Shown piece by piece: positions 1 through 64,000 of a stretch of DNA of 64,000 nt. The stretch comes from a virus. Numbering within the stretch: position 1 is the first letter of the stretch; each line of letters opens with the position of its first letter. Under the pieces are notes generated by a model that saw only the letters and a list, made by a program, of their open reading frames with translations, did not search any database and had not been told where the DNA came from. The DNA lies in IMG/VR virus record IMGVR_UViG_3300032294_001352, positions 1 through 64,000 of that record; one strand, written 5' to 3'. The translations under genes were made by a program, and so were the position numbers.

Positions 1-329
1 TACTCCACATACCTGCCGCTTATCTCGTTCCATCCGGTATCCACAAACGAGTATGGACCACCGACCACATGCTTGTACCACTGGCGCGCAACGAACTCAG
101 GGCACTGCACGATGATACTGATAGGTGAGTGACGGAATGGCGACGTGTGTTCCTCACGCGCCAAAAAGGAAATCAACTTCTGTGACGGCTTCTCAGAATC
201 CTCATTCCCATAACTCACCCGTGCCGCCTGCGCCACTTTGTCTGATGGATCACGAAGCATAGCGTCATGGAAGATGATGAATCCGTGCTGGCCATCCACA
301 GGAAACGTTTCATTGAGTGGTACTGGCAT
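1..329 (-). CDS. thyX: Flavin-dependent thymidylate synthase (runs off the window edge)
   Basis: Manual translation MPVPLNETF...AARVSYG...HTSPFRH...PEFVARQWYKH...NEISGRY matches ThyX motifs; AAGGAG RBS upstream. Absent from the ORF track because it is truncated. Confidence 0.9.
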   Translation of the reverse strand, partial: MPVPLNETFPVDGQHGFIIFHDAMLRDPSDKVAQAARVSYGNEDSEKPSQKLISFLAREEHTSPFRHSPISIIVQCPEFVARQWYKHVVGGPYSFVDTGWNEISGRYVE

Positions 330-337
330 GATGCTCC

Positions 338-661
338 TTATGCAGTGAGACGATTCAAATCAATCAATCGTGTAATAACATCCTTAGACGTGTGGCTATC
401 CCACGGATACTTTGCCGCAGGTACTTCCGGACATTGAAACAGATCCCAGTAGTCTTTGTGATAGTGGTTTGACACCTGACCAGTTGGCAGCATGGCCACC
501 ACGATAAAGTAATTCTCATCACCAAAGCAGCGCTCACCATCATGGTGAAAGAATGACTTGTGTACGTCATACAAGTGTTGCTTAGCCCACTCATTCACCA
601 GTAGTGAGTGATAGGCCATCCGAAAATCATACAACTCGTCAATGATACTGTTATCCATCAT
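338..661 (-). CDS. WDGH-domain-like phage protein
   Basis: ELYDFR...HKS..HHDG...FIV...LPTGQVSNHY...WDLF...WDSHT pattern. Confidence 0.7.
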   Translation of the reverse strand: MMDNSIIDELYDFRMAYHSLLVNEWAKQHLYDVHKSFFHHDGERCFGDENYFIVVAMLPTGQVSNHYHKDYWDLFQCPEVPAAKYPWDSHTSKDVITRLIDLNRLTA

Positions 662-665
662 TCAC

Positions 666-1031
666 CTACATTTCATACGTATTCACGTCACGCTCAACCA
701 TGTCAACAGATTGCTCTGCCAATGACAGCACATGCCGCAGTTCTGCGTTGATATGCTTTTGCACATGTTTGAGCATGATGTAGATACTGGTGTCATTTGG
801 CGTGGCTTGGTATTGGCCGGTGAACGTCATACGACCATACTCCGTGGCGATTGCGTCTGGCTTGCGGCAAAACTGCACTTTGGCTTTCCAGTCTGCGTAG
901 TGCTCTTTGGTCTGGCCGTTATCTGTTTCCTGATGCACCGTGATTGTGATAGTGGCCACACCTAATCCCACATTGTTGATGTACGTGTACTCATCCTTAG
1001 ATGAGTGATACTGAATAAATCCCATAATCAT
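666..1031 (-). CDS. Hypothetical protein
   Basis: ORF packed in a minus-strand operon; GGAGG RBS before the ATG at 1031. Confidence 0.6.
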   Translation of the reverse strand: MIMGFIQYHSSKDEYTYINNVGLGVATITITVHQETDNGQTKEHYADWKAKVQFCRKPDAIATEYGRMTFTGQYQATPNDTSIYIMLKHVQKHINAELRHVLSLAEQSVDMVERDVNTYEM

Positions 1032-1036
1032 TCCTC

Positions 1037-1543
1037 CTACGTTGTTGCCGCATTTCCCATCGTCTTGATAGCACGCCACGCACGCGCTCCAGACTTCTTT
1101 CCATTCAGTGCATCCATCACAAAATCCATGACTTCCAGTGTGACTCCTGGTCGGATCTTCAACCAGTGGTTCATCAGTAAGCGCAACTGCTGTGCTGTGG
1201 CCTGTGCAGCCGTCTTGGCCACGGATGTGGGGATAGCACGATTCTCATCCGCTCCGGCCACCAGTGGTAGCGTGTAGAACGTGTCCGTGTCAATGAACAA
1301 CCACATGCCGCCCACCCACTCATAGCCGTCTGCTGACTGAACCATCGGTGGATAATCTGATCGCCACACCAGTTTACCGGTGGTGCCAATCATGACGTGA
1401 ATCTCACGCACTCCGTTGGCAGCCGTATGCACACTTACCGTAATCTTGCGTGCTCTGGCATGAAACGGTACATTTGCCGCACGCGTGAGCATCCCATCAC
1501 TGGTGATAAGGATTTGCTCAGCAATATCTTCCGGATTCATCAT
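1037..1543 (-). CDS. Hypothetical protein
   Basis: 168-aa ORF with GAGAGG RBS, downstream of an AT-rich divergent promoter region. Confidence 0.65.
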   Translation of the reverse strand: MMNPEDIAEQILITSDGMLTRAANVPFHARARKITVSVHTAANGVREIHVMIGTTGKLVWRSDYPPMVQSADGYEWVGGMWLFIDTDTFYTLPLVAGADENRAIPTSVAKTAAQATAQQLRLLMNHWLKIRPGVTLEVMDFVMDALNGKKSGARAWRAIKTMGNAATT

Positions 1544-1656
1544 TCCTCTCTTCTACTCAGTGTCTGCGTTCAGTATAGTACTGATTAAAAATCTTTGCAA
1601 TTTGTATAATTAGTAGTATACTCATATTGTCAGTATTGATAATGAAAGGGTGTGTC

Positions 1657-2016
1657 ATGACAGTCAAAGGAAGCCGTCGAAGTGCCGCAGAAACACCAGT
1701 CAAGCCGGTAGAACCAGTGCAAGAAGTGGTGGTGCAAGAAGCCGTAGTAGCACCAGTGCAGGAAGTGGTGACTAAGGCCATTCAAGCACAAGACTGGATT
1801 ATCTCATATCCGCTCAATGACTTGTATGCAGTGGGAATCACGCTGCCTAACGCCAACTTTGAGTCACAGGTGGTCTTGTTTGATCGCAACGGTGGCCAGT
1901 TGCCGCTTGCAACAATGGCAACTAGCAATCTCACGGAAACTGACATCCTGCGTGGGAGCAAACGATTGGTGTCAGCCATCCTGAACAATCTGGCACGATC
2001 CACCACGCTCATCTAG
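1657..2016 (+). CDS. Hypothetical protein
   Basis: ORF with AAAGGG RBS, followed by a terminator. Confidence 0.6.
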   Translation: MTVKGSRRSAAETPVKPVEPVQEVVVQEAVVAPVQEVVTKAIQAQDWIISYPLNDLYAVGITLPNANFESQVVLFDRNGGQLPLATMATSNLTETDILRGSKRLVSAILNNLARSTTLI

Positions 2017-2044
2017 CACACGCGCTGCTCATAACCATCCACAG

Positions 2045-2076
2045 ACGCACTAGGATTTTTTCCTAGTGCGTTTTTG
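2045..2076 (+). terminator. Rho-independent terminator
   Basis: ACGCACTAGGA-TTTT-TCCTAGTGCGT followed by a T run. Confidence 0.8.
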
Positions 2077-2121
2077 TTGACGTGACTGCTATGCTATGAG
2101 TAGTACAGATAGGAGCACGTT

Positions 2122-2613
2122 ATGATTCAAATCCGTTCAGCATTACGCTTTGCCGCAAGTGCCACTCGATGGCTAGGTGGGGTGTTTGGTCGTATCACTG
2201 ACGCACCCAATGAGGGCTTTGAGCAACTTGGTCGTGCGTTGGATCGCTTCCCAGATGAACTGGCCAAAGAAACGGCCAAAGCACAGGAACAATCCATCGC
2301 CAATATGAAGACGGATTTGATGGCCTATCCGTCACAACGTTATGGCACTACATATCGCCGCACGTATCTACTCCGCTCTGGATGGGTAGGTGCGCCAATC
2401 ATCACTAGTAGTACCATTGATAGTGGCTTTCCGGCCAAAGTGACTTCCATTGAGAATCCAGTGCCATACGCAGGATGGGTGCAGCGTCGCTCAACACAAG
2501 CGTACTGGAATCGTGGGCGCTGGGCTACCGTGGAAGACGTTATTGCCAAACACTCACCATCTGTCGTGGATACCATCATCCGTGCTGTTACCATCTTGTC
2601 ACGATCGTTTTAG
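2122..2613 (+). CDS. HK97 gp10-like neck/tail completion protein
   Basis: YRRT..LRSGW...NPVPYAGWV pattern typical of this family; AGGAG RBS. Confidence 0.55.
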   Translation: MIQIRSALRFAASATRWLGGVFGRITDAPNEGFEQLGRALDRFPDELAKETAKAQEQSIANMKTDLMAYPSQRYGTTYRRTYLLRSGWVGAPIITSSTIDSGFPAKVTSIENPVPYAGWVQRRSTQAYWNRGRWATVEDVIAKHSPSVVDTIIRAVTILSRSF

Positions 2614-2622
2614 GAGTGCGGC

Positions 2623-3546
2623 ATGGGCAGGAATCGACCAAAAGCAGGCGTTGGTGTGGTTCAGCAAGTGGTGAATCAAATCCCCACTGATGGGCAGCCG
2701 ATTGACACGGCCTATCCCTATGAGGATGGCACGTATTATTACTTGTACGGATTTCCTAAGGAAGTACAAGACATGATTATTGGTGGCGGCAATGAAGAAG
2801 CAGAGTATGTTCGGAATGCGTCACCAGAAGAGTATGAGATCCGTAAAGGAACGTACCAAAGTTTGGGTCTAGACATTGAGAATCGTGTGGACCAGCAGAT
2901 ATTTGCGGATCTTACGAGCATGTTTTCCCCAGCAAATGGAGTCATTGCACGGCGCAGCATCAATGTTGGCTACTGGAATCGTGATGAGATCAACATTGAA
3001 AATCTTTCATTTTCTACCACAAAGGAAACGCCAGACTACGTGGGCTTTGCCATGATTGCTCGGCAGGTGACTGCGGCACAGGAGATTGCACGTCGTACCG
3101 GAATGATTGTGCACATAGACGTGAATGCAGCACAGGGTGGTACATATTCCGGTTTCTCAGTCTGGCCAAAACTCGGTTATGACTTTGAGATTCCTGAGCA
3201 ACTACAAACACTTCTTGTAGAGGATTATGGATTCAAAGAGAATGAAGTAGACAAAGGCACTGCCGCATTTATGAGTACATACAATCGCAACGGCTATGAC
3301 GGATATAGCGTGTGGCGTGAAATCACGGAAAATCTCAATCTAAGTTACTCACCAAGTGGGCGCACAACCATCTATCCTGATGGCCGATCAACGCCAGCAC
3401 TGGAAGTGACAAAAGAATACGCACGTCAATTCTCTAAGTCTGTTAAGCGGCAACAGCAGGGTGTCTTTGGGAATGGCCAACTGAGTGACGAAGATGACGC
3501 TATCCTGCATGAGATTTGGATGAACATGCGCAACGCAAAGGATTGA
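2623..3546 (+). CDS. MGRNR-tagged protein 1, GNAT-like acetyltransferase domain
   Basis: N-term MGRNRPKAGVGVV; GFAMIARQVTAA...GFSVWPKLGYDF shared with four paralogs. Confidence 0.6.
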   Translation: MGRNRPKAGVGVVQQVVNQIPTDGQPIDTAYPYEDGTYYYLYGFPKEVQDMIIGGGNEEAEYVRNASPEEYEIRKGTYQSLGLDIENRVDQQIFADLTSMFSPANGVIARRSINVGYWNRDEINIENLSFSTTKETPDYVGFAMIARQVTAAQEIARRTGMIVHIDVNAAQGGTYSGFSVWPKLGYDFEIPEQLQTLLVEDYGFKENEVDKGTAAFMSTYNRNGYDGYSVWREITENLNLSYSPSGRTTIYPDGRSTPALEVTKEYARQFSKSVKRQQQGVFGNGQLSDEDDAILHEIWMNMRNAKD

Positions 3547-4375
3547 TGATGGGGCGCAATCGGAAACGCACAAGTGCCAGTGTTGGAGCAGTCACCTACC
3601 GTATTGTTGAAAGCGGCAGTAGTGGTGACATCACCAAAGAACTTGGTGACTGGTCCACGTATCCACCACGCGCCAAATCCATGTTTCAAGACGGAGTAAG
3701 CACGTTGGCTGCGTTTGTTGCCAGTGATGAGCGATGGTCCAACTTAGTGCGTGACAAGTTTGGGCTTGATCCTGCCAATCCTGCACATCTTGAAGTTGTT
3801 GCGGCAGTCGCAGGAATCACCAGTGCAGAAGACTTAACGCTTGATGATGATGAGGAAAACACCATATTGTCATCTGGGCTTGATTCAAGTGGCCGTGTAT
3901 CTGTGTGGCCATCCGCTGATGGTACACGCATTGACGTGGATATTGGTACGTTTGCCAAATTACGGACATCCAATCAACCACGTCTAGCCTACGCAATGAT
4001 TCGACGCATGGTGTGGGGGATGCGGCAGTGGGCTGAGATACAGGGTGTTCCACCAGAGGGTGCTATTTACAGGCTGAGTCTGATGGAATGGCAATGAATG
4101 GAGTGGAAACATGGGCTAAACTCGGATTCAATTTCACGTTGCGTCGGGAACTCCGTAGTGCCGCAGAAGACGCAGGATTCAGTAGCACAAGCACACTGGA
4201 TCTAATGACGGAGCGGAATGCTAATGGTCAACTAGGCTTTGATGCGTGGAATAGCATTGTAGCCCAAGTGATTGCTGAGGATGGCAGCGCAGAAGCAGAT
4301 GGTGGATTCCAGATTGGAGATGGAAGCAGCAGTTTGCGTGTACTTCAACGATATGGTGAATTACAAGGCTATTAA
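3546..4375 (+). pseudogene. MGRNR-tagged protein 2, GNAT-like, split by a frameshift near 4058-4075 (ORFs 3546-4097 and 4088-4375)
   Basis: First half MGRNRKRTSASVGAV...AYAMIRRMV; second half GVETWAKLGFNF...LMTERNANGQLGFDAW matches the paralog C-termini. Confidence 0.6.
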
Positions 4376-4382
4376 GGAGTAG

Positions 4383-5042
4383 ATGATGGGAAGAAATCGT
4401 AAGAAGCGTGGTGTTGGGGCTGTGGAGGCTAAGATCTATGACGTTTTTGGGAACGTGATTGGAGAAACCACGCCAGAACCTGCGGCAACACCACCAGTGC
4501 AACCACAAACCGTAGAAGCACCAGCACCTGTAGCCAAAGTAAATGACTACATTGCCAATGTCACTGGTGATGGATTAACTAGTGCTACACGCTTGTCACT
4601 GAAAGAGTCAGAGTTTAACGACTTGACTCCTGATCAACGCACCAAGATGTTGCAAGATGTGACGAATGCAGCAGATGACATATCCGTAAAATTGGCTGAG
4701 CGGATTCTTGAACAAGGCGCACCACGCTTTGGTACACCAGAACGCACAGAGTTCCAGAACGCATTGAGCAACGTGGATGAACTGGGCAAAGTGGTATCAC
4801 TCTTGATGCGTGCTGACTTCCAAGATCAAAAGACAAGCCCAAGCAAGGCTGAGGCTGAGCGTGCCTATTTGCCGCAGTGGCGTGACTCATTCCGCTCATA
4901 CGTACTCCGAGAGATCCGTCAAGCCGTGCGCCAGATGGGTGACGCAGCACCAGCAGCACTCCGTGAATTGCGTGGCCAACAACGTGCTGTGGAAGAGGCA
5001 ATAGAGTTTGTACCGATTGCCGCACGGAATCGCGCACGATAG
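4383..5042 (+). CDS. MGRNR-tagged protein 3, helical, unknown function
   Basis: MGRNRKKRGVGAVEAKIYDVFGNVIGE; AAGGAG RBS. Confidence 0.75.
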   Translation: MMGRNRKKRGVGAVEAKIYDVFGNVIGETTPEPAATPPVQPQTVEAPAPVAKVNDYIANVTGDGLTSATRLSLKESEFNDLTPDQRTKMLQDVTNAADDISVKLAERILEQGAPRFGTPERTEFQNALSNVDELGKVVSLLMRADFQDQKTSPSKAEAERAYLPQWRDSFRSYVLREIRQAVRQMGDAAPAALRELRGQQRAVEEAIEFVPIAARNRAR

Positions 5043-5095
5043 TATTGCTGATGCTTGTATGATACAAGTAAGTGGGATTGATAGGAGAATCAAAC

Positions 5096-6343
5096 ATGGG
5101 CCGTAATCGTAAAAAGGGTGGCGCAGGAGCAGGTGCAACGACGGCCACTCCAGTGCCGCAAGCAAACGCAGGAACAATCAATGGTTGGGAGCAAATTGGT
5201 GACAACGCAGACGGAACGCTTACCAAAGTGTTGCCAGATGGCACCGTCTTGACTATCTATCCAACGTCCTCTGGTCCAAATGATTTTGCGATTGACGTTG
5301 AGCAAGATCGAAGTGGTGGCGTTAGTGTGATTGCTGTAGAGGATGCACGCAACGCTGATGGCACGTTCAACATGGATGCAATTGCGGCAGCAGCACAACG
5401 CTACGCAGAAGCGTTGCAATCAGAAGAACCGTATTATGAGGATGAGGCAGAATTACAGTCAGGCCTTATTGACTTTCTCAATGAAATTGGTCGTGAAACT
5501 GGTGCACCTGGCTTCTTTGATCGCTTACTCCGTGGCGAACCAGTGCAGTCACCACAAGCCGTGGCTGAGTCACGCAAATTGGCTGATGAGTCCGCAAAGG
5601 CAGCAGATACGTTTGGTACGGTGGTGCAACGCATGGCACCGGACCAGATGAATGCACAACAGGCTGCTGCGGCACGTCAGGCCATTATCCAAGGCATTCA
5701 GGCTGCTGGTGGTGCACTGAGTAAGCAGGATTTGGCTGATATGCAGCGTATTGCTGGAATGCTCTCACCAAACTTTGTTGAGCGGCAACGGAATCGTGTG
5801 TTGGGTGGAATTGCTGCACTTGGCCGGATGCACGCAGACGTGGCCACGGCTTTGCGTCGTGGTACTAATGCTGGCATTCAGGAAGCGTTGGATCGCACGT
5901 CACGCGTAGAAGACGGCCTCCGTACTACGGTTGACACAGTGATGCAAGGTGCGCTGCAACAAGATGCGTTAGTGCGGCGCCTTAATGCACTATCCAAGCG
6001 TGCTGAGCGTCAGGGATTCCCAGAACCAGCACGTCAGGCCATCATTCAGGCTATCCGCTCATTACCACTTGTAGAACTGGAAAAATCAAGCAGTGGTGCT
6101 GTGGGAATGATTGCGCGCCTTGGTCGCAATGGCTTACTTCCAAGCGTACAAGCCGTAGCACAAGCACGCCAGTTGGGTGGGCGGCAAAACTTGCAGGCCA
6201 ATGTACAGGAAACGGCTGAGGGTATTGCGCGTGCAATCACTATCCGTCGTGAGCAACAAGGCCAGAAGTCACCTGCCAAACAAATCACTGATCGCCTACG
6301 CACGTTAGAGCGTGCCAGTGCTGTAGCACGCTCTGGTCGATAA
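5096..6343 (+). CDS. MGRNR-tagged protein 4, Ala/Gln/Arg-rich helical
   Basis: AGGAG RBS then MGRNRKKGGAGAGA. Confidence 0.75.
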   Translation: MGRNRKKGGAGAGATTATPVPQANAGTINGWEQIGDNADGTLTKVLPDGTVLTIYPTSSGPNDFAIDVEQDRSGGVSVIAVEDARNADGTFNMDAIAAAAQRYAEALQSEEPYYEDEAELQSGLIDFLNEIGRETGAPGFFDRLLRGEPVQSPQAVAESRKLADESAKAADTFGTVVQRMAPDQMNAQQAAAARQAIIQGIQAAGGALSKQDLADMQRIAGMLSPNFVERQRNRVLGGIAALGRMHADVATALRRGTNAGIQEALDRTSRVEDGLRTTVDTVMQGALQQDALVRRLNALSKRAERQGFPEPARQAIIQAIRSLPLVELEKSSSGAVGMIARLGRNGLLPSVQAVAQARQLGGRQNLQANVQETAEGIARAITIRREQQGQKSPAKQITDRLRTLERASAVARSGR

Positions 6344-6395
6344 GACTTGATGATGCATGTAGGATAAATCTAGAACGTAGCAAAGGAGAGATACC

Positions 6396-7346
6396 ATGGG
6401 CCGTAATCGAAAAAAGGGTGGTGGTGCTGGGGCTGTGGAAAATCGTGAACCAGAGTTGGATTCAGGTGGTGGCGGCAATAATCAACCGTTTATCAATCCA
6501 CCAGAACCACAAGAAGAAGTTCCTGTTGAACCGCAGCCACAACCACGTCAACGTATGACACCAGAGCAAGTGTTTGGTCCAGACATTTACGATCCAGGCA
6601 TTCCGCGTCAACTTGAACCAGGCGGCATTCGTACTGCGTGGAATAATGCAACGGCTGCACAACTTGGTCGTGCATTAGAAGATGCGCCAACTGCACAATC
6701 ATTTACGATGATGTACAATTTGCCAACCGCACGCGAGTATTTTGACATTCCATCTAAAGAGCGAGCACCACTCACAAAACGCGAAGTATTGCAGTTGGCT
6801 GACGTGATTGGTGGTTCAGAAATTGTACGAAATGATGGATATGATGCACTTCTTCGTGATCTTGGACTTGAGGGAATGCCGCGTGCAACGTCACGTACTA
6901 TCCGAGTTGGCCGTGACACCAAGCCAATGGTTACGCGCGTCAGTCGGTTAGCACGAAAGTTGCCAGGTATTGAAAATCTTAATCCTGAAGATCGTGCGCG
7001 CGTTGGTGCTATCTTAGACGTGATTGGTGGTATCTCATTGACGCGTGAGCGTGCATGGGAAACCATGATTTTGACTCGTGGTCAAACAACGCCAAAAGGC
7101 GAAGTGATGGGGCGGCAAGTCAAACGATTGATTGCTGAGGGGCGTCGATTGTCTAATGAAATCAATCGCATTATGGGTGATAACACGCCACCACGAAAAG
7201 ATGGACTTCCTAAGCCTGGCACACCTGGTGCACAAGTGTATGACGCTCTCTTCACTAAGGCTGGTCGTGGGCATGATTTCCGCGCACGCAATCACAAGGC
7301 ACCGATGTACGCAGATCGTGGTCTAGAACAAATCAACAACGACTAA
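6396..7346 (+). CDS. MGRNR-tagged protein 5
   Basis: AAGGAG RBS then MGRNRKKGGGAGAVE. Confidence 0.75.
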   Translation: MGRNRKKGGGAGAVENREPELDSGGGGNNQPFINPPEPQEEVPVEPQPQPRQRMTPEQVFGPDIYDPGIPRQLEPGGIRTAWNNATAAQLGRALEDAPTAQSFTMMYNLPTAREYFDIPSKERAPLTKREVLQLADVIGGSEIVRNDGYDALLRDLGLEGMPRATSRTIRVGRDTKPMVTRVSRLARKLPGIENLNPEDRARVGAILDVIGGISLTRERAWETMILTRGQTTPKGEVMGRQVKRLIAEGRRLSNEINRIMGDNTPPRKDGLPKPGTPGAQVYDALFTKAGRGHDFRARNHKAPMYADRGLEQINND

Positions 7347-7367
7347 CGCTACGCTACATGCGGCACT

Positions 7368-7397
7368 AAAGCCTCTGACTGGTTAGTCAGAGGCTTT
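7368..7397. terminator. Bidirectional terminator between convergent operons
   Basis: AAAGCCTCTGACT-GGTT-AGTCAGAGGCTTT perfect 13-bp stem. Confidence 0.8.
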
Positions 7398-7410
7398 GTG
7401 ATCAGGTAGA

Positions 7411-7785
7411 TTATTTCACGCACATCTCAATGAGCAACGCGCGGAGATGTGCATCTTGCATGGCCACACTTGCTTGGTCTGGTTGCACAGGCAGCATGGC
7501 AATGACTTTCCGGATAATCGCATCGGTGATGGGCAGCGTGTTTCCCTCACGATCTGCTGGACCAGTAATCACGGATGGACCAAACAGCGTGTGGCCAAAC
7601 AGTGCCACGATTCCCCAGTTCAATCCCATGCCTTGGCCAATCCCATCATCATTCACGAAGATGCTATATTGACGCTCTCCGAGCACGTCAAAGTATCCTC
7701 CAACGTGCTCTTGCAATGATTCCATCCCAATGTCAAACAATGGCACCCACTCTGCGTTATCGGTAATCTTGATTCCTTTAATCAT
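7411..7785 (-). CDS. DUF3846-like protein
   Basis: LQEHVGGYFD...IFVNDDG...N...LFGPSVITG. Confidence 0.65.
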   Translation of the reverse strand: MIKGIKITDNAEWVPLFDIGMESLQEHVGGYFDVLGERQYSIFVNDDGIGQGMGLNWGIVALFGHTLFGPSVITGPADREGNTLPITDAIIRKVIAMLPVQPDQASVAMQDAHLRALLIEMCVK

Positions 7786-8206
7786 CCTCTCGCTCCGTTT
7801 CTATTGGGGCATTGGTCGTCAACTGAATGAGTGTGTTCAGTGTGTCAATGCCTTGGGTGATGGCTGACTCAATGGCTTCCTCACGCGCACCAGTAAACCA
7901 TGCCAAAATGAATGGTTCATCATCTTCTACCAGTTCCACAGCCAATGGTCCGTCTACTATGTCTAACGCTCCGGTGCTTGGTTCTGGTAGGATTTCACGG
8001 TTTTCCACTTGTTTGCGAAGATCAACCAAGTGCAATGCTGCCAACTTGATGGCTTCCTCTTTGCTCGGAGCAACCGGACCAAGCCACTCAGCATCTTCCT
8101 CAAACACGTCACCGTCTGGAAATGATTCCGTCATTCGAGAAATCCATACCACACGATACTGACCATCTTTTACACGCACTGCTGCCATGGTTGTGTATTC
8201 AGCCAT
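7778..8206 (-). CDS. Hypothetical protein
   Basis: AAGGAG RBS; translationally coupled to the next gene. Confidence 0.65.
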   Translation of the reverse strand: MAEYTTMAAVRVKDGQYRVVWISRMTESFPDGDVFEEDAEWLGPVAPSKEEAIKLAALHLVDLRKQVENREILPEPSTGALDIVDGPLAVELVEDDEPFILAWFTGAREEAIESAITQGIDTLNTLIQLTTNAPIETEREDD

Positions 8207-8217
8207 GTGTTTTCTCC

Positions 8218-8946
8218 TTATTCCTCATCCTCAAAGTCATCATTCTCATCCTCACACGAGCAGCATGAATCACAGTAGCCACAGGTGTAGCACACGTCAT
8301 CACGCAACCGTGCATCACATGATTCACACTTTTCACCATCCGTAACGATGGTCAAGAAGTTCCCAAACACCAAGTCACCGTCATTCACTTCACAGGTGAA
8401 CTCTGTGGCCACCTCAAACTGAGGATATGAGGCCCAGCCACGCGTAAAGAACAAGGCCGGAGTGTCCGTCACTTCAATGATGGCGATAGTACCGGAATCC
8501 ACTCCGTACACCTTGTTATCACTTCCGACGTATGAACCGTCACCGTGTGCAGTTGGCAGAATCCACACCATTTTGCCATCACCGTATTCCACTGGGCGCT
8601 CACCGTCAAACGCACCATCAATGGTCAACAAGTTGTCATAGATTGGTCGGTCAAGCACGTAGCACGGATCGGCCACAACGTACTTGCCAGGCTTCATAAC
8701 GTACTCAGCACCACGCACACCGTTGATGACTGAGCGACCACCAAACTCAAACTCCACATATTCCATCATGACGGCCAAGGCAGCATGGTATGACGTGGTC
8801 GCACGCACTTTGGCGTACACCTCATTGGCTTGGTCACGCAGACCAGCCTGACGGAGCACGCTCTGCACACGCGCCACAATCGAAAACGTGTTCCCATCCA
8901 ACTGACTGGCGTTCATTACCGGCTTGGTGGCTACTACTGCTGACAT
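8218..8946 (-). CDS. Hypothetical multi-domain early protein with a C-terminal Cys-rich/acidic tail
   Basis: DGNTFSIVARV N-domain; ADPCYVL...TAHGDGSY...GVDSGTIA domain; CxxC repeats; first gene after a phage promoter. Confidence 0.65.
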   Translation of the reverse strand: MSAVVATKPVMNASQLDGNTFSIVARVQSVLRQAGLRDQANEVYAKVRATTSYHAALAVMMEYVEFEFGGRSVINGVRGAEYVMKPGKYVVADPCYVLDRPIYDNLLTIDGAFDGERPVEYGDGKMVWILPTAHGDGSYVGSDNKVYGVDSGTIAIIEVTDTPALFFTRGWASYPQFEVATEFTCEVNDGDLVFGNFLTIVTDGEKCESCDARLRDDVCYTCGYCDSCCSCEDENDDFEDEE

Positions 8947-8950
8947 AGGC

Positions 8951-9082
8951 AACTCCTTACTTGCGCTTCAACCTAAGATGGATCATAGCACGAAACTATT
9001 TATTTTGTCAAATCGTGTTTGACAAAGTATATCAATTTGTGATACAATCAGTTTTAAGAAGTCATGCTAGTAAGGAGCGCGT
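8951..9082. promoter_or_regulatory. Divergent sigma70-like promoter pair
   Basis: Minus strand TTGACA(9011-9006)..TGCTATGAT..AGGTTGA..AAGGAG; plus strand TTGACA(9019)..TGATACAAT..AAGGAG. Confidence 0.75.
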
Positions 9083-9427
9083 ATGGATTCAGTAGCACAG
9101 GCCAAAGTCACGGAAGCCCAAGTAACGTCGTCATTCAACTCTCACTGGTTCAATGATGATACTTACAACACGGTGTGGTTCATTGGCGAGCAACAGCCAA
9201 GCGAGGAACGGATTCGGGAAGTCTGTGAGTGGGCTGATGATAATGACTACGATGAGGGAAGCAATTCCTCACGCGTGGAGGCCATCCGGTTCTTTGATGA
9301 CATGAGCAACGCACGCAATGGTCATGTGGTCATTGACATGGCCAACAAGGCTATCTACGTTTGGCAGGATGGCCGACCGATTGTGAAAGAGTGGGCTATA
9401 GCAGAGTTTGGAGCGTTCATACAATGA
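9083..9427 (+). CDS. Hypothetical protein
   Basis: AAGGAG RBS after the promoter. Confidence 0.65.
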   Translation: MDSVAQAKVTEAQVTSSFNSHWFNDDTYNTVWFIGEQQPSEERIREVCEWADDNDYDEGSNSSRVEAIRFFDDMSNARNGHVVIDMANKAIYVWQDGRPIVKEWAIAEFGAFIQ

Positions 9428-9771
9428 GTGCATTGATTATCCGCGCCAATGGCGCACACGAAGTCTTGCAGGGGCCTATCACGCTGCAACGCATTGAGCA
9501 GGCCCTTGGTGGCTGGGTGGTGGATGGTGTGACGGATTTGGGCTATCACGTCTGGGGTGCTGACATTGACGTGCTTGATGGCAATATTCCGGCCGATCCT
9601 GTGAAGTATCAGCCAAACATCCACGTATCACGCTTGTTTCGCCTTGTGATGTGGGGTGACGTGGTGGTCACTGGTTCACCGATTGCCAATTCACGGAGTA
9701 ATCGACTTGCGGCAGTGGATGAGAATCATTTGGCGTTGTTTATCAGTCATTTACCAAAGGAGCACGCATGA
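9424..9771 (+). CDS. Divergent DUF3846-like protein
   Basis: ALIIRANG...LQRIEQALGGWV...PN...WGDVVVTG; ATGA overlap with the previous gene. Confidence 0.5.
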   Translation: MSALIIRANGAHEVLQGPITLQRIEQALGGWVVDGVTDLGYHVWGADIDVLDGNIPADPVKYQPNIHVSRLFRLVMWGDVVVTGSPIANSRSNRLAAVDENHLALFISHLPKEHA

Positions 9772-10679
9772 CCAAAATCTTTACCTACTTTGGTGGCGAT
9801 CGCCAATTTGATACCGTGGCAAAGAGTCAGGATATTGAGGCCACGCTGCACGCTCGTGGGCTTGGCCACTATATCCAGATGGCAAAGCCACTCACGCAAC
9901 AGCAGGCAGAAACGTATGGGCATACTGCGGCATATGTCAAAGCGTTGATGACTGGGAATCCGTACTATCTTGCGTCTAGCAGTGGTCTTGCGTGGAATGT
10001 GCACTACCGGAACGCAATCTTTGGCATGGCCGGAGCAATGCTTGAAGCCATGCAATACACGCTTGTCACCAACAAGCCATCGTTCGCCCTTGCGGCAGGA
10101 GCGCATCACGCTCGACCAGAGAAAGGCAAAGGCTTTTGCGCGCTCAACTCCGTGGCCATGGCAGCGTTGTACGCAGCGCGATCCACTGGCCGTCAGGTGT
10201 ACGTGCTTGACGTGGATGCACACGCTGGTGGTGGCACCCAAGCATTCATCAACAAAGAGTACAATGAAGACATTCATCATCTTGATTTGATTGTGCATCC
10301 ATTTGATGCGTATGCGCCTGATCGACCACAAGACGCACAGATCACGGTAGATGTGTACAACATGAATCCAGTGGACGCGTATTTCAGTGGCCTTGGTGAG
10401 TTGCTCTCATTTGTAGACACCTGCTATCCAACCATTCCTGGTGACATCTTGATTGTGAATGCTGGATGTGATGTGCATGAGCAATCAGCCATTGGTGGCT
10501 GGGAGGGAATGGATACAGCGATGATCGCGGTTCGTGAGTCATGGATCCGTGAGTGGGCAGCGGAGCGCGGATTACGGATGGTAGGATTGTTGGCCGGTGG
10601 CTATAGTGATGAGCAATTCACGCCACAGCATCTAGCAGACACGCACGTTGCATCTATTGGCACGTTGATGGGATTATAG
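9768..10679 (+). CDS. Histone deacetylase (HDAC/AcuC) family Zn-dependent deacetylase
   Basis: Motifs GAHHA, GFCALN, LDVDAHAGGGTQ, NAGCDVH and LAGGYS in the canonical order. Confidence 0.9.
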   Translation: MTKIFTYFGGDRQFDTVAKSQDIEATLHARGLGHYIQMAKPLTQQQAETYGHTAAYVKALMTGNPYYLASSSGLAWNVHYRNAIFGMAGAMLEAMQYTLVTNKPSFALAAGAHHARPEKGKGFCALNSVAMAALYAARSTGRQVYVLDVDAHAGGGTQAFINKEYNEDIHHLDLIVHPFDAYAPDRPQDAQITVDVYNMNPVDAYFSGLGELLSFVDTCYPTIPGDILIVNAGCDVHEQSAIGGWEGMDTAMIAVRESWIREWAAERGLRMVGLLAGGYSDEQFTPQHLADTHVASIGTLMGL

Positions 10680-10688
10680 GAGAAAAGT

Positions 10689-10889
10689 ATGTTGCATCTC
10701 ACTGCTACGCGTGTGGATGGCCACGGAGTCATCACGTTGACGGAAAAGGATGTGCCCACGTTGCTCTATTGGGTGGTCCGTGCCATGAAAGAGCGCGGAT
10801 GGCTTGGGGCAGCCGTGGTGATCAGGAATGAAGCGCGTGAGATTGTGTTTGATTCCGTCGTTCCGGCCAATCTGCCAAAAGATTCCTAA
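10689..10889 (+). CDS. Hypothetical protein
   Basis: AGGAG RBS. Confidence 0.55.
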   Translation: MLHLTATRVDGHGVITLTEKDVPTLLYWVVRAMKERGWLGAAVVIRNEAREIVFDSVVPANLPKDS

Positions 10890-10898
10890 AATCCCTAC

Positions 10899-10964
10899 TT
10901 GACAAAGCGTCATACATACTATATAATTTGTCATAGGTTGATGATTCAGTAAGGAGCACCGCTT
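10899..10964 (+). promoter_or_regulatory. Repeated phage promoter/leader
   Basis: TTGACA..TATAAT..AGGTTGA..AAGGAG. Confidence 0.75.
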
Positions 10965-11438
10965 ATGACTACCACTTCAGTTGCTATGACGCTTGACCAA
11001 CTCAAAGACATGCTCGCCGAGTATGAGGCCAAAGTGGCGCGTAACGTGAGCAATCCGCTCATTCCTCACGGCTTCTGGTCTGACGTGGTGGCCGATCTCC
11101 GCGATCTCATCGCCAACGGTGGTGTGGTGGTTGAAGAGGCCTTGTTCACGCTTGACGGCCAGCATGTGGCCAACGCTGTGGTGCGTGAGCGTCAGAGCGA
11201 GTTTGGCCTCCGCAACACCACCTACAAGCAGTGGACATGGCAGGATGCTGATGGTGGCTACAATCGCGTGCCATACGCGCCAAAGCGTCGTTCCACGTTG
11301 GCCAACAAAGGCTACACTGAGGGTGAAATCACCTACGCTGTCACCGTGGAAGTGTGGGAAAACTACCACGGTATGCAGTTGGACATCAAGAAAGTCCATG
11401 AGATCAGCCGGATTACCGACATCTGGGAGGTGGAATAA
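10965..11438 (+). CDS. Hypothetical early protein
   Basis: RBS and promoter upstream. Confidence 0.7.
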   Translation: MTTTSVAMTLDQLKDMLAEYEAKVARNVSNPLIPHGFWSDVVADLRDLIANGGVVVEEALFTLDGQHVANAVVRERQSEFGLRNTTYKQWTWQDADGGYNRVPYAPKRRSTLANKGYTEGEITYAVTVEVWENYHGMQLDIKKVHEISRITDIWEVE

Positions 11439-11716
11439 TGAGCACGTCAGAAGTCAATTACACGTTGTCATTTAACGTCAAGCCATTGGAAGATGGCAAA
11501 GTAGAGATTACCATGACCAAGCGTGAGTATCAGTATCTGGATACGAAGCAGCCAGCCGGTTGGCTGACGGATAATCCGGATTGGAGCGTAGTGATTACTG
11601 AGAAAGTGATTGTCACGCCACGCGCCTACGGTGGTGCATCATTCAACGTGCATATCACTGAGGAAATGAACGGATTTGAGTTTATTGGCGTGCAGGCCAA
11701 GTTGGCCAAGAAATAG
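11438..11716 (+). CDS. Hypothetical protein
   Basis: TAATG coupling; GGAGG RBS. Confidence 0.65.
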   Translation: MSTSEVNYTLSFNVKPLEDGKVEITMTKREYQYLDTKQPAGWLTDNPDWSVVITEKVIVTPRAYGGASFNVHITEEMNGFEFIGVQAKLAKK

Positions 11717-11727
11717 GAGCAACGCAT

Positions 11728-12024
11728 ATGGGAATGAAGACGTATTTTTTGGAGTTGGTCATGCCTGGTCATCAGTTGGATGGCCAACGCACCGTGGTCC
11801 ATGCGTGGCACGATCAAGGCGCGGTTGAGAAAGCCTACAAGAGCATCACTGGCGAGAACAACATCACTGGTTGGCCAACGTGGGATTCTCAGACCAAGTG
11901 GGCAATCATGGATAAGCAGGAGCAATCACTGGATCATCCAGTAGCACACGTCAACATTCTCTATAAGCATCACACCAAGATGAGTGATGCAGCGTGGGGA
12001 AAGAAACTAATGAGTCTTCCCTGA
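11728..12024 (+). CDS. Hypothetical protein
   Basis: AGGAG RBS. Confidence 0.6.
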   Translation: MGMKTYFLELVMPGHQLDGQRTVVHAWHDQGAVEKAYKSITGENNITGWPTWDSQTKWAIMDKQEQSLDHPVAHVNILYKHHTKMSDAAWGKKLMSLP

Positions 12025-12052
12025 TCTGCTCTTTTTTTGCTCAAATTGAGTA

Positions 12053-12117
12053 TTGCAAAGTGTATAATTTTGTGATAGAATATCTCTAGGTTGAAGTGAT
12101 AGCAAGGAGCGTAGCCT
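12053..12117 (+). promoter_or_regulatory. Repeated phage promoter/leader
   Basis: TTGCAA..TGATAGAAT..AGGTTGA..AAGGAG. Confidence 0.75.
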
Positions 12118-12474
12118 ATGAACAACAATGTCATCGCCGGAATCATCATGACCAGCCACGGCCCAGTATTGAGTGAGAACCGCGCGGTTGCTCACGAGGC
12201 AGCCGTATTTGTCGGCTTCAGCGATCGCGACATCTTGACCATGTTGGATGTGGTCAACGATGCGTTCCCAATGGAGTTTGAGCACGCCACCGGTGAAATG
12301 GTGCCATCATTGGCCCAGGAACTGGTACTCCACACGGAGCGTGACACCATGGATGATGCGCTGGTCATGTTCCCAAACACCAACTGGATCATCATCAAAG
12401 GCCAGGGTGCCCATCATGTCAACAATCCATTTGCTGTGCAACCAGCATGGGTGATGGCACTGGGGGCCAAATAA
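12118..12474 (+). CDS. Hypothetical early protein
   Basis: RBS and promoter upstream. Confidence 0.65.
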   Translation: MNNNVIAGIIMTSHGPVLSENRAVAHEAAVFVGFSDRDILTMLDVVNDAFPMEFEHATGEMVPSLAQELVLHTERDTMDDALVMFPNTNWIIIKGQGAHHVNNPFAVQPAWVMALGAK

Positions 12475-12761
12475 TGAGCACGCTGAGCACTGCTACCGTC
12501 ATCGTGGTGCGTTATGGCATTCCTCATGTGCAATACGTGGGGATGCCAACGCCACCACCCACGCAGATCAACATGAATGGCCAACGCGCCTACGCTCTGG
12601 AAGCGTTTAAGCAGTTGTATCCAGATGCAGACGCACGCTGCGATTACCACGTTAATGGCGCATGGGAAATTATCTCCAACACGCTTCCGGTGAATGTGTT
12701 GGGTGTGGTGCTTCTTGAATCTGCTGAGCGTGCGAGCATGGTAGAAATGGAGTTGAAATAA
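12474..12761 (+). CDS. Hypothetical protein, paralog of 13042-13368
   Basis: G.P.VQ.V.MPTPPP...GQR.Y.L.A...LYP...C.YH...GAWEIIS shared with 13042-13368. Confidence 0.7.
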   Translation: MSTLSTATVIVVRYGIPHVQYVGMPTPPPTQINMNGQRAYALEAFKQLYPDADARCDYHVNGAWEIISNTLPVNVLGVVLLESAERASMVEMELK

Positions 12762-13045
12762 TGATTGAAGTGCTTGTGACATCCAAAGTTGATAACTATT
12801 ACTTGACGGTTGAACTAGATAGCACGTATCCAGCATCAGGATATACGTACTCAGTATGGATTTTCCACCATGATACAAGGCACATTTGGGCTGGTATTCA
12901 TACGTTTGAGCAGATCCCTACGCGCACGCAGTTGCATCAGTTGGCCACAATCTCACTGAAACATTTGCAAGCAAAACTGACAATGCTCATTGACTTCATG
13001 CCAATCGCCACGATGATTCCAGATGATTCACCGGAGGCAAAGTGA
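12761..13045 (+). CDS. Hypothetical protein
   Basis: Coupled ORF within the operon. Confidence 0.6.
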   Translation: MIEVLVTSKVDNYYLTVELDSTYPASGYTYSVWIFHHDTRHIWAGIHTFEQIPTRTQLHQLATISLKHLQAKLTMLIDFMPIATMIPDDSPEAK

Positions 13046-13368
13046 TGCGTAAAGAACGGATTGTCACTATCATCACGGTAAAAAATGGGCATCCTTACGT
13101 GCAGTTTGTGTACATGCCCACGCCACCACCTCACTTTACCGATGTGCGTGGCCAGCGAGAATATCCGCTCAGCGCATACCTGCTGCTATATCCGCACATG
13201 GATGGGCATGTGCAGTGCAACTATCATAGCCGAGCAAGTGGCGCATGGGAAATCATTAGCGAGGTGGGTGTGGTTGCCTATGCAATCTTTGACGTTGATA
13301 CGAGAGTGTGCGTTCATAATCCAAATCAGCCATTATGTGACATATGTCTGGATATGTATCATGAGTGA
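13042..13368 (+). CDS. Hypothetical protein, paralog of 12474-12761
   Basis: Shared MPTPPP and GAWEIIS motifs. Confidence 0.7.
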   Translation: MMRKERIVTIITVKNGHPYVQFVYMPTPPPHFTDVRGQREYPLSAYLLLYPHMDGHVQCNYHSRASGAWEIISEVGVVAYAIFDVDTRVCVHNPNQPLCDICLDMYHE

Positions 13369-13825
13369 TCCATGGACCAATCCAGCACGCTTGTGGCAGC
13401 CGATCAATGAGTTGGTTGGCCACACGCTCACCACTATCATCATTCACCAAGGCAAAAGCCGTGCGTTGTTTTACCGTGCTGATGGCAGCATCATTCATGT
13501 GCATCCCACACGGCCGTGCCAAATCAACTTTAGCCGGTGTCGGAAGTCCATTGAGTTCCGTGAGGCGCATGGTGATTTTACTGCGCTCATTGGCCAACCA
13601 CTGGCGATCGCAGAGTTTAGCACAGACATCAGTGCCCATGATATGCCAGTGTACAAAGTAATCCGTGCAAACACGTACTTCCGGTTTAGCATTGGTCCAG
13701 TACCACAGACGCGCCTATGGTTCACTACCTATGTGGAAGACAAGTATCCTAAGCAAATCCCACTCTGCTGGGATTGCCCACGCACCAACGGAATCACCGT
13801 AAGTGTAGAAAGAGAGGCCAAATAA
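13361..13825 (+). CDS. Hypothetical protein
   Basis: Overlapping start at MSDPW; GDFTALIGQPLAIAE segment. Confidence 0.55.
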   Translation: MSDPWTNPARLWQPINELVGHTLTTIIIHQGKSRALFYRADGSIIHVHPTRPCQINFSRCRKSIEFREAHGDFTALIGQPLAIAEFSTDISAHDMPVYKVIRANTYFRFSIGPVPQTRLWFTTYVEDKYPKQIPLCWDCPRTNGITVSVEREAK

Positions 13826-14049
13826 TGAGCGGACGCGGAGGATTTAGCCGGAATGGCAAAGAGATGGCACGCTGGTCAGAGCGTGAGGAAAACACTCTGA
13901 AAGCCATGTACCTGAATGGCTTCCCATGGAACGACATTGCAGAGGCCATTGGGCGCAACAAGGCAGCGTGTATGCAGAAGTTGAATCAGTGCGCTGGTAT
14001 TTGGGGAATCCGTCGACGGCCACGCCGATCGCAGAAGCCACGCGCCTAA
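13825..14049 (+). CDS. Small Myb/HTH-like DNA-binding protein
   Basis: WSEREENTLKAMY..G..W.DIAEAIGRNKAAC. Confidence 0.6.
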   Translation: MSGRGGFSRNGKEMARWSEREENTLKAMYLNGFPWNDIAEAIGRNKAACMQKLNQCAGIWGIRRRPRRSQKPRA

Positions 14050-14093
14050 CGTGTGGTATACTGGTGTCACCGTTTCGAAGACGGACATCTGGA

Positions 14094-14148
14094 CCAAATC
14101 CCTCAGCGTGTACGTGGCAGATAGCACGACTGGGGGATTGGTTTTTTT
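14094..14148 (+). terminator. Probable terminator
   Basis: CCAAATCCCTCAG...CTGGGGGATTGG followed by a T run. Confidence 0.55.
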
Positions 14149-14243
14149 GTACGTTGTTCTCATATGTGAACTATATAAGATGACATGGTTTGTAGGTATC
14201 ATGCAAAATATTGATTTTTGATGGATTGTATGAGCGTAGGTGA

Positions 14244-14483
14244 GTGATGCATATATTTTCTGTGGCCATCCGTGCTGGTGAGATGCCATTTGACGTGGTG
14301 TTTGAGGATAACGGTGTATCGGTGAGTGTGCGTTTGTGCCAGGTAGGTGGATCAGTGTGGCTAGGTGTGTGGCCAACTGCGACTGCCGCATTTTTTGGCA
14401 CGCAGGCAATCCTCTCACAACTCGGTGAAATCCGTCTTGCGCTCCCAGACCAGCCGTTGACGTGGCAGCATGTAGAATCCTAG
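14244..14483 (+). CDS. Hypothetical protein
   Basis: Short ORF with AGGTG RBS. Confidence 0.45.
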   Translation: MMHIFSVAIRAGEMPFDVVFEDNGVSVSVRLCQVGGSVWLGVWPTATAAFFGTQAILSQLGEIRLALPDQPLTWQHVES

Positions 14484-14779
14484 GCCATCCGTTGCTCCGT
14501 GTGTCTGCACTGCCGCATTTCTGTGTCCACGGCCGACCATTTGCGTAACGCCACGAAAATGGTCATGCACCACGATCAATTCCGTGACGTGCTGAAATTG
14601 AGCGGAGCGTGTTCTGCCGCATTTCTGTGGGGCAAAGCGCACACATTATATACCAGTGAAAAAGACGCGCCAACACAGAGGGGATTGAAAAGGCGCAAAA
14701 AAGTGCGTCTGGTAATTTTCTGGGAAACAAAAGTATTTTGAAAAACAAAAGGCACTATCCAAAACAGGATAATGCCAAA

Positions 14780-14810
14780 TGTGGATAAAATGTGGATAAC
14801 TTGTGGATAA
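14780..14810 (-). promoter_or_regulatory. Three tandem perfect DnaA boxes (TTATCCACA)
   Basis: TGTGGATAA at 14780, 14791 and 14802 (11-bp period) in a probable non-coding gap. Confidence 0.8.
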
Positions 14811-14811
14811 A

Positions 14812-15054
14812 TCAGGAAAAAGTGGATTCATTGATGCCATTCAGCCAAAAAAGGATGGCCTCGGTTTCAATGATGGCTTGGTGGATGGATATGCGTGCCT
14901 GAGCGTCGCGCGTGGTGGCCAACTCCTGCGAGAGTGTCAGCAGATGGCGATCCACGCGCGTGTAGATAACAGGAATGACGTGCCTACATGGCTGCCCAAA
15001 GATGTCAATGGTTGGCTTGGTGTCAAGCCAGGTGGATGGGATGAGTGCAGTCAT
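14812..15054 (-). CDS. Hypothetical protein
   Basis: TAATG-coupled to the upstream small gene (MTALIPSTW...). Confidence 0.5.
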   Translation of the reverse strand: MTALIPSTWLDTKPTIDIFGQPCRHVIPVIYTRVDRHLLTLSQELATTRDAQARISIHQAIIETEAILFWLNGINESTFS

Positions 15055-15158
15055 TACCATTCTCCTTTGAGTTTGGCAATGATACCGACGACAATCATCC
15101 AACCGAACGTGACAAACAAGACAATGAGAAAGTCACCCATTGCGGAATCCCAGTTCAT
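15054..15158 (-). CDS. 34-aa single-pass membrane peptide
   Basis: MNWDSAMGDFLIVLFVTFGWMIVVGIIAKLKGEW directly behind the repeated promoter (15179-15221) and an AAGGAG RBS. Confidence 0.6.
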   Translation of the reverse strand: MNWDSAMGDFLIVLFVTFGWMIVVGIIAKLKGEW

Positions 15159-15249
15159 AGCGTGCTCCTTACTAATCATCAACCTACGATAGAGTGTAGC
15201 ACACAATATATAGTTTGTCAATGTGCTATACTGTATGCATGATGAATGA

Positions 15250-15900
15250 ATGGAGGATGACATGGGATTACTGTTGGCAAATCTCCCACCGAAGCAGGTG
15301 CTGGTCCGTCGTGAGTTCCTGATGGATTTCGCTGAGGGTGATGGGGAATACGTAGAGGGCTACTGGATTGCAGTGAAGAGCGTACCTGGTCGTGCATTGT
15401 ACTTCGAGACATATCTGCCTGCCTATGGGGCTGTATACGATAAGTTGCCATTACATGCGTTTGTTACAATGATTCACGCCGATCCTGCGCCAATGCTATC
15501 AGATGTGCAGTATTGGGATGCAATGGATTACGGAGTGACGGTGATAGAGAAAACATTCTTAAAGAACACGGTAGCAGAAGTGCGCCCACCAAATAATGAC
15601 ACGGTGCGTGGGCAATACTGGTTTACGATAGACTTCTATTCCCCAACTGACACCATGGTAGATTCCCAGTGGGCGCATGTACCAAGCGAGCATAAGGCCG
15701 TGAATATCATTGCATTAGATAACGGCCTCATTGTGGGCTATCCTAATAATCGATGTCGGTTCTTTGATGGATCGCTGAGTGGCCAACAGGTAGGCGCGCC
15801 ACGCTTGAAAGCCAGCACGCGCGTCTGGTCCGCTGATGCTGAGCGATCTCGGTACTCACGGTATGGTGATACGGATACATGGGAATACACCAAGGAGTAA
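15250..15900 (+). CDS. Conserved phage hypothetical protein
   Basis: LANLPP..VRREFL...VKSVPGRALYFETYL..YGAVYDKLP; family recognised from memory only. Confidence 0.6.
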   Translation: MEDDMGLLLANLPPKQVLVRREFLMDFAEGDGEYVEGYWIAVKSVPGRALYFETYLPAYGAVYDKLPLHAFVTMIHADPAPMLSDVQYWDAMDYGVTVIEKTFLKNTVAEVRPPNNDTVRGQYWFTIDFYSPTDTMVDSQWAHVPSEHKAVNIIALDNGLIVGYPNNRCRFFDGSLSGQQVGAPRLKASTRVWSADAERSRYSRYGDTDTWEYTKE

Positions 15901-15904
15901 TGTG

Positions 15905-16708
15905 ATGCGTGTCTTTAGTTTCGGTGGTGGCGTGCAAAGCATGGCCGTCTTAGTACTCTCTGCCCAAAGCGTGCTGCCTTATACGCATTTCGTGTTGGCC
16001 AATGTCGGTGATGATAGTGAGAATCCGGCCACGCTTGACTATGTGCGCCATATTGCAATGCCTTACGCAGATGCACACGGCCTTCAAGTGGTAGAGATTA
16101 AGCGCCCACGAAAGCCAGAGCAAGACCAAACGTTGTTTGAGGATGCATGGAATGAGAATGGAAACATTCCGATCCCAGTGTATATGACCAATAGCGGGCC
16201 TGGTTCACGCAACTGCACATCTGTATGGAAGATTAAAGTGATTGAGCGCTGGATGCGTGACAACGCTGGTGCAACCAAGAAGAATCGCGTACCGTTAGGT
16301 GTGGGGATTAGTGTGGATGAATCGCACCGAATGCGTACTGATGATCCGGAGCGTGAACCCTATCTCTATAAAGAATATCCACTGATTGACTTGATGATGA
16401 CACGCAACAAGTGTCAAGACGCAATCATCAAAGCAGGTTTGCCGCTCGCTCCCAAGTCATCCTGCTGGTTCTGTCCATACAAGCGAAAAGCCGAGTGGTC
16501 CAAGATGCGTGCTGAGCAGCCGGATTTATGGAGTAAGGCCGTAGAGTTAGAGCAGCGAATCGTGGCCAAACGTGTACGTGCTGGCAAAGATCCGGCCTAT
16601 CTCACGGCCTACAACAAACCACTTGAAGACATTATCCCACTCATATCCGTCAACATGTTTGATGATGACGATCCGATGGCGTGCGAGTCAGGCTACTGCA
16701 TGACGTGA
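15905..16708 (+). CDS. PAPS reductase-like (adenine nucleotide alpha hydrolase) protein
   Basis: SFGGGVQS PP-loop, CT..WK, GISVDE, YPL, KSSCWFCPY, C-terminal CESGYC. Confidence 0.8.
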   Translation: MRVFSFGGGVQSMAVLVLSAQSVLPYTHFVLANVGDDSENPATLDYVRHIAMPYADAHGLQVVEIKRPRKPEQDQTLFEDAWNENGNIPIPVYMTNSGPGSRNCTSVWKIKVIERWMRDNAGATKKNRVPLGVGISVDESHRMRTDDPEREPYLYKEYPLIDLMMTRNKCQDAIIKAGLPLAPKSSCWFCPYKRKAEWSKMRAEQPDLWSKAVELEQRIVAKRVRAGKDPAYLTAYNKPLEDIIPLISVNMFDDDDPMACESGYCMT

Positions 16709-16716
16709 TAACCAGA

Positions 16717-17349
16717 CTACGGAGCATTGAGTGTGCGCTCATACGTTGCCTTAGCGCGTTCTAAATCTTGCCGCAGTCGATACACTTTGTATTGATCTCG
16801 TGGTGATGGTACGCCAATCGGTGGGCGCATCAACCGATCAATCTGTTGCTCTAACCTACCAATCTTTTCTGATAGGTTCTGCAACTTCGTTTCTTTTGAT
16901 GTACTTGTAGCAGATGCACGTTGCGTTTGACGCGGTTTTGGCTGCTCAGTAGGTGCTGGCGTGGCCGGTGTTGATGTTTCCGCACGTTCTGTTGGTTCAT
17001 ATTGATAACGTTGAATGTTTTGTCTAGACCATTGATCCATTGCGTCTGATACAACGTTCCAGTTGACTGTTCCATTGACGTTTCGGCTATTAGGAATTGT
17101 GACTAATCCCTCATCTGACATTGTTGTACCGGTACCTTCAACTTCCCATGCGTACAAATCAGGATCAGCAGAATTATTAGCAGTCTGAACAAGTAACTGT
17201 GTGCGATCAGGAAATCTGCGAATAATGCTGTCACCAGAATCATCAAATGGCTTCCAATTTGCATTCATATTCATTGTGTTGGTTGCCGCATTAGTGGGTG
17301 CTTCCGGTGATACTGCACCTGATCCTGCTTTCTTTCGATTACGGCCCAT
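16717..17349 (-). CDS. MGRNR-tagged protein 6
   Basis: MGRNRKKAGSGAV after a GAGGTG RBS; N-domain resembles protein 4 (W..F/I.D..D....PD.T.L). Confidence 0.75.
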   Translation of the reverse strand: MGRNRKKAGSGAVSPEAPTNAATNTMNMNANWKPFDDSGDSIIRRFPDRTQLLVQTANNSADPDLYAWEVEGTGTTMSDEGLVTIPNSRNVNGTVNWNVVSDAMDQWSRQNIQRYQYEPTERAETSTPATPAPTEQPKPRQTQRASATSTSKETKLQNLSEKIGRLEQQIDRLMRPPIGVPSPRDQYKVYRLRQDLERAKATYERTLNAP

Positions 17350-17425
17350 GATTTGCACCTCTTATAGACACTTGTTGGCCATCTATCACTACAATAGCAT
17401 GGCCAACAAGTGCAAATCCGTGATA

Positions 17426-17623
17426 TTACTGGCGCTTCTTTTGCTCGCTCACGTCAATCCACGCTTGCCGCAGTGCCTTGTCATCAATCTCATCAAGCAG
17501 CCACCGATCACCCTGAGGCTTTGGCTTCTTGGCCTGACGAAACGCTTCTGCAGCGCGTGCGTCTTTGGCCTTTTGTGCATCTGGTGACAACGGTGCTGGT
17601 GCTTTCAGTGACTTCTTCTTCAT
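17426..17623 (-). CDS. Small basic protein with an L.E.DD..LR..W motif
   Basis: 65 aa; GGAGG RBS; coupled to the upstream ORF. Confidence 0.55.
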   Translation of the reverse strand: MKKKSLKAPAPLSPDAQKAKDARAAEAFRQAKKPKPQGDRWLLDEIDDKALRQAWIDVSEQKKRQ

Positions 17624-18027
17624 ACTTCGCCTCCTATCTTACGCTTCCATTCCTCAATGACTTCCGGCTTTCCTGCCCACACACACCACTTGTTTGGCCA
17701 TATGGTGCATTCATACGATTGTGCCCAGTGTTGGAGCGTGTCCAAGGCCTGGTCTATATGGTCTATTGCGTCACTGTGATCCGTCACGTAGCATCGATAG
17801 TGCTGTGGCAGAATCATGTTGACGTTGGCCACGTACACCCACGCAGTCCGCTTCTGTGCCGCAAGGACCACGTCTTTGGCGTTGAGTCCGTTCCGAAACC
17901 AACTGAGTCGTGGTCGACCAGACATCCGATCCCAGACGTGTGACACGTCAACCACCGGAGTGGGCAGATTTGATGCGTACACGCTCTGCCACAGTGCAAT
18001 GATTTCCGCTTGTGATTTCATGTTCAT
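17620..18027 (-). CDS. Hypothetical protein
   Basis: AAGGGAG RBS. Confidence 0.6.
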   Translation of the reverse strand: MNMKSQAEIIALWQSVYASNLPTPVVDVSHVWDRMSGRPRLSWFRNGLNAKDVVLAAQKRTAWVYVANVNMILPQHYRCYVTDHSDAIDHIDQALDTLQHWAQSYECTIWPNKWCVWAGKPEVIEEWKRKIGGEV

Positions 18028-18064
18028 GTGTGTTTCTCCCTTGCAAAAATACTATACCACTCCA

Positions 18065-18301
18065 CTATGCCAATTCATAGTGGAGTGGTTCATCTACCAG
18101 ACCAACAGACTCATAGTAGCGCGTCATGTCAGCGTCGTACTCTGGCGAAGCCTGCTCAGCCACCCAGCAGTCAACGCAGATGACACTCTTGGAGTCATGC
18201 TCACGGCCACACGTTGAGCAAATCTCCTTGATCCCCAACTCAGTGTCAACCGCTGCCATCTCATCCGCGCTCATCAAGGCCTCAACAAGTACATGGTGCA
18301 T
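18065..18301 (-). CDS. Small Zn-finger-like protein
   Basis: CSTC...CVDC; behind the repeated promoter at 18323-18365. Confidence 0.6.
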   Translation of the reverse strand: MHHVLVEALMSADEMAAVDTELGIKEICSTCGREHDSKSVICVDCWVAEQASPEYDADMTRYYESVGLVDEPLHYELA

Positions 18302-18480
18302 AGGCAATCCCCTTTCATCACTTCAACCTGTGCGTATTCTAGCACAAAACTATATACTTTGTCAAACACAATATTATTTTGTCAATATTGTATGATGTTT
18401 CAATAGTGCAATTTGCATCTGAATCATCATTTCCAAAAATTACTATTGACAAAAATGCTATACTTTGAGTGAATCAATGA

Positions 18481-21417
18481 GTGGATGATCACGTCATGAG
18501 CAAACCGGAATCATTTGCGCCACCAATCGAAGTCAAGAACAACGCACGCAAAGCGTTGGAGTATCGCGCCAAACTGCCACCAAGTAAGCGTGGTATGACG
18601 GCTGTAGGGATTGCACGCGCACGGGATCTCTCCATTGGTCGTCCACAGTCACTTGACACCATTCAACGGATGGTATCTTTTTTTGCACGTCACGCAGTTG
18701 ACAAGCAGGCTGAGAATTGGGAAGTTGGCAGCAAAGGCTGGCAGGCTTGGATGGGATGGGGTGGTGATGCTGGTCGTCGATGGGCTGAGCGGATTCTCGC
18801 TACGGCCATGAAAGATGAATCCACCGTCAAGAAAGAAGCAACACCTGCGGCATCTGTGAATCCAACACCTGCTCCGTCACCAACTCCGACACCAAAGCCA
18901 ACCGATCCTACACCAACCAAACCTGCTGAACCTGAGGGTGGTATGGCGATTGGCCAACTCCGCGCCATTGCGGACAAGGCCACGCTACTGGCCAACCTGC
19001 TTACTCCAGAAAGCACGCTTGAACCGTGGGTGCTCTCGCTGATCAGCGTGGCTGAGTATCAGGTGGATGCAGTGTCCGATTACTTCAAGTATTCAGGTGC
19101 TGGCAGCCCAGCATCTCAAACATTGACTGCGGCAACGAACCAAGAAGCAAAGAAAGGGCTAGGTATGCAGAAGACATTGCGACCAGTGCCCAGTGACATC
19201 ATTGAAAAGTCACTGACTAGCACTATCACGAAGCGTCAAAAGACGTTTGGTGGTGAACAACGTGAGGATCTGCGTGATGATGATTTCGTCATTGCAGAGG
19301 AACGCAAGTTCCCTATCATGACTGCGGCAGATGTAAGTGATGCTGTCAGTTCATGGGGCCGATATGCAGGTGGGAAGAATGCACGGATCACATTTGACAC
19401 GTTCAAAGATCGCCTTACTGCTTTGGCCACGAAAAAAGGCTTTAAGGATGCACTTCCTGATACGTGGCTAGCAGAAATGGAGGAAGATGACGTGTCACCA
19501 GACAAAGAAGCGTTTGCGAAGTACTACTTCTTTAAGGCTGCCAATCCTGAGCAGCGAGTAGTCGTCGGCTACGCATCATCAGAGCGGATTGATGGCCAAA
19601 ATGACATTGTAGACTCAGAGGCCTTACAACAGGCACTTGATGACTACATGCAATGGGCCAACCTGCGTGAGATGCATCAGCCAAAGGCCGTGGGCAAAGT
19701 GTTGCAGGCCACCCCAGTCAAAGGAAAGATCCGCTTAAGCGATGGTACGGTGCTGGTGAATCCGCTCCGAATCATTGCAAAGATTGTGGATGAGGATGCG
19801 TGGCAAAAAGTCAAGTCAGGCATTCTCAAAGGCTTCTCGATTGGCGGCAAGGTGTTGAACTCTGTCACACAGAAAGTCAACGGTAAGGATGTTCGACGAA
19901 TCACCGGCCTCTCACTCAATGAGATCAGTCTGGTGGATCGTCCGGCCAATCCAGATGCGCGCATCGTCATGATGAAACGTGATAGCAGCATGACGCAGGA
20001 TGACGTGGCCAAGATGGTTAAAGGCGGCATGGTTGATGACTTAATCATGAAAGCCAAGATGGCCGATCCACAAGAAATCCTGCCTATGATTCAGCAACTC
20101 CGCAACCAAGCAGAAGTTGATGGCGATCTTGACACGGCTGAACGCTACAACGAAGTTATCACGCTCATGCTTGAAGCCATGGGGATTATTCCTACTGGCA
20201 CGGTGCGTGAGTTGGATGATATGGAGTCACCGGACATCCTAGACAACACTCCTGAGGATGACATGGATGCCATGGTGGACATGGAAGCGATTTACGGTGA
20301 GAGTGGTGAGGAAGAATCCAAGGCACTCAAACGTCGCAACACCATCATGTACGCTGACCAGCCTGACGATCTTTTGAAGATTGGCCGTGCTATCAGTAAG
20401 AGCAACATGGATACGCTCGCAGACATCCTCACTGCCGCCAACATCATCCGTACTCTGTGTGCCAAACTCGGTTTGGAACTGAAAGAAGAGGCTGATGAGA
20501 ATGAGGGTGGTGAGGAAGCGCATGAGCACAGTGAGGGTGAGGGTGCTATCGCCGTAGCCGTCAAGCCCATTGCCGCAGAAGTCACCACGGTAGAAGAGTC
20601 AATGACACCGACCATTCCAGCCAGCAAAGAGCAGGCCGTGTTGGATGCCATTGAAAACGCACCAAAGAAGATGATGCCAGGCAATAACACTGGATCACCT
20701 ATCCATACGCCAATGAATCCGAACGCGCCAGCCCAAAACGTGACTGGTGGCTATCCGATTCAACGGAACGCACAGAATGGCGATTTGCAAAAGCAGGATG
20801 CTGCTGATGCTGTCGATATAACCGGTTTAGAAAAGGAGATGCAATCAATGGAGCAGACCATTGAGAACGCACCTGTTCAACCTGCCGAGGAAACGCCTAT
20901 TGCCGCACCAGAGGAAACTGCAACCGAAAAGGCAGATACCCCACCGGCTATTGACGTATCAGCAGCGTTACAGGATGTCATCGCCAAGTCGCTACAAGGC
21001 GCATTGGCAGGCACGTTTGCCCAGTTGGACACCGTAGCCAAGGCCGTAGAGCGGATTGAGACGAAGAGCACTGAGTCAAATGCCGCACTCACCGAGTCAA
21101 TCGACGCCACCAAGAAGATGGTTGAACCACTGGTAGAAAAAGTGAGCGCACTTGAAGCCGTGGCAGCCGAAGTCAAAGCCTTGGGTGAGCGATTGCAGGC
21201 CATTGAGTCACAACCTGAGAGTGGTGGTCCGGTGTTGCGTGGCCAATCAGTGAACAAGGCCTTGGGTGTAGGTGGCAATAGCACTGAGGAACCACAAGAC
21301 GAAATCGGTACGCTCCAGAAGATGATTGATGATACGCACGATCCGTTGGTTCGCACCCGACTTCGTGAGCGATTGGCCCATCTGGAAACCAAGAAAGCCC
21401 TCTTTGGGCGCATTTAG
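18481..21417 (+). CDS. Prohead protease (XkdF/S78-like) fused to N-terminal accessory domains and a C-terminal scaffold
   Basis: GYASSERID...LREMHQ..AVGKV...LKGFSIGG...EISLVDRPANPDA; acidic coiled-coil C-terminus; immediately upstream of the capsid gene. Confidence 0.85.
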   Translation: MDDHVMSKPESFAPPIEVKNNARKALEYRAKLPPSKRGMTAVGIARARDLSIGRPQSLDTIQRMVSFFARHAVDKQAENWEVGSKGWQAWMGWGGDAGRRWAERILATAMKDESTVKKEATPAASVNPTPAPSPTPTPKPTDPTPTKPAEPEGGMAIGQLRAIADKATLLANLLTPESTLEPWVLSLISVAEYQVDAVSDYFKYSGAGSPASQTLTAATNQEAKKGLGMQKTLRPVPSDIIEKSLTSTITKRQKTFGGEQREDLRDDDFVIAEERKFPIMTAADVSDAVSSWGRYAGGKNARITFDTFKDRLTALATKKGFKDALPDTWLAEMEEDDVSPDKEAFAKYYFFKAANPEQRVVVGYASSERIDGQNDIVDSEALQQALDDYMQWANLREMHQPKAVGKVLQATPVKGKIRLSDGTVLVNPLRIIAKIVDEDAWQKVKSGILKGFSIGGKVLNSVTQKVNGKDVRRITGLSLNEISLVDRPANPDARIVMMKRDSSMTQDDVAKMVKGGMVDDLIMKAKMADPQEILPMIQQLRNQAEVDGDLDTAERYNEVITLMLEAMGIIPTGTVRELDDMESPDILDNTPEDDMDAMVDMEAIYGESGEEESKALKRRNTIMYADQPDDLLKIGRAISKSNMDTLADILTAANIIRTLCAKLGLELKEEADENEGGEEAHEHSEGEGAIAVAVKPIAAEVTTVEESMTPTIPASKEQAVLDAIENAPKKMMPGNNTGSPIHTPMNPNAPAQNVTGGYPIQRNAQNGDLQKQDAADAVDITGLEKEMQSMEQTIENAPVQPAEETPIAAPEETATEKADTPPAIDVSAALQDVIAKSLQGALAGTFAQLDTVAKAVERIETKSTESNAALTESIDATKKMVEPLVEKVSALEAVAAEVKALGERLQAIESQPESGGPVLRGQSVNKALGVGGNSTEEPQDEIGTLQKMIDDTHDPLVRTRLRERLAHLETKKALFGRI

Positions 21418-21433
21418 GAGGAAGTAGCACACA

Positions 21434-22927
21434 ATGGCAAACATCACTGAAGACACCCTTAATTTGATTAAGGCGGCACATGCCCAGCAGGGTGACAACA
21501 TCAGCAAGAGCATTACCACTGCCAATAATTTGGTGGCGTATGACTTGCAGGCACCGGCTAAGAATCTCTATCCGGTACAGACTCCTATCCGCAACACGTT
21601 GCCACGCACCGGTGGTATCGGTACGGCCACCAACTGGCGCACCGTGCGAAACATCATCGGTTCTGGCTTTGATGCCATGGGCTGGGTGCCGGAAGGCCAG
21701 CGCAGTGGTCGCATGTCGTACTTGACGCAATCACTCAGTGCATCGTATAAGACGATGGGTGAGGAAGATCAAGCAACGTACGAAGCCATTAGTGCTGGTC
21801 GTGGCTTCGAAGACATTCGCGCTCGCATGACCATGCGCTTGTTGCAGAAGTTGATGCTCAAAGAGGAAGCAGCCATCATTGGCGGCAACACTTCGGTTTC
21901 ATTGAGCGCTCCGGCTGCGCCAACCGTCAGTGCTGGTGCCTCAGGTGGTACCGTTGCTGCGGATAACTACTACGTCTGGTGTGTTGCGCTCACCTATGAG
22001 GGGTATCGCAACTCAAGCGTTGCCAGTGGCGTGGCCACGAGTCAGACCATCACCGGTGCTGACGGCCTCACCTACACGTTGAGTGGTGGTTCAAGTGCGG
22101 CATCAGCCATCTCATTGGTCCAAGCCATCACCCTTGGTCAGACGCTCCGTGCATCTGTTCCTGTGGTCAACGGTGCGATTGGCTATGCATGGTACGTGTC
22201 AAAGACCAACAACACGGCTGGTACTGCGTTCTTGCAGGCCATCACCACAATCAACTCAGTGGAGTTCACTGCACCAGTGGTTACGAGCGGCACGCAGTTG
22301 GTTACGGCTATCACGGCCAACAACTCAACCAACACCTTGGCCTTTGACGGCTTGATGTATCAGGCATTCAACACGTCAAGTGGTGCCTACGTGCAGCCAT
22401 TGGCCACCGGTACGGCCGGTACTGGCACTCCGTTGACGGCCAGTGGTCGTGGTTCAGTAGAAGAGATTGACGACATGTTGGTCACGATGTGGAACAACAA
22501 CCAGTTGTCACCCACCGTCATCTACTGTAACGCTCAGGAAATCCGCAACATCTCAAACAAGGTGTTGAGTGGCGGCACCAATGCTCCGTTGGTCCGTTAC
22601 AACCTGAACAATGAGCAATCAATGGCTATCGGTGCTAGCCCATTCATTGACTCATACTTCAATCCAATCACCAAGCAGCCATTGAAGGTGGAAGTGCATC
22701 CAAACGTTCCTCCTGGCACGATCTTGGCCTGGGCTGACAACTTGCCAGCACAGTATCAGTCAAGTGAAGTACCAAACGTGGCTGAAATCCGCGCACGTCA
22801 AGACTACTACCAGATTGACTGGCCTGTCACCAGCCGTCAACAACAGGTTGGCGTGTACGCTGAGGAAGTCTTGGTTGTCTACGCTCCGTTTGCGATTGGT
22901 ATCATCACCAACATCGCCAACGGTTAG
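21434..22927 (+). CDS. Major capsid protein (HK97 fold, with insertion domain)
   Basis: Position after protease-scaffold; AGGAGG RBS; YDLQAPAK.LYP..TP.RN.LPR and AFDGL motifs. Confidence 0.85.
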   Translation: MANITEDTLNLIKAAHAQQGDNISKSITTANNLVAYDLQAPAKNLYPVQTPIRNTLPRTGGIGTATNWRTVRNIIGSGFDAMGWVPEGQRSGRMSYLTQSLSASYKTMGEEDQATYEAISAGRGFEDIRARMTMRLLQKLMLKEEAAIIGGNTSVSLSAPAAPTVSAGASGGTVAADNYYVWCVALTYEGYRNSSVASGVATSQTITGADGLTYTLSGGSSAASAISLVQAITLGQTLRASVPVVNGAIGYAWYVSKTNNTAGTAFLQAITTINSVEFTAPVVTSGTQLVTAITANNSTNTLAFDGLMYQAFNTSSGAYVQPLATGTAGTGTPLTASGRGSVEEIDDMLVTMWNNNQLSPTVIYCNAQEIRNISNKVLSGGTNAPLVRYNLNNEQSMAIGASPFIDSYFNPITKQPLKVEVHPNVPPGTILAWADNLPAQYQSSEVPNVAEIRARQDYYQIDWPVTSRQQQVGVYAEEVLVVYAPFAIGIITNIANG

Positions 22928-22947
22928 TCACGAAAAGGGCGGCACCT

Positions 22948-23556
22948 ATGCCAATAGATTACACAACTGCTCAGTCAGTGTTTGACTATGGAAAGGTGCA
23001 AACGCCAACCGTTGCAGAAACAGCAGTAATGAGTGATATTATTACTGCTGTTTCTCGCAAGGCCGATAAAACGTGCGTGCAAAAACTTTCCTACACCACA
23101 TACACCAACTACATTCTGACACCACGCATTGATGTTGAGGGAACGATTATCATCTATCTTCCCTCACCTACCGTTGCCGCACTCACCAGTGTGACATTCC
23201 GAGTAGGCAACACTCCGCTCACGCAGCCAATCAACTTCATTCAGTCTGGTGTCCAGTACGACATTGTAGAAAACAGTTTTGGATCCAAAGTCACCATCTA
23301 CGGATACGCTACTGGTGGCTATCGTGAGCGTGTACTCCGTGCCTACGTCAGTTGGACAGGTGGCTGGGTGAATCTCAGTCAGGTACCGACTGACTTTCAG
23401 TTTGCTATGGATCGCTGGTGTTGGTTTGCGTTTAAGCAGCGTGAGGCACCATTTGATCGCACGGCCATTCCGGAGTTAGGTATCATCACCATTCCTGGTG
23501 CAATCCCAGGTGACGTGACTGACGTGCTGAATCGCTATACGTGGTACTATCGGTGA
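22948..23556 (+). CDS. Head-tail connector (gp6-like)
   Basis: Position after MCP; VSWTGGW...VP.D...IP.DV..VL..Y. Confidence 0.7.
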   Translation: MPIDYTTAQSVFDYGKVQTPTVAETAVMSDIITAVSRKADKTCVQKLSYTTYTNYILTPRIDVEGTIIIYLPSPTVAALTSVTFRVGNTPLTQPINFIQSGVQYDIVENSFGSKVTIYGYATGGYRERVLRAYVSWTGGWVNLSQVPTDFQFAMDRWCWFAFKQREAPFDRTAIPELGIITIPGAIPGDVTDVLNRYTWYYR

Positions 23557-23560
23557 ACCT

Positions 23561-24061
23561 ATGAGCATTGCAACGACAACACAGTATCTCATCAATCTAT
23601 TCAGCGCCATGACGCCTCAGCCAAATGTGGTCTACGATTTGCCAATGGAAGATGTCAGTGCCGCAGAATTCCCACTCGTACTCGTGACACTTGCTCCACA
23701 GGCCAATCACGTCTGGACACTAGAAGCCAGCAACTATGCACGCCACACGTACACGCTCTCCGTGTATGTATTCACTAGCCTCCGCAACTCAGGTGTCTAT
23801 CACGCCTATGAAGACATCTTGGATTGGCCAGAGGGATTGGCGACTGCACTCTTTCGTGATATGACGCTAGGCGGCAATGTTACATTTATAGGTGCTGGGG
23901 GGCAAATCTTTGACTACCGATATGGAGAAATCGTATGGGGAGAAAGTCGACTGTGGGGCCTCGTAATCAACCTGACAGTAGTGGAGAAAATCCCGTTACA
24001 GACGGGCCAGTATCCACCAGTGATACCAACACCACCACCTACGCCACCACCGACACCGTAA
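23561..24061 (+). CDS. Neck / tail terminator protein
   Basis: Position; D.TLGG.V motif. Confidence 0.6.
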   Translation: MSIATTTQYLINLFSAMTPQPNVVYDLPMEDVSAAEFPLVLVTLAPQANHVWTLEASNYARHTYTLSVYVFTSLRNSGVYHAYEDILDWPEGLATALFRDMTLGGNVTFIGAGGQIFDYRYGEIVWGESRLWGLVINLTVVEKIPLQTGQYPPVIPTPPPTPPPTP

Positions 24062-24327
24062 AGTACGTGGGGAATGGTCGGTTCTTGCTTGGTGTCCCTG
24101 CCGCAGACATGACGGTGGAACAGGCAAATCAGTATGGTGGGGCAGATGTATTGGTCAAGACAAAGTTGTATGTAATGGAGGAAGCACATGGCACTACCAT
24201 CATCGGCGGGAACACCAGGAATCAAGTCGCTGCAGAAGATTCAGATTGGTCTGGAAGCAGCGGGAGCGAACGGAACAGCAGTACCAGCGACGAAGATTCT
24301 TCGAGTACCTGGGGGGATGCTGAGTGA
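23935..24327 (+). CDS. Small virion-module protein overlapping both neighbours
   Basis: GGAG RBS; core KYVGNGRFLLGVPAADMT...KLY fills the 24061-24188 gap. Confidence 0.5.
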   Translation: MGRKSTVGPRNQPDSSGENPVTDGPVSTSDTNTTTYATTDTVKYVGNGRFLLGVPAADMTVEQANQYGGADVLVKTKLYVMEEAHGTTIIGGNTRNQVAAEDSDWSGSSGSERNSSTSDEDSSSTWGDAE

Positions 24328-25360
24328 CGATCGTCAAGTCACCATGGTTGATGAAATGGTCGGTATCATCAACGGTACGGATCGTTCGTACATTGCTGCT
24401 GCCCAAGGATCCATCAGTGTGGATAGCAGTCCACTGACTCCGCAACAGTTTCCTATCTTGCTTGCGGCATCACTTGGATTTGACTATGCCACTACACCAA
24501 CTGCGTACACGGAGGGTGAGCAGGAGGGAACTGGTACGGCCTATCGCTACAAAGTGACGATGCCTACCACGACCACGCCAAATGCAAGTATCACTGGCGC
24601 ATCAAACGTATCCTACACCTTTGAGGCTGGAGATAACTTTGAGGCTGAACAGATGACGTATGGCAAATGCACCAACGTGTCGGTGAGCGGCAGTAGTGGT
24701 GGTCCAATCTCCATGCAAGGATCGTTCATTGGCCAGTACGTGCGCTATCTCGGTGCATTCACTAGCCTATCCACCATTGATACCGTGGAAGATCTCATCT
24801 TTGCACGCTCACGCTTGTATTTGGCTGAACCAACTGGTCCAACGCCAACGTTCACGGCCGTGGATAGCACGTTCCTCGGCTTTGACGTAGGCATTGATTG
24901 TTCATGGGTGCCGAAGTTCACTGGCCAAGGCAACGCATCTGGTACGGTACCGACGTGGGAGTTTGCGTTGTTCACTAACTACTCCGTGAGCGGATCGTTC
25001 ACGTTGGAGCATAACCAGTGGACAAGCGGCACGGCCAATGGTTTGAAGACCAAGTGGCGCAATCAGGAAACACTCATCATGCGTATTGACTGTTGGGGCA
25101 GCAAGACTCCGCTCTTGACCACCACTGGCAGCACGTTCAACAATCCGATTGCTCCGTTTCAGCCCACTCCGTTGCTGACCAATCCTACCTATGCAGGTGT
25201 GCGCTTTGAGTTCCCCATCAAGATTCAACAGATTTCGCCGCTCTCAGACAATGATGGGAATGACATCGTTAGCGTGTCATGGGTAGCACGGTATAATAGT
25301 ACGTATGGCAGCACTGGATATATCCTGACCATCAGCGACTTGCCAGACTGCGTGAATTAG
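24188..25360 (+). CDS. Major tail tube protein
   Basis: KIQIGLE...GTAVPAT start, SYTFEAGD; position before the chaperone and tape measure genes. Confidence 0.75.
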   Translation: MALPSSAGTPGIKSLQKIQIGLEAAGANGTAVPATKILRVPGGMLSDDRQVTMVDEMVGIINGTDRSYIAAAQGSISVDSSPLTPQQFPILLAASLGFDYATTPTAYTEGEQEGTGTAYRYKVTMPTTTTPNASITGASNVSYTFEAGDNFEAEQMTYGKCTNVSVSGSSGGPISMQGSFIGQYVRYLGAFTSLSTIDTVEDLIFARSRLYLAEPTGPTPTFTAVDSTFLGFDVGIDCSWVPKFTGQGNASGTVPTWEFALFTNYSVSGSFTLEHNQWTSGTANGLKTKWRNQETLIMRIDCWGSKTPLLTTTGSTFNNPIAPFQPTPLLTNPTYAGVRFEFPIKIQQISPLSDNDGNDIVSVSWVARYNSTYGSTGYILTISDLPDCVN

Positions 25361-25386
25361 TATGAGTACCTGTAAGGGGGAAACCA

Positions 25387-25653
25387 ATGTTTGTTGAAGA
25401 CAATACCAACGATGCCGCACCAAAGAAAATCCAAGTAGACTTGAAGCGTCTGCGTCTGCGTGACATGACCATGCTTGAAAAGTTGCGTGACGGGAACACG
25501 GATTTTTCTGTCATGGTGCCAGTGTTTGCGCGCGTGTGCAACCTGACTGAGGATGAGGTGTGGGATTGGGATTTTGAAACGCTCATGACGGTGCAGCACC
25601 ACATGAACACTGCGATGGACGACGTGCTAAAAAAAACGAACGGCGGCAGTTAG
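25387..25653 (+). CDS. Tail assembly chaperone (G-like)
   Basis: Between tail tube and tape measure; ends at a slippery A8 tract. Confidence 0.75.
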   Translation: MFVEDNTNDAAPKKIQVDLKRLRLRDMTMLEKLRDGNTDFSVMVPVFARVCNLTEDEVWDWDFETLMTVQHHMNTAMDDVLKKTNGGS

Positions 25654-25871
25654 CGTTATACATCCAATACGACAACACCAAACTTCCCAACTGGGTAACG
25701 TTCTTGGAGTTGGCTGAGATGTGGCACGTACCACCATGGCAGTTAGAAGAAGCGGATGACCAAGGGCTTCTGATGCAATGGGCAGTACGTGCCTTTGCGT
25801 GGCGAGATGCCAAGAATAAGAGAGAGGATCGGATAGCAAATGGCCGAAGTATCAGTAAGCGTCATTGGTAA
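25629..25871 (+). CDS. -1 frameshift extension of the tail chaperone (GT-like)
   Basis: CTA AAA AAA A at 25627-25636; the -1 frame reads NERRQLALY...LAEMWHVPPWQLEE...W to TAA at 25871. Confidence 0.75.
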   Translation, partial: KKNERRQLALYIQYDNTKLPNWVTFLELAEMWHVPPWQLEEADDQGLLMQWAVRAFAWRDAKNKREDRIANGRSISKRHW

Positions 25872-28800
25872 AGACATGCTATCAGCATCGTTTGGTACGA
25901 TGCGCAACACGGTAGCAGGCCTATCCTCAGAGATTCTCTCACTGGGCAATCGCGCCGTGAGTCCAGTCACCATTGCGTTGGGCAACTTGCTCTCTGACGT
26001 GGTCAAGAATGGTGTCAACGCACTCAACAATCTCAAAGGCACCATTGAGTCGTTCAACTTCATTAAGTTGAATATGGAAATGGAAATGACACGATCCTCA
26101 TTCACCACGCTGCTTAAATCTGGTGATGAGGCGAACAAGATGTTGGAAACACTGCGGCAGTATGCGAACTTCACTCCGTTTGAGTTTGGCCAGTTGACGG
26201 CTGCCACCAAAAAGATGTTGGCCTTTGGATTTAGTGCCAAAGAAATCACCACGGATTTCATGGGAATCGGTACTGGATTGCTTGACGTGGTGGGAAATGC
26301 GTCATCCGCGCTTGGTGCTGGTCAAGAGGGTATTGATCGCATCACGCGTGCGCTTGGCCAGATGCGTGGTCTAGCGCGTGTGTCTGCTGAGGATATGAAC
26401 CAACTCATTGACGTGGGTGTCCAAGGCTACCAGATTCTTGCTGAGCAATTAGGCATGACGGTGAAAGAAGTCCGTGATGCCATGCAAAAGGGTGCGCTTG
26501 ATGCTGAAACCGGTATCAAAGCGTTGCTCCAAGGTATGATGCAGCAGTATGGAGGCGGCATGGCTTCATTCTCTCAGACGGCTGAGGGTATGTCATCCAC
26601 ACTCAATGACTACCTGAAAGACATTCAGCGCACGTTTGGTGAGGTGGCCTACAAAGAGTATCGACTGTTGCTTACGGAAATCAATCGCTTGGTGTCATCA
26701 CCAGCCTTTGTTAAGTTTGCAGCAATGCTCGGTGTGCAGTTCGGTGGTGCTATCAAACGGTTGAATGAACAGATCTTGATTCCGGCCATTGGGCGCATGA
26801 CGACGTTTGTGAATAAACTCGGTGAAACAGACGAGGCCATGCAAACGTTCTTCAACAACATATCAGCCAAGATCTATCCACTTGCTGCATTCTTCCGAGA
26901 GTTAGGTAACGCACTCAAAACCGTCATTGACATCTCAGCCCAGTTCATCCGTGCGCTGCTTGCTACCAGTGATGCACAACAAGCCATTCAGTGGATGGGC
27001 AGGCAGTTGGCCAAAGCCACGGAGGGATTGTTTGACTTCGCCAATGGTACGCGCGTATCTGGCGATGCAATGACCAACTTTGCAGAGCGTGTCGTTGCCG
27101 CACTTAAGCCAGGTGCAGTGGCTATCGTACGATTCACTCCGGTGCTCAAAGAGTTAATCATGATCCTGATGTCCATTGGCAAAGAGATGTTCCAACTCAA
27201 TGCCACGCAATCCATCATCCGGACCATCATTGACACCTACGTGAATCTGGCTGGTACGTTTGATAGCCTTGTGCCACGGCTACGCTCATTCCGTGAGGCC
27301 ATTCCGGCCATGACGCAGGATTTGATTGCGGCATTGGCACCAGCACGCAACACACTCAGTGGATTCATTGACGTGCTTGTCAGTTCTGGTCGGTTCATCA
27401 AAGTGTTCATCTCAGAGTTGCTTGGCCTGCGTCAGACAAAAGAAGCCATTGGCAGCATTCCGGAAGCACTCAACTCCTTTGCAGATGCACTCCGCAGCCT
27501 TGCCGCACGCATAGACACACTCACTGCACGACTACCAGGATTCTTTGACTACCTAGAAAACCTGCCCAATCTTATCCGATCCACCATCCAGAGCATGTTT
27601 CCACTCTCCAATCTGGTGGACCAGTTGAAGTCGTATCTGGCAGGCCTCGTAGATGAGGCAGTGCAGTTTGTCATCAAGTTTACGATCATTGGACGCGTCT
27701 TGAATACCGTCAATGAGGTGTTCAAGCGTGTATCTACGTCACTTGCTCCGTTTGTGCAGTTCCTGATGGATATGGTCCGTGCGTTGCTTCAAGCCATGGG
27801 CATTAGCACCAATGCTCGATCGTTCTTTGACTCACTCGCAGCCGGAGTAACAGCCGTACTCGCAGCCATTGCGCGTGCGTTACCGTCGTACAATCAGATG
27901 CTCACGGTGTTTCAAGCCATCGTCAATCTGGTGAAAGCAGCATTTCCGGTGGTGATTTCCATCATCCAAGAAGTGGTGGCCGTGATTGTGTCACTGGCGC
28001 GGCAAATCACTGGCCAACTGCCTGCCATCAAGCCGATTGTGATGGACATCATTGACATCATCAAGACGCTTGCCATGACCATCATTGGCCTCATTCCTCA
28101 GATTACTGGCATTGTGTCGCAGATCACGACGACCATCAAAAGCATCATCTCTGGTCTTGAACCGTTTGTTGGGCCTATTGCGGCAGTGGTGAGTAAAGTC
28201 ATCTCCTACATTCAAGACTTGGTGAGCATGGTGCTCAGCAACGCTGGGGCTATTGGAAACGTGGCCGGAACGATTCTGGGCACCGTTGGCCGTGTCATTG
28301 ACGAAGTGTTCACGTTGCTGCCTACCATCGGTTCTAACATTCAGTCACTACTTGGATCGCTCATGAACGTGGTTGATGCAGTGCTGCCATTCAAGAATCT
28401 GGTAGTACCAGCCATTGAAGCGTTTATCCGTGTTATGGCCATTATGAGTGGTGGTGCGATTGTTGGTACACTGGCCGTCTTTGCGTCGCTTGGCCACCAT
28501 CTTGACACCATCCGTAAAGCCTTTGACATGCTAGTGAGTGCGGCAGCCGAAGCCATATCTATCATGTCTAATTTTAGTGCTGCACTTGCACCCACCGTGG
28601 CCGGATTATTGCCATCACTTCAAAACGTGATTCAGTTTGCATTAGAGTTTGCCAAAGTGTTCGGTGATAATCTGATTCCCGTGATTAACATTCTGGCGCA
28701 AACACTCACTCCGGTGCTTGACGCAGTCATTCGATTTGGTCGCGCGTTACTTCCTTTGACCAAAGCACTGTCAGAAGTGACGGTAGCAATCATCAAGTTT

Positions 28801-30816
28801 GCCGCACCATTCACCAATAGCGCACTCATCGCTGCACTAGACTGGTTGTCACGCGCAGCAGGATCGCTCACCAACTTCCTGCTTGTGGTTCGTGATGCAA
28901 TCAACACTGGCGATTTTTCTACGCTCGGAAACATGATTGGTAACTTTGCACGTACTGCCGCAGAAGGCCTCAGTACACTGCTTGGGAACTTGTTGTCACC
29001 AGAGAATGTGACATATGCACTCGTGACTGGCAAAACAGTACTGATTGACTTCATTATCCGCACGCTCTCAGAGATCCTGACTGGTGCCATCAATGCAGTT
29101 AGTCAGAACCTGCCTCAGTGGGTGCAAAATGGTAGCGCATATCTTCGTGAGTTAGTGCCGCTCTTAATCCAGTCACTCAAAGACTCATGGAACACGCTCT
29201 CAAGCACCATTCAACTCTCTGGTGACGGTTTGGCCAACGCACTAGGCAACCTGTGGAACACCATCAAATCCATCTCAGGATTGGAGGGTGACAATGTTGC
29301 ATCTATGATTGGCAATCTTCCGAACCAGATTGCAACATTGTGGACTGAGAATCTTCCTGCCATTCAAGATGGTATGAATGGCATCATGAATGCAGTCATC
29401 AATGGCTACAACACTACGTGGGATTGGATTAAGTCAAACATTGGCAGCCGTGAGCAATTCACCCAGTTGTCTAACGATCTGAGTGTGTCATTCCAAAACT
29501 TCTACCGAGAAACGGTAGACAAAGGCTATGAGATGCTTGGGAACTTCATTGGCGCAATCACCACGTTCCTAACTGGACCACAGTTGGCTGCCGCAATGAA
29601 GAAGGTGCAGGAAAACCTTGGCTGGGGTGCGGAAGAGTTGGGCTTCCGAATTGGCGTAATCATTGGCGACTTGATTGAAACCATCATGGTGAATGGGCGC
29701 ACGGCCGTGTTGAACTTTGTGCAACTCATTCTCAATGAAGGGCCATCACTCATTGCCGCACTCCTTTCCTTTGTAGAATCCATTCTTGCAACACTGAATA
29801 TCACCATCTTGCGTGCCATTCAGGGATTGATTGAGGGTATTCTTGCGTCACTTGGTCTTACTGACTGGATTCCGGCCGTCAGTGCGTTCTTTGATGGCCT
29901 TGTACGCATGATTAGTGAAAACTCACGGATGGTCCAAGACATCTTGAACAACTTTGCCAACTGGTGGCGATCGCTTGAACTTGGCACAATGCTCCGCAAC
30001 TTCATTGAGTTTGCCACGAACTTTGCATCACAAGTTATGCCGCGCATTCTGGCGATTATGGGGCGCATTCCGGAACTGCTGATTAACATGACATCCGTCA
30101 GTATTAAATCAGCCATGACGGATATGATTACCACGCTCCAGAACGCAGTGACGGCCATCACTGATAACATTGGATTAGATTCCGTATCCAACTATGTACG
30201 CAACTCATTCCAAAACATCCGTGATAGCATTAACAATCTTGGTGGTCCGATTGAAGCCCAGATGGATTTTGTGCGGCAGTTTAATGAGTATGTACGTGAC
30301 ATTGGAATGCAAAACCAGCAACTGATGCAGCAGTATGGATTCTCCAATGCGAGCAGCACACGCGCGATGAGCAACACGATTGAGCGTGCAGCAACCACCA
30401 TCTCCAAGGCTACGGCCACCGTCAACAAGGCCGATCTTGGTGAGTTTGCACAGAATCTTTCCAACAGTCAGGGGCAGATGCGTAACGCACTGGTGCAAAT
30501 CTCCAATACACTCAGTGGTGAGGCCGTGTCGCTCTTCACTCCGGTAGGTACACGCATCGCTCAGGGTGTGCTTGACGGATTCCTGCTCTCCATGCCAGCC
30601 GTAGAATCAGCCATGCGCAACGCACTAGACGGTATCTCAAACAATCTCAGTTTGTCTACCGGTGCCGCAGGTCCGTCAAGCCGTGGGATTAGCAGCATTA
30701 GCACCGTGAACAACAAGAATGTCATGCTAAACTTGACAGTAAATCAGACTGCACCACAGTCACTGGTGGAAAACATCCGGTACGCACAAGCACTCGCAAC
30801 GTCACGGATCTATTAG
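25840..30816 (+). CDS. Tape measure protein
   Basis: 1658 aa; A..TPF.F..L...K.MLAFG and ALGQM TMP N-domain; long amphipathic helical repeats. Confidence 0.92.
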   Translation: MAEVSVSVIGKDMLSASFGTMRNTVAGLSSEILSLGNRAVSPVTIALGNLLSDVVKNGVNALNNLKGTIESFNFIKLNMEMEMTRSSFTTLLKSGDEANKMLETLRQYANFTPFEFGQLTAATKKMLAFGFSAKEITTDFMGIGTGLLDVVGNASSALGAGQEGIDRITRALGQMRGLARVSAEDMNQLIDVGVQGYQILAEQLGMTVKEVRDAMQKGALDAETGIKALLQGMMQQYGGGMASFSQTAEGMSSTLNDYLKDIQRTFGEVAYKEYRLLLTEINRLVSSPAFVKFAAMLGVQFGGAIKRLNEQILIPAIGRMTTFVNKLGETDEAMQTFFNNISAKIYPLAAFFRELGNALKTVIDISAQFIRALLATSDAQQAIQWMGRQLAKATEGLFDFANGTRVSGDAMTNFAERVVAALKPGAVAIVRFTPVLKELIMILMSIGKEMFQLNATQSIIRTIIDTYVNLAGTFDSLVPRLRSFREAIPAMTQDLIAALAPARNTLSGFIDVLVSSGRFIKVFISELLGLRQTKEAIGSIPEALNSFADALRSLAARIDTLTARLPGFFDYLENLPNLIRSTIQSMFPLSNLVDQLKSYLAGLVDEAVQFVIKFTIIGRVLNTVNEVFKRVSTSLAPFVQFLMDMVRALLQAMGISTNARSFFDSLAAGVTAVLAAIARALPSYNQMLTVFQAIVNLVKAAFPVVISIIQEVVAVIVSLARQITGQLPAIKPIVMDIIDIIKTLAMTIIGLIPQITGIVSQITTTIKSIISGLEPFVGPIAAVVSKVISYIQDLVSMVLSNAGAIGNVAGTILGTVGRVIDEVFTLLPTIGSNIQSLLGSLMNVVDAVLPFKNLVVPAIEAFIRVMAIMSGGAIVGTLAVFASLGHHLDTIRKAFDMLVSAAAEAISIMSNFSAALAPTVAGLLPSLQNVIQFALEFAKVFGDNLIPVINILAQTLTPVLDAVIRFGRALLPLTKALSEVTVAIIKFAAPFTNSALIAALDWLSRAAGSLTNFLLVVRDAINTGDFSTLGNMIGNFARTAAEGLSTLLGNLLSPENVTYALVTGKTVLIDFIIRTLSEILTGAINAVSQNLPQWVQNGSAYLRELVPLLIQSLKDSWNTLSSTIQLSGDGLANALGNLWNTIKSISGLEGDNVASMIGNLPNQIATLWTENLPAIQDGMNGIMNAVINGYNTTWDWIKSNIGSREQFTQLSNDLSVSFQNFYRETVDKGYEMLGNFIGAITTFLTGPQLAAAMKKVQENLGWGAEELGFRIGVIIGDLIETIMVNGRTAVLNFVQLILNEGPSLIAALLSFVESILATLNITILRAIQGLIEGILASLGLTDWIPAVSAFFDGLVRMISENSRMVQDILNNFANWWRSLELGTMLRNFIEFATNFASQVMPRILAIMGRIPELLINMTSVSIKSAMTDMITTLQNAVTAITDNIGLDSVSNYVRNSFQNIRDSINNLGGPIEAQMDFVRQFNEYVRDIGMQNQQLMQQYGFSNASSTRAMSNTIERAATTISKATATVNKADLGEFAQNLSNSQGQMRNALVQISNTLSGEAVSLFTPVGTRIAQGVLDGFLLSMPAVESAMRNALDGISNNLSLSTGAAGPSSRGISSISTVNNKNVMLNLTVNQTAPQSLVENIRYAQALATSRIY

Positions 30817-30829
30817 GAGGCAATCACGT

Positions 30830-33800
30830 ATGCCGCAGTATACCAAGTGGGAAATGCTCGTACCACAGTCACCCAACGTGGTGCATAATCTTATCCGCAA
30901 TCCCTCATTTGAGTACAACGACCAGTATTTTGCTGGCACGCATCAGTATTGGTGGTACTACGATAGCACTGGCACGAAAGTAAGTTCCACTGCCGCATAT
31001 CCCACGCAGGTAGGCACGTGGTCCAGTTACGGAAAGAACAGTCTTGCGCTCGCACTTGATGGCACCACGTTTCGTCACGCTGAGTATTGGCCACGCGTTG
31101 CGACCATGGAATCGCTCAACAACACGCTCGGTGTCACACTCGCAGCCATAGACGCACCGACTGGTGGGAATTACACGGCCACGAACTATCCAACTGGTAC
31201 ACACTATGCATGTGCATTTCTTCTCACTCCATATGGAAACAGTCTTGCATCTACTAGTGATGTAGTGCCGCAGGAAACCGGTACAGCGCCACAGATAGAA
31301 GTGATTCAACCTGAGGGCTACAACGTCATGGATTTGATGCGTGGCCACAGTAAGCCGTTCTTTAGCAGCGGATTATCCTACACGGCTGGTACTGGTCGCA
31401 TTCAAGCAACCATCTCATTCCCTACTGGATTGGCTACGGAGTATCCGAGCGGCAGTTATGGTGTGGTGCTCTTTTGGTCACGGCCAAATGATACGCATCC
31501 GGTGACTGGAGCGCGTGCGTGGCGTTGTGTCATGGTTCGACCAGCATGGGCAATACCAACCAACATCACGTTTGTGTTGCCAGAAGTGGGCACCATCAAC
31601 AACTGGGAGCGCGGATCAACCGTGTTCTACACCAACACAAGCCCAACGTTCAACACGTTTAGCATCATGCAGGAAAACGGAGCAAGTGTAGATGCCGCAT
31701 ATATCGGTATTGACAGCAGTCAGCCATCTTTAGCACTCACGCCAACTGGCACTCCGTGGAATCTTGGTACGACGTACAACCATCATCTCTATCTGGATTG
31801 GTACGTAGACACCAACTATGATGCAGCCACGTCACCATTCATTGCGTGTGCGTGTGACTATGCAGTAACACTCATAGACAATCTCACCGGTACGGTATAT
31901 ACACCAGTCAATCCTGATACTGGAAACAATCGACTTGCGGCAGTGCCATCTAATCGCAGTCAAGATGCACGCACTGGCCGTACCAAGTTCTTGATTGCAC
32001 CACCCAACAACTCCGTCAACGCAAATGCTGGATTGGATCTTCGGCTACGTATCAGTATCGTGTCACCAACTGGCACGTACACCAATAATGCGGCAGTGCT
32101 CTACATTGACGGATTACAGTTGATTGACATCCGGTACAAAGGCCAAGATGAACTAGACTGGGATGATGTGGAGTTCACCTATCTGGATGGTGATGTGGCC
32201 GGAGCGGAGTGGGAAGACTTTGCACCGTCGTATACGAGTATTACTGGCACACCGACCAATGGGATTTATCCAGCATCCATTTGGCTTGGTACGACCAACG
32301 CAGGTTGGGGCACGTCATTCTCTATGCCATTCCGGAATCGGTTGCTCAATGCTGATACCGTTGATGTACAGACGTATGGCGGCACGACGTATCGTGGCTA
32401 TGCGCAGTCTGCAATGAAAACATTCAGCAGTGAAGTAGGCACGTACTATCCGATTGACGCAGATCATCTTGGTGCATCCGTCAACGTCACTACGACTGGT
32501 GTTGGTATGCCTGAGATTACTACCGTCACGCAGCAGTATGGTGTGGTGGATGGTGGGCTAGTACAGCGGCAAGTAGCGAGTATGCGTACCATGCAACTGG
32601 CCATTGACATCGTGGGCAGCAGCATGGCCAACCTACACGATCGCCGACGCAAACTCATTAACGCACTGAAGTTTGACCAGTTGGCGCAGCAGGGTGATAG
32701 AATCATCCGCTACTCAGGAAGTGGCATTCCGGTGATCTACCGTGTCACGTACACGGCCGGATTGGAGTTCACTGGGAATGTTGGCGTATCGTTCACGGAA
32801 GCGGCATCTATTCAGTTTGTGTGTGCTGATCCATACGTCTACGCAGAGCGCCCAGTTGGCACACGTCTGACACTCAACAGTCAACTGCAAGATCTTCGCA
32901 CGTTCATGGCCTACAAGCAGGGTGATAACCAGCCGTGGGTGTACACTGGCATGAAAGAGTATTCTGACTACTTTCAGGGGAATGGATCAATCTCCAACTC
33001 CACTAACTCACTGACCGCTCAGTCATCCAACGGTACACTCACTTGCTCTATCACGGCTAACACCACGCTCACGATAAGCGGCAATACGGTGACGGCTGGT
33101 GCTGCGTTCTTCTTTGGTACTACGGATGACTTTGGTCGTACGATTTATGCCAAAAGTGGAGGCAATATCTTTGTAGTTGGTGTTATCTCATCATCCACGT
33201 CTACTACGATAGCGACCACACAAGCCACGCCAGTCGGTGGTGACGCTACGTACACAGCCGGTAACTGGTGGGTGAGTAATCGCTTTGCCATCAATAGCAC
33301 TGGTACACTTAATGCCAATCGTATTGGAAACTATCTCGTAATTGGTGCTGCATCAAACGTCACCTACACCGTGCTTGGGAAGATTATAGCCACTACAGCA
33401 AACAAGATTACACTTGATACATACTACTTTGGCGTATCAACATCCGCAACAATCCCCAATACAGCCGTTGCCGCAGGGTCATGGTATACCGTTGGCTATC
33501 AGGGAAGTGGTACCGTAGGAACAATCACTGGCACGAACACTGCGTTAGTCACACAACAGGCTGGTATGATTGTGTACCGATCCAGTGGAGCATATGTGAA
33601 TCCGCTCGGCAAACTGACGGCCGTGAGTACCACTACTTCTGGATCGCTAGACATTGACATTCTCTGTCCAGGCACGATTAGTATTCCAGCGAGTACTGGC
33701 GGCAGTGCAACGGTTACTGGGAGCAGCACACGATTCACGTCTGCTGACGTAGGAAGACTCATCATCACCAAAGATGGCCAACCAATCGGAATCATTGCAA

Positions 33801-36160
33801 GTGTCGCCAGTGCAACAAGTGTCACGCTTGTCACGACAGTGGTAGGTGGCTATCCATTGGAAGTGCCAGCAGGTACGCAGTTCCGGCTAGTGTTGAGTGC
33901 CGCAATATCGTCCACGTCATGGTGGCTTGAATCTGCTCCGCTCAACTGGTCCGGTGGCTACTTCAAGTACCACATGGGATTCATTCAGAGTCCGGTAAGC
34001 AACAGTGTGTCTATCATCGTGGGTGGTTTTGACAATGGTCGACCAGCACCTGGCTATGGAATGAGTCAGTATTTGGCGATCATTGACATGGATGCAAAAC
34101 AGAATATAAGTGGCGGCAATACCACTACTGGCACACCTACAAGCACGCGCAATATCACGGCCAATGCAACAGATGGGCTAATCACCTGCAGCACAGCGAG
34201 TGCAGTGGTGACAACCAATCAAGCGTACACGTTCTGGCCAAGTGATGTAGGGCTTGATTTGCATGATGTATCAACCATATCAGCATCTTCCTACATTGGC
34301 AGGATCAAGTCATGGGATTCTCCAACGCAAGTCACGCTTTGGGCAAATGCGGCATTGAACGTCAGTAACAAAGTGGCGTTTAAGCGATTCAACAACAACG
34401 TCATCAATCCAGACTTTGCCTCAGTGCGCCCACTCTTCAACATGGTGCAGACACGGAATGTTAATCCATATCAGACCATCATTCCTACTGGGCCAATTAC
34501 GTGTATCTATCAAGAAAATCCTACGACGGTATTGATAGCAGGATCGTTCCGAGGCTACAACACAAGTGGTGGTGGTACGACGGATATCCGGATTATCCGT
34601 GTACGTGGATGGATGAGGCGGCAAGGAACAACAGATACGGCTGGTGCTCCGGCTGCATCAGACCAAAACGTGGTGGATGTGGAAGTGGTGGCCAGAGATG
34701 CAACTGCTGGATGGGGCACACCAACCATTCACTGTATGACTACCGATCCGTTTGGGAACATCTACGTAGGTGGCCAAAACATGACCACGAGTCACGTCTG
34801 GTACATTGGCCGTGCTAATGATGGTTCATATGCGCTCACCTACGCTCCACTCGGTACGTATCAATCATCATCAGTTATTTCACTCATCACGGATACCAAG
34901 TTTCCGGTAGTGAATCTGTATGCGGCAACGACAGCACCAAACTTCTTGAAAGTGTATCCGTTCTTTAATGCACGCAGCAGTGCTGGTACGTGGTACGATC
35001 CGTCATCACTTAGCGTCAATGGTAGTTTGTACATACAAACACCAAATAATCCTATCTATCAGTTCTTACGCACGCAGGCCGGAGATATTCTTGCGTGTGG
35101 CGCGTTCAACGTCTGGGGCGCCACATTTGTCAACGGTATCGTGCGTTTTGTGCCAAAAGTTGGGAACTCAGCCACTGATAATCCGGTTGTAGTGACTGCG
35201 GCAGTACCGGTGGCTGGATCATTTGCACAGCCTGGTATTGCTGACATTGCGACATTTGGATCGTATGTAGGTACGATGTCTGACGTATCATACAACACTA
35301 TGGCGAGTGCCTACGCAGGTACTGGTGAGCGGTTGGCCTTTGGTGGAAGTTTTGTGACGTTTGCTGATGGTCGCGTGTCACTTTCCATGGGATACCTAGA
35401 GGGCAGCGGTGCCGCATCTTCCGTCAGACGTATGATTACCAGTGATTTAGGGCTAGAACCACCGGCTGCCTCTGAAAACTATCCAGTCATTCAGAAGATT
35501 GCCAGTACGTCACGGAGTCGATTGTACTATGCCAACAATCAGGTGTCTAAGACGGATAATCTCATTGGACCAACCTATGCCGCACTTATGACACAAGCCG
35601 ACGGTTCATCATTTAGCAGCGGTTCAGCCGTGTTTCGTACCGGCTATGGTCCAAACGCAAGTACCAACACGGTGGCCATTCCTCAGATGGTCAATGTGAC
35701 GGTGAATGTGCGTGGCAACGCAAACGTCTATCCGATCTTTACGTTTACGCTCACGGCCAACACGTCAATCTTTGAGATTATCCAGACGGAAACTGGTGCA
35801 CACATCCGCTTTGACGACTTGTATGGATTGCGCGGCATTCCGGTGTTTACAGGAAATCCGGAAGTAGTCACGCTTGATACGCGTCCAGGCTTCCGATCGG
35901 TGACAAGCAACCTGCGTGGTAGCCTTATGCAGTTCGTATCACCAGAGTCAAACTTTGGTGACTTTTATCTTCTTGCTCCGTTCACGTCACAAGTGAATCT
36001 AGACACGTACCGGCCAAACACGCTCATAGTCCGGTATAGCATTACCAACAGTGCATCAGTACAACAGCAGCCACTCATTGATATCACATATACGCCACGC
36101 TTCTGGTCATTTGATGCGTCTAAGTTGTTCACAGATGAACCGAACACACCACTCATGTAA
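30830..36160 (+). CDS. Large distal-tail (Dit-like) protein with carbohydrate-binding and beta-rich insertions
   Basis: After TMP; NLIRNPSFE start; G.GMP...Y..GLE...F...DPY.Y core; C-terminal G....YP.F...E.VTLDTRPG. Confidence 0.65.
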   Translation: MPQYTKWEMLVPQSPNVVHNLIRNPSFEYNDQYFAGTHQYWWYYDSTGTKVSSTAAYPTQVGTWSSYGKNSLALALDGTTFRHAEYWPRVATMESLNNTLGVTLAAIDAPTGGNYTATNYPTGTHYACAFLLTPYGNSLASTSDVVPQETGTAPQIEVIQPEGYNVMDLMRGHSKPFFSSGLSYTAGTGRIQATISFPTGLATEYPSGSYGVVLFWSRPNDTHPVTGARAWRCVMVRPAWAIPTNITFVLPEVGTINNWERGSTVFYTNTSPTFNTFSIMQENGASVDAAYIGIDSSQPSLALTPTGTPWNLGTTYNHHLYLDWYVDTNYDAATSPFIACACDYAVTLIDNLTGTVYTPVNPDTGNNRLAAVPSNRSQDARTGRTKFLIAPPNNSVNANAGLDLRLRISIVSPTGTYTNNAAVLYIDGLQLIDIRYKGQDELDWDDVEFTYLDGDVAGAEWEDFAPSYTSITGTPTNGIYPASIWLGTTNAGWGTSFSMPFRNRLLNADTVDVQTYGGTTYRGYAQSAMKTFSSEVGTYYPIDADHLGASVNVTTTGVGMPEITTVTQQYGVVDGGLVQRQVASMRTMQLAIDIVGSSMANLHDRRRKLINALKFDQLAQQGDRIIRYSGSGIPVIYRVTYTAGLEFTGNVGVSFTEAASIQFVCADPYVYAERPVGTRLTLNSQLQDLRTFMAYKQGDNQPWVYTGMKEYSDYFQGNGSISNSTNSLTAQSSNGTLTCSITANTTLTISGNTVTAGAAFFFGTTDDFGRTIYAKSGGNIFVVGVISSSTSTTIATTQATPVGGDATYTAGNWWVSNRFAINSTGTLNANRIGNYLVIGAASNVTYTVLGKIIATTANKITLDTYYFGVSTSATIPNTAVAAGSWYTVGYQGSGTVGTITGTNTALVTQQAGMIVYRSSGAYVNPLGKLTAVSTTTSGSLDIDILCPGTISIPASTGGSATVTGSSTRFTSADVGRLIITKDGQPIGIIASVASATSVTLVTTVVGGYPLEVPAGTQFRLVLSAAISSTSWWLESAPLNWSGGYFKYHMGFIQSPVSNSVSIIVGGFDNGRPAPGYGMSQYLAIIDMDAKQNISGGNTTTGTPTSTRNITANATDGLITCSTASAVVTTNQAYTFWPSDVGLDLHDVSTISASSYIGRIKSWDSPTQVTLWANAALNVSNKVAFKRFNNNVINPDFASVRPLFNMVQTRNVNPYQTIIPTGPITCIYQENPTTVLIAGSFRGYNTSGGGTTDIRIIRVRGWMRRQGTTDTAGAPAASDQNVVDVEVVARDATAGWGTPTIHCMTTDPFGNIYVGGQNMTTSHVWYIGRANDGSYALTYAPLGTYQSSSVISLITDTKFPVVNLYAATTAPNFLKVYPFFNARSSAGTWYDPSSLSVNGSLYIQTPNNPIYQFLRTQAGDILACGAFNVWGATFVNGIVRFVPKVGNSATDNPVVVTAAVPVAGSFAQPGIADIATFGSYVGTMSDVSYNTMASAYAGTGERLAFGGSFVTFADGRVSLSMGYLEGSGAASSVRRMITSDLGLEPPAASENYPVIQKIASTSRSRLYYANNQVSKTDNLIGPTYAALMTQADGSSFSSGSAVFRTGYGPNASTNTVAIPQMVNVTVNVRGNANVYPIFTFTLTANTSIFEIIQTETGAHIRFDDLYGLRGIPVFTGNPEVVTLDTRPGFRSVTSNLRGSLMQFVSPESNFGDFYLLAPFTSQVNLDTYRPNTLIVRYSITNSASVQQQPLIDITYTPRFWSFDASKLFTDEPNTPLM

Positions 36161-36174
36161 GGAGAGGGCGGCAG

Positions 36175-37359
36175 ATGCAATATACCAACGCACGCTACGC
36201 TGTGTATCTGAATGACTCATTTGGGAATCGGATAGCAGAATTGAACACAGCAGATACCAACCAGTTCATCCGCTTTCGTGCAGTTCGCTCTGTCAACAAC
36301 GTGGGCGCACTCACCATCACGTTTACTGGCGGCAGTCAGGAACCTGCATTCCTGCCTCTACTTGAACGCTTTGGCCTACTCCGCAAAGACTGCATCATTG
36401 AAGTCTGGCGCACCACATCCTTTGTATCAAGTCTGCTGCTTGATACCGTCTGGTTTGTCCGCTCCGTGCAACGCACACTTGCCGCAAACGGTACAATCAC
36501 CGTGGAAATCACGGCCTTTGATCCACTCTACCTGTTGGCTGGTCGATTGTGCTTGAATCTCGGCAGCCGAACACAGACGCAGTTGATTGTGACTGGTAAT
36601 GTGTCAAAAATCATCACGGAGTTGGTCTACTTCAATATCCGTTCCACAAACCTGCTTGGATCAGCACGACGCATTCCAAATCTTACTGCACCCATTAACT
36701 CATTGAATGATATAACACAGGTATCCGTTGACGTGTCAAAGGCAAATCTTCTTGCCGCAATTCAAAACCTGAGTGAGATTAGCATCGCTAACGGTGAACC
36801 AATCTACTTTGACATTGAGTGCAACGCAGCCAACAGTATGCTCTTTAACGTGTATGCTGACCAGCGTGGAGTGGATCGTCGCTCCTTTGAGTCTGGTGGT
36901 GATGGTCGCAGTGCCATTATTAACACGTCAAGCGGCATTATTCGTGAGATGACCATGAATGCTGACTGGACCGATGAAGTGACGGCCGTCTATCCGTGGG
37001 GCAATAACGGTACCACGGCCATTGGCTTCCTCACCGATCCTATCAACCAAGTGGCAGCCTACACCACTCCATACAGTTGGCGTGAGGCCATCAGTGAATC
37101 CGGTAACGCCAACAGTGAAGATGCCGCATTCATGGCCTATAGCATGTTGCAGAATCGACGTGGATCATGGAACGTATCAGCCACACTCCAAGACACCAGT
37201 GACTTCCTATATGGCCGTGACTGGGGATTTGGCGATCGTATCTACATCAATGCGTTTGGTGCTATCATGGATACACGTATCAATTCCATTGAGTTTGTGG
37301 TAGAAGATAAGCAGGAAGTTATCCGGATGGCACTCTCGGTCACAGAGGATTATGTATGA
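36175..37359 (+). CDS. Tail tip / baseplate hub protein (siphovirus Gp37-like)
   Basis: RSVNNVGALTI...YGRDWGFGDRI; position after Dit. Confidence 0.7.
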   Translation: MQYTNARYAVYLNDSFGNRIAELNTADTNQFIRFRAVRSVNNVGALTITFTGGSQEPAFLPLLERFGLLRKDCIIEVWRTTSFVSSLLLDTVWFVRSVQRTLAANGTITVEITAFDPLYLLAGRLCLNLGSRTQTQLIVTGNVSKIITELVYFNIRSTNLLGSARRIPNLTAPINSLNDITQVSVDVSKANLLAAIQNLSEISIANGEPIYFDIECNAANSMLFNVYADQRGVDRRSFESGGDGRSAIINTSSGIIREMTMNADWTDEVTAVYPWGNNGTTAIGFLTDPINQVAAYTTPYSWREAISESGNANSEDAAFMAYSMLQNRRGSWNVSATLQDTSDFLYGRDWGFGDRIYINAFGAIMDTRINSIEFVVEDKQEVIRMALSVTEDYV

Positions 37360-38435
37360 CCAACAATCGCCAGAATCAATCACTCAATCTGCATTCATCA
37401 ACCATCACTACAACGAGTGCGTTGCAGCGTCGCTCATCTGTGTTTCCGATTATTGAGTTCATTGGAAAAAACCAAACACTGTCTGCTGGTGCTAGTACCG
37501 TTATTTTGTGGAATCAGATATTGCGGCAAACTGATCAGCCAATCACATCATGGATACCAGGCAACCAAAACAATACCACATCAAACTTTGTGTGGCCAGT
37601 GTTTGTGAATCCAAGTCTTGGCTTGGTGGATTATCGTATCAAGTTCAATGTGAGCGGATATTACCATATCAGTCTTTCAACGGTACTGGTAAGTGCGTCT
37701 ATTGCAACGCTGACGTTGGTATTGATTGATGGAAGTTATACGTCTGCACCGATTATGCAAACATCTACTCAGACATTCCCATCACAAACGCAGCAAGTCT
37801 TCACTATCATGTTGTACATTGAGGCCGGATGGTCACTTGAATGCTATATCACGTCTACACTGGCCAACACACTCGTTACCAGTGGACTCTATCAAACCGT
37901 TGGTCCATCTCCGCGCCTCACGATTGCTCAGATTGCCCAATTTGAAGACGTGAACGTGGGGAAAATGTCACGCGCAACGAGCAATACCACGATTGCAACA
38001 ACCACAGCCACGCCAACGGTGGTGACATCACTCAGTGTGCCACCTGCGGCACCGGAAGATCCGATTTTAGGATATGTGTACAATGCTGGTGGTGGGAATC
38101 AACTGAATATTTTTGATGGAAGAACCAATAATCGCTTAATCATCTCACAGTCAGGTATCTATCTGATTCACGGACAAATTACGCTCCGAAATGAGAATAC
38201 ATCAGTTGGTACACGGCTTATTGTGTTAGCAGCAAATAACGCTACCGTACTTGCGAGTCAGTCACTTGCCGCAAATGCAAACGCTGGTCGATGGCTAAAC
38301 ATATCAGTCATTTTTCCGTTGAATGCTGGTGATTATCTCCAAGTCTATGGTCTACAAAACAGTGGTGGAAATATTGATATGGTTACATTTGGCATAAGTC
38401 ATAGCATATCTGCCACGCTACTCACTGCAACGTAG
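37356..38435 (+). CDS. Tail fibre / receptor-binding protein with two C1q/TNF-like domains
   Basis: SG.Y.I and LNAGDYLQVYGLQNSG motifs. Confidence 0.6.
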   Translation: MTNNRQNQSLNLHSSTITTTSALQRRSSVFPIIEFIGKNQTLSAGASTVILWNQILRQTDQPITSWIPGNQNNTTSNFVWPVFVNPSLGLVDYRIKFNVSGYYHISLSTVLVSASIATLTLVLIDGSYTSAPIMQTSTQTFPSQTQQVFTIMLYIEAGWSLECYITSTLANTLVTSGLYQTVGPSPRLTIAQIAQFEDVNVGKMSRATSNTTIATTTATPTVVTSLSVPPAAPEDPILGYVYNAGGGNQLNIFDGRTNNRLIISQSGIYLIHGQITLRNENTSVGTRLIVLAANNATVLASQSLAANANAGRWLNISVIFPLNAGDYLQVYGLQNSGGNIDMVTFGISHSISATLLTAT

Positions 38436-38444
38436 GAGTCTGGT

Positions 38445-38918
38445 ATGGCATATTTATTCTTACAAGGCACTGCGGTATTAGGAAATCAAGTCATTCCGGC
38501 CAATACGTACACCATAGCACAGTATACTGCACAATTCTTTATTGATGATACGTATCTAGATGCTGGATTGACACCGTATTCCACTGTGACTGTGCTAAAA
38601 CAATCTGCGTATTTTATGACGGCCGGATTAGCGTGGAATGCGGCAGCAGACGTTGGAGTGAGTAACATTTACATTCAAGTCAAGCGTGCAAGAACAGTCA
38701 ACTGGATTCCGATTGCTGGTAATACAACCACCAGAGCGTCTACTGAGGGAACAGGCGTGTACAAGACTGCTAACGTTTCTTGTGCCGCACGTCTGTTTGA
38801 GAACGATCAAGTGCGCGTAGTGTACTTTTGTACCACAACCACTACTATTCCCTATGCAGAAGGGCTGTCAACGGCCCGTCATCGGCCATATTTCTCTTTT
38901 CATACCAATATTCCGTGA
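38445..38918 (+). CDS. C1q/TNF-like tail accessory protein
   Basis: SAYFMTAGL.W...LFENDQVRV. Confidence 0.5.
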   Translation: MAYLFLQGTAVLGNQVIPANTYTIAQYTAQFFIDDTYLDAGLTPYSTVTVLKQSAYFMTAGLAWNAAADVGVSNIYIQVKRARTVNWIPIAGNTTTRASTEGTGVYKTANVSCAARLFENDQVRVVYFCTTTTTIPYAEGLSTARHRPYFSFHTNIP

Positions 38919-38924
38919 GGCATT

Positions 38925-39449
38925 ATGATTACAACTGTGAGTAGAACCGGTAGTGGTCAAGTGTTTCCATCACAACCTGGTGGCACTGGTGCGTTTGTGC
39001 AGTTCAACACGATTGTGAGCAACGATCTTGGTACTGAATCATTTGTGCAGAGAGAGTTTGATCCATTTTTGAATCTCACGATTTCATTCCCATACACATT
39101 TCCTGATGATGGGATTCGGATTACGTTTTCCGGATTGTACTACATCACGGCCGGAATCTCTTTTGCTGCACAAACGCAATTAGGAATCAATCGCCTTTTG
39201 TACATTTGGCGCTCAGACATCACGCAAAATCGGTCAGCAGCCTACTATGCCGCATCCTCCCACACCACAATCAATAACACGTCAGTGCATCTGATGAATG
39301 TCAGTACGTCTATGCAGTTATTTGAGGGTGATGTTTTGCGCGTGTTTGTTTCTCAAGCGTCATCTGTGACCACTACCACTACATCAGCCACATCTGCCAC
39401 CACAGGATGTTTTGACGCATTTCTTACTGCTGCACTAATTATCCAGTAG
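38925..39449 (+). CDS. C1q/TNF-like tail accessory protein
   Basis: SGLYYITAGISF...LFEGDVLRVFVSQ. Confidence 0.55.
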   Translation: MITTVSRTGSGQVFPSQPGGTGAFVQFNTIVSNDLGTESFVQREFDPFLNLTISFPYTFPDDGIRITFSGLYYITAGISFAAQTQLGINRLLYIWRSDITQNRSAAYYAASSHTTINNTSVHLMNVSTSMQLFEGDVLRVFVSQASSVTTTTTSATSATTGCFDAFLTAALIIQ

Positions 39450-39484
39450 GTATCTCACACGTCATTGTGCAAGACACCTACTGG
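39443..39484. terminator. Hairpin between convergent genes
   Basis: CCAGTAGG...CCTACTGG inverted repeat. Confidence 0.5.
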
Positions 39485-39495
39485 ATTGAGCGATC

Positions 39496-42400
39496 CTACT
39501 TTTTTTTTCCGGCCGGTGGATAGGTGTTCTTGGCCGGTGCCTGCAAGTCACGCTTCTTTCCCTGCTTGACTCCAATAGATGGCACGAACGCAGACGTGAT
39601 GTCTTTTTTCATGCCAGCCTTTTGCCGCAGTACTTCCGCTCCGGTGGATTGGTTCTTGGGTGACATGATGTTCTTGGGCATGGCCGTAGTATCACTCATG
39701 GCCTTACTCACTTTGCGTGCAGCCGTGCTACGACCACCAGACGTGTTGACGCGCACCGTTGACGTGCTGTGTGTGCCAGCACCGTAGCCAGGTACAGACC
39801 ACGCAAGATCACTTCCTTTGCCGCCAACATAACTTGGGCCTTGGTCCGTGGCCACTCGACCAGTGTACGTTCCTTTTGGCGTTGGCACTGGTGTGCTTTG
39901 TGGGGGCACAGCGCGCTTCTTCACAGGAGTAGCACGCTTTGCCATCTTCTGTGTGCCAATCAAATCCACAGGATCAGCAAACGTCTTTTGCTCCGTGCTC
40001 AGTTTTGGTTGTGACGTGCTTGCCGCACGCTTCTTCATAGGAGTAGCAGCCTTTTTCATGTTCACTCCGTGTTTTGATGATAACGCTTGTAAGTCTGACT
40101 GGGCTTTGCTGATGGCAGCCTGCTTCTTTAAGTCAGAGGAAATAGCACTGAGCGCAATCTGACGATCGTATCCGGTGCGTTTTGGACCACGATCACTCAC
40201 ACCCTTTGACGGTGGGGCTGTGTAGCGTGTTGGTTCTGGCTTTGAGGCAACCGTTGGCGTAGGTGCTGGTGTTGCTGCAGGTGTAGGAGTAGGCGCACTA
40301 GGCATGTTGGCCTCACCTGCACTTGGCGTAGGTGCTGGTGTTGGCGTAGTGGCAGGCTTTGGCGTAGCATATTGCTTGGCCTTGTTCTTGTTCCATGACG
40401 CAGTGCGCTTGGACCACTCTTCATAGGCCTTCCGATTGGCTTCCATCTGTGCAGCCGTTGGTCCAGGCTTGGTTGACGGTGGCTGAGTTGTACCAGTTGG
40501 CTTTGCCGCACTTCCTGATGTCATTGGGCCTTTTGGCAGTGACGTGTACGGTGGCGCAGGCCGTGCCTTTTCCTTTGGTGTTGACGTGGCCACAGGTGGC
40601 TTCCCAGACGTAGCAGGTGCACTCGGCTTTGTACCAGTTGGCTGTGCGGAACTGGTTGGTTTAGTCGTTGACGTAGCAACAGGTGGCCGTGTGGTAGACG
40701 TAGGAGCACCTAATCCCACATCACCGGCTGCCGCAGTTGGCCGTGGCGTGTACGTAGGAATGCTAGTGCCAGTTGGTCGTGGACTACTCGTTGGCACAGA
40801 AGTACTTGTTGGCTGCTTTGTGCTGGTTGATCGTGGCGTACTTGTGGCCAGATTCCCACCGGATTTTGGCGTTGCTGTGGTGGTCAAGCCGACATCACCG
40901 GCTGCCGCAGTCGGACGCGGAGTACTGCTCGGCTGAATGGTGCTTGTTGGCCGTGGCGTATTGGTCGGAATCGTCGTGCTTGACGGCCGTGGTGTGCTTG
41001 TTGGCTGCGGAGTATTGGTTGACGTGCGCGTGCTTGTTGCAGTACGCGTGTTACTGGCTGTTGGAGTCTGAGTGATGATGGTTGGTTCAATCAAATCAGA
41101 CTCAACTTCTTCAATGGTACGAGTATTGGTGGCCGTTGGCGAACGTGTGCCAGTCGCGGTTGACGTGGCCGTGGCTGTCGGCGAGCGAGTACCAGTTACT
41201 GTGGCTGTCGGTGTTTCCGTGGCACCAGTAGGTGTTGGCGTGCGTGTTCCTCGGGTGGCCAGTTCCGTTTCTGCCGCACGTACTTTCCCTTTTTCCTGCT
41301 CATACCGGCCTTGCGATCCGTAGATGTCATAGTAGGAAGTACCGTATGGCACTTCAATGTTTCGTGTGGGATACGCAGTGCGCGTAGCCGTGGCCGTAGG
41401 AGTGGATGTTGGCGTGCTAGTAGCCGTGGCAGTTTCCGTTGACGTAGCCGTTGGCGTTGGTGTGAACGTCATACCTGGCGGCAAACCAGTATCTTCCGTA
41501 GGTGATGGTGTAGCCGTTGGTGTAGCCGTTGGTGTAGTCGTTGGTGTGGCTGTGGTTGCTGATGTAGCCGTAGCCGGTAAGCCATCATCAGACATCCGAC
41601 TGCGACCACTTCGTGCGCTATAGCGTTGCGTGGTCTTTGCTGGTCGTGCCTTGGTCACCTGCTTGGCTTTGGCCATCTTTGGAGTCATTGGTACGTTCAT
41701 GGACCACTCAATCGTTGGTTCTGCCGCACCCATGCGTGTGACGTGACGATCCTCACGCTCTTTCTTGAAGTCTTTGACTGACTTTGGTGTGTTGAGTTTG
41801 ACACCCTTTTTCATGGTGGTAGCCTTTGCACTGAGCGCAATCTGACGATCATATCCAGTACGCTTTGGACCACGGTCACTCACGCCTTTAGGAGCAGGAG
41901 CACCGGTGGTCAACCGAGTGCGTGGTGGTGTGGGATTAGCAGCCGGAGTTGGCGTGGGAGCAGGTGCTAGAGCAGTTGTTGCCGCAGGTGCTGGTGCTGG
42001 AGCGGATGGCTTATCAATTCCTACATCACCAGACGCAGCCGACGGCTTGGGTGCAGCGTACTGTTGTGACTTTGTTTTGTTCCATGTAGCAGTGCGCTTT
42101 GCCCATGACTCATAGGCCTTACGGTTGGCCTCCATTTGCTCCGGTGTTGGACTAGGCTTAGATGCGCCAGTTCCTGGCCGATCTGACTTTGGACCTGCCG
42201 CAGTAGCAGAGTAATCACTAGGTGAGCGCCCACTTGCATTTGGCGTGGCCGTTGGCGTGGCCGTAGATGGTGGCTGTGTACCTGATCGTTTTGCAGGAGC
42301 ACGAGTGGCAGTACGTGTTGGCGTACGAGTAGGAGTTCGTGTTTTGGCTTGTGCTGTCTGCGTCTTTTGCCGCACAGCCGTCTGTGTCTTCTGCGGATTA

Positions 42401-42897
42401 GTTTGAGTAGCAGTACGAGTAGCAGTACGAGTAGCCGTGCGTGAGGCCGTTGGCGTAAACGTTGGGGCTACCGTGGTCGCTGTGAGTGACGGTGTTGATG
42501 TTGTAGTTGGCGTAGCCGTATCCGTAGGCACACGCGTGTACGTAGGTGACGGTGTGCGTGTGCTGGTTGGTGTGGTGGTAGGCGTACCAGTAGCCGTAGC
42601 CGTGTTAGTCGGTGTACTAGTACTTGTAGCCGTATTGGTAGCCGTGGCCGTTGTTGACGGAGTTGGCGTGGATGACGGAGTAGGAGTGGAAGTGCTTTGC
42701 ACTGGTGGTTTGGATGTTGGTCGCGGTGCCCATCGTGGTGCCGCAATTCCACTATCAGGAGTTGGTGTGATTGTTGACGGTGGCTGCGTTGATCCAATAG
42801 TAGCAGACCGACGCACTACTTTCCGTTTTTGCACCTTAGCGTTTGAAAGTGTCTTCTTCATATCTGTCCTTTGTGCAACAGGGGAATCAGCACTCAA
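39496..42897 (-). CDS. 1133-aa Thr/Pro/Lys-rich disordered protein with internal duplications
   Basis: Long open frame; TPT repeats; duplicated MEANRKAYE.W.KRTA.WNK and KGVSDRGPKRTGYDRQIALSA blocks; start could instead be 42861. Confidence 0.75.
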   Translation of the reverse strand: MSADSPVAQRTDMKKTLSNAKVQKRKVVRRSATIGSTQPPSTITPTPDSGIAAPRWAPRPTSKPPVQSTSTPTPSSTPTPSTTATATNTATSTSTPTNTATATGTPTTTPTSTRTPSPTYTRVPTDTATPTTTSTPSLTATTVAPTFTPTASRTATRTATRTATQTNPQKTQTAVRQKTQTAQAKTRTPTRTPTRTATRAPAKRSGTQPPSTATPTATPNASGRSPSDYSATAAGPKSDRPGTGASKPSPTPEQMEANRKAYESWAKRTATWNKTKSQQYAAPKPSAASGDVGIDKPSAPAPAPAATTALAPAPTPTPAANPTPPRTRLTTGAPAPKGVSDRGPKRTGYDRQIALSAKATTMKKGVKLNTPKSVKDFKKEREDRHVTRMGAAEPTIEWSMNVPMTPKMAKAKQVTKARPAKTTQRYSARSGRSRMSDDGLPATATSATTATPTTTPTATPTATPSPTEDTGLPPGMTFTPTPTATSTETATATSTPTSTPTATATRTAYPTRNIEVPYGTSYYDIYGSQGRYEQEKGKVRAAETELATRGTRTPTPTGATETPTATVTGTRSPTATATSTATGTRSPTATNTRTIEEVESDLIEPTIITQTPTASNTRTATSTRTSTNTPQPTSTPRPSSTTIPTNTPRPTSTIQPSSTPRPTAAAGDVGLTTTATPKSGGNLATSTPRSTSTKQPTSTSVPTSSPRPTGTSIPTYTPRPTAAAGDVGLGAPTSTTRPPVATSTTKPTSSAQPTGTKPSAPATSGKPPVATSTPKEKARPAPPYTSLPKGPMTSGSAAKPTGTTQPPSTKPGPTAAQMEANRKAYEEWSKRTASWNKNKAKQYATPKPATTPTPAPTPSAGEANMPSAPTPTPAATPAPTPTVASKPEPTRYTAPPSKGVSDRGPKRTGYDRQIALSAISSDLKKQAAISKAQSDLQALSSKHGVNMKKAATPMKKRAASTSQPKLSTEQKTFADPVDLIGTQKMAKRATPVKKRAVPPQSTPVPTPKGTYTGRVATDQGPSYVGGKGSDLAWSVPGYGAGTHSTSTVRVNTSGGRSTAARKVSKAMSDTTAMPKNIMSPKNQSTGAEVLRQKAGMKKDITSAFVPSIGVKQGKKRDLQAPAKNTYPPAGKKK

Positions 42898-42935
42898 GCC
42901 GACTCCCCTGCTACCGTTGCCGCACTTAATGCTAC

Positions 42936-43928
42936 TTATTCACTCTTGCGACGTTTGCTCATCTTGCGAACTGGTGGCTTTATGTTTGGCACAGGCATCG
43001 TGGTATCTGGTCGCCGAGTTGGCGTTGGCTTTGGATACACAGGCATTGTGGTATCCGGCTTGCGAGTTGGCTTGGGCATTGGTGGTGGAGGAAGTGCCTT
43101 GCTCATCTTCTTTGCCGCACTACCCTTGCTGCCAACGTTCTTGGCACTTGTTGGTCGGCCCATGATGGCACCAGATGGCATTTGCTCTACGACCATGGGC
43201 TTCTTTGCATTAGCAGCCGACATCATAGGAGCAGCATCATTCCATCGCTGCGCATCAATTTTGTCTTTGTTGCCTTTGCTCATCATGCCTTTTTTCGTAT
43301 TGAACATGACCAACTTCTTGTCAATCTCGCTTTTGGTTGACTTGCCGCCCTTACTCATCTTAGTCGGATGTGACTCAGGTGCTTTCTGGCCATCAATGTA
43401 CGCGCCTTGGCCTTTACCCATTCCCATTCCACGACTCATTCCAACTGGTTTGCCGCCACTCATGACTGGTCGTGTGATAGGTTTTGGTGCTGGCATTGGT
43501 CGTGGCTGATTTGGCATTCCAGGCATAGGCATTCCAGGCTTTGGTGGCATTGTCACCTTGCTCATACCCTTGGCCATCTTACCCATCCCACCACACTTAC
43601 ACATAGCACCCTTGCGCATCTTACTGCCGCACTCAGGACAACTCATACCCTTGGCCATTTTGCCATAGGTATCCATCTCCACAAGGAGATCTGGATCGTA
43701 ATCACGGATAACATCCTTTTCACTGCGATACGCAGCATCCTCTTTCTTCTTACGAGGCATGGGCTTTCCTTTCTGAAACGGATTCATTCCGCTCCGCAAA
43801 TCCACCGGTGGCGTGCGCATCAGTGATGAACTGGTGTTGAACACGCCTGACTGCGGCATTGGACTAGATACTATCGTGCCACGAAGTGGCGTACGATACA
43901 GTGGAGATTGATCACGACGCTTATTCAT
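42936..43928 (-). CDS. Basic Met/Lys/Pro-rich protein with repeated KMxKG motifs
   Basis: Open frame; alternative start at 43760 with AAAGGA RBS; CPEC/CKC mini-finger. Confidence 0.65.
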   Translation of the reverse strand: MNKRRDQSPLYRTPLRGTIVSSPMPQSGVFNTSSSLMRTPPVDLRSGMNPFQKGKPMPRKKKEDAAYRSEKDVIRDYDPDLLVEMDTYGKMAKGMSCPECGSKMRKGAMCKCGGMGKMAKGMSKVTMPPKPGMPMPGMPNQPRPMPAPKPITRPVMSGGKPVGMSRGMGMGKGQGAYIDGQKAPESHPTKMSKGGKSTKSEIDKKLVMFNTKKGMMSKGNKDKIDAQRWNDAAPMMSAANAKKPMVVEQMPSGAIMGRPTSAKNVGSKGSAAKKMSKALPPPPMPKPTRKPDTTMPVYPKPTPTRRPDTTMPVPNIKPPVRKMSKRRKSE

Positions 43929-44133
43929 CCCAGTGCTTTCGTGGGCGCTGGTATGAACCAACTTGCAAGTGCTTGACGGACACCTCACGCAGTTTCTCTG
44001 GAAACGTGTCAAACGTCTGTGCCTTTGGTGGTGTCCGGTAGTTGGGCGCACGTTGGCCAAATGCATTGGCCTCATTGTACGTGCTGGCTTGCGGCACCTT
44101 GGTGTTAGCAGTCGTGCTTGATGGCTTAGACAT
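43921..44133 (-). CDS. Small basic protein
   Basis: Shares VSV..LQVGSY with 44794-45744. Confidence 0.6.
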   Translation of the reverse strand: MSKPSSTTANTKVPQASTYNEANAFGQRAPNYRTPPKAQTFDTFPEKLREVSVKHLQVGSYQRPRKHWDE

Positions 44134-44136
44134 CTG

Positions 44137-44793
44137 CTAGCCTTTCTTGCGTGGGCGCATCGCCTTGGTCAGATCTGCACTTGCAGGCTTCCCATTGATG
44201 AATGCGCCTTGGCCTTTTGCCATCTTCTGTGAAGTACTTCCTTTGCTGCCCACGTTCTTTGCGCTAGTTGGCCGAGCAAGGATTTTTCCTTTGTTTGGGC
44301 CTTTGCTATCTAGGCTAGATGGCTGCATGGTAACGACAAGTGGACCTTGCTTTGCATTTGCCGCACTCATATTGTTGGCTGTGTTGGCCCATTGTTGTGC
44401 ATCTTGCATTGCTTGACCACGAGGCGTTCGTTTGATTCCACCCCAGTACACCTCAGTGTCTTTGGGATTTTGAGGAATATTCACGACTTTACTGACTTTG
44501 CGATTTGATGACGTTGATGATGCCGCACTCTTGACCATTCCTTTGGTTCGTCCACGATTAGGTTTGGCGCGCGACTCAAACATCATTGGTTCTTTCTCAG
44601 TGTAATACCGAGTACCAGTCTGATTGGAGATAGCGCGTGCTGGAACTTCTTGCATCATCATTCCAGCCGTGTTCTTTCCCTCAAGTTTTGCACCTGCAGC
44701 AGCCCAGTTCCTTGCCTCTTGCCGCACGCGTGGCAGTGGCGTTGCATCCTCAATAGGTTCAGTATTGCGTCGCTTCTTCATTGTGCTCTCCAC
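44137..44793 (-). CDS. Basic low-complexity protein
   Basis: Shares MSAANAK, RPTSAKNVGSKGS and KGQGA.I.G with 42936-43928. Confidence 0.65.
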   Translation of the reverse strand: MESTMKKRRNTEPIEDATPLPRVRQEARNWAAAGAKLEGKNTAGMMMQEVPARAISNQTGTRYYTEKEPMMFESRAKPNRGRTKGMVKSAASSTSSNRKVSKVVNIPQNPKDTEVYWGGIKRTPRGQAMQDAQQWANTANNMSAANAKQGPLVVTMQPSSLDSKGPNKGKILARPTSAKNVGSKGSTSQKMAKGQGAFINGKPASADLTKAMRPRKKG

Positions 44794-45744
44794 TTATTTC
44801 TCTGACGGAGTGTTACCAGCCTTGGGATTGGTCTTGTATGAACCAACCTGCAGCCGTGACACGCTCACATCCTTAAAGCCACGATCCGGCACGTTGTCAT
44901 TGGTTTCCGTGTACTGCGTCTTCTTTGCGGCATTCAAGCCTTTGGTCCACGGACCACGACCAGTCTGCGTCTTTCCGGCCTCATACGAACCAACTTCCAA
45001 CCGGCTAATGCTTGGAGTCTTAGCATCCGTTGGATTGGCAATCTTCTGAATACGATCCCCGTTACCCATGGTGGTCATTCCTTTCTTGATGGTAGCAGTA
45101 CGCTGCCCAGTTGTCATACCTTTTTCCATCTTTGCCGCATCTTTACCACGAGGCATTCTGATGGGTGGAAGTATATCCCGATATTTGGTGTGCAACTCAT
45201 AAAAGTTGTACTTCCCTGGCTTGATGGTAACACCCTTGAATGTTACCGGTTTCTTCAGTTCAAAATTACCCCTGTCATCTGGTTGCGTAGCGATTGGTTT
45301 TAACCACGCTGGTAATTGTGGAAACTTAGATGGTTTTGGTCGTGGATTATTTGGATTCCAAAGATTCCTATCATCTTGTGCCGCAGGTTTAGGTGCACTT
45401 ACACTTGCACTTGATGATGGCTTAGGAGCAGGTGTTGACGTTGGCTTTGGAGCGGATACCGTTGACGTTGGTGTACTTACTCGTGGTGGTGTCATGCGTG
45501 ATGCAACCGTAGGAGCAGGAGTAACTGCCGCTTGCACAGTAGGCTTGGGTAACTGTGGAGTTGCAGATGGCATTGACTGAGATGGTTTGGCTGGCTGAAA
45601 TGGGAGCAACGGCTTTCCATACTGGGGCTTGGTTGATCCCTGATTCATAGGTATTGCAGCGTTCTTGTGCATCCGCTTGTTCGCACAGGTGCAATTCTTC
45701 ATGCCGCATACCGGACAAATCCCCTTGCGCGTATGTTTGGCCAA
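44794..45744 (-). CDS. Basic Pro-rich protein
   Basis: CPVC..KNCTC N-terminus; two S.SRL.VGSY repeats; AAAGGGGGTG RBS. Confidence 0.65.
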   Translation of the reverse strand: MAKHTRKGICPVCGMKNCTCANKRMHKNAAIPMNQGSTKPQYGKPLLPFQPAKPSQSMPSATPQLPKPTVQAAVTPAPTVASRMTPPRVSTPTSTVSAPKPTSTPAPKPSSSASVSAPKPAAQDDRNLWNPNNPRPKPSKFPQLPAWLKPIATQPDDRGNFELKKPVTFKGVTIKPGKYNFYELHTKYRDILPPIRMPRGKDAAKMEKGMTTGQRTATIKKGMTTMGNGDRIQKIANPTDAKTPSISRLEVGSYEAGKTQTGRGPWTKGLNAAKKTQYTETNDNVPDRGFKDVSVSRLQVGSYKTNPKAGNTPSEK

Positions 45745-45820
45745 AGCATCACCCCCTTTCAGTGAATTGTACTCTATACGTATAATAAATCATACGTCAA
45801 TAGATTGTATGGAGGAATAG

Positions 45821-46366
45821 ATGGCAAAGCAGCAGAAAACATCACCAAAAGCCATAAAAGCAGCAGAAACTGCGTTGCGTGCCTTGGAACTGCGTAAGGC
45901 CGGAGCAACCTACGAAACCATAGCCCAGATGCTCGGCTATGCGTCTAAGTCAACGGCTTTCACGGCTGTCAACAGAATCATGAGTCAAACCAAACGCGAG
46001 GCAACCAAAGAAGCGTTTGAGATGGAACTGCGGCGCCTAGATGATTTGATGATGACGCTCTGGCCACTGGCGCGTGCTGGTGACAACATGGCTGCCATTG
46101 ATCGAGTGCTCAGAATCATGGAACGTCGTGCCAAACTGCTTGGCCTAGACGCACCTGAGAAATCACAGCAGCAGATTCAGCAGATTATCCGTGTGCAGTA
46201 TGAAGACGTACAATTCCAGCCCACGGAGTTTGAACCAGATGTTCCACTGCCGCAGTTAAACGCACCAACCGTAGAAGTGGTCTACGAGGATGAGGCTGAA
46301 GAAACACTTGATGATGAGCATATGATAGAAGAAGATGAACAAGATGATGACGATCGTGAGGATTGA
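45821..46366 (+). CDS. Terminase small subunit
   Basis: ALELRKAGATYETIAQMLG HTH...ELRRLD.L...AIDRVLRIMERRAKLLGLDAP. Confidence 0.75.
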   Translation: MAKQQKTSPKAIKAAETALRALELRKAGATYETIAQMLGYASKSTAFTAVNRIMSQTKREATKEAFEMELRRLDDLMMTLWPLARAGDNMAAIDRVLRIMERRAKLLGLDAPEKSQQQIQQIIRVQYEDVQFQPTEFEPDVPLPQLNAPTVEVVYEDEAEETLDDEHMIEEDEQDDDDRED

Positions 46367-46368
46367 TT

Positions 46369-46827
46369 ATGGGGCGCAATCGAAAAAAGTCTGGCGTAGG
46401 CGCAGTGACTGCGGCACCGGCACCACCGGAGCGTGGTGGTGAGCGTGTGCGAATGGATCGTGCGTTCAATCAACTTCCGGTGGATCGCATCATTCAAGAA
46501 CTGCGTGACAACGTCAGTTTTAACCTACCAGACGTAGAAGACACGTACCGTGAGCGTGACACCGGATTCTCTATAGATAACCGTCAGGAAATGCAAGACT
46601 TCATTGACCAGTTGATGAGTGCGAAGCGGCAAGATGGTTCATGGGATATGAACGCACTGGATGCAGCAGCGCAATACTTCCAAGACGCTCCGTCACGCGA
46701 AGTGTTTTTCCCTGATAATAAAGCAAGAATTGGTGACTTTGGTGAGGAACTGGCTGGCTTCTTACGAGATGTGCGGCAAGCGTATGAACGTGGTGGTGAC
46801 GAGGCAGTTCGTCAGTTAGGAGTGTAG
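46369..46827 (+). CDS. MGRNR-tagged protein 7
   Basis: MGRNRKKSGVGAV; shares R..DG...M.A..AAAQ with protein 4. Confidence 0.75.
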   Translation: MGRNRKKSGVGAVTAAPAPPERGGERVRMDRAFNQLPVDRIIQELRDNVSFNLPDVEDTYRERDTGFSIDNRQEMQDFIDQLMSAKRQDGSWDMNALDAAAQYFQDAPSREVFFPDNKARIGDFGEELAGFLRDVRQAYERGGDEAVRQLGV

Positions 46828-46828
46828 T

Positions 46829-47725
46829 ATGCCATTTGTGATGCAAGAGCGACCAGACGGCCGGATTAACGTCGTCAATCCAATTACTGGGGAAGTCAAA
46901 GGCACGCACAAGAACAAGCGGCAAGCGTTGGCACAGATGCGTGCGTTGTACGCCAATGTACCAGATGCAATGCAGAAGCGTCGTAACAATGAACCGACCA
47001 ATCCGCAACTGTGGATGCAGGCCAAGAACCAGGCTAAGCGTCGATTCACGGTGTATCCATCAGCCTATGCCAATGCGTGGGCAGCACGGTGGTATAAGGA
47101 GCATGGAGGTGGATGGAAAGAAGCATCATCACCACCGACGGAAACGCGTGATCCACGGAGCGTACAGAAAGATCTGCGTGAGTGGTTTAAGGAAGACTGG
47201 GTGGACATCTCTAAGCCTATCCGTGAGAACGGAAAGATTGTTGGCTATGAGCAATGCGGCAGGGCTGAGGCTGAGGCCTCTGAGGGTGGTTATCCCAAGT
47301 GTCTGCCCAAAGCCAAAGCAATGAAGTTGTCAGAGATGGACCGGTTGAAACTGATTGCACGGAAGCGTCGTGCTGGTACGCCAACGGATGGCAAACCTAT
47401 CATGACAAGCAGCATGACGAAGAAAGCGGCAACGGCTAAGGCACTCTTACAGAAGATGCAGCGGATGTATCAACCTGAGGAATGGGTGGACATTACCAAG
47501 CCTATCCGTGACAACGCAGGATTGATTGTGGGCTTTCAAGATGTCACCTACAAAAAGGAAGCCAAGTTTCCTATGCGTCGTCAGCAGGCTGTCAAGATGA
47601 CGGAGCAAGAGCGGCAAGCACTTATCCGCAATCGCTTTGGCCACATGCTTACGGATGATGGTGTACCAGTTGCGTCAAAGAAAGAAAAGACCATGAAGAA
47701 GTATGGTCGGTACAAGCGTCAGTAG
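46829..47725 (+). CDS. DUF5872-like basic multi-module phage protein
   Basis: YPSAYANAWAARWYKEHGGGW; LREWFKEDWVDI..P; CGR...YPKCLP; WVDI.KPIR occurs twice. Confidence 0.6.
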   Translation: MPFVMQERPDGRINVVNPITGEVKGTHKNKRQALAQMRALYANVPDAMQKRRNNEPTNPQLWMQAKNQAKRRFTVYPSAYANAWAARWYKEHGGGWKEASSPPTETRDPRSVQKDLREWFKEDWVDISKPIRENGKIVGYEQCGRAEAEASEGGYPKCLPKAKAMKLSEMDRLKLIARKRRAGTPTDGKPIMTSSMTKKAATAKALLQKMQRMYQPEEWVDITKPIRDNAGLIVGFQDVTYKKEAKFPMRRQQAVKMTEQERQALIRNRFGHMLTDDGVPVASKKEKTMKKYGRYKRQ

Positions 47726-47739
47726 CACTGAGGAAACAC

Positions 47740-48567
47740 ATGGGAAGAAATCGCAAACCATCTCGGGAAGTTGCAGCACCTGCGGCAAGTGTGGAGTCCG
47801 TGAGCAAACGGATTAACACCACGCTTGAAGACGCACTCTGGTCCATGTCCACACAAGGCCTCATCTATGATGGCGAGTACGTGGTGCGTGACAATCTGGC
47901 CGACGAAGCCTTTCGAGATGGAATGCGTTATCTGGGGCTGAATCCAGATCGGCCTCGCGATGTGGAGATTATTGCGGCAGCCATAGGAATCTTTGGCGAG
48001 GAAGAAAGTGACATCTACGTGCGCCCAGCAGATGCTCAGTACGATATGGGAATCATATCCATGAGCATGGCTGCAGAAGCCCAACGTGGATTCAAAGTGC
48101 TGCCAGATAAAGTGGTCGTGGAAAACGTGTCATTTGCCAAAGGCCTCACTCCGTCAGACAACATTGGCTATGCAATGCTCGTGCGGCAAGCGTGGGCACT
48201 CCGAAAGATCGGTGAGCGATTAGGCAAACCAGTGGTAGTCAGCACGTCAGCACTCAGTGATGATGACTACTGGAAAGGCGTGCAAGTGTGGCCAAAGATG
48301 GGCTACAACTTCCCACTCACAGGTATTATCCGTGAGCGTGCCATGGCCAATGGCTTCCAAGCACGCAACACTCCGGAACTGATGACTGAAGTCAATGCCG
48401 CAGGCGAAACAGGATACGATGCGTGGGGCAGGATCGTTAGTGAGGCGTTGAAATACATGCCAGACAAAGAACTCCGTATCCGTGGCAGCATGACGGTGAC
48501 GGATGACAATGATACTGGACTTCAGGTGTTGTTGAACTATGGGCGGCAAAAAGGAATATTGGAGTAG
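47740..48567 (+). CDS. MGRNR-tagged protein 8, GNAT-like
   Basis: MGRNRKP; IGYAMLVRQA...GVQVWPKMGYNF. Confidence 0.65.
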   Translation: MGRNRKPSREVAAPAASVESVSKRINTTLEDALWSMSTQGLIYDGEYVVRDNLADEAFRDGMRYLGLNPDRPRDVEIIAAAIGIFGEEESDIYVRPADAQYDMGIISMSMAAEAQRGFKVLPDKVVVENVSFAKGLTPSDNIGYAMLVRQAWALRKIGERLGKPVVVSTSALSDDDYWKGVQVWPKMGYNFPLTGIIRERAMANGFQARNTPELMTEVNAAGETGYDAWGRIVSEALKYMPDKELRIRGSMTVTDDNDTGLQVLLNYGRQKGILE

Positions 48568-48570
48568 CAC

Positions 48571-49692
48571 ATGGGCAGGAATCGACGTAAAGCCGGAGTA
48601 GGTGCTGTGGAGCGTGCAGTCTATGACATCTTTGGCAACATCATTGGCCAAGAAGATGACGTTGCTCCTACTCCTACGGAAACCATCACTACCATATCCG
48701 ATCCTGACTTTGAACACGTAGATACCACCGTGTTCAATCCTGTGGCATACTCTGCAACGTTACAAACTATGCTCAAAGAGCAATATGCTGATATGAATCA
48801 AGTGATCTCTATAGGAATGGAGTATTTGAAATCTATATCTGGCAATTCTCAGGATGACTGGATAATAAATAACATGCCGCAAGTACAAACTGTAAAAGGA
48901 ATGATTGCATTAGGATTAGATCCTCAAGTACCGTCTGATAGACGTTTATATACTGATTTAATATCAGGAACAAGCAATTTTTATTCAGGTAAGTGGAATC
49001 CCTCACCTGAAGAAAGAAAGGAAATGCGAAAGCAAGATGCATCTGTACCTGATACTGGAGATGTAGAGTTTGAAGTAGGATTCAGCAGACGCATTAAAGT
49101 AGATAATCCAACAAAAGTAGTAATATCCAATGTGTCATTTTCAGCATCAAAGACTGCTCCTCCAGGAATTGGCTATATGATGATTGCACGTCAGATTAGT
49201 GCCGCGCGTCAACTTGCAAAAAAATTAGGAAAACCAGTAGAGATTGAAACAACTGCTCATAACTCAGAACAATCACAAAAAACAAAGAAGGGTAATACCG
49301 GTTTTCACGTTTGGCCAAAACTTGGCTATGTCTTTGAGATTCCTGAAACCGTCAAAGTTGAATTGCGTCGCATGGGATTTACAGACAAACAAATGAACAA
49401 TTCAGCAACACTGATGCAAAGCCGAAATCCACAAGGCCAACTTGGTTTTGACGTGTGGAGTAAAGCACTAGTAGCAGAAGGTGATAGTAAGTGGGCTGTG
49501 AATGGAAGAACAGTCATAAATCCGAATGCATCAACACCATCACCTGCTGAGCAAGTCACGATTGCCTACGGAAAGCGCAAAGGCTATCTCAAAATGCAGC
49601 AGAATAAGCGGCAAAACAATGACGTGTTCCTCAGTTCAGAAGATGACGCAATCCTACGTGACGTGTGGGCTTCCATGGGAAGATTGGAGTAG
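48571..49692 (+). CDS. MGRNR-tagged protein 9, GNAT-like
   Basis: MGRNRRKAGVGAVERAVYDIFGN; GIGYMMIARQI...GFHVWPKLGYVF. Confidence 0.65.
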   Translation: MGRNRRKAGVGAVERAVYDIFGNIIGQEDDVAPTPTETITTISDPDFEHVDTTVFNPVAYSATLQTMLKEQYADMNQVISIGMEYLKSISGNSQDDWIINNMPQVQTVKGMIALGLDPQVPSDRRLYTDLISGTSNFYSGKWNPSPEERKEMRKQDASVPDTGDVEFEVGFSRRIKVDNPTKVVISNVSFSASKTAPPGIGYMMIARQISAARQLAKKLGKPVEIETTAHNSEQSQKTKKGNTGFHVWPKLGYVFEIPETVKVELRRMGFTDKQMNNSATLMQSRNPQGQLGFDVWSKALVAEGDSKWAVNGRTVINPNASTPSPAEQVTIAYGKRKGYLKMQQNKRQNNDVFLSSEDDAILRDVWASMGRLE

Positions 49693-49695
49693 CAG

Positions 49696-50769
49696 ATGGG
49701 CAGAAACCGGAAAAAGGCTGGTGTGGGCGCGGTTGAACGTGCTATCTACGATATTTTTGGCAACGTGATTGGCCAAGAAGATGAGAATGCGGCACCTGCT
49801 CCGGTGAGCGATCAACCAGTCATTCTTACCGGAGCGGAACTCACGCGCCAGTTAGGTGACACCAGTGGATTCTCACCCAATGTCCGGAAGTTGTTCACTG
49901 ACGTGGAATCACCTATCGTCACCAATGATCCGCGCGTACAAAAGAACATGCGGCAACTGGGATTGGATGACACCAATCCTGAGCATCGCCGAATCTTTCG
50001 CATTCTGTTTGGCTTACATGAAGGCACTGGGAAAATGGAGCATCCCAATCCGGCCATCTTGGTGAATGATGACCAAGAGATTATAGACGCCGATGCCGCA
50101 TTCTCCGTTGGATCACGTGGGAAGTTCGCAGGTGTGGATCGTGCAGCAAACTCCACAATGCGTCTGGCCATCATCAAAGGCGATAACGTCATCATTGAGA
50201 ATCACACCTACGTGATGACGGATCCGAATGAGCAGATGCAAGGTGCTGGCTATGCCATGCTCCGGATGCAGGCCTATGCCGCACGCAGACTCAATGAGAT
50301 AACTGGGCGCAACGTCACCATCCGGACCACAGCACTCTCACGAGATGCACGGCTTGATCCGAATGGGATAGAGTGGGTGGGTGCGCATACGTGGCCAAAG
50401 TTAGGCTATGACTTTGACTTCAACGATCCGCGCGTGCCTAGTGATTTGGTGGAATCACTCCGTGCCGCAGGCTTCAAGAGTATGCGTAGCAGCGACTTGA
50501 TGAGTGAAGTCAACGCAGATGGTGAGCGTGGCTATGACGTGTGGCCGTTCATTGTGGATGAGATTCTAAGCATTGATGGCCAACTGAGCATGAAAGGCAC
50601 CATGAACGTCACCAATGACAACGATCGTGGACTCCAAGTCATGCAGAACTATGGGCGGCAAAAGGGAATCGTTAAGGGTGGCACGACGCGCAACGTGGGT
50701 GGCGTGGATGGGATTACACTGACTGGGATGGATAACGATATTCTTCGCCAACTGTGGCAGCAGATATAG
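49696..50769 (+). CDS. MGRNR-tagged protein 10, GNAT-like
   Basis: MGRNRKKAGVGAVERAIYDIFGN; QMQGAGYAML (QxxGxG)...GAHTWPKLGYDF. Confidence 0.7.
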   Translation: MGRNRKKAGVGAVERAIYDIFGNVIGQEDENAAPAPVSDQPVILTGAELTRQLGDTSGFSPNVRKLFTDVESPIVTNDPRVQKNMRQLGLDDTNPEHRRIFRILFGLHEGTGKMEHPNPAILVNDDQEIIDADAAFSVGSRGKFAGVDRAANSTMRLAIIKGDNVIIENHTYVMTDPNEQMQGAGYAMLRMQAYAARRLNEITGRNVTIRTTALSRDARLDPNGIEWVGAHTWPKLGYDFDFNDPRVPSDLVESLRAAGFKSMRSSDLMSEVNADGERGYDVWPFIVDEILSIDGQLSMKGTMNVTNDNDRGLQVMQNYGRQKGIVKGGTTRNVGGVDGITLTGMDNDILRQLWQQI

Positions 50770-50793
50770 GCGGCATGTAGATAGGAGATTGCT

Positions 50794-51948
50794 ATGAGTT
50801 TTGCGATTGACATCCGACAGTGGAAGACGGTAGAAGCCTTTGAGGCGCATCTGAATGCACACGATCCTGCTATCTGTGATTGGGTGCAAGGCATCGTGAT
50901 TCATCATACGTGGCGACCACTGCCCAGTCAGTGGCGTGGCCGATCGTCGATTGAGGGAATGAAAGCGTACTATGAGCGGCAGTCACCACCGTGGACTGCT
51001 GGACCACACTTGTTCATTGTGACTGGCAGCCCTAATCCGTCTGATGACGGTATCTGGCAGATGACTCCGCTCAACATGGTGGGTGTACACGCTACGGTGT
51101 GTAATCCAACAACGTGGGGCATTGAAGTGGTGGGTGACTATGATGATGAACCGTGGACATTTTCTACCAAGCAGTTGGCGGTTGGTGCTGCTGCGGCATT
51201 GGCCAAGTGGCGCGGAATCATCATCTCACCTCAGACGGTAAAAGGCCATCGGGATTGTAAGAGCAGCAAGTCATGTCCAGGCAATGCCATCAACATGCAG
51301 CAGGTGCGTGACTGGATTAACGCAGAGATCAATGGCACACCAGCGCGTGAACCAATCACGGCTGACAGTCAGATCCTTGCGGCACCACGATGCAGCATGG
51401 AAACTGCGTTGGATTACATCATGAACCGGAATCCACGGCCTGCGTACACGCTGAGTGATTTCTCTATTCATATCCTGCCTGCATACTGGCAGTTAGGCAA
51501 ACTGACTGGTGTTGATCCGTGTATTGCCATTGCCCAAGCAATCCATGAAACGGCCAACTTTAGCAGTTGGTGGTCGTTGCGCCCACGACGCAATCCTGCT
51601 GGGATCGGGGTGACAGGCCAATCTAGCCGAACCGCGCCACATCCTGAGGAAGTCAACAAGTGGGCATATGACAAAGACGTGAACCTGTGGAAGTTCGGTT
51701 TATCGTTCCCATCATGGCAGGTGAGTGCATTGGCACACATGGGCCGATTATGTGCATACGCAACCAAGCCTGCTGAACGCTCACCAGAGCAACAGAAGAT
51801 TGTAGAACAAGCATTGATGATGCGATCGCTTCCATTGGCCTTACAGGGAAGCGCGCCGGTGCTCTTTGGCCTTAATGGGAAGTGGGCTTATCCTGGCACC
51901 ACGTATGCCCAACGGATTGCTGCCATAGCCACAGAGATGGCATTCTAG
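50794..51948 (+). CDS. Endolysin: N-acetylmuramoyl-L-alanine amidase plus glucosaminidase-like domain
   Basis: IVIHHT, GPHLFI, HA..CN, GIEVVG, GHRD, KSCPG; then G.DP..A.AQ..HET and NPAGIG. Confidence 0.85.
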   Translation: MSFAIDIRQWKTVEAFEAHLNAHDPAICDWVQGIVIHHTWRPLPSQWRGRSSIEGMKAYYERQSPPWTAGPHLFIVTGSPNPSDDGIWQMTPLNMVGVHATVCNPTTWGIEVVGDYDDEPWTFSTKQLAVGAAAALAKWRGIIISPQTVKGHRDCKSSKSCPGNAINMQQVRDWINAEINGTPAREPITADSQILAAPRCSMETALDYIMNRNPRPAYTLSDFSIHILPAYWQLGKLTGVDPCIAIAQAIHETANFSSWWSLRPRRNPAGIGVTGQSSRTAPHPEEVNKWAYDKDVNLWKFGLSFPSWQVSALAHMGRLCAYATKPAERSPEQQKIVEQALMMRSLPLALQGSAPVLFGLNGKWAYPGTTYAQRIAAIATEMAF

Positions 51949-52033
51949 CAGCCGGATGCTCCGTGATCAGGCTAATAACCATCTGATTCCAACGCGGAAA
52001 ATCACCAATTTTCTGTGATTCTCAAATTGGTAC

Positions 52034-52062
52034 TTGACAAACTATACATTTTGTCTTACAAT
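52034..52062 (+). promoter_or_regulatory. Sigma70-like promoter for the ncRNA cluster
   Basis: TTGACA-17 bp-TACAAT. Confidence 0.75.
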
Positions 52063-52361
52063 GACTGACATGAGGGAATGGCGTGTGGGGAGAGAAAAAA
52101 CCGTGACTGACACTCACGAGTACCTCACACTTAATGGTGAGAGATGGTAGTGGTTGCCATCCAGATGTGTTGACTCGCAATCAACATGTTGACACCAGCC
52201 GTAGGTGGTGCGACCACCTCAGCAGACCTACAAGCATTATCGGACTCCGTGCGCTGGTAATGTGGAAGGCGGGCACCTCGAAGAAAGAAAGCGTCGCACA
52301 GGAACTGGTACTCGGTATTACACTGAGTAGGTGGGCAACCTGCCAAATAGCCCACCGTTAT

Positions 52362-52494
52362 GGGGATGCTCTGGTATTGACAGGGTGATTTGGCAATCAG
52401 TAGCGATAACTGCCCACGGGAAGACGCGAACGCTGCCTGCCTTTAATGGTGATAATCATTCTGGACTGCGGTTCGACTCCGCACATCTCCACCA
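52362..52494 (+). ncRNA. ssrA: Minimal tmRNA-like RNA (133 nt)
   Basis: Acceptor GGGGATG/CATCTCC with G3:U, ACCA end, T-arm TGCGG-TTCGACT-CCGCA, unpaired D-loop GGTATTGAC, helix CAGGGTGATT/AATCATTCTG. Confidence 0.75.
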
Positions 52495-52496
52495 AT

Positions 52497-52658
52497 GCTC
52501 AGGTTTCGTTTGGGAAGTTTGACAGGGAGCGCAATCCTAGGATGTTATCGCCGATCCGGCCAATCGGATAGTGGAATCCCGACGGGGATAGAGTGAGAAA
52601 TCATCCGCTCACCAAATTGCGCCCACATACGCAGGTTCAATTCCTGCCCTGAGCACCA
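52497..52658 (+). ncRNA. Oversized tRNA-like RNA (162 nt) with no canonical anticodon arm
   Basis: Acceptor GCTCAGG/CCTGAGC + ACCA; T-arm GCAGG-TTCAATT-CCTGC; internal multi-hairpin domain. Confidence 0.65.
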
Positions 52659-52694
52659 CTACTACTATTACTCGCTGACCAGTAAGGAGCGCCC

Positions 52695-53009
52695 ATGAAC
52701 AAGCACAAGTCACTGAATGAGATGATGGCTGAGAAAAACATCAAGATGGTCGTGAATAATTTCATGGTTGGTGATTTATCCGTGCGCGTGGTGGCCAACA
52801 ACATGGGCCATGACTTTGAGCGGATGGCGAACAACCAGTGCAACATGGCCATCTACATCATCCGTGAGCGTGATTGGGATGAGGAGCAAATCATCATGCT
52901 TGGTGGTGAGTCACTGGTGATGGATATTGAAGACCATGACCAAGTGCTGGTCCATGCAAAACTGTTGCTTAGCCGTCTGATGTTGTCGCTGCTTGATGCA
53001 ATACAGTAG
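52695..53009 (+). CDS. Hypothetical protein
   Basis: AAGGAG RBS. Confidence 0.65.
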   Translation: MNKHKSLNEMMAEKNIKMVVNNFMVGDLSVRVVANNMGHDFERMANNQCNMAIYIIRERDWDEEQIIMLGGESLVMDIEDHDQVLVHAKLLLSRLMLSLLDAIQ

Positions 53010-53018
53010 GAGGCGCGT

Positions 53019-53207
53019 ATGAAGATTGTTTCGTGCTCATGCCCACAGTGTCGCGCGTTGATGCGTTCAAAGCATGAAAGCCGTGCATTGACCAAAGTCA
53101 CGCGCGCTGCTCGCCGAAACGCAAAGCAGGCCGTTGATCGCATGACACGCACACGCAACTGGGATATGGACATCCCGACCAAAATCAGCATCCCACCTAT
53201 TGGCTAA
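53019..53207 (+). CDS. Small basic Cys-containing protein
   Basis: AGGAGG RBS; CSCPQC; followed by a hairpin with a T run at about 53227-53254. Confidence 0.6.
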   Translation: MKIVSCSCPQCRALMRSKHESRALTKVTRAARRNAKQAVDRMTRTRNWDMDIPTKISIPPIG

Positions 53208-53359
53208 TCAATCAGCCTGATCGACCATCCCTCACATGATACGTGGGGGATTTTGGCGTGTAATCAAATTGTCATCTTATTTTCAATAAAAACACTTGCA
53301 AATTATATAGTTTTCTGCTAGAATGATTTTAGGTTGAATTGCAAGTAAGGAGAACGCTT

Positions 53360-53644
53360 ATGACCATGACTGTTACACCAGCCCAAATCGCTCGCCAAGC
53401 CTTCGTGGCTGCCCAGGTGGCCATCATCCGCGCTAGCGAGCATCCTCAGGCATCACGATGGGTGAATGCTGTTATCCGCGCCGGTGAGGCCTTTGCGACG
53501 CGCGCTGGTCGCAAGGAGATGGCTGAGCGTTGCGCCACGTACAAGACCACGGTGGCCTCATGTGAGTGTGAGGCGAGTTCCCATGGCAATCCATGTAAGC
53601 ACCGTGCGTTCGTTCGCTTGGTCCAGAAGTGGGAGGAAGAATAA
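53360..53644 (+). CDS. SWIM zinc-finger protein
   Basis: CECEASSHGNPCKH; behind the repeated promoter at 53296-53337. Confidence 0.75.
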   Translation: MTMTVTPAQIARQAFVAAQVAIIRASEHPQASRWVNAVIRAGEAFATRAGRKEMAERCATYKTTVASCECEASSHGNPCKHRAFVRLVQKWEEE

Positions 53645-53872
53645 ATGAACTTTGATGTCATGGACTTTTCGATGCGTGAGATGTGGAGCAAACTGACGAT
53701 GGATGAGCGTCGTCAGTTGCTCCAAGAGCATAAGATGTGGCCTGGTTTCGTAGAACAAGCACCACGGCCAAGCAACCAAGATTGCTCGGCTGAGTTCACC
53801 AGTGCTGTGGCGTTGCGTGTCAGTCAGAAGCGGAAAGCAGCAGAAGCCAAAGGAAAAATCAATGCCAAATGA
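53645..53872 (+). CDS. Hypothetical protein
   Basis: GGAGG RBS; coupled. Confidence 0.55.
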   Translation: MNFDVMDFSMREMWSKLTMDERRQLLQEHKMWPGFVEQAPRPSNQDCSAEFTSAVALRVSQKRKAAEAKGKINAK

Positions 53873-54107
53873 GCAACCACCACTACGCACACCCACGACC
53901 ACGGATTTTGCGCTAGTCAACTTCGCTCGAAACTTAATCGCAGACATGGTAGTGCCTCTCAGCCATGAGGGGCTTCTACTTGAATCTGTGGTCCGTCTGG
54001 TGGCCAAAGAAGAGGGATTGGATGACAATCACACGGCCTTTCTGATAGCCCTAGCACTAGGGAATGTCACTGAGGATAATTGGGAATCAACCTACATACC
54101 GTTTTAG
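53862..54107 (+). CDS. Hypothetical protein
   Basis: AAGGA RBS. Confidence 0.55.
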   Translation: MPNEQPPLRTPTTTDFALVNFARNLIADMVVPLSHEGLLLESVVRLVAKEEGLDDNHTAFLIALALGNVTEDNWESTYIPF

Positions 54108-54118
54108 GAGGATCACGG

Positions 54119-54331
54119 ATGCAACACTGGGGATGGATAGGAAATTACACCATTGTACGCACTGGCAGCCACGCAGGCGCAATGGTCAACGGTTCTGTGA
54201 CGTTTGATCCACAGATGTGTATGTGGAAGTGGCTAGTGATGGCAGATAATGTCAAAGTGCGTGAGGGAATGACGGTGACTGCGCGGATGGCCGTGCAACA
54301 GGTTGATACGTATTTTGAGGAGGAAGTGTAA
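54119..54331 (+). CDS. Hypothetical protein
   Basis: AGGAGG RBS. Confidence 0.55.
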   Translation: MQHWGWIGNYTIVRTGSHAGAMVNGSVTFDPQMCMWKWLVMADNVKVREGMTVTARMAVQQVDTYFEEEV

Positions 54332-54528
54332 TGACCACGATGAAAGACAAGACTAAAGGCGGCAACAAGAAGTTGAAGACCATTCAGATGACACCAGACT
54401 TTGAGCGGAATCTGGCGATCCTGCGTAAGTTTGGCCACACGACGGATGCTAAGGCCATCCGTGACGCTGTGAAGACGTTGGCTATGGAGCGCACTGGGGA
54501 GTTGACGATTACCAAGCGACAGGGATAG
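54331..54528 (+). CDS. Small DNA-binding protein (ribbon-helix-helix-like)
   Basis: KTIQMTPDFERNLAILRKFG...AKAIRDAV. Confidence 0.5.
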   Translation: MTTMKDKTKGGNKKLKTIQMTPDFERNLAILRKFGHTTDAKAIRDAVKTLAMERTGELTITKRQG

Positions 54529-54531
54529 ACC

Positions 54532-54858
54532 ATGAGCGTGTTGAAAGATGAGTGCGGCAAAGATGTAGCCATTGTGGATCGGAATGAACACGGTGGCTAC
54601 ATTGTACGCTTCCAAGTGCATGGCCTTTGGTTTGACATCTCATCGGTGTGCAACCAGCACAATGATTTGATGTATCAACGCTGCATAGAAAAAGCCATGC
54701 TCCAACTAGAATGGTATGCAGGATGTGATGACGTGCTGAACCGACGTGCGGCACTGCAGATCAAGTCAATCACCACTGGACCAGTACCACCAATGATGAG
54801 CAGCACCGTGATGAGCGTGCTGAGCATGTGGCGAGATTTTCAGCGATCAGGTAGGTGA
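54532..54858 (+). CDS. Hypothetical protein
   Basis: ORF within the operon. Confidence 0.55.
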   Translation: MSVLKDECGKDVAIVDRNEHGGYIVRFQVHGLWFDISSVCNQHNDLMYQRCIEKAMLQLEWYAGCDDVLNRRAALQIKSITTGPVPPMMSSTVMSVLSMWRDFQRSGR

Positions 54859-55002
54859 TTTGCAAAAAATGCAATTCATTTGCGATTATCGCAATTCATT
54901 TGCAAAAAGTGCAAAGAAACATTTGCATTTTATATATTGTATGTGCTATACTACGAACGTGGTCATGCACCACTAGTCAACTAATCAGTTAAGGAGAAAG
55001 CC

Positions 55003-55734
55003 ATGAGTTTCGAGATGTTGCGTGAACCGTTCCACCCTGACCAGTTGGAGTTCAAGGTGGAAGTCAAGAGCAAAGACGGCCAGAAAGGCCAAGCCAGCAC
55101 CTACGTTGATCCTCGGCGCTATCAGGAGCGTCTGGATGATGCGTTTGGTCCGGAGAACTGGGATGTGGAATATCGTCCACTTGGGGCTAACGTGAGTGGT
55201 TCAGTCACTGAGGATGGCGAGAAACGCAGTGCATCAGGCGCGGTTATCGCACGTCTGACCATCCGCTACAACGGCCAAACCGTGGTCCGTGAGGAAGTGG
55301 GAGAGTTTGGTGGTGAGGGAAAGTCACAGTATCCAACGGCTACAGCCCAAGCGTTTAAGCGTGCGTGTGCTGCCTTTGGCCTTGGTCGCTACTTGTACTT
55401 CCTGCCAAAGATGTGGGGAGCAATCAACCAGTATCGCCAGTTTGAGGAAGCCGAGATTGAGCGCTTCAAGAAGATGTGCCCAGCACCGGCCAAAAGCCCA
55501 CAGAACAAGCCACAAGCCACGGAAAAGGCACAACCTGCACGCACCTACCCACAAGGCCAGGAAAGCGTACAGCAGGCCAAAGCAGTGGCACGCTTGGGGC
55601 AGTTGCTCCAACAGGCTGATGACATGGGAGCGCATTTCTCATACGTGCCAGAAAACTGGCGCACGCTCGGCTACCAAGAGTTGGTCCAACTTGGTCAGCG
55701 GATTGGGAAAGATCTTGCAGACATGAAAGAGTAG
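55003..55734 (+). CDS. Rad52/Rad22-family single-strand annealing protein
   Basis: LREPF...YVDPR..QERLD..FGPENW...AFKRACAAFGLGRYLY. Confidence 0.88.
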   Translation: MSFEMLREPFHPDQLEFKVEVKSKDGQKGQASTYVDPRRYQERLDDAFGPENWDVEYRPLGANVSGSVTEDGEKRSASGAVIARLTIRYNGQTVVREEVGEFGGEGKSQYPTATAQAFKRACAAFGLGRYLYFLPKMWGAINQYRQFEEAEIERFKKMCPAPAKSPQNKPQATEKAQPARTYPQGQESVQQAKAVARLGQLLQQADDMGAHFSYVPENWRTLGYQELVQLGQRIGKDLADMKE

Positions 55735-55737
55735 ACC

Positions 55738-56439
55738 ATGATTCCAAGTCAGTTATACGCAGATATACCTGACTTGACGGATACGGAGTTGCGCATCATC
55801 CTCGTGGTGATTGGCCACCAAGGCATCATGACGATGGGTGATGTGCAACAACGTACAGGGAGAAATCGACAGGTGTATGACGCAGTGAAGTCATTAGAGC
55901 AAAAGGGATGGTTAATGCGGCACAAAGTGGCATCGCTTGGTCCAGTGGCGTGGCGTTGGGAAATCCTCCGCTACACCGTTGCACCGATCACCCCACCAGT
56001 GCCAGAACCACCTGCACTGACTGAACCACCAGTCATCACGCAGGCAGCAGAAGATGCGGCAGTGAGTGTGAGTACCGTGGAATCCACTCCGGTGAATCCA
56101 CCAAAACCATCCAAGGCCAAAGCCAAAGCACCAAAGCCGGTGACAGCACAACACCACCCAGCCGTGGTGGCATACATGGAAATCACCCGTCGTCGACCGA
56201 CACATGCGGCAGCAGAGTTAATTGCAGCGCACGTTGCTGATGTGGATCGTTGGCGTGAGGCCGTTAAGTCGTACATTGTGCGTGGATGGAATCCCATGAA
56301 TGTCAACGGAATGATCCAAGTCTACAATGGTGATTTGGTTGTGAAGCGCGGGCGGCATAGCACAATCATTCCCCACCAATCACCAGACGTGGCAAAGGCA
56401 GCATGGGATGAGTATCTGAGCAAGGGGGAAGATGAATGA
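55738..56439 (+). CDS. Replication initiator (wHTH)
   Basis: LTDTELRI N-terminal wHTH; directly upstream of the DnaC-like gene. Confidence 0.65.
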   Translation: MIPSQLYADIPDLTDTELRIILVVIGHQGIMTMGDVQQRTGRNRQVYDAVKSLEQKGWLMRHKVASLGPVAWRWEILRYTVAPITPPVPEPPALTEPPVITQAAEDAAVSVSTVESTPVNPPKPSKAKAKAPKPVTAQHHPAVVAYMEITRRRPTHAAAELIAAHVADVDRWREAVKSYIVRGWNPMNVNGMIQVYNGDLVVKRGRHSTIIPHQSPDVAKAAWDEYLSKGEDE

Positions 56440-57155
56440 CAATGGTTGACGTGCAATGCTGTGATGGGAGCGGATGGTACAAAAAGGAAGTTCCGTTTGG
56501 CCATCCTGACTGGGGAAAGTTGTTTCGGTGTGAGTGCGGCAAGGCTGGCGATCCGGAAGCGCGGATGAATGCGTTGCATGATGCACTCAAATCCTATGGC
56601 GAGTGTCGGTTTGACAACTGGTTTACCGATCGACCACTAGAACCAAACACATGGGGTGGCGTGACGTACAAGACGGAAGATCAGTACAAGGCCTTACGGA
56701 TTGCTACCAAGCGCGCCAAAGCCTATGCTGACGATCCTGAGGGAATGCTCTTTATCTTTGGCAGTTTCGGTGCTGGTAAGACGCACTTGGCTGCAGCCAT
56801 AGGCTACGCATGTGCAGAGCGGAATCTGCGTGTGCAGTATCACAACATCACTAATCTCGTAAGCAAACTGCGGCAAGCAGCAGGTGACTTTGATGTGGAG
56901 TCAATCATGCAACCACTGTTGACTGCTGACGTGCTGATCTTGGATGACATCGGTGCTGAGGAATCAATGTCAGCCTTTATCCAGTCACAAATCTATCGCT
57001 TGATTGATGAGCGATTGCATTTGGCCACCGTTATCACGTCAAATCTGGATGTGCAGTCACTCACGGACAAGATCGGTGGGCGCACGCAATCTCGATTACA
57101 AATGGCCCAGACCATCTGGTTGCCAGTATCTGATTACCGGAAGCAGAAGAAGTAG
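56436..57155 (+). CDS. DnaC/IstB-like AAA+ helicase loader
   Basis: Zn motif C.GSGW...CEC; Walker A GSFGAGKTHLA; Walker B LILDDIGAE; TSNL; SRL. Confidence 0.9.
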   Translation: MTMVDVQCCDGSGWYKKEVPFGHPDWGKLFRCECGKAGDPEARMNALHDALKSYGECRFDNWFTDRPLEPNTWGGVTYKTEDQYKALRIATKRAKAYADDPEGMLFIFGSFGAGKTHLAAAIGYACAERNLRVQYHNITNLVSKLRQAAGDFDVESIMQPLLTADVLILDDIGAEESMSAFIQSQIYRLIDERLHLATVITSNLDVQSLTDKIGGRTQSRLQMAQTIWLPVSDYRKQKK

Positions 57156-57156
57156 C

Positions 57157-58341
57157 ATGGACATTCAACGCAAAGCCAAAATTGCGGCACAACAGACGTT
57201 GTTTGATGTGCAACCAAACTGGAAAGACTTCTGGTGGGATATGCCTGCCTTTGAGCAGCAGGATGCAAGAGCAACCAAGACCATCAGTGTTCACTTCCTG
57301 ACCATGGATGACTTCTATGAGTTTTGTGCGGCACTTGATGTGAAGTTGACTCCGAAGTCACTCTCACTCTGGTACCCACCACAGCAACGGATGAATGGTG
57401 AGTATCTGTACACTGGACCACAGGTAGATGCACGCTATCCGGTGTGCATTCCATCCAAGGGGCGCTGGGATAACCACAAGACTGCGGCAGCACTTGATCG
57501 GATGGGTGTGTCATACCGGTTCTTTGTAGAAGACACAGAGGCTGATGCGTACATCAACGCACTTGGGGCTGAGCGTGTGGTGGTCATGCCATTCCATGAT
57601 CTTGGCCAAGGCAGCATTCCGGCCAGAAACTTTATCTGGGAATGGGCAGTCACGCATGGATATAGGCGGCATTGGGTGATGGATGACAACATCGTCAACT
57701 TCAAGCGGATCACTAACAATCGACGAGTGAGAGTTCGCACTGGCATGTTTTTCCGTGCCATTGAGGATTTCGTGGATCGCTATGACAACATTGCGTTGGC
57801 TGGTCCGCACCATGACGGTTTCGTCAAAGATCGCTATCCTCACAAGCCACCAGTCATCTTTAATCGCCGCATCTACTCATGCATCCTGATAGACTCCACA
57901 CTTCCATACCGGTGGCGTGGAAAGTACAACGAGGATACCGATTTGAGTCTGCGTGTGCTAAAAGATGGCTACTGCACAGCCTTGTTTGCTGCGCTCACCA
58001 TGCACAAGCCCACGACTGCTGGCGGCAAGGGGAAACCGATGAAAGGGGGAAACACCGATACCGTTTATAACACGACTGATTACCGATTGGCCTTTGCTCA
58101 GTCACTGAAAGAGCAACACCCTGACGTGGTGGAAGTGACGTGGAAGTTTAATCGCTGGCACCACCATGTGGATTACACACCGTTCAAGAACAACCAGCCT
58201 ATACTCAGAGCGGACATCACGCCAAAGCCTGGCACCAATGAGTATGAGATGCGTTTAGTCCGTGCGGCAAGTGGTGACATTGACGTGGATCTTGATGACG
58301 ATATTGATACTGACATGATAGAAGATGAGGATGACGTATGA
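57157..58341 (+). CDS. TET-associated-type (GT-A fold) DNA glycosyltransferase
   Basis: YPVCIPSKGR, ARNFIW, HWVMDDNI, YSCILI, WRGKYNEDTDLSLRVL, GGNT. Confidence 0.72.
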   Translation: MDIQRKAKIAAQQTLFDVQPNWKDFWWDMPAFEQQDARATKTISVHFLTMDDFYEFCAALDVKLTPKSLSLWYPPQQRMNGEYLYTGPQVDARYPVCIPSKGRWDNHKTAAALDRMGVSYRFFVEDTEADAYINALGAERVVVMPFHDLGQGSIPARNFIWEWAVTHGYRRHWVMDDNIVNFKRITNNRRVRVRTGMFFRAIEDFVDRYDNIALAGPHHDGFVKDRYPHKPPVIFNRRIYSCILIDSTLPYRWRGKYNEDTDLSLRVLKDGYCTALFAALTMHKPTTAGGKGKPMKGGNTDTVYNTTDYRLAFAQSLKEQHPDVVEVTWKFNRWHHHVDYTPFKNNQPILRADITPKPGTNEYEMRLVRAASGDIDVDLDDDIDTDMIEDEDDV

Positions 58342-59438
58342 AGTTCGTAGTACACCGTGACAATCTCCGTAAGGCCATCTCTATGGTTGGTCATGCCATT
58401 CCGAGTAAGACATCACTTCCGGTGTTGGCCAACATCTTGGTTCAGTCTGATGGTGACACGCGCCTCCGTGTTGCGGCAACGAACTTGGAGTTGGGGATTA
58501 CCTGCTGGATTCCGGCCACCATCACGGAGCGTGGTCAAATCACCGTACCTGGCAAGTTAGGTGGTGACTTGGTCAACAACCTGCCCAGTGAACCTATCCA
58601 TGTGAATGTGGATGCTACCAGTATCCGAATGCAATGCGGCAAGTTTGACAACACCATCATGGGATTGTCAGCAGAAGATTTCCCCACGCTGCCCAAAATC
58701 ACGCATCCATCCATCACGCTCCCACGCGCGTTTGTGGATGCGATTGATCATGTCATTGTGGCTGCAGCCACGGATGACTCTCGACCAGTGCTCACGGCCG
58801 TGCGTATCGTGGTGAATGAGCACTCCGTGGAACTGGTCTGTGCTGACGGATTCCGTTTGGCACGCACCACGTTCACACTGAGCGAACCTGCGGCACCTAC
58901 GGAGATTCTTGTACCTGCACGCACCATGGCTGAAGTGCTGCGGATTATGGGCAATGCTGAGTCTATCACCATGGCCATTAGCCCCAACAACAACCAAGTG
59001 GCGTTCATCTCTGAGGATGTGGAGATAGTCAGCCGTGTCATTGAGGGAAAGTATCCTGACGTGGCGCGTGTCATTCCCACGGAGTTCCAGTCACAGTTCG
59101 TCTTTGAGATTGATGAACTGCGTCGTGCTTCTAAAGTTGCGGCATTGATGAATCCTGCGTCTGGTGTCAAGTTGATGATCACGCCAATGCACATTGCACT
59201 CATTAGCAGTGGCCAGAGCATCGGTACTGGTCAAGCATTGATTGGTGGAGTCCACGAAGGTGCGCCACATGACATCAACCTGAACGTCAAGTACTTGCAG
59301 GATGCGTTGAATGCAGTGCAGAGCGCAGGCGGCACCCAAGCAGTGTTGCGGACCACGAGTAGCACTGCCCCAGCCATTCTTCAAGCCGTAGGCAATACCA
59401 ACTACGTTCACGTTGTAATGCCGATGATGGTCCGATAA
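58338..59438 (+). CDS. dnaN: DNA polymerase III beta sliding clamp
   Basis: LPVLANIL, ATNLELGI, DFPTLP, RPVLT, DGFRLA, GKYPD..RVIP, VMPM. Confidence 0.93.
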   Translation: MKFVVHRDNLRKAISMVGHAIPSKTSLPVLANILVQSDGDTRLRVAATNLELGITCWIPATITERGQITVPGKLGGDLVNNLPSEPIHVNVDATSIRMQCGKFDNTIMGLSAEDFPTLPKITHPSITLPRAFVDAIDHVIVAAATDDSRPVLTAVRIVVNEHSVELVCADGFRLARTTFTLSEPAAPTEILVPARTMAEVLRIMGNAESITMAISPNNNQVAFISEDVEIVSRVIEGKYPDVARVIPTEFQSQFVFEIDELRRASKVAALMNPASGVKLMITPMHIALISSGQSIGTGQALIGGVHEGAPHDINLNVKYLQDALNAVQSAGGTQAVLRTTSSTAPAILQAVGNTNYVHVVMPMMVR

Positions 59439-59496
59439 TCAGTGAATGCATGGGTGGCTACGCTGCATGGTGTGGCCACCCACAGGAGCAATACAT

Positions 59497-60450
59497 ATGT
59501 CATGGCAAAACCGGATTGTTGGCTATGCTAACGTACCAACCAATGAGTTGCAGGCCAATCCACGCAACTGGCGCGTGCATAATAAGCGGCAAGAAGACAC
59601 ACTGGCTGATGTACTCGGCGAAGTCGGGATCGTACAGAACATTGTGGTCAATCAACGTACTGGCCTCGTGGTAGACGGCCATCTCCGTTTGGCACTTGCG
59701 ACCAAACAAGGCCAAGCGGAAGTACCAGTCACGTACATTGATGTGACTGAGGAAGAAGAAGCCATCATCATGGCCACGTTTGATCCAGTTGGTTCACTTG
59801 CGGCAACGGATAAACAGTTGCTCCAAAACCTGCTTGATACCATGCCAGCACTGCCAACGTGGCAGGAGATGTTTGACACCATCATTCCACCAGTGATTCC
59901 GATGGATCTTCCACCACTTGTGCCAATCACCTACGATAACGCTGCGGAGCGGCAACCAGTAGACAAGTCAAAGAACCTGCTTGGTGATGCACTCAGTACC
60001 ACGTACAAAGAACCAAAGGAAGCCAAACCGGCCAAGCAGCCGTGGGAATATGATTACGAGAAAGACGATCCTGATGATGACGTGGATGATGAACCGTCAC
60101 TTAGTGGCCAACCAGCCAAACTGAATCCCTCATACACGCCACGGATCGGCGAAGTGTGGATGATTGACACCTGCCATCGAGTGTTTGTGACGGACAATGC
60201 GGCAAACGTGAAATGGATTGATCCTGACTGGCGACCAATCAAGCCAAACAAGTCACCTCACCGGATGATTGACTTGATGCATCGGATGTACCTAGACACG
60301 CAGATAGATGCGATTGCGGAGTGGCGCGTGGTGTCATGCACCGATGCACAGAAGCGGCATACGTGGTATCAGGTGGCCTTACGACCAGACCAAGCAGCCA
60401 TGCTCATTGCACTTGCGGATGACATGCGTATTTCATCGGAGATGATGTGA
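59497..60450 (+). CDS. ParB/Srx-like N-terminal domain protein
   Basis: NPRNWRVH...IVVNQRTG.VVDGHLRL...VPV.YIDV.EEEE. Confidence 0.8.
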   Translation: MSWQNRIVGYANVPTNELQANPRNWRVHNKRQEDTLADVLGEVGIVQNIVVNQRTGLVVDGHLRLALATKQGQAEVPVTYIDVTEEEEAIIMATFDPVGSLAATDKQLLQNLLDTMPALPTWQEMFDTIIPPVIPMDLPPLVPITYDNAAERQPVDKSKNLLGDALSTTYKEPKEAKPAKQPWEYDYEKDDPDDDVDDEPSLSGQPAKLNPSYTPRIGEVWMIDTCHRVFVTDNAANVKWIDPDWRPIKPNKSPHRMIDLMHRMYLDTQIDAIAEWRVVSCTDAQKRHTWYQVALRPDQAAMLIALADDMRISSEMM

Positions 60451-60728
60451 TGGAACTTAGACAAGTAGCAAAGCGCACGGCCACGTTTTACGAGTATCTG
60501 TATCACTACAAGGGATATGATGTGATCGTGTGGAACGCCAAGATAGCAAATGCGGCACCGACAAACCAGAGCAGCAAAGATGACTGGTCATTTTCCGTAG
60601 TCAAGCATGAGCGTCTGCACATCTCGCTACCGAACAGTGGCTTCCGTACACGCAAAGAAGCGCTCAGTGCTATTCCGGCCTATGTGGAGCAAGTGATTGC
60701 GTTTTATGCGGCAATGAAAGTAAGATAA
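60447..60728 (+). CDS. Hypothetical protein
   Basis: Coupled ORF, followed by a hairpin at about 60744-60779. Confidence 0.55.
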   Translation: MMELRQVAKRTATFYEYLYHYKGYDVIVWNAKIANAAPTNQSSKDDWSFSVVKHERLHISLPNSGFRTRKEALSAIPAYVEQVIAFYAAMKVR

Positions 60729-60785
60729 GATGCAACAAAAAATGGCGCACCCCTGCTGGTGGTACAGGAGTGCGCCTTTAGTGTA

Positions 60786-61139
60786 TCAAATATTTTGATC
60801 AGTTTCAAATTGAGTCATAACGTAGGCTTTGAAGCCAGCATTTACCAGTGCACGTTGGAACGTGTGCGCCCACACACGCTTGGAGCGTATATGCGGCATT
60901 GGTGATGACTTCATTGCAACGGCCATCCACTTCCACGGAACAACTTCAGCCGGAGCAAAGAGCAGACCAGCATCCACCGGTTCTGCACCCAACTTGATGG
61001 CCACAGACATGCAGCGCGGAGGAACGTCAGTCACTACTACGCAGTCACCACGCAGCCGTGGATCGTCACGTTCGTATGCAGCAACGGTAGCCTGCTGATT
61101 GGCCATCACCAACAACTCTCGAAATACACTAGACTTCAT
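60786..61139 (-). CDS. Hypothetical early protein
   Basis: Behind the repeated promoter at 61160-61201. Confidence 0.6.
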   Translation of the reverse strand: MKSSVFRELLVMANQQATVAAYERDDPRLRGDCVVVTDVPPRCMSVAIKLGAEPVDAGLLFAPAEVVPWKWMAVAMKSSPMPHIRSKRVWAHTFQRALVNAGFKAYVMTQFETDQNI

Positions 61140-61268
61140 ACGAATCCCTCTCTTTCACTTCAACCTACGTCTATCATATCACCATTTGATATAGTGTGCA
61201 ATACAATTTATTGACAAATACAACATGGTGTAGTACTATGCCAAAGAGTTTACTGAAAGGAGTACCGG

Positions 61269-61742
61269 ATGAATCTGATTCTGAGCACTATTCTACTGTA
61301 TATCACCTGCCAAGGGAACATCTGTCACGTCATTGATGTCACACCAGAGGCTGCTGCGGTTGCGGCATGTGAGTCTGGTGATACGGTGACGTTAGGATCA
61401 GTCAAGTGGAATGCGATTGGCTACAATGGCACATGGTCCACGGATGGTGGTGCATGGCAGTTTAACTCATATTGGATTTGGAATCCGAGCAACTTGTGGG
61501 CACTGAATCAGGTTGCACCACAGTTCGGTATGACTGGTGCGGAACTGGCAGAGTTGTATCCGAGTGCGGCAGTGGCACCAGCACATGTTCAGTACACATT
61601 GTTTGAGATAATCTGGAATGACGGCTATGGCTGGCGCAACTGGTCCGCGTCACAGCCGTGCTGGTCGCAGTGGCTGACGATCAATGAGCGTGACCAGGCC
61701 GTCTGGCGCACGGATGTTTTATTACCAAAAATTGCTCACTAA
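61269..61742 (+). CDS. Lysozyme-like transglycosylase (Rpf/SLT-like) with an N-terminal hydrophobic segment
   Basis: VAACESG...N...DGGAWQFN...W...A...Q...GWRNW. Confidence 0.7.
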   Translation: MNLILSTILLYITCQGNICHVIDVTPEAAAVAACESGDTVTLGSVKWNAIGYNGTWSTDGGAWQFNSYWIWNPSNLWALNQVAPQFGMTGAELAELYPSAAVAPAHVQYTLFEIIWNDGYGWRNWSASQPCWSQWLTINERDQAVWRTDVLLPKIAH

Positions 61743-61753
61743 GGAGGAACACC

Positions 61754-62440
61754 ATGGATGATGATGCACAAAAGTTTTTTCGTGAGTTCACACACATCAA
61801 TGCTGAGATGCAACGAGAGATGACAAAGTCAATGAAGGTGTTCTTTGACGCAATGGGAAAGCCAATCAATGAGGATGCCAATCCAGATACGGTGATATGG
61901 CAGCAAGTGAAACAAGATATGCCACGCTTGTGGCACAAGATGGTTGGGAACTTCCACGCAACGCATGGGAAGCACGTTGCACTGGTGCAAGAAAACATGA
62001 AATACATGGCCACGGTAATGCCAGAGCAGCATGACGCACTGATAAATGCTGCATATCATCATGACAGATCAAAGTTAATTGAACCAGAGTTCACTCCATA
62101 CGTGTGGCGATACTACCGGACAACGTGGCGCGCCCAAGGTGAGCAAGACACGCAGGTAACTACATTCATGGCCGATCCTACGCTCGATCAGGCTATTCGA
62201 GATGCTGTGGTGCATCATGTGACGCACAATCGCCATCATCCTGAATGGCACTTAGATCCAGATGATATGACCACGTTAGACATCGTAGAGATGTGCTGTG
62301 ACTGGTATGCAATGAGTCAGGAGCATGGCACAAGCATTGATGCGTGGGTGGAAAACGTCATCCCTCGCCGATACGCATTTGGCCAAAAGAAAGCCACGGT
62401 GCTGCTAGTGATCAACCTGCTAAAACATCAGCATTCCTAG
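61754..62440 (+). CDS. DUF5662-like HD-superfamily protein
   Basis: H..HV, HDRSK...E, HH...NRHHPE, M...DIVEMCCDW.A. Confidence 0.75.
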   Translation: MDDDAQKFFREFTHINAEMQREMTKSMKVFFDAMGKPINEDANPDTVIWQQVKQDMPRLWHKMVGNFHATHGKHVALVQENMKYMATVMPEQHDALINAAYHHDRSKLIEPEFTPYVWRYYRTTWRAQGEQDTQVTTFMADPTLDQAIRDAVVHHVTHNRHHPEWHLDPDDMTTLDIVEMCCDWYAMSQEHGTSIDAWVENVIPRRYAFGQKKATVLLVINLLKHQHS

Positions 62441-62531
62441 GGAATTGATTTTGATGCAATATTTTATTTGACAAAGTATATAGTTTTGTGCTATGATCAT
62501 CTCAGGTTGATTTGAGTAAGGAGAGTAGCCT

Positions 62532-62768
62532 ATGTCACAGCAGTCACAGCCTCAGTTGCGTATCCGCGTTTCTATCCGTGGTTTTGATACTTTTACTGTC
62601 ACATCCTACCGGATTGTGGATGGGCAGGAAGTGTTGGCCGGTGAGATTACCTACAACGCTCACGACTTTGACGGCTTCATTGACTTGGATAGCCACGACG
62701 TGGATTTCTGCGTGGCCGGCGACGGTTCGCCGATTGCCATCAGCCAACGTGACGATCACCAAGACTAA
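62532..62768 (+). CDS. Hypothetical early protein
   Basis: Behind the repeated promoter at 62468-62510. Confidence 0.65.
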   Translation: MSQQSQPQLRIRVSIRGFDTFTVTSYRIVDGQEVLAGEITYNAHDFDGFIDLDSHDVDFCVAGDGSPIAISQRDDHQD

Positions 62769-62784
62769 AGAAAGGAACCTGCAT

Positions 62785-63051
62785 ATGATGAACGTAGAAA
62801 AAGTGACTGTAGAGATTGTGGCCAAGGATAATGAGTGGCATGTGACCATCACCTGCCCAACCACCGGCTGGCAGGTATCAGAAGTGAAGAAGTTAGAAGA
62901 TCACGCACGCTGGTTTGCATGTCATACGCTGATGACCAAGTGGGCTTCTGGTTGTGTGACGTTCACTAAGCCGATGGAATGCGTCAACATGAACTTGATA
63001 ACCGCGATTCTGGAAGAATATCACCGTGCAAGTAAGGAGTTTCAGTTATGA
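62785..63051 (+). CDS. Hypothetical protein
   Basis: AAAGGA RBS. Confidence 0.55.
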   Translation: MMNVEKVTVEIVAKDNEWHVTITCPTTGWQVSEVKKLEDHARWFACHTLMTKWASGCVTFTKPMECVNMNLITAILEEYHRASKEFQL

Positions 63052-63263
63052 GATTACGCACAATTAACGCTGAGCAAATGGCTGCCATCATCACGGAGAT
63101 CCATGAGTGCATGACTAACGTGATGGATTCCTCACCAATGGCCGTGGTGGCGATCGTAGAGAGCAGCATTCACGAAGATGCACATTGGGATGATGATGCA
63201 CCAGTGACCACAGCATCCATCCTGCAGGCCATAGACGCATGGAAAGCCACGCAACGCGCATAG
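63048..63263 (+). CDS. Hypothetical protein
   Basis: AAGGAG RBS; followed by hairpin AAGGAAGCCA..TGGCTTCCTT. Confidence 0.6.
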   Translation: MRLRTINAEQMAAIITEIHECMTNVMDSSPMAVVAIVESSIHEDAHWDDDAPVTTASILQAIDAWKATQRA

Positions 63264-63456
63264 AATCCCAGTAAAGCCTTTGACGCATAAGGAAGCCAAG
63301 CAATCTGGCTTCCTTTACTAATTTCTTTACTAGTGCTTTACTAGCAGATCGGGATGATGCGTTTTTAGTAAAGAAGATATGCAATATTCTATTTGACAAA
63401 TTATATAGTTTCATGGTAGAATACTTCTAGGTTGATTTGAGCAAGGAGCAACGCAT

Positions 63457-63756
63457 ATGGCCAACACAGCAGAAGTACGGATTTTTGAACCAGGCCTCGG
63501 ATACACCACCATTCCAGCAGCGTGGGTGCCCACGGAGTCACTCCAAGAGTGTCTGACGTGGCTTGACGGTGGTGACTGTATGCGTGAGGCCTTCAAAGAG
63601 TGGGTGCGTAAGTTTGGTGAGCGTGGCAGTGGTGAGTACCACATCAGCCTGCACGTTGACAATGAGCAAATTGGACCAACGGAGATGATTGAGTGGTCAT
63701 TTGCTGATGATGAAATCCAAGGCTTTGATTGGGATGATCGTCGCGATGATGAATAA
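63457..63756 (+). CDS. Hypothetical early protein
   Basis: Behind the repeated promoter at 63393-63435. Confidence 0.65.
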   Translation: MANTAEVRIFEPGLGYTTIPAAWVPTESLQECLTWLDGGDCMREAFKEWVRKFGERGSGEYHISLHVDNEQIGPTEMIEWSFADDEIQGFDWDDRRDDE

Positions 63757-63760
63757 TCCC

Positions 63761-63955
63761 ATGCATCGATACCATCAGTGGGCAGCAGAGCGGATGAGTG
63801 CCATGCCCACTGATGCGTTAAAAACACTGTTGGTCCGTTATCGTTCTATGGCCAAAGACTTCCCATGGACTGACGCAAAAGAGTACGTAGCGATTGTAGA
63901 GCAAGAATTGGTGACGCGCTCACCCAAGAAACGACGGAGTACAAAACATGGATAA
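63761..63955 (+). CDS. Hypothetical protein
   Basis: Short ORF within the operon. Confidence 0.45.
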   Translation: MHRYHQWAAERMSAMPTDALKTLLVRYRSMAKDFPWTDAKEYVAIVEQELVTRSPKKRRSTKHG

Positions 63956-64000
63956 GCAACAGCAGATTGACGAAGTGGTCCAGATGGTTCGTGAGCAACA

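What the first reader, a model, noticed from the sequence alone, without database searches (positions are those of the whole stretch)
47740..50769. Expanded family of five GNAT-like paralogs, all carrying the tag
Seen: 2623, 3546-4375, 47740, 48571 and 49696 share LGLD/NP, IEN.SF, GY.M..RQ..A, G...WPKLGY.F, LM...N..G..G(Y/F)D.W and YG..KG. The 49696 protein has QMQGAG, matching GNAT motif A (Q/RxxGxG); the others are degenerate there. Established: GNAT motif B ends in an aromatic-x-K-x-G-F/Y strand. Inference: a diversified set of acyltransferases, possibly injected, acting on different host targets such as defence proteins, RNA polymerase or tRNAs.
Basis: partly seen in the sequence, partly recalled or inferred. 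Interest (0 to 1): 0.8.

Follow-up and report, generated by a model that had tools for sequence, protein, structure and literature searches.

The report
Tagged GNAT-fold cargo paralogs in phage
An uncultured freshwater tailed phage carries five old, diverged copies of an unannotated enzyme-like domain with the acetyltransferase (GNAT) fold, each with the same short N-terminal tag, and relatives fused to phage portal and multi-effector proteins suggest they are carried in the phage head.

Summary
Observation confirmed. The window is the first 64 kb of an 87,876-bp siphovirus record. It holds five paralogs: 2623-3546, 3549-4375, 47740-48567, 48571-49692 and 49696-50769. All begin MGRNR, as do 13 ORFs genome-wide. 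The 3549-4375 copy is split in this record only. Contigs of two other runs carry four extra letters behind 4067, and an identical unbroken 276-aa protein is on record.

The family is large and unannotated, with 257 representatives. It occurs as tagged solo genes, as 2-4 tandem copies inside giant proteins with ART, 2H or Zeta-toxin domains, and fused to portal proteins in five prophages.

Packaging in the head and injection are therefore plausible but inferred. Catalysis and targets are untested. This is a new variant of a known kind (Iyer 2017 polyvalent-protein GNATs). Earlier scan notes on this same genome flagged the tag, an HDAC gene and DUF4417. I saw none on other DNA.

The parts
49696..50769 (+). 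Paralog of 357 aa (clade A). Tag at residues 1-28, GNAT-fold core about 57-325, with a full Q-x-x-G-x-G (QMQGAG, 180-185).
48571..49692 (+). Paralog of 373 aa (clade B). Tagged and keeps G-x-G (PPGIGY). Its nearest relative is P0005 from another phage.
47740..48567 (+). Paralog of 275 aa (clade A). Short form of the tag (MGRNRKPS). The first G of G-x-G is replaced (NIG).
2623..3546 (+). Paralog of 307 aa (clade B). Tagged. The first G of G-x-G is replaced (YVG).
3549..4375 (+). Fifth paralog, split in this record into 3549-4097 and 4088-4375 by a 4-letter difference at 4067. It is intact (276 aa, P0034) elsewhere. It is the most diverged copy and lacks the family's N, first G, Q and P.
46369..46827 (+). 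Tagged 152-aa gene of unknown family, in the same tightly packed operon as the three tandem paralogs.
4386..7346 (+). Three further tagged genes (4386-5042, 5096-6343, 6396-7346) directly downstream of the first pair of paralogs. No family hits.
50794..51948 (+). Endolysin (Amidase_2 plus Glucosaminidase), 24 bases after the last paralog. It marks the operon as a late-type one. The same order is found in relative L009.
18481..21417 (+). 978-aa protein with a prohead serine protease (S78) domain at residues 350-510. It is a candidate processing enzyme or partner for tagged cargo (inference only).

Best explanation
The five genes encode members of a large, unannotated and very divergent branch of the GNAT (acyl-CoA N-acyltransferase) fold. 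The core runs b2-b3-b4, a G-x-G loop, a3, b5, a4 (WPKLGY), b6, a helical insert of about 55 residues, b7 and a C-terminal helix. The N-terminal helices, which are the most variable part, stand where GNATs bind their acceptor.

In this phage lineage the domain exists as 3-5 separate, anciently diverged genes. Each carries a short, disordered N-terminal peptide (MGRNRKK-G-GAV...) that it shares with unrelated proteins.

My reading has three steps:
- The peptide addresses these proteins to the inside of the procapsid.
- They are made late, packed in the head and released into the cell with the DNA.
- There, the copies with an intact loop and the conserved N, Q, W and Y residues transfer an acyl group from acyl-CoA onto different host (most likely protein) targets.

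What is shown: paralogy, fold, distant GNAT kinship, age of the duplications, and fusion of the same domain to portal and multi-effector proteins elsewhere. What is inferred: packaging by the tag, injection, catalysis and targets. My odds are about 0.85 for GNAT fold and kinship, 0.55 for head-packaged cargo, and 0.4 for active acyltransferases acting on host molecules.
For: Fold:
- The AF2 model of the 49696 protein has pLDDT 82.6 and pTM 0.83 (core blocks 90-98), with the GNAT order of elements.
- Foldseek: 35 of the 44 listed rows are acetyltransferases.
- ESM Atlas: TM 0.60 to a cluster auto-named GNAT, 13% of whose members carry Phage_Mu_F. True GNAT clusters follow for both the 49696 and the 2623 proteins.

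Sequence:
- The family profile finds 257 representatives at E<=1e-3.
- Pfam Acetyltransf_1 falls inside the domain copies of P0038 (48 bits), P0043 (21.3 bits) and P0054.
- It also hits 7 of 59 and 3 of 57 small members at E<=0.01.
- hhalign of 200 domain copies against 19 true GNATs scores 32.2 (P 8.5e-4) over b4-a3-b5-a4-b6, pairing G-x-G with G-x-G. Of 21 reversed or shuffled controls, 0 reach it; their best score is 16.5.
- Conservation over 200 copies: N169 91%, G183 88%, G185 93%, Q192 88%, W233 98%, W283 97%, Y319 89%. 164 of 200 copies keep N, G/A, Q and W together.

Head link:
- In 5 of 5 Schlesneria-type genomes the 990-1011-aa ORF with the domain also holds Phage_portal (E about 1e-30).
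- Phage_Mu_F is found in 2 of 59 small members.
- ART and 2H/LigT/Acb1-like domains occur in P0046 and P0054, and Zeta toxin plus NUDIX in P0167.
- In L015 the order is DUF4417 protein, TerL, portal, then five tagged genes, the last of them GNAT-like.
- In L009 and in the window the tagged cluster ends at the endolysin, with no promoter or terminator signal above chance inside it.
- Tagged forms and giant forms exclude each other: 22 tagged proteins are all <=373 aa, and 0 of 51 proteins >=800 aa carry the tag.
- The tag region is disordered in the model (pLDDT below 50 for residues 1-25).

Print: Iyer et al. 2017 (PMC5512222, passages read) describe GNAT domains in phage polyvalent proteins, typically beside ART, with solo versions predicted to be deployed in the capsid.
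Against: - No window paralog matches any Pfam GNAT model at E<=1, nor does the six-frame genome at E<=10. There is no PHROG hit and no PDB sequence hit.
- Only 10 of 116 small relatives hit Pfam GNAT models, all weakly.
- Only the 49696 copy has the full Q/R-x-x-G-x-G. Two copies lack the first G, and the 3549 copy lacks most conserved residues.
- The Tyr that 75% of the wider family has at position 230 is A, V, F and F in the window's four unbroken copies.
- The genome has no MuF. None of the 8 giant relatives scanned has MuF.
- The portal fusions are one closely related group (79-88% identical), so they count as about one event. For 5 other large genomic ORFs, no portal match lies in the same ORF.
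- 57 of the 83 ORFs found in bacterial genomes are solo proteins of 195-350 aa. In the six loci I listed I saw no obvious phage setting by eye, but the neighbours were not scanned.
- No virion proteome, RNA data or biochemistry exists for this phage.
Confidence: 0.5

Rival explanations
1. GNAT-fold proteins that no longer catalyse anything. They would be internal head proteins that bind DNA, capsid or host factors, like a pseudoenzyme or scaffold. The tag still brings them into the head.
For: Motif A is incomplete in 3 of 5 copies, and the 3549 copy lacks N, Q, P and the first G. No window copy has the family's usual Tyr at position 230. No Pfam GNAT hit is found. Many copies per virus, and up to four per polypeptide, could suit a bulk or structural role.
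Against: Polar residues N169, Q192 and Y319 and the G-x-G loop are kept in about 90% of 200 copies, and in nearly every copy of the multi-copy proteins. This looks like a ligand or active site rather than mere fold maintenance. Four of the five window copies keep N, Q, W and Y.
Confidence: 0.2
2. Enzymes that work inside the infected cell on the phage's own components and are not injected. For example, they might acylate the Lys-rich tag or the N-terminal Gly of tagged proteins, or polyamines, with the phage HDAC-family gene as the reverse step. The tag would then serve another purpose, such as substrate mark, turnover or localisation.
For: The tag always starts Met-Gly followed by basic residues. 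An HDAC-family gene sits at 9768-10679 (E 1.5e-29). The top Foldseek row is NatD, an N-terminal acetyltransferase, though it is not separated from other GNATs. Many relatives are solo bacterial genes.
Against: One enzyme would be enough to modify one tag, yet there are five old subfamilies with variable acceptor-side helices. The enzymes carry the tag themselves. Fusion of the domain to portal, ART and Zeta-toxin proteins points to delivery as an effector.
Confidence: 0.15
3. Translation-blocking toxins of the TacT/AtaT kind, which acetylate charged tRNAs to shut down the host after injection.
Confidence: 0.07
4. Not GNAT relatives at all: an unrelated alpha/beta domain whose likeness to GNAT is convergent or due to chance.
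Against: Four independent kinds of test point to the same fold and to the same register of motifs A and B. The controls do not reach the observed hhalign score. GNAT models are the only Pfam families that hit the core itself repeatedly.
Confidence: 0.06

Closest known systems
GNAT domains of phage and plasmid polyvalent proteins and their solo versions (Iyer, Burroughs, Anand, de Souza, Aravind 2017, PMC5512222; passages read)
   Same: A GNAT-type domain sits in very large multi-domain phage proteins beside ART and other effector domains. Solo versions are encoded among late or structural genes, and the authors predict packaging in the capsid and action on proteins. The relatives found here have ART, 2H/LigT, Zeta toxin, NUDIX and MuF partners.
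   Different: I could not test whether this is the same family as either of their two. Their accession could not be fetched, and supplements are closed. Here the domain has no Pfam hit in the window copies and occurs in up to four tandem copies per protein. It is fused to portal proteins in one group. In this lineage it is split into separate genes, each with a shared N-terminal tag instead of a fusion.
Canonical GNAT N-acetyltransferases (Pfam Acetyltransf_1; e.g. PDB 3tcv, 1yre/PA3270, NatD 4u9w, RimI 5isv)
   Same: The order of strands and helices matches. A G-x-G loop lies between b4 and a3, and an aromatic-x-K/R-x-G-aromatic segment lies at a4-b6.
   Different: Identity is 4-14%, rmsd is 3.4-5.8 A, and no window protein hits a model. 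There is a helical insert of about 55 residues between b6 and b7. Trp stands where many GNATs have the a4 Tyr (the role of that Tyr is recalled, not tested). The family has its own invariant N, Q, W, W and Y set.
Phage and toxin GNATs with known targets: AcrVA5 (6iuf), TacT (7ak7, 6g96), AtaT (6gtp)
   Different: They rank no closer than other GNATs. There is no antitoxin neighbour and no sequence match. Their targets (Cas12a, charged tRNA) are recalled from the literature and say nothing about the targets here.
Capsid targeting sequence of phage T4 internal proteins, and head-packaged Alt ADP-ribosyltransferase (recalled knowledge, no call)
   Same: A short N-terminal peptide is shared by unrelated proteins that are packed in the head and injected, in a genome with a prohead protease.
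   Different: There is no sequence likeness. The virus here is a siphovirus with an HK97-type S78 protease. Neither cleavage nor packaging has been shown. The tag comes in two related forms across the lineage (MGRNRKK... and MGTRTYSRRG...).

Membership tests
GNAT superfamily (acyl-CoA N-acyltransferase fold) | Mixed sheet with the order b1-a1-a2-b2-b3-b4-a3-b5-a4-b6-b7 | tested here: met
GNAT superfamily (acyl-CoA N-acyltransferase fold) | Motif A, Q/R-x-x-G-x-G/A, in the b4-a3 loop (binds the CoA pyrophosphate) | tested here: inconclusive
   The motif is full in the 49696 copy. G-x-G only is present in the 48571 copy. The first G is lost in the 47740 and 2623 copies. R-L-A stands there in the 3549 copy. 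Family-wide the two glycines are kept in 88% and 93% of 200 copies, and hhalign pairs them with the GNAT G-x-G.
GNAT superfamily (acyl-CoA N-acyltransferase fold) | Match to a curated GNAT sequence model above its cut-off | tested here: not met
   The window proteins have no Pfam hit at E<=1, and the six-frame genome has none at E<=10. The feature is met only in relatives: P0038 at 48 bits and P0043 at 21.3 bits against a cut-off of 20.7. 10 of 116 small members hit at E<=0.01.
GNAT superfamily (acyl-CoA N-acyltransferase fold) | V-shaped cleft between b4 and b5 that holds acyl-CoA, and acyl transfer activity | not testable with these tools
Polyvalent-protein GNAT families of Iyer et al. 2017 | The domain occurs in giant multi-domain phage proteins, typically beside an ART domain | tested here: met
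   This holds for relatives, not for the window genes. P0046 has ART, LigT and three copies of the domain. P0054 has 2H/Acb1-like domains and two copies. 51 of 147 proteins are 800 aa or longer.
Polyvalent-protein GNAT families of Iyer et al. 2017 | Sequence membership in one of their two RimI-like families | not tested
   Their example accession could not be fetched and supplements are closed. tblastn with three queries found no GNAT-domain match in 50,697 GenBank phage records.
Capsid-targeted cargo (T4 CTS type) | A short N-terminal peptide shared by unrelated proteins of one phage | tested here: met
   13 ORFs of the genome start MGRNR and have different bodies. The codons vary synonymously. 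A related tag occurs on 4-6 ORFs each in L009 and L015.
Capsid-targeted cargo (T4 CTS type) | Presence of the proteins in virions and removal of the peptide by the prohead protease | not testable with these tools
   An S78 protease domain is present. No proteome or cleavage data exist.
GNAT toxin-antitoxin pairs (TacAT, AtaRT) | An adjacent small antitoxin gene | tested here: not met
   The paralogs abut one another or other tagged genes with gaps of 2-24 bases, and no small partner ORF lies on the same strand.

The most novel reading that the evidence does not exclude
This phage lineage has taken apart a 'polyvalent' effector protein. Instead of one giant polypeptide anchored by a portal or MuF fusion, each effector module is a separate gene. 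The modules include five GNAT-fold enzymes, a Zeta-toxin-like kinase in a relative, and about eight unknown domains. Each is addressed to the capsid interior by one short N-terminal peptide (Met-Gly, a basic run, then A-G-x-G/E-A-V/I). That would be a modular cargo-loading code for a tailed-phage head, comparable to encapsulin targeting peptides. The GNAT-fold family would be its most expanded cargo class and a new, widespread acyltransferase family.
Probability: 0.35. Interest if true: 0.8.

Novelty: new variant of a known kind. Interest (0 to 1): 0.55.

Why it matters
If the reading is right, three things follow.

- A family with hundreds of representatives gets its first fold assignment and a likely role as a delivered acyltransferase. 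It is found in phages, prophages and bacterial genomes, is named 'hypothetical protein' where a source name is on record, and matches no Pfam model in most of its members.
- It gives a natural test case for how phages load effector proteins into heads. The same domain is delivered by portal fusion, by giant multi-domain proteins and, here, apparently by a short tag. Comparing the three formats makes the question of head targeting directly testable.
- Five old paralogs with variable acceptor-side helices would be a set of enzymes aimed at different host molecules in the first minutes of infection.

If catalysis is absent, the family would still be an example of an enzyme fold reused as head cargo.

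Tried and rejected
Searches that found nothing:
- Direct family searches of the six ORF pieces: no Pfam hit at E<=1 apart from two chance-level rows, and no PHROG hit at E<=0.01.
- PDB sequence searches with profiles A2 and A4: only chance-level rows.
- megablast of 47740-50769 against GenBank phages: no match.
- tblastn with the 49696 protein and with P0043 against GenBank phages: no match.
- tblastn with P0046: three huge uncultured phages, matching only its 2H/LigT part.
- IMG/VR scan with A2: 65 pattern matches, none confirmed as a relative.
- PHROGs on five giant relatives: one family of unknown function only.
- Pfam on 8 giants: none has MuF. P0009, P0033, P0031 and P0053 have no family at all.
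- Pfam on further tagged proteins (three of this genome outside the window, P0006, P0090, four of L015, two of L009): only the Zeta-toxin hit in L009.
- By eye, P0006 has an H-x-H...S..D pattern like JAB/RadC domains. Pfam did not confirm it, so I dropped the idea.
- MuF in this genome, and in the five portal-fusion genomes at the fusion ORFs: none.
- Portal fusion in five other large genomic ORFs: not seen.
- phmmer of this phage's portal and L015's portal against the large ORFs: no hit. The fusion was shown with the Pfam portal model instead.
- A search for the extended tag motif elsewhere in the genome, including the capsid protein and the protease, found only the four tagged genes that have it.
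- Promoter and terminator scans inside both clusters were not above shuffled expectation.
- Neighbours of bacterial copies: a terminase-like ORF (P-loop seen by eye, not scanned) recurs in 7 loci. No recurring antitoxin-like partner was seen.
- Expression: no RNA holder is listed for the stretch, so nothing can be said about it.
- Literature: searches for capsid targeting sequence with phage, packaged and effector; for DUF4417; and for MuF with GNAT, phage and toxin gave no paper on this tag or family. The only relevant paper is Iyer 2017 (passages read).
- Supplements were closed. Iyer's supplementary alignments might show whether their GNAT family is this one.

Full report
**What the window is.** The window is the first 64,000 bases of an 87,876-base virus record with 123-base terminal repeats.
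- It is a siphovirus-type genome. It has a 1658-aa tape measure protein (25840-30816), a 978-aa protein with a prohead serine protease S78 domain (18481-21417), and a probable capsid gene (21434-22927).
- It also has an endolysin (50794-51948).
- Outside the window lies a DUF4417 protein. The two ORFs that follow it (74454-75788 and 75785-77899) match the TerL and portal of relative L015 in size and order. I did not scan them.
- Runs that hold the sequence are labelled freshwater, drinking water or plain metagenome.

**The observation.** Five ORFs are paralogs.
- With the 49696 protein as query, the genome search gives E 2.1e-33, 1.1e-19, 7.4e-15 and 8.1e-12 for the other copies.
- All five start MGRNR. 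Thirteen ORFs of the whole genome do so, ten of them in the window.
- Among those thirteen genes the tag's Gly uses 3 codons, the first Arg 5 and the second Arg 4. Each gene has a GGAG-type ribosome site. So the peptide is selected, not the DNA.

**The split copy.** In this record the copy at 3549-4375 is read in two frames.
- The stored protein P0034 (276 aa) is identical to piece one (residues 1-174) followed by piece two (residues 174-276).
- Contigs of run X1 (one 59,666-base contig, depth 21.9) and of run X4 (depth 2.9) have four extra letters behind 4067, which keeps one frame. X2 and X3 break at that spot.
- X1 may be the sample the record came from. The break is therefore either an assembly slip or a minor variant, and the gene should be counted as intact.
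- It is nevertheless the most diverged copy, with a branch length of 1.82. It lacks the family's Asn, first loop Gly, Gln and Pro.

**Is it a GNAT? Direct searches.** Direct searches say nothing.
- The window proteins have no Pfam hit at E<=1, no PHROG hit and no PDB sequence match.
- The Pfam Acetyltransf_1 model finds nothing in six frames of the genome at E<=10, while it rings in 14 of 14 control genomes.

**Is it a GNAT? Indirect evidence.** Four kinds of indirect evidence agree.
1. *Predicted structure.* An AF2 model of the 49696 protein, built with 39 sequences, has pLDDT 82.6 and pTM 0.83. It has three long antiparallel strands (132-174), a loop holding QMQGAG, a long helix (184-203), a strand (206-216), a short helix holding WPKLG (229-236), a short strand, a helical insert of about 55 residues, a strand (296-304) and a helix (311-323). 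That is the GNAT order.
2. *Structure searches.*
   - 35 of the 50 rows shown are acetyl- or acyltransferases by title. Three are clearly something else (6cay, 2pcs, 3q63).
   - Foldseek gives no row at E<=1e-3. Its best is NatD at 0.074, and 35 of the 44 rows listed are acetyltransferases.
   - The ESM Atlas gives the same picture for two paralogs from the two main clades.
3. *Homologues that bridge to GNAT models.*
   - A profile of eight close sequences finds 257 representatives at E<=1e-3 among 1.84 billion proteins.
   - In P0038 (four tandem copies), P0043 (three) and P0054 (two), the Pfam GNAT matches fall inside the copies.
   - Among small members, 7 of 59 and 3 of 57 hit Acetyltransf_1 at E<=0.01. 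No other Pfam family hits the core repeatedly.
4. *Profile against profile.*
   - 200 domain copies against 19 genuine GNAT genes taken from one bacterial genome give score 32.2 and P 8.5e-4. The 55 aligned columns run from b4 to b6 and pair the two G-x-G loops.
   - The reversed alignment and 20 block-shuffled ones score 9.3-16.5.
   - The hhalign probability is only 23.7%, so the link is distant.

I conclude that the fold and a remote GNAT kinship are well supported. The defining sequence-model test is not met by the window proteins themselves.

**What is conserved.** Over 200 copies the best-kept positions, in 49696 numbering, are Asn169 on b4 (91%), Gly183 and Gly185 (88% and 93%), Gln192 (88%), Ala213 (94%), Gly229 (99%), Trp233 (98%), Gly237 (97%), Trp283 (97%) and Tyr319 (89%).
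- 164 of 200 copies keep Asn, Gly/Ala, Gln and Trp together, including nearly every copy in multi-copy proteins.
- Kept polar residues around the loop that binds CoA in GNATs argue for a ligand site.
- Against this, the Tyr at position 230 (75% in the wider family) is Ala, Val, Phe and Phe in the window's four unbroken copies.
- Only one window copy has the full motif A.

**Age and spread.**
- In a tree of 33 core sequences, each window paralog groups with proteins of other phages. The 49696 copy pairs with P0002 (support 97/99). The 2623 copy groups with P0026 and P0027 (93/84). The 48571 copy pairs with P0005 (88/68). The 47740 copy lies in a clade supported at 83/97.
- Two main clades have 100/100 support. 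I left out the two window pieces of the split gene (using P0034 instead) and one truncated locus ORF.
- So the set is old and maintained, not a recent burst.
- Related metagenome contigs keep the layout. L009 has a tagged gene, a DUF5872-like gene, a tagged Zeta-toxin-like gene, three tandem GNAT-like genes, another tagged gene and then the endolysin. This mirrors window 46369-51948.
- Their tag is a related but longer form beginning MGTRTYSRRG, and P0002 has an intermediate form.

**Formats of the domain.** Of the 151 proteins held at that point, 147 have the core.
- 22 carry the tag, and all of these are 373 aa or shorter.
- 51 are 800 aa or longer, and none of these is tagged.
- 37 have two to four copies.
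- Partners in the large proteins include ADP-ribosyltransferase and 2H/LigT phosphoesterase (P0046), 2H/Acb1-like (P0054), and Zeta toxin plus NUDIX (P0167). Among smaller proteins, Phage_Mu_F occurs in 2 of 59.
- In bacterial genomes 88 stretches encode the wider family. They come mostly from Planctomycetota, with others from Acidobacteriota, Chloroflexota and Pseudomonadota.
- 57 of the 83 ORFs found there are solo proteins of 195-350 aa. A profile of these matches the phage family at 98.5% probability. One member in a named isolate is annotated 'hypothetical protein' with no Pfam domain.
- In five Schlesneria-type genomes the domain is the C-terminal part of an ORF of 990-1011 aa whose N-terminal part is a Pfam Phage_portal domain (E about 1e-30). 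A terminase-like gene lies upstream.
- These five are 79-88% identical to one another, so they count as about one event. Five other large ORFs show no such fusion.

**How it most likely works.**
- A portal fusion physically ties the domain to the phage head; whether it faces the interior was not tested. MuF, ART, Zeta-toxin and 2H partners are the usual company of head-delivered effectors described by Iyer et al. 2017 (PMC5512222, passages read).
- In L015 five tagged genes directly follow the portal gene, which is the usual place for head-accessory genes.
- In the window both clusters are tightly packed + strand operons with no internal signals above chance. One of them ends with the endolysin.
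- The tag is disordered in the model. This genome has no MuF.
- I therefore read the tag as the lineage's replacement for a fusion anchor, and the five proteins as head cargo released with the DNA.
- The most variable part of the proteins, helices 46-104, stands where GNATs bind the acceptor. This fits different targets for different paralogs.
- All of this is inference. Nothing here shows packaging, cleavage, acyl-CoA use or a target.

**Comparison and novelty.**
- The kind is known: GNAT domains in polyvalent phage proteins, with solo versions thought to be deployed from the capsid.
- Four things are new. This is a distinct, very divergent and unannotated branch with its own insert and invariant residues. 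It occurs in tandem multi-copy form. It is fused to a portal protein in one group. In this lineage it is spread over 3-5 tagged genes.
- I could not test whether it equals one of the two families of the 2017 paper. Their supplementary alignments were not available to me.

**Verdict.** I class it as a new variant of a known kind, with interest 0.55. The shared tag, if it proves to be a capsid address, is the more novel feature. It belongs to a separate note of this scan.

Noticed in passing
window 9768-10679 (+): HDAC-family (Pfam Hist_deacetyl) gene, E 1.5e-29. It lies 2.4 kb from the first tagged cluster. It could be a deacylase that counters or complements the GNAT-fold proteins, or an acetylpolyamine amidohydrolase.
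   Followed up: partly
window 18481-21417 (+): 978-aa ORF with the prohead protease S78 domain only in the middle (residues 350-510). Its N-terminal part matches a PHROG of unknown function, and about 470 further residues follow the protease domain. This is an unusually large protease fusion, directly upstream of the probable capsid gene.
   Followed up: no
window 46829-47725 (+); L009 4215-5126: An untagged DUF5872 protein sits inside the tagged operon. It keeps the same place in the related contig L009.
   Followed up: no
L009 5128-6135: A tagged protein of a related phage is a Zeta-toxin-like kinase (Pfam E 5.8e-25). This shows that the tag carries classic effector domains.
   Followed up: partly
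L032 3037-6018, and the same ORF in L047, L054, L061 and L080: Prophage portal proteins of Schlesneria-type genomes carry the GNAT-like domain fused to their C-terminal half.
   Followed up: yes
P0038 residues 1062-1144: The Pfam SocA_Panacea (antitoxin) model scores 38.5 bits as a sum of weak hits. Its best stretch overlaps the C-terminal half of the fourth GNAT-like copy. The hit was seen in this protein only and is unexplained.
   Followed up: no
window 30830-36160 (+) and 39496-42897 (-): Two very large ORFs (1776 and 1133 aa) have no Pfam or PHROG hit. The minus-strand block at 40-46 kb has a strongly negative AT skew (-0.21 to -0.33).
   Followed up: no
window 52034-52062 (+): The best promoter-like site of the region (11 of 12 matches) lies just after the endolysin gene. 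The tagged operon ends there and a new unit begins.
   Followed up: no
window 15836-16708 (+) and 16717-17349 (-): A PAPS-reductase-like gene (phrog_424, E 2.8e-37) lies tail to tail with the only minus-strand tagged gene of the window.
   Followed up: no
L015 1466-2770; genome 73873-74250 (outside the window): A DUF4417 protein directly precedes the large terminase gene in relative L015. In this phage it precedes an ORF of matching size that I did not scan. In L015 the order is DUF4417 protein, TerL, portal, then five tagged genes.
   Followed up: partly

Follow-up and report, generated by a model that had tools for sequence, protein, structure and literature searches.

How much of tmRNA ribosome rescue requires is an old question, which has been addressed through engineered deletions and through message-less relics in organelles. 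The tags encoded by usual tmRNAs end in a hydrophobic, Ala-rich stretch. Standard tmRNA (Rfam family RF00023) is about 350 nt long, the shortest ORF-bearing form listed in 2005 having 250 nt (PMC1168896). It joins a tRNA-like domain, made of a 7-bp acceptor stem with G3:U, a discriminator A, CCA, a T arm and a stemless D loop with GG, to a connector helix, the pseudoknots PK1-PK4, and a U-A-purine-N-pyrimidine context that precedes the GCN resume codon. The resulting ring is reported to measure 81 x 97 to 96 x 128 Å around the 30S subunit's beak (PMC8363625), and the usual product is described as a "short hydrophobic tag peptide" (PMC4131195). Several reduced forms have been described. The CDS-less tmRNAs, found in mycobacteriophage DS6A and, with a length of about 65 bp, in plastids, are shortened and keep an Ala-type domain (PMC4131195, PMC11915505); jakobid mitochondrial tmRNAs, made of one or two pieces, are conserved but have neither pseudoknots nor a tag frame (PMC3985003, PMC11915505); and some bacterial tmRNAs, for example in Fermentibacterota, specify a 2-residue Ala-Ala tag in otherwise full-size bacterial genes, compared with the usual 10 residues (PMC11915505).

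Here we analyzed a 133-nt mini-tmRNA gene at positions 52362-52494 (plus strand) of the window, by which we mean the whole 64,000-nt stretch of a freshwater phage that was examined. The Rfam covariance model RF00023 matched this RNA with 68 bits (cut-off 47, E 2.3e-24), the alignment running over model positions 1-374 with both ends covered and with 282 of the 374 positions deleted internally, and it was the sole tmRNA match in the 87,876-bp phage record. Searches of phage and metagenome contigs brought the family to 13 distinct sequences of 132-134 nt with 63-98.5% identity, namely the window RNA and L165, L169, L171, L195, L197, L199, L202, L204, L209a, L209b, L249 and L251. When RF00023 was run on the window RNA and 10 of these relatives (all but L249 and L251), all 11 were above the cut-off, the relatives scoring 61.3-77.9 bits; our own family model, R1, gave 142.2 bits for the window RNA and 134-152 bits for the members. 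This is a gene with a common fold, conserved among and restricted to phages, and it carries the standard tRNA-like and resume features. It differs from standard tmRNA in having no pseudoknots, so that nature supplies a 133-nt form with its tRNA-like end and its frame-setting signal but with none of the ring; its message is a 19-nt hairpin loop with at most five codons, without the usual hydrophobic end, and with a stop in 8 of the 13 members but not in the window. In our preferred reading, to which we give a probability of about 45%, the RNA would be a minimal tmRNA of the phage that uses host factors to engage stalled ribosomes in place of host tmRNA, without adding a degradation tag.

All features below lie on the plus strand, and position p of the RNA corresponds to window coordinate 52361 + p. 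The acceptor stem is formed by GGGGATG (52362-52368) and CATCTCC (52484-52490; RNA 1-7 with 123-129); its 7 pairs are 100% paired in all 13 sequences and G3:U127 is invariant, kept even in L251, where the neighboring pairs 5:126 and 6:125 have changed from A-U to G-C and from U-A to C-G. The stem is followed by a D-loop equivalent without a stem, CTCTGGTATTGA (52369-52380, RNA 8-19), which aligns one-to-one with the Rfam tmRNA consensus and has a GG doublet (G12, G13) invariant in 13/13. On the 3' side, the T arm (52467-52483; TGCGG, loop TTCGACT and CCGCA, RNA 106-110 with 118-122) is helix 6 of the common fold, with 100% pairing, 4 of 5 pairs changed on both sides, and T, T, C and A of its loop invariant. 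Discriminator A130 and the encoded CCA (RNA 131-133) follow at 52491-52494, and the alanine identity set (G3:U, A73, CCA) is the same in every member. The connector helix P2a (helix 2; 52381-52390 with 52454-52463, RNA 20-29 with 93-102) has 10 pairs, fewer than the Rfam consensus connector, of which 5 are changed on both sides, with 98.5% of cells paired, and it encloses 63 nt. Within it, an arm is built from P2b (helix 3; 52392-52396 with 52433-52437), in which 5/5 pairs are changed on both sides and 87.7% of cells are paired, and from the 3-bp helix 4 (GCG, 52403-52405, with CGC, 52425-52427), which is 100% paired: pair 44:66 is C-G in 8 members, U-A in 4 and U-G in 1, and pair 43:67 is G-U in 6, G-C in 5 and A-U in 2. 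A small 4-bp hairpin with loop TTTAAT (helix 5; 52438-52451) lies between this arm and the 3' strand of P2a, with 3 pairs changed on both sides and 98.1% pairing.

The first-pass annotation had proposed, from the window alone, a minimal 133-nt tmRNA-like RNA in which a complete Ala-type tRNA-like domain is closed by a 10-bp helix and the pseudoknot ring is lacking, and had suggested an Infernal-type comparison. The covariance-model match and the elements located above bear this out, and the place of the ring is taken by two nested, covariation-backed hairpin arms. Its loop of about 65 nt was right in extent, at 63 nt, but not in form, as these bases are folded into the arm and the small hairpin. 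By our estimate, the 63 enclosed bases could span the path of the ring only with all inner helices melted, which counts against the RNA being a minimal tmRNA.

We then compared the 13 sequences pair by pair, homolog covariation being another check that had been put forward. One nested fold was common to all, with 97.5% of cells paired compared to 83.2% in shuffles and 40-47% in slid-alignment controls; 20 of the 34 pairs were changed on both sides, which 0 of 500 shuffles equaled, and compensatory changes were present in all six helices. On this comparative evidence, the fold is kept by selection. Support for the structure comes from the relatives and not from thermodynamics, since the window RNA by itself is unremarkable (-39.6 kcal/mol, z = -0.52, with 55 of 200 shuffles folding equally well or better), a result that we count against the minimal-tmRNA reading. 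An all-against-all covariation scan for additional pairs or pseudoknots, run on 10 sequences only, gave too noisy a signal.

The same data bear on whether the RNA is a functionless, decaying remnant of a phage or host ssrA, or an attachment-site copy of a tmRNA end. Phages frequently use ssrA as an integration site, and they carry parts of the gene, as described in PMC9004378; there are phage tmRNAs of full length whose tRNA-like domain closely resembles that of the window RNA (L166, L192-L194), and in the window no stop closes the standard frame. Against this, the tRNA-like domain has its two halves, which pair with each other, and a pattern that recovers members elsewhere found no family copy in 185,579 bacterial and archaeal species genomes, its three hits being chance matches in coding DNA. 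A single recent clone is excluded by the 63% minimum identity. The suggestion, raised in the first-pass annotation, that relatives might expose a recent deletion remnant is likewise contradicted by the 13 distinct sequences, which keep a length of 132-134 nt over this range of identity and compensatory changes in six helices. Given the constant length, the compensated helices, the RF00023 scores, and the promoter of its own and terminator-like hairpin in several relatives, we regard the remnant explanation as very improbable; as judged by sequence comparison, the window RNA is a real tmRNA-like gene that is conserved in its reduced form, rather than an ssrA in decay.

Domain-only RNAs provide a measure of what the family adds. 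The viral contigs L047, L116 and L139 carry 80-81-nt forms that consist of the tRNA-like domain only, and model R1 scored these at 53.7-58.6 bits compared to 134-152 bits for the members. Like the mini-tmRNA, the CDS-less forms have no usable tag according to their descriptions (PMC4131195, PMC11915505), but in them the domain is followed by a short loop, whereas the mini-tmRNA has 53 further conserved bases that comprise the arm, an internal-loop motif, the resume context with GCC, and the hairpin. Because bare 80-81-nt domains exist, these 53 bases presumably do something more. As judged from published descriptions, the mini-tmRNA shares reduction, conservation and the loss of pseudoknots and tag frame with the jakobid tmRNAs, which are organellar, in one or two pieces, and have no tag-coding sequence and are described with no mention of a resume context (PMC3985003, PMC11915505); with the Ala-Ala-tag tmRNAs it shares a message far below the usual size, unlike them being anything but full-size (PMC11915505). 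To the few RNAs with which phages may manipulate the host's ribosome rescue, the mini-tmRNA contributes a second class of greater elaboration.

Between P2b and helix 4, an invariant AGTA (52399-52402) faces an invariant GAA (52428-52430) in an internal loop. In 13/13 members this loop has the sequence and strand topology of the sarcin-ricin (S-turn) motif, an assignment made at the level of sequence. Motifs of the sarcin-ricin type are common docking sites for proteins or RNA. The AGUA/GAA motif is not known from tmRNA. AGUA/GAA is one of four sequences derived for the sarcin-ricin motif in PMC1865062.

The 19-nt loop at the tip of the arm (52406-52424) contains TAACT (52407-52411), the resume-like GCC (52412-52414) and then CAC GGG AAG A. 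The string ATAACT-GCC occupies RNA positions 45-53, and all 13 members have U A A N U followed by GCC, the sole variation being a C-to-G change in L209b at -2, the "any base" position. As 9 of the 13 members were retrieved by patterns that demanded the resume motif, this invariance is partly built in; the context is nonetheless found in all five distinct sequences retrieved without requiring it (window, L165, L169, L171 and L209b). The natural tmRNA consensus is given as U85, A86, purine 87, any base 88 and pyrimidine 89 (PMC2481249), and the window loop fits it with U at -5, A at -4, a purine at -3, any base at -2 and a pyrimidine at -1 before a G-starting codon. The family context also fits the frame-setting bases reported to be read by Tyr55 and Tyr24 of SmpB (PMC8363625).

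The reading frame set by GCC runs for five codons and then meets UGA in 8/13 members and CGA in 5/13. The CGA members (window, L171, L195, L197 and L249) lie at three separate places in the tree, and in them the frame stays open to the 3' end, in agreement with the earlier remark that ATAACT-GCC has no stop inside the window loop. Where the frame is closed, the tags read AHGKT, AFTET, AFNAT or AYKQT, none with a hydrophobic proteolysis signal at its end. Codons 5 and 6 sit inside the structure of helix 4 and the motif: C 52427 is both a helix 4 partner and the first base of codon 6 (CGA in the window, TGA in 8/13), this C or U pairs with G (or A), and the following GA(A) is half of the invariant AGUA/GAA motif. 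Owing to this double use, UGA at codon 6 may follow from the RNA structure instead of having been selected as a stop. The other frames were also inspected. A frame ending in EDANAACL-stop had been noted earlier, and the +2 frame of the window indeed reads PREDANAACL-stop; as an altered tag it did not hold up among relatives, where L171, L165, L202, L209b and L251 read one or two codons in the +2 frame before a stop, and L204 and L209a have no stop in it. The +1 frame has a stop in 12/13 members (in 11 at codon 11, within the loop of the small hairpin) and none in the window; it would begin with a Pro codon out of register with the frame-setting A, and we attribute it to the purine richness of the loop.

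In a quite different explanation, the RNA would be a decoy or target outside the ribosome, for example for host defense proteins with SmpB-like RNA-binding domains or for a phage or host factor that pairs with or is bound by the loop, whose 7-9 variable bases would determine specificity. On the L209 contig, two copies separated by 2.2 kb differ chiefly in this variable patch of the loop, AGUA/GAA matches in sequence an RNA motif already known to recur (PMC1865062), and the CoCoNuT type IV restriction systems are described as having SmpB-like domains predicted to bind tmRNA (PMC11090510). No defense or partner gene was linked to the RNA in this analysis, however, and no excess of matches to the loop motif or of its complements was found elsewhere in the window (16 matches with at most one mismatch, 12.2 expected). 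The alanine identity set and CCA in 13/13 point to aminoacylation, hence to translation, and we consider this explanation rather improbable.

We searched five phage records for genes of SmpB, RF-1/ArfB and Pth and found none, so an RNA of this kind would need host factors. According to the preferred minimal-tmRNA reading, the RNA would be transcribed from a promoter at 52034-52062, probably excised from the transcript like a tRNA, and charged by host alanyl-tRNA synthetase, as G3:U and the discriminator A suggest. Since the phage encodes no SmpB, host SmpB together with EF-Tu would deliver it to ribosomes stalled at the ends of broken messages. There, the message part would be presented as the 19-nt loop at the tip of a rigid arm, and its SmpB-read frame-setting bases and GCC could let the ribosome resume. 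Resumption would add at most five codons (Ala-x-x-x-Thr) with no host-type degradation signal, the stop being optional across the family and absent in this phage. The optional stop and the missing degradation signal suggest that the selected function is most likely engagement of stalled ribosomes instead of host tmRNA, with rescue uncoupled from proteolysis tagging and the tag itself not under selection. That 8/13 members have UGA after exactly five codons counts for the minimal-tmRNA reading; that 5/13 have no stop counts against it, as a resumed ribosome could not terminate normally in these.

The optional stop is also where a serious rival enters, namely that the RNA is a decoy for SmpB or the ribosome: it would bind SmpB of the host, with AlaRS and EF-Tu as further possible partners, and obstruct host trans-translation while never serving as a message itself. 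The frame-setting loop would then give the RNA a second hold on SmpB by bending back alongside the connector helix; the connector has 10 bp and the arm, with 5 bp, the motif and 3 bp, is of comparable length, and the loop could by this estimate reach SmpB at the base of the domain. A decoy could dispense with a stop, in line with the five stop-less members at three tree places and with the embedding of the sixth codon in helix 4 and the AGUA/GAA motif, and the phage has no SmpB of its own that would be titrated along with the host's. A domain-only precedent of the DS6A type exists, and a similar molecule is reported to inhibit tmRNA strongly, perhaps by titrating SmpB (PMC4131195, PMC11915505). 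Yet the bare 80-81-nt domain found in other phages would suffice for this purpose, the 53 extra conserved bases include a GCC codon that is needless for a pure SmpB grip, and 6 of the 8 UGA members accept the weaker G-U pair in the 3-bp helix 4, which hints that U at that position is beneficial. Blocking rescue would also be a doubtful gain for a phage that depends on host ribosomes. We judge the decoy explanation possible but unlikely.

A stronger form of the minimal-tmRNA reading, which we put forward as doubtful, is that this is the smallest natural RNA to perform both halves of trans-translation, a "tRNA plus its own codon" particle. The arm would fold back, SmpB would hold the frame-setting bases, and translation would resume on GCC without a pseudoknot ring; members with UGA would release the protein with a five-residue non-degradation tag, while CGA members such as that of this phage would park the ribosome. 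If this were true, phages could tune the fate of host and phage proteins made from cut messages, for example under attack by host RNases. The mini-tmRNA may show the minimum size of a rescue RNA and a way in which phages interfere with ribosome rescue, and its natural paired variants, with and without a stop, are ready material on which to test charging and SmpB binding as well as frame setting and termination.

We also examined how far the family would be visible to routine tools. ARAGORN, which had been named as a check, gave a divided answer: at default settings it recognized L209b as a tmRNA, reading the tag AFNAT-stop in the same GCC frame, but it missed the other 12 of the 13 members and reported nothing in the window or in the whole phage genome, and relaxed settings returned only noise (47 "tmRNA" and 185 "tRNA" calls). 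Against GenBank phages, the one annotated set of records covered by the searches, the 1001-bp region had no match, and the RNA alone matched 7 records over at most 31% of its length, in the 3' part of the tRNA-like domain, none being a family member. Routine annotation of phages will therefore probably overlook genes of this family. When we searched with a generic pattern built on the 3' section of the tRNA-like domain, at least 119 stretches matched; those listed included ordinary tRNA-Ala genes, tmRNAs of full length and tRNAs with a long arm, and none was a family member. A loop-only pattern matched 24 stretches, 20 of them by chance within protein genes. Relatives of the upstream endolysin, at 42 loci, belonged to small unrelated phages, with a tmRNA in 0/42 records. 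The nearest cultured relatives by capsid protein were two Brevundimonas phages (about 40% identity), and the one searched, Polewnik, had no mini-tmRNA. No phage tmRNA of such size with a resume context was found in the literature searched, a scope that ends before the supplementary tables of PMC11915505 and PMC9004378.

Around the gene, a sigma-70-type promoter (TTGACA, 17-nt spacer, TACAAT; 52034-52062, plus strand) has 11 of 12 consensus matches and is the sole promoter-like site on either strand of 51700-53100; within the 90 nt directly 5' of the RNA there is no better one (best 7/12). It is likely to start a transcript that includes a leader, the mini-tmRNA, a second tRNA-like RNA and downstream genes. 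This second RNA (52497-52658, plus strand) has a non-alanine acceptor and a fold z of -2.14, and it is absent beside the mini-tmRNA in all 12 relatives, which have genes or hairpins downstream instead. A permuted two-piece tmRNA (RF04321) was considered and rejected, as the match reached 25.3 bits compared to the cut-off of 47 and only across the junction of the two neighboring RNAs, and each RNA's own ends pair together. Three groups of relatives have promoter-like sites ending 10 nt 5' of the RNA (12/12 in L165 and L202, 10/12 in L169 and L199, 9/12 in L204), and hairpins follow CCA in L195 and L204. Among the runs listed, none is recorded as RNA. A 239-nt contig covers 52330-52566 with no differences; its run is labeled cDNA, flagged as probably DNA, and is not a measure of expression. 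The leader of about 300 nt (52063-52361, plus strand) contains no convincing gene, and a GGTGGGC/GCCCACC hairpin in it ends 5 nt before the RNA. In one contig of run X2 (depth 4.5), both flanks are kept while 183 different letters replace 52063-52358, which indicates that the leader is exchangeable between strains.

The Rfam tmRNA model matched positions 52362-52494 (+) at 68 bits against a cut-off of 47 (E-value, 2.3e-24), the only Rfam family above its own cut-off in the window and the sole tmRNA match in the whole viral record, which measures 87,876 bp with direct terminal repeats, its first 64 kb being the window. The alignment spans model positions 1-374, including both ends, with 282 central positions absent and 41 inserted bases instead; with default settings, ARAGORN called neither a tRNA nor a tmRNA, whether in the window or in the genome as a whole. 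The features that the first-pass annotation had read from this 133-nt RNA, here termed mini-tmRNA, were all recovered, i.e., a 7-bp acceptor stem with G3:U, the discriminator A and an encoded CCA, a T arm, a stemless D region with GG, a 10-bp closing helix, which encloses 63 nt, and ATAACT-GCC in the loop, as were its frames, with the GCC frame lacking a stop and the +2 frame giving PREDANAACL-stop. The full alanine identity set, the CCA, the T-loop and D-loop bases, and the Rfam score suggest that mini-tmRNA would be charged and handled like the tRNA-like domain of a tmRNA. Because the folding energy of the window RNA alone was not better than that of shuffles (z = -0.52), the structure had to be tested via relatives.

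Pattern scans and two model searches yielded 13 distinct family sequences, window included, with lengths of 132-134 nt. Patterns containing only the 5' part of the tRNA-like domain retrieved contig L165 in one scan and L165, L169, L170, and L171 in a second, together with the full-length phage tmRNAs of L166 and L192-L194; patterns adding the loop motif retrieved, among 16 metagenome stretches, the eight loci L195, L197, L199, L202, L204, L207, L208, and L209, and, among 10 viral-contig stretches, two new ones, L249 and L251. The metagenome contig L209 carries two copies, 2.2 kb apart (5295-5427 and 7473-7605), one of which was matched by no pattern and revealed by Rfam; the copies diverge mainly in the D loop, compensated pairs of the connector helix P2a, and the middle loop codons (AFNAT versus AFTET). 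When scored with R1, a model of the family, members reached 134-152 bits, and the best non-members among the searched loci, at 53.7-58.6 bits, were 80-81-nt forms comprising only the tRNA-like domain. The family pattern found no members in 185,579 bacterial and archaeal species genomes, and blastn against 50,697 GenBank phage records returned no full-length relative, so at the sensitivity of blastn GenBank phages lack the family. Pairwise identity ranges from 63 to 98.5% (median, 73%), with L171 closest to the window RNA at 82%; since the proteins common to the window and carrier phages at the loci compared are few and share 30-56% identity, mini-tmRNA is, as judged by identity, more conserved than these neighboring proteins.

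RNAalifold analysis of ten sequences gave a single nested structure with the acceptor stem, the connector P2a (10 bp), an arm composed of P2b (5 bp), an internal loop, and a 3-bp helix with a 19-nt loop as its cap, a 4-bp hairpin, and the T arm. What had been taken for a loop of about 65 nt is, according to this family fold, a three-way junction. In a count over all 13 sequences, 97.5% of 442 cells were paired compared to 83.2% in column shuffles, with changes on both sides in 20 of 34 pairs, and none of 500 shuffles reached any of five measures; as a control, sliding the partners by 1-3 columns left 40-47% paired and 4-7 double-changed pairs. In the acceptor stem of L251, two pairs are compensated and G3:U is retained. 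The reading of mini-tmRNA as a remnant we regard as highly improbable. The internal loop, AGUA opposite GAA, is invariant (13/13), with its strands ordered as in the sarcin-ricin motif, one of whose derived sequences is AGUA/GAA (PMC1865062), the fit being by sequence only. No pseudoknot is indicated by the family fold; an all-column covariation scan of ten sequences was too noisy to reveal one.

The 19-nt loop opens with A-U-A-A-C-U-G-C-C. Natural tmRNAs have a highly conserved U85 and A86, followed by a purine at 87, a free position 88, a pyrimidine at 89, and the resume codon (PMC2481249); in the translocated complex, the four bases 5' of this codon rest on SmpB, whose Tyr55 stacks on A86 (PMC8363625). 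The family fits the natural context at all positions, its sole change (C to G, L209b) falling at the free position, and the motif was present in five of five distinct sequences found without requiring it, invariance of the other eight being built into the search. Translation from GCC would give Ala-x-x-x-Thr across the family (AHGKT, AFTET, AFNAT, or AYKQT), and L209b was called a tmRNA by ARAGORN, with AFNAT-stop as its tag in the same frame. Eight of the 13 sequences (L165, L202, L169, L199, L204, L209a, L209b, and L251) have UGA as the sixth codon, and five (window, L171, L195, L197, and L249) have CGA, after which no stop occurs to the 3' end; the CGA forms occupy three separate tree positions. 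The first base of codon 6 (C/U) is paired in helix 4 as the 3' member (G-U in six, G-C in five, and A-U in two), and the G-A-A after it is half of the AGUA/GAA motif. With this base paired and GAA held in the motif, the stop codon of the GCC frame is without strict selection, and RNA structure alone can account for an apparent UGA; retention of G-U in a 3-bp helix in six sequences hints that U at codon 6 is of some value. The optional stop, the small size, and the position of codons 5-6 within structure speak against a defined tag as the selected trait. The altered tag EDANAACL, proposed from the +2 frame, does not hold up among the relatives: five of them reach a stop in this frame after only one or two codons, and two never do. 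Frame +1 was rejected as a message; it has a stop in 12 of 13 sequences, the window being the exception, and its register does not agree with the frame-setting A. In a public run, a strain variant represented by one contig at depth 3.5 has CTT in place of CAC at codon 2.

Searches for SmpB, an RF-1/ArfB domain, and peptidyl-tRNA hydrolase, which yielded the expected matches in control genomes, found none in the window's genome or in G043-G046, four viral records carrying relatives; hence, any action must rely on host factors. Our preferred reading, held at a probability of about 0.45, is that mini-tmRNA would be a minimal tmRNA acting on stalled ribosomes, replacing the host tmRNA and adding no host degradation tag; with UGA forms, the protein might be released carrying a five-residue tag. 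The ring of the standard complex measures 81 x 97 to 96 x 128 Angstrom around the 30S beak (PMC8363625), whereas mini-tmRNA encloses 63 nt. The main rival, a pure SmpB decoy as has been proposed for the form of mycobacteriophage DS6A reduced to the tRNA-like domain (PMC4131195), we judge somewhat unlikely here; in that reading, the mini-tmRNA loop would be a second grip on SmpB. The invariant frame-setting context, with GCC on a rigid arm, suggests that mini-tmRNA would be more than an SmpB binder and would present a codon to the ribosome. A role outside translation is quite unlikely. As for a minimal tmRNA, function in vitro survives the loss of three of the four pseudoknots, and plastid tmRNAs carry few pseudoknots or lack them (PMC3985003); tmRNAs without a coding sequence and with a two-residue tag are also on record (PMC11915505). 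A 2005 survey describes typical tmRNAs of ~350 nt, the shortest with a frame being 250 nt (PMC1168896). Phage tmRNAs are known, with one survey (PMC9004378) recording them in 2.3% of phage genomes, and the DS6A form is already one with the tRNA-like domain only. Our literature search found no ~133-nt pseudoknot-free form with a resume context, and the supplementary tables of the tmRNA database paper (PMC11915505) might include such sequences.

Upstream of mini-tmRNA in the window, an endolysin gene (amidase_2 plus glucosaminidase; 50794-51948) is followed by a near-consensus sigma-70 promoter (11/12; 52034-52062) and a leader of ~300 nt without a gene. A second tRNA-like RNA (52497-52658) starts two bases past the mini-tmRNA CCA, and 3' of it are small genes and then a recombination/replication block (Rad52-like, glucosyltransferase, sliding clamp, and ParB-like protein). 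Since the + strand contains no terminator-like site between mini-tmRNA, the second RNA, and the downstream genes, mini-tmRNA of the window phage is probably excised from the 5' part of a longer transcript. In the public sequencing run X2, one contig (depth 4.5) joins 52062 to 52359 via 183 other bases, with the promoter side and the RNA kept; thus, the structured leader is exchanged as a block in a related strain. The flanks of the relatives independently point to a gene. Unlike the window phage, with its promoter ~300 nt away, L165/L202 (12/12), L169/L199 (10/12), and L204 (9/12) carry a promoter-like site with its -10 element ending 10 nt 5' of the first G. In L171 and L197, mini-tmRNA starts directly after a stop codon, and GC-rich hairpins lie 3' of the CCA in L195 and L204. 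Next to mini-tmRNA, several carrier phages have a recurrent GC-rich word (GGGGGTAGGGGGTGCCCC type) or its complement, which lies upstream of the RNA in L169/L199 and on its downstream side in L171, L197, and L249 and may represent a regulatory or repeat element common to the carrier phage group. Directly upstream of mini-tmRNA in L249 (11400-11560, minus), two more T-arm-plus-acceptor-like stretches, with ends ...CAGTGACA and ...AGAGTGACCA, received no ARAGORN call and may be further unusual tRNA-like genes.

The second tRNA-like RNA of the window ends ...CCTGAGC-A-CCA. A pattern for its T arm and acceptor 3' strand matched 22 viral loci, none of which was a homolog of the 162-nt RNA itself; because ARAGORN called 18 of them tRNA-Leu (tRNA-Arg, one; tRNA-Phe, one; none, two), it may be a leucine-type tRNA mimic. 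Tiny tmRNA-like genes of 80-81 nt, with the tRNA-like domain only, G3:U, CCA, and a short loop, were located in viral contigs at L047:3031-3110, L116:1354-1434, and L139:6686-6766; they exceed the Rfam tmRNA cut-off (65-74.5 bits) and were not called by ARAGORN, and the L047 form lies immediately 5' of three tRNA genes. Viral contigs L164 and L167 contain a tmRNA 5' part (~120 nt past the pattern match) with ordinary-looking tags (...LAA-stop) and no CCA-ending 3' half within 460 nt, and may be two-piece or intron-bearing forms. In unannotated stretches of Stenotrophomonas phage BUCTxx99 (L214; OR529408.1, ~98,640-98,720) and Synechococcus phage S-CRM01 (L215; HQ615693.1, ~88,400-88,520, reverse), the 3' half of a tRNA-like domain precedes, by a few bases, a 5' half (GGGGATGCC...TTCGAC); this order is the layout of a permuted two-piece tmRNA gene.
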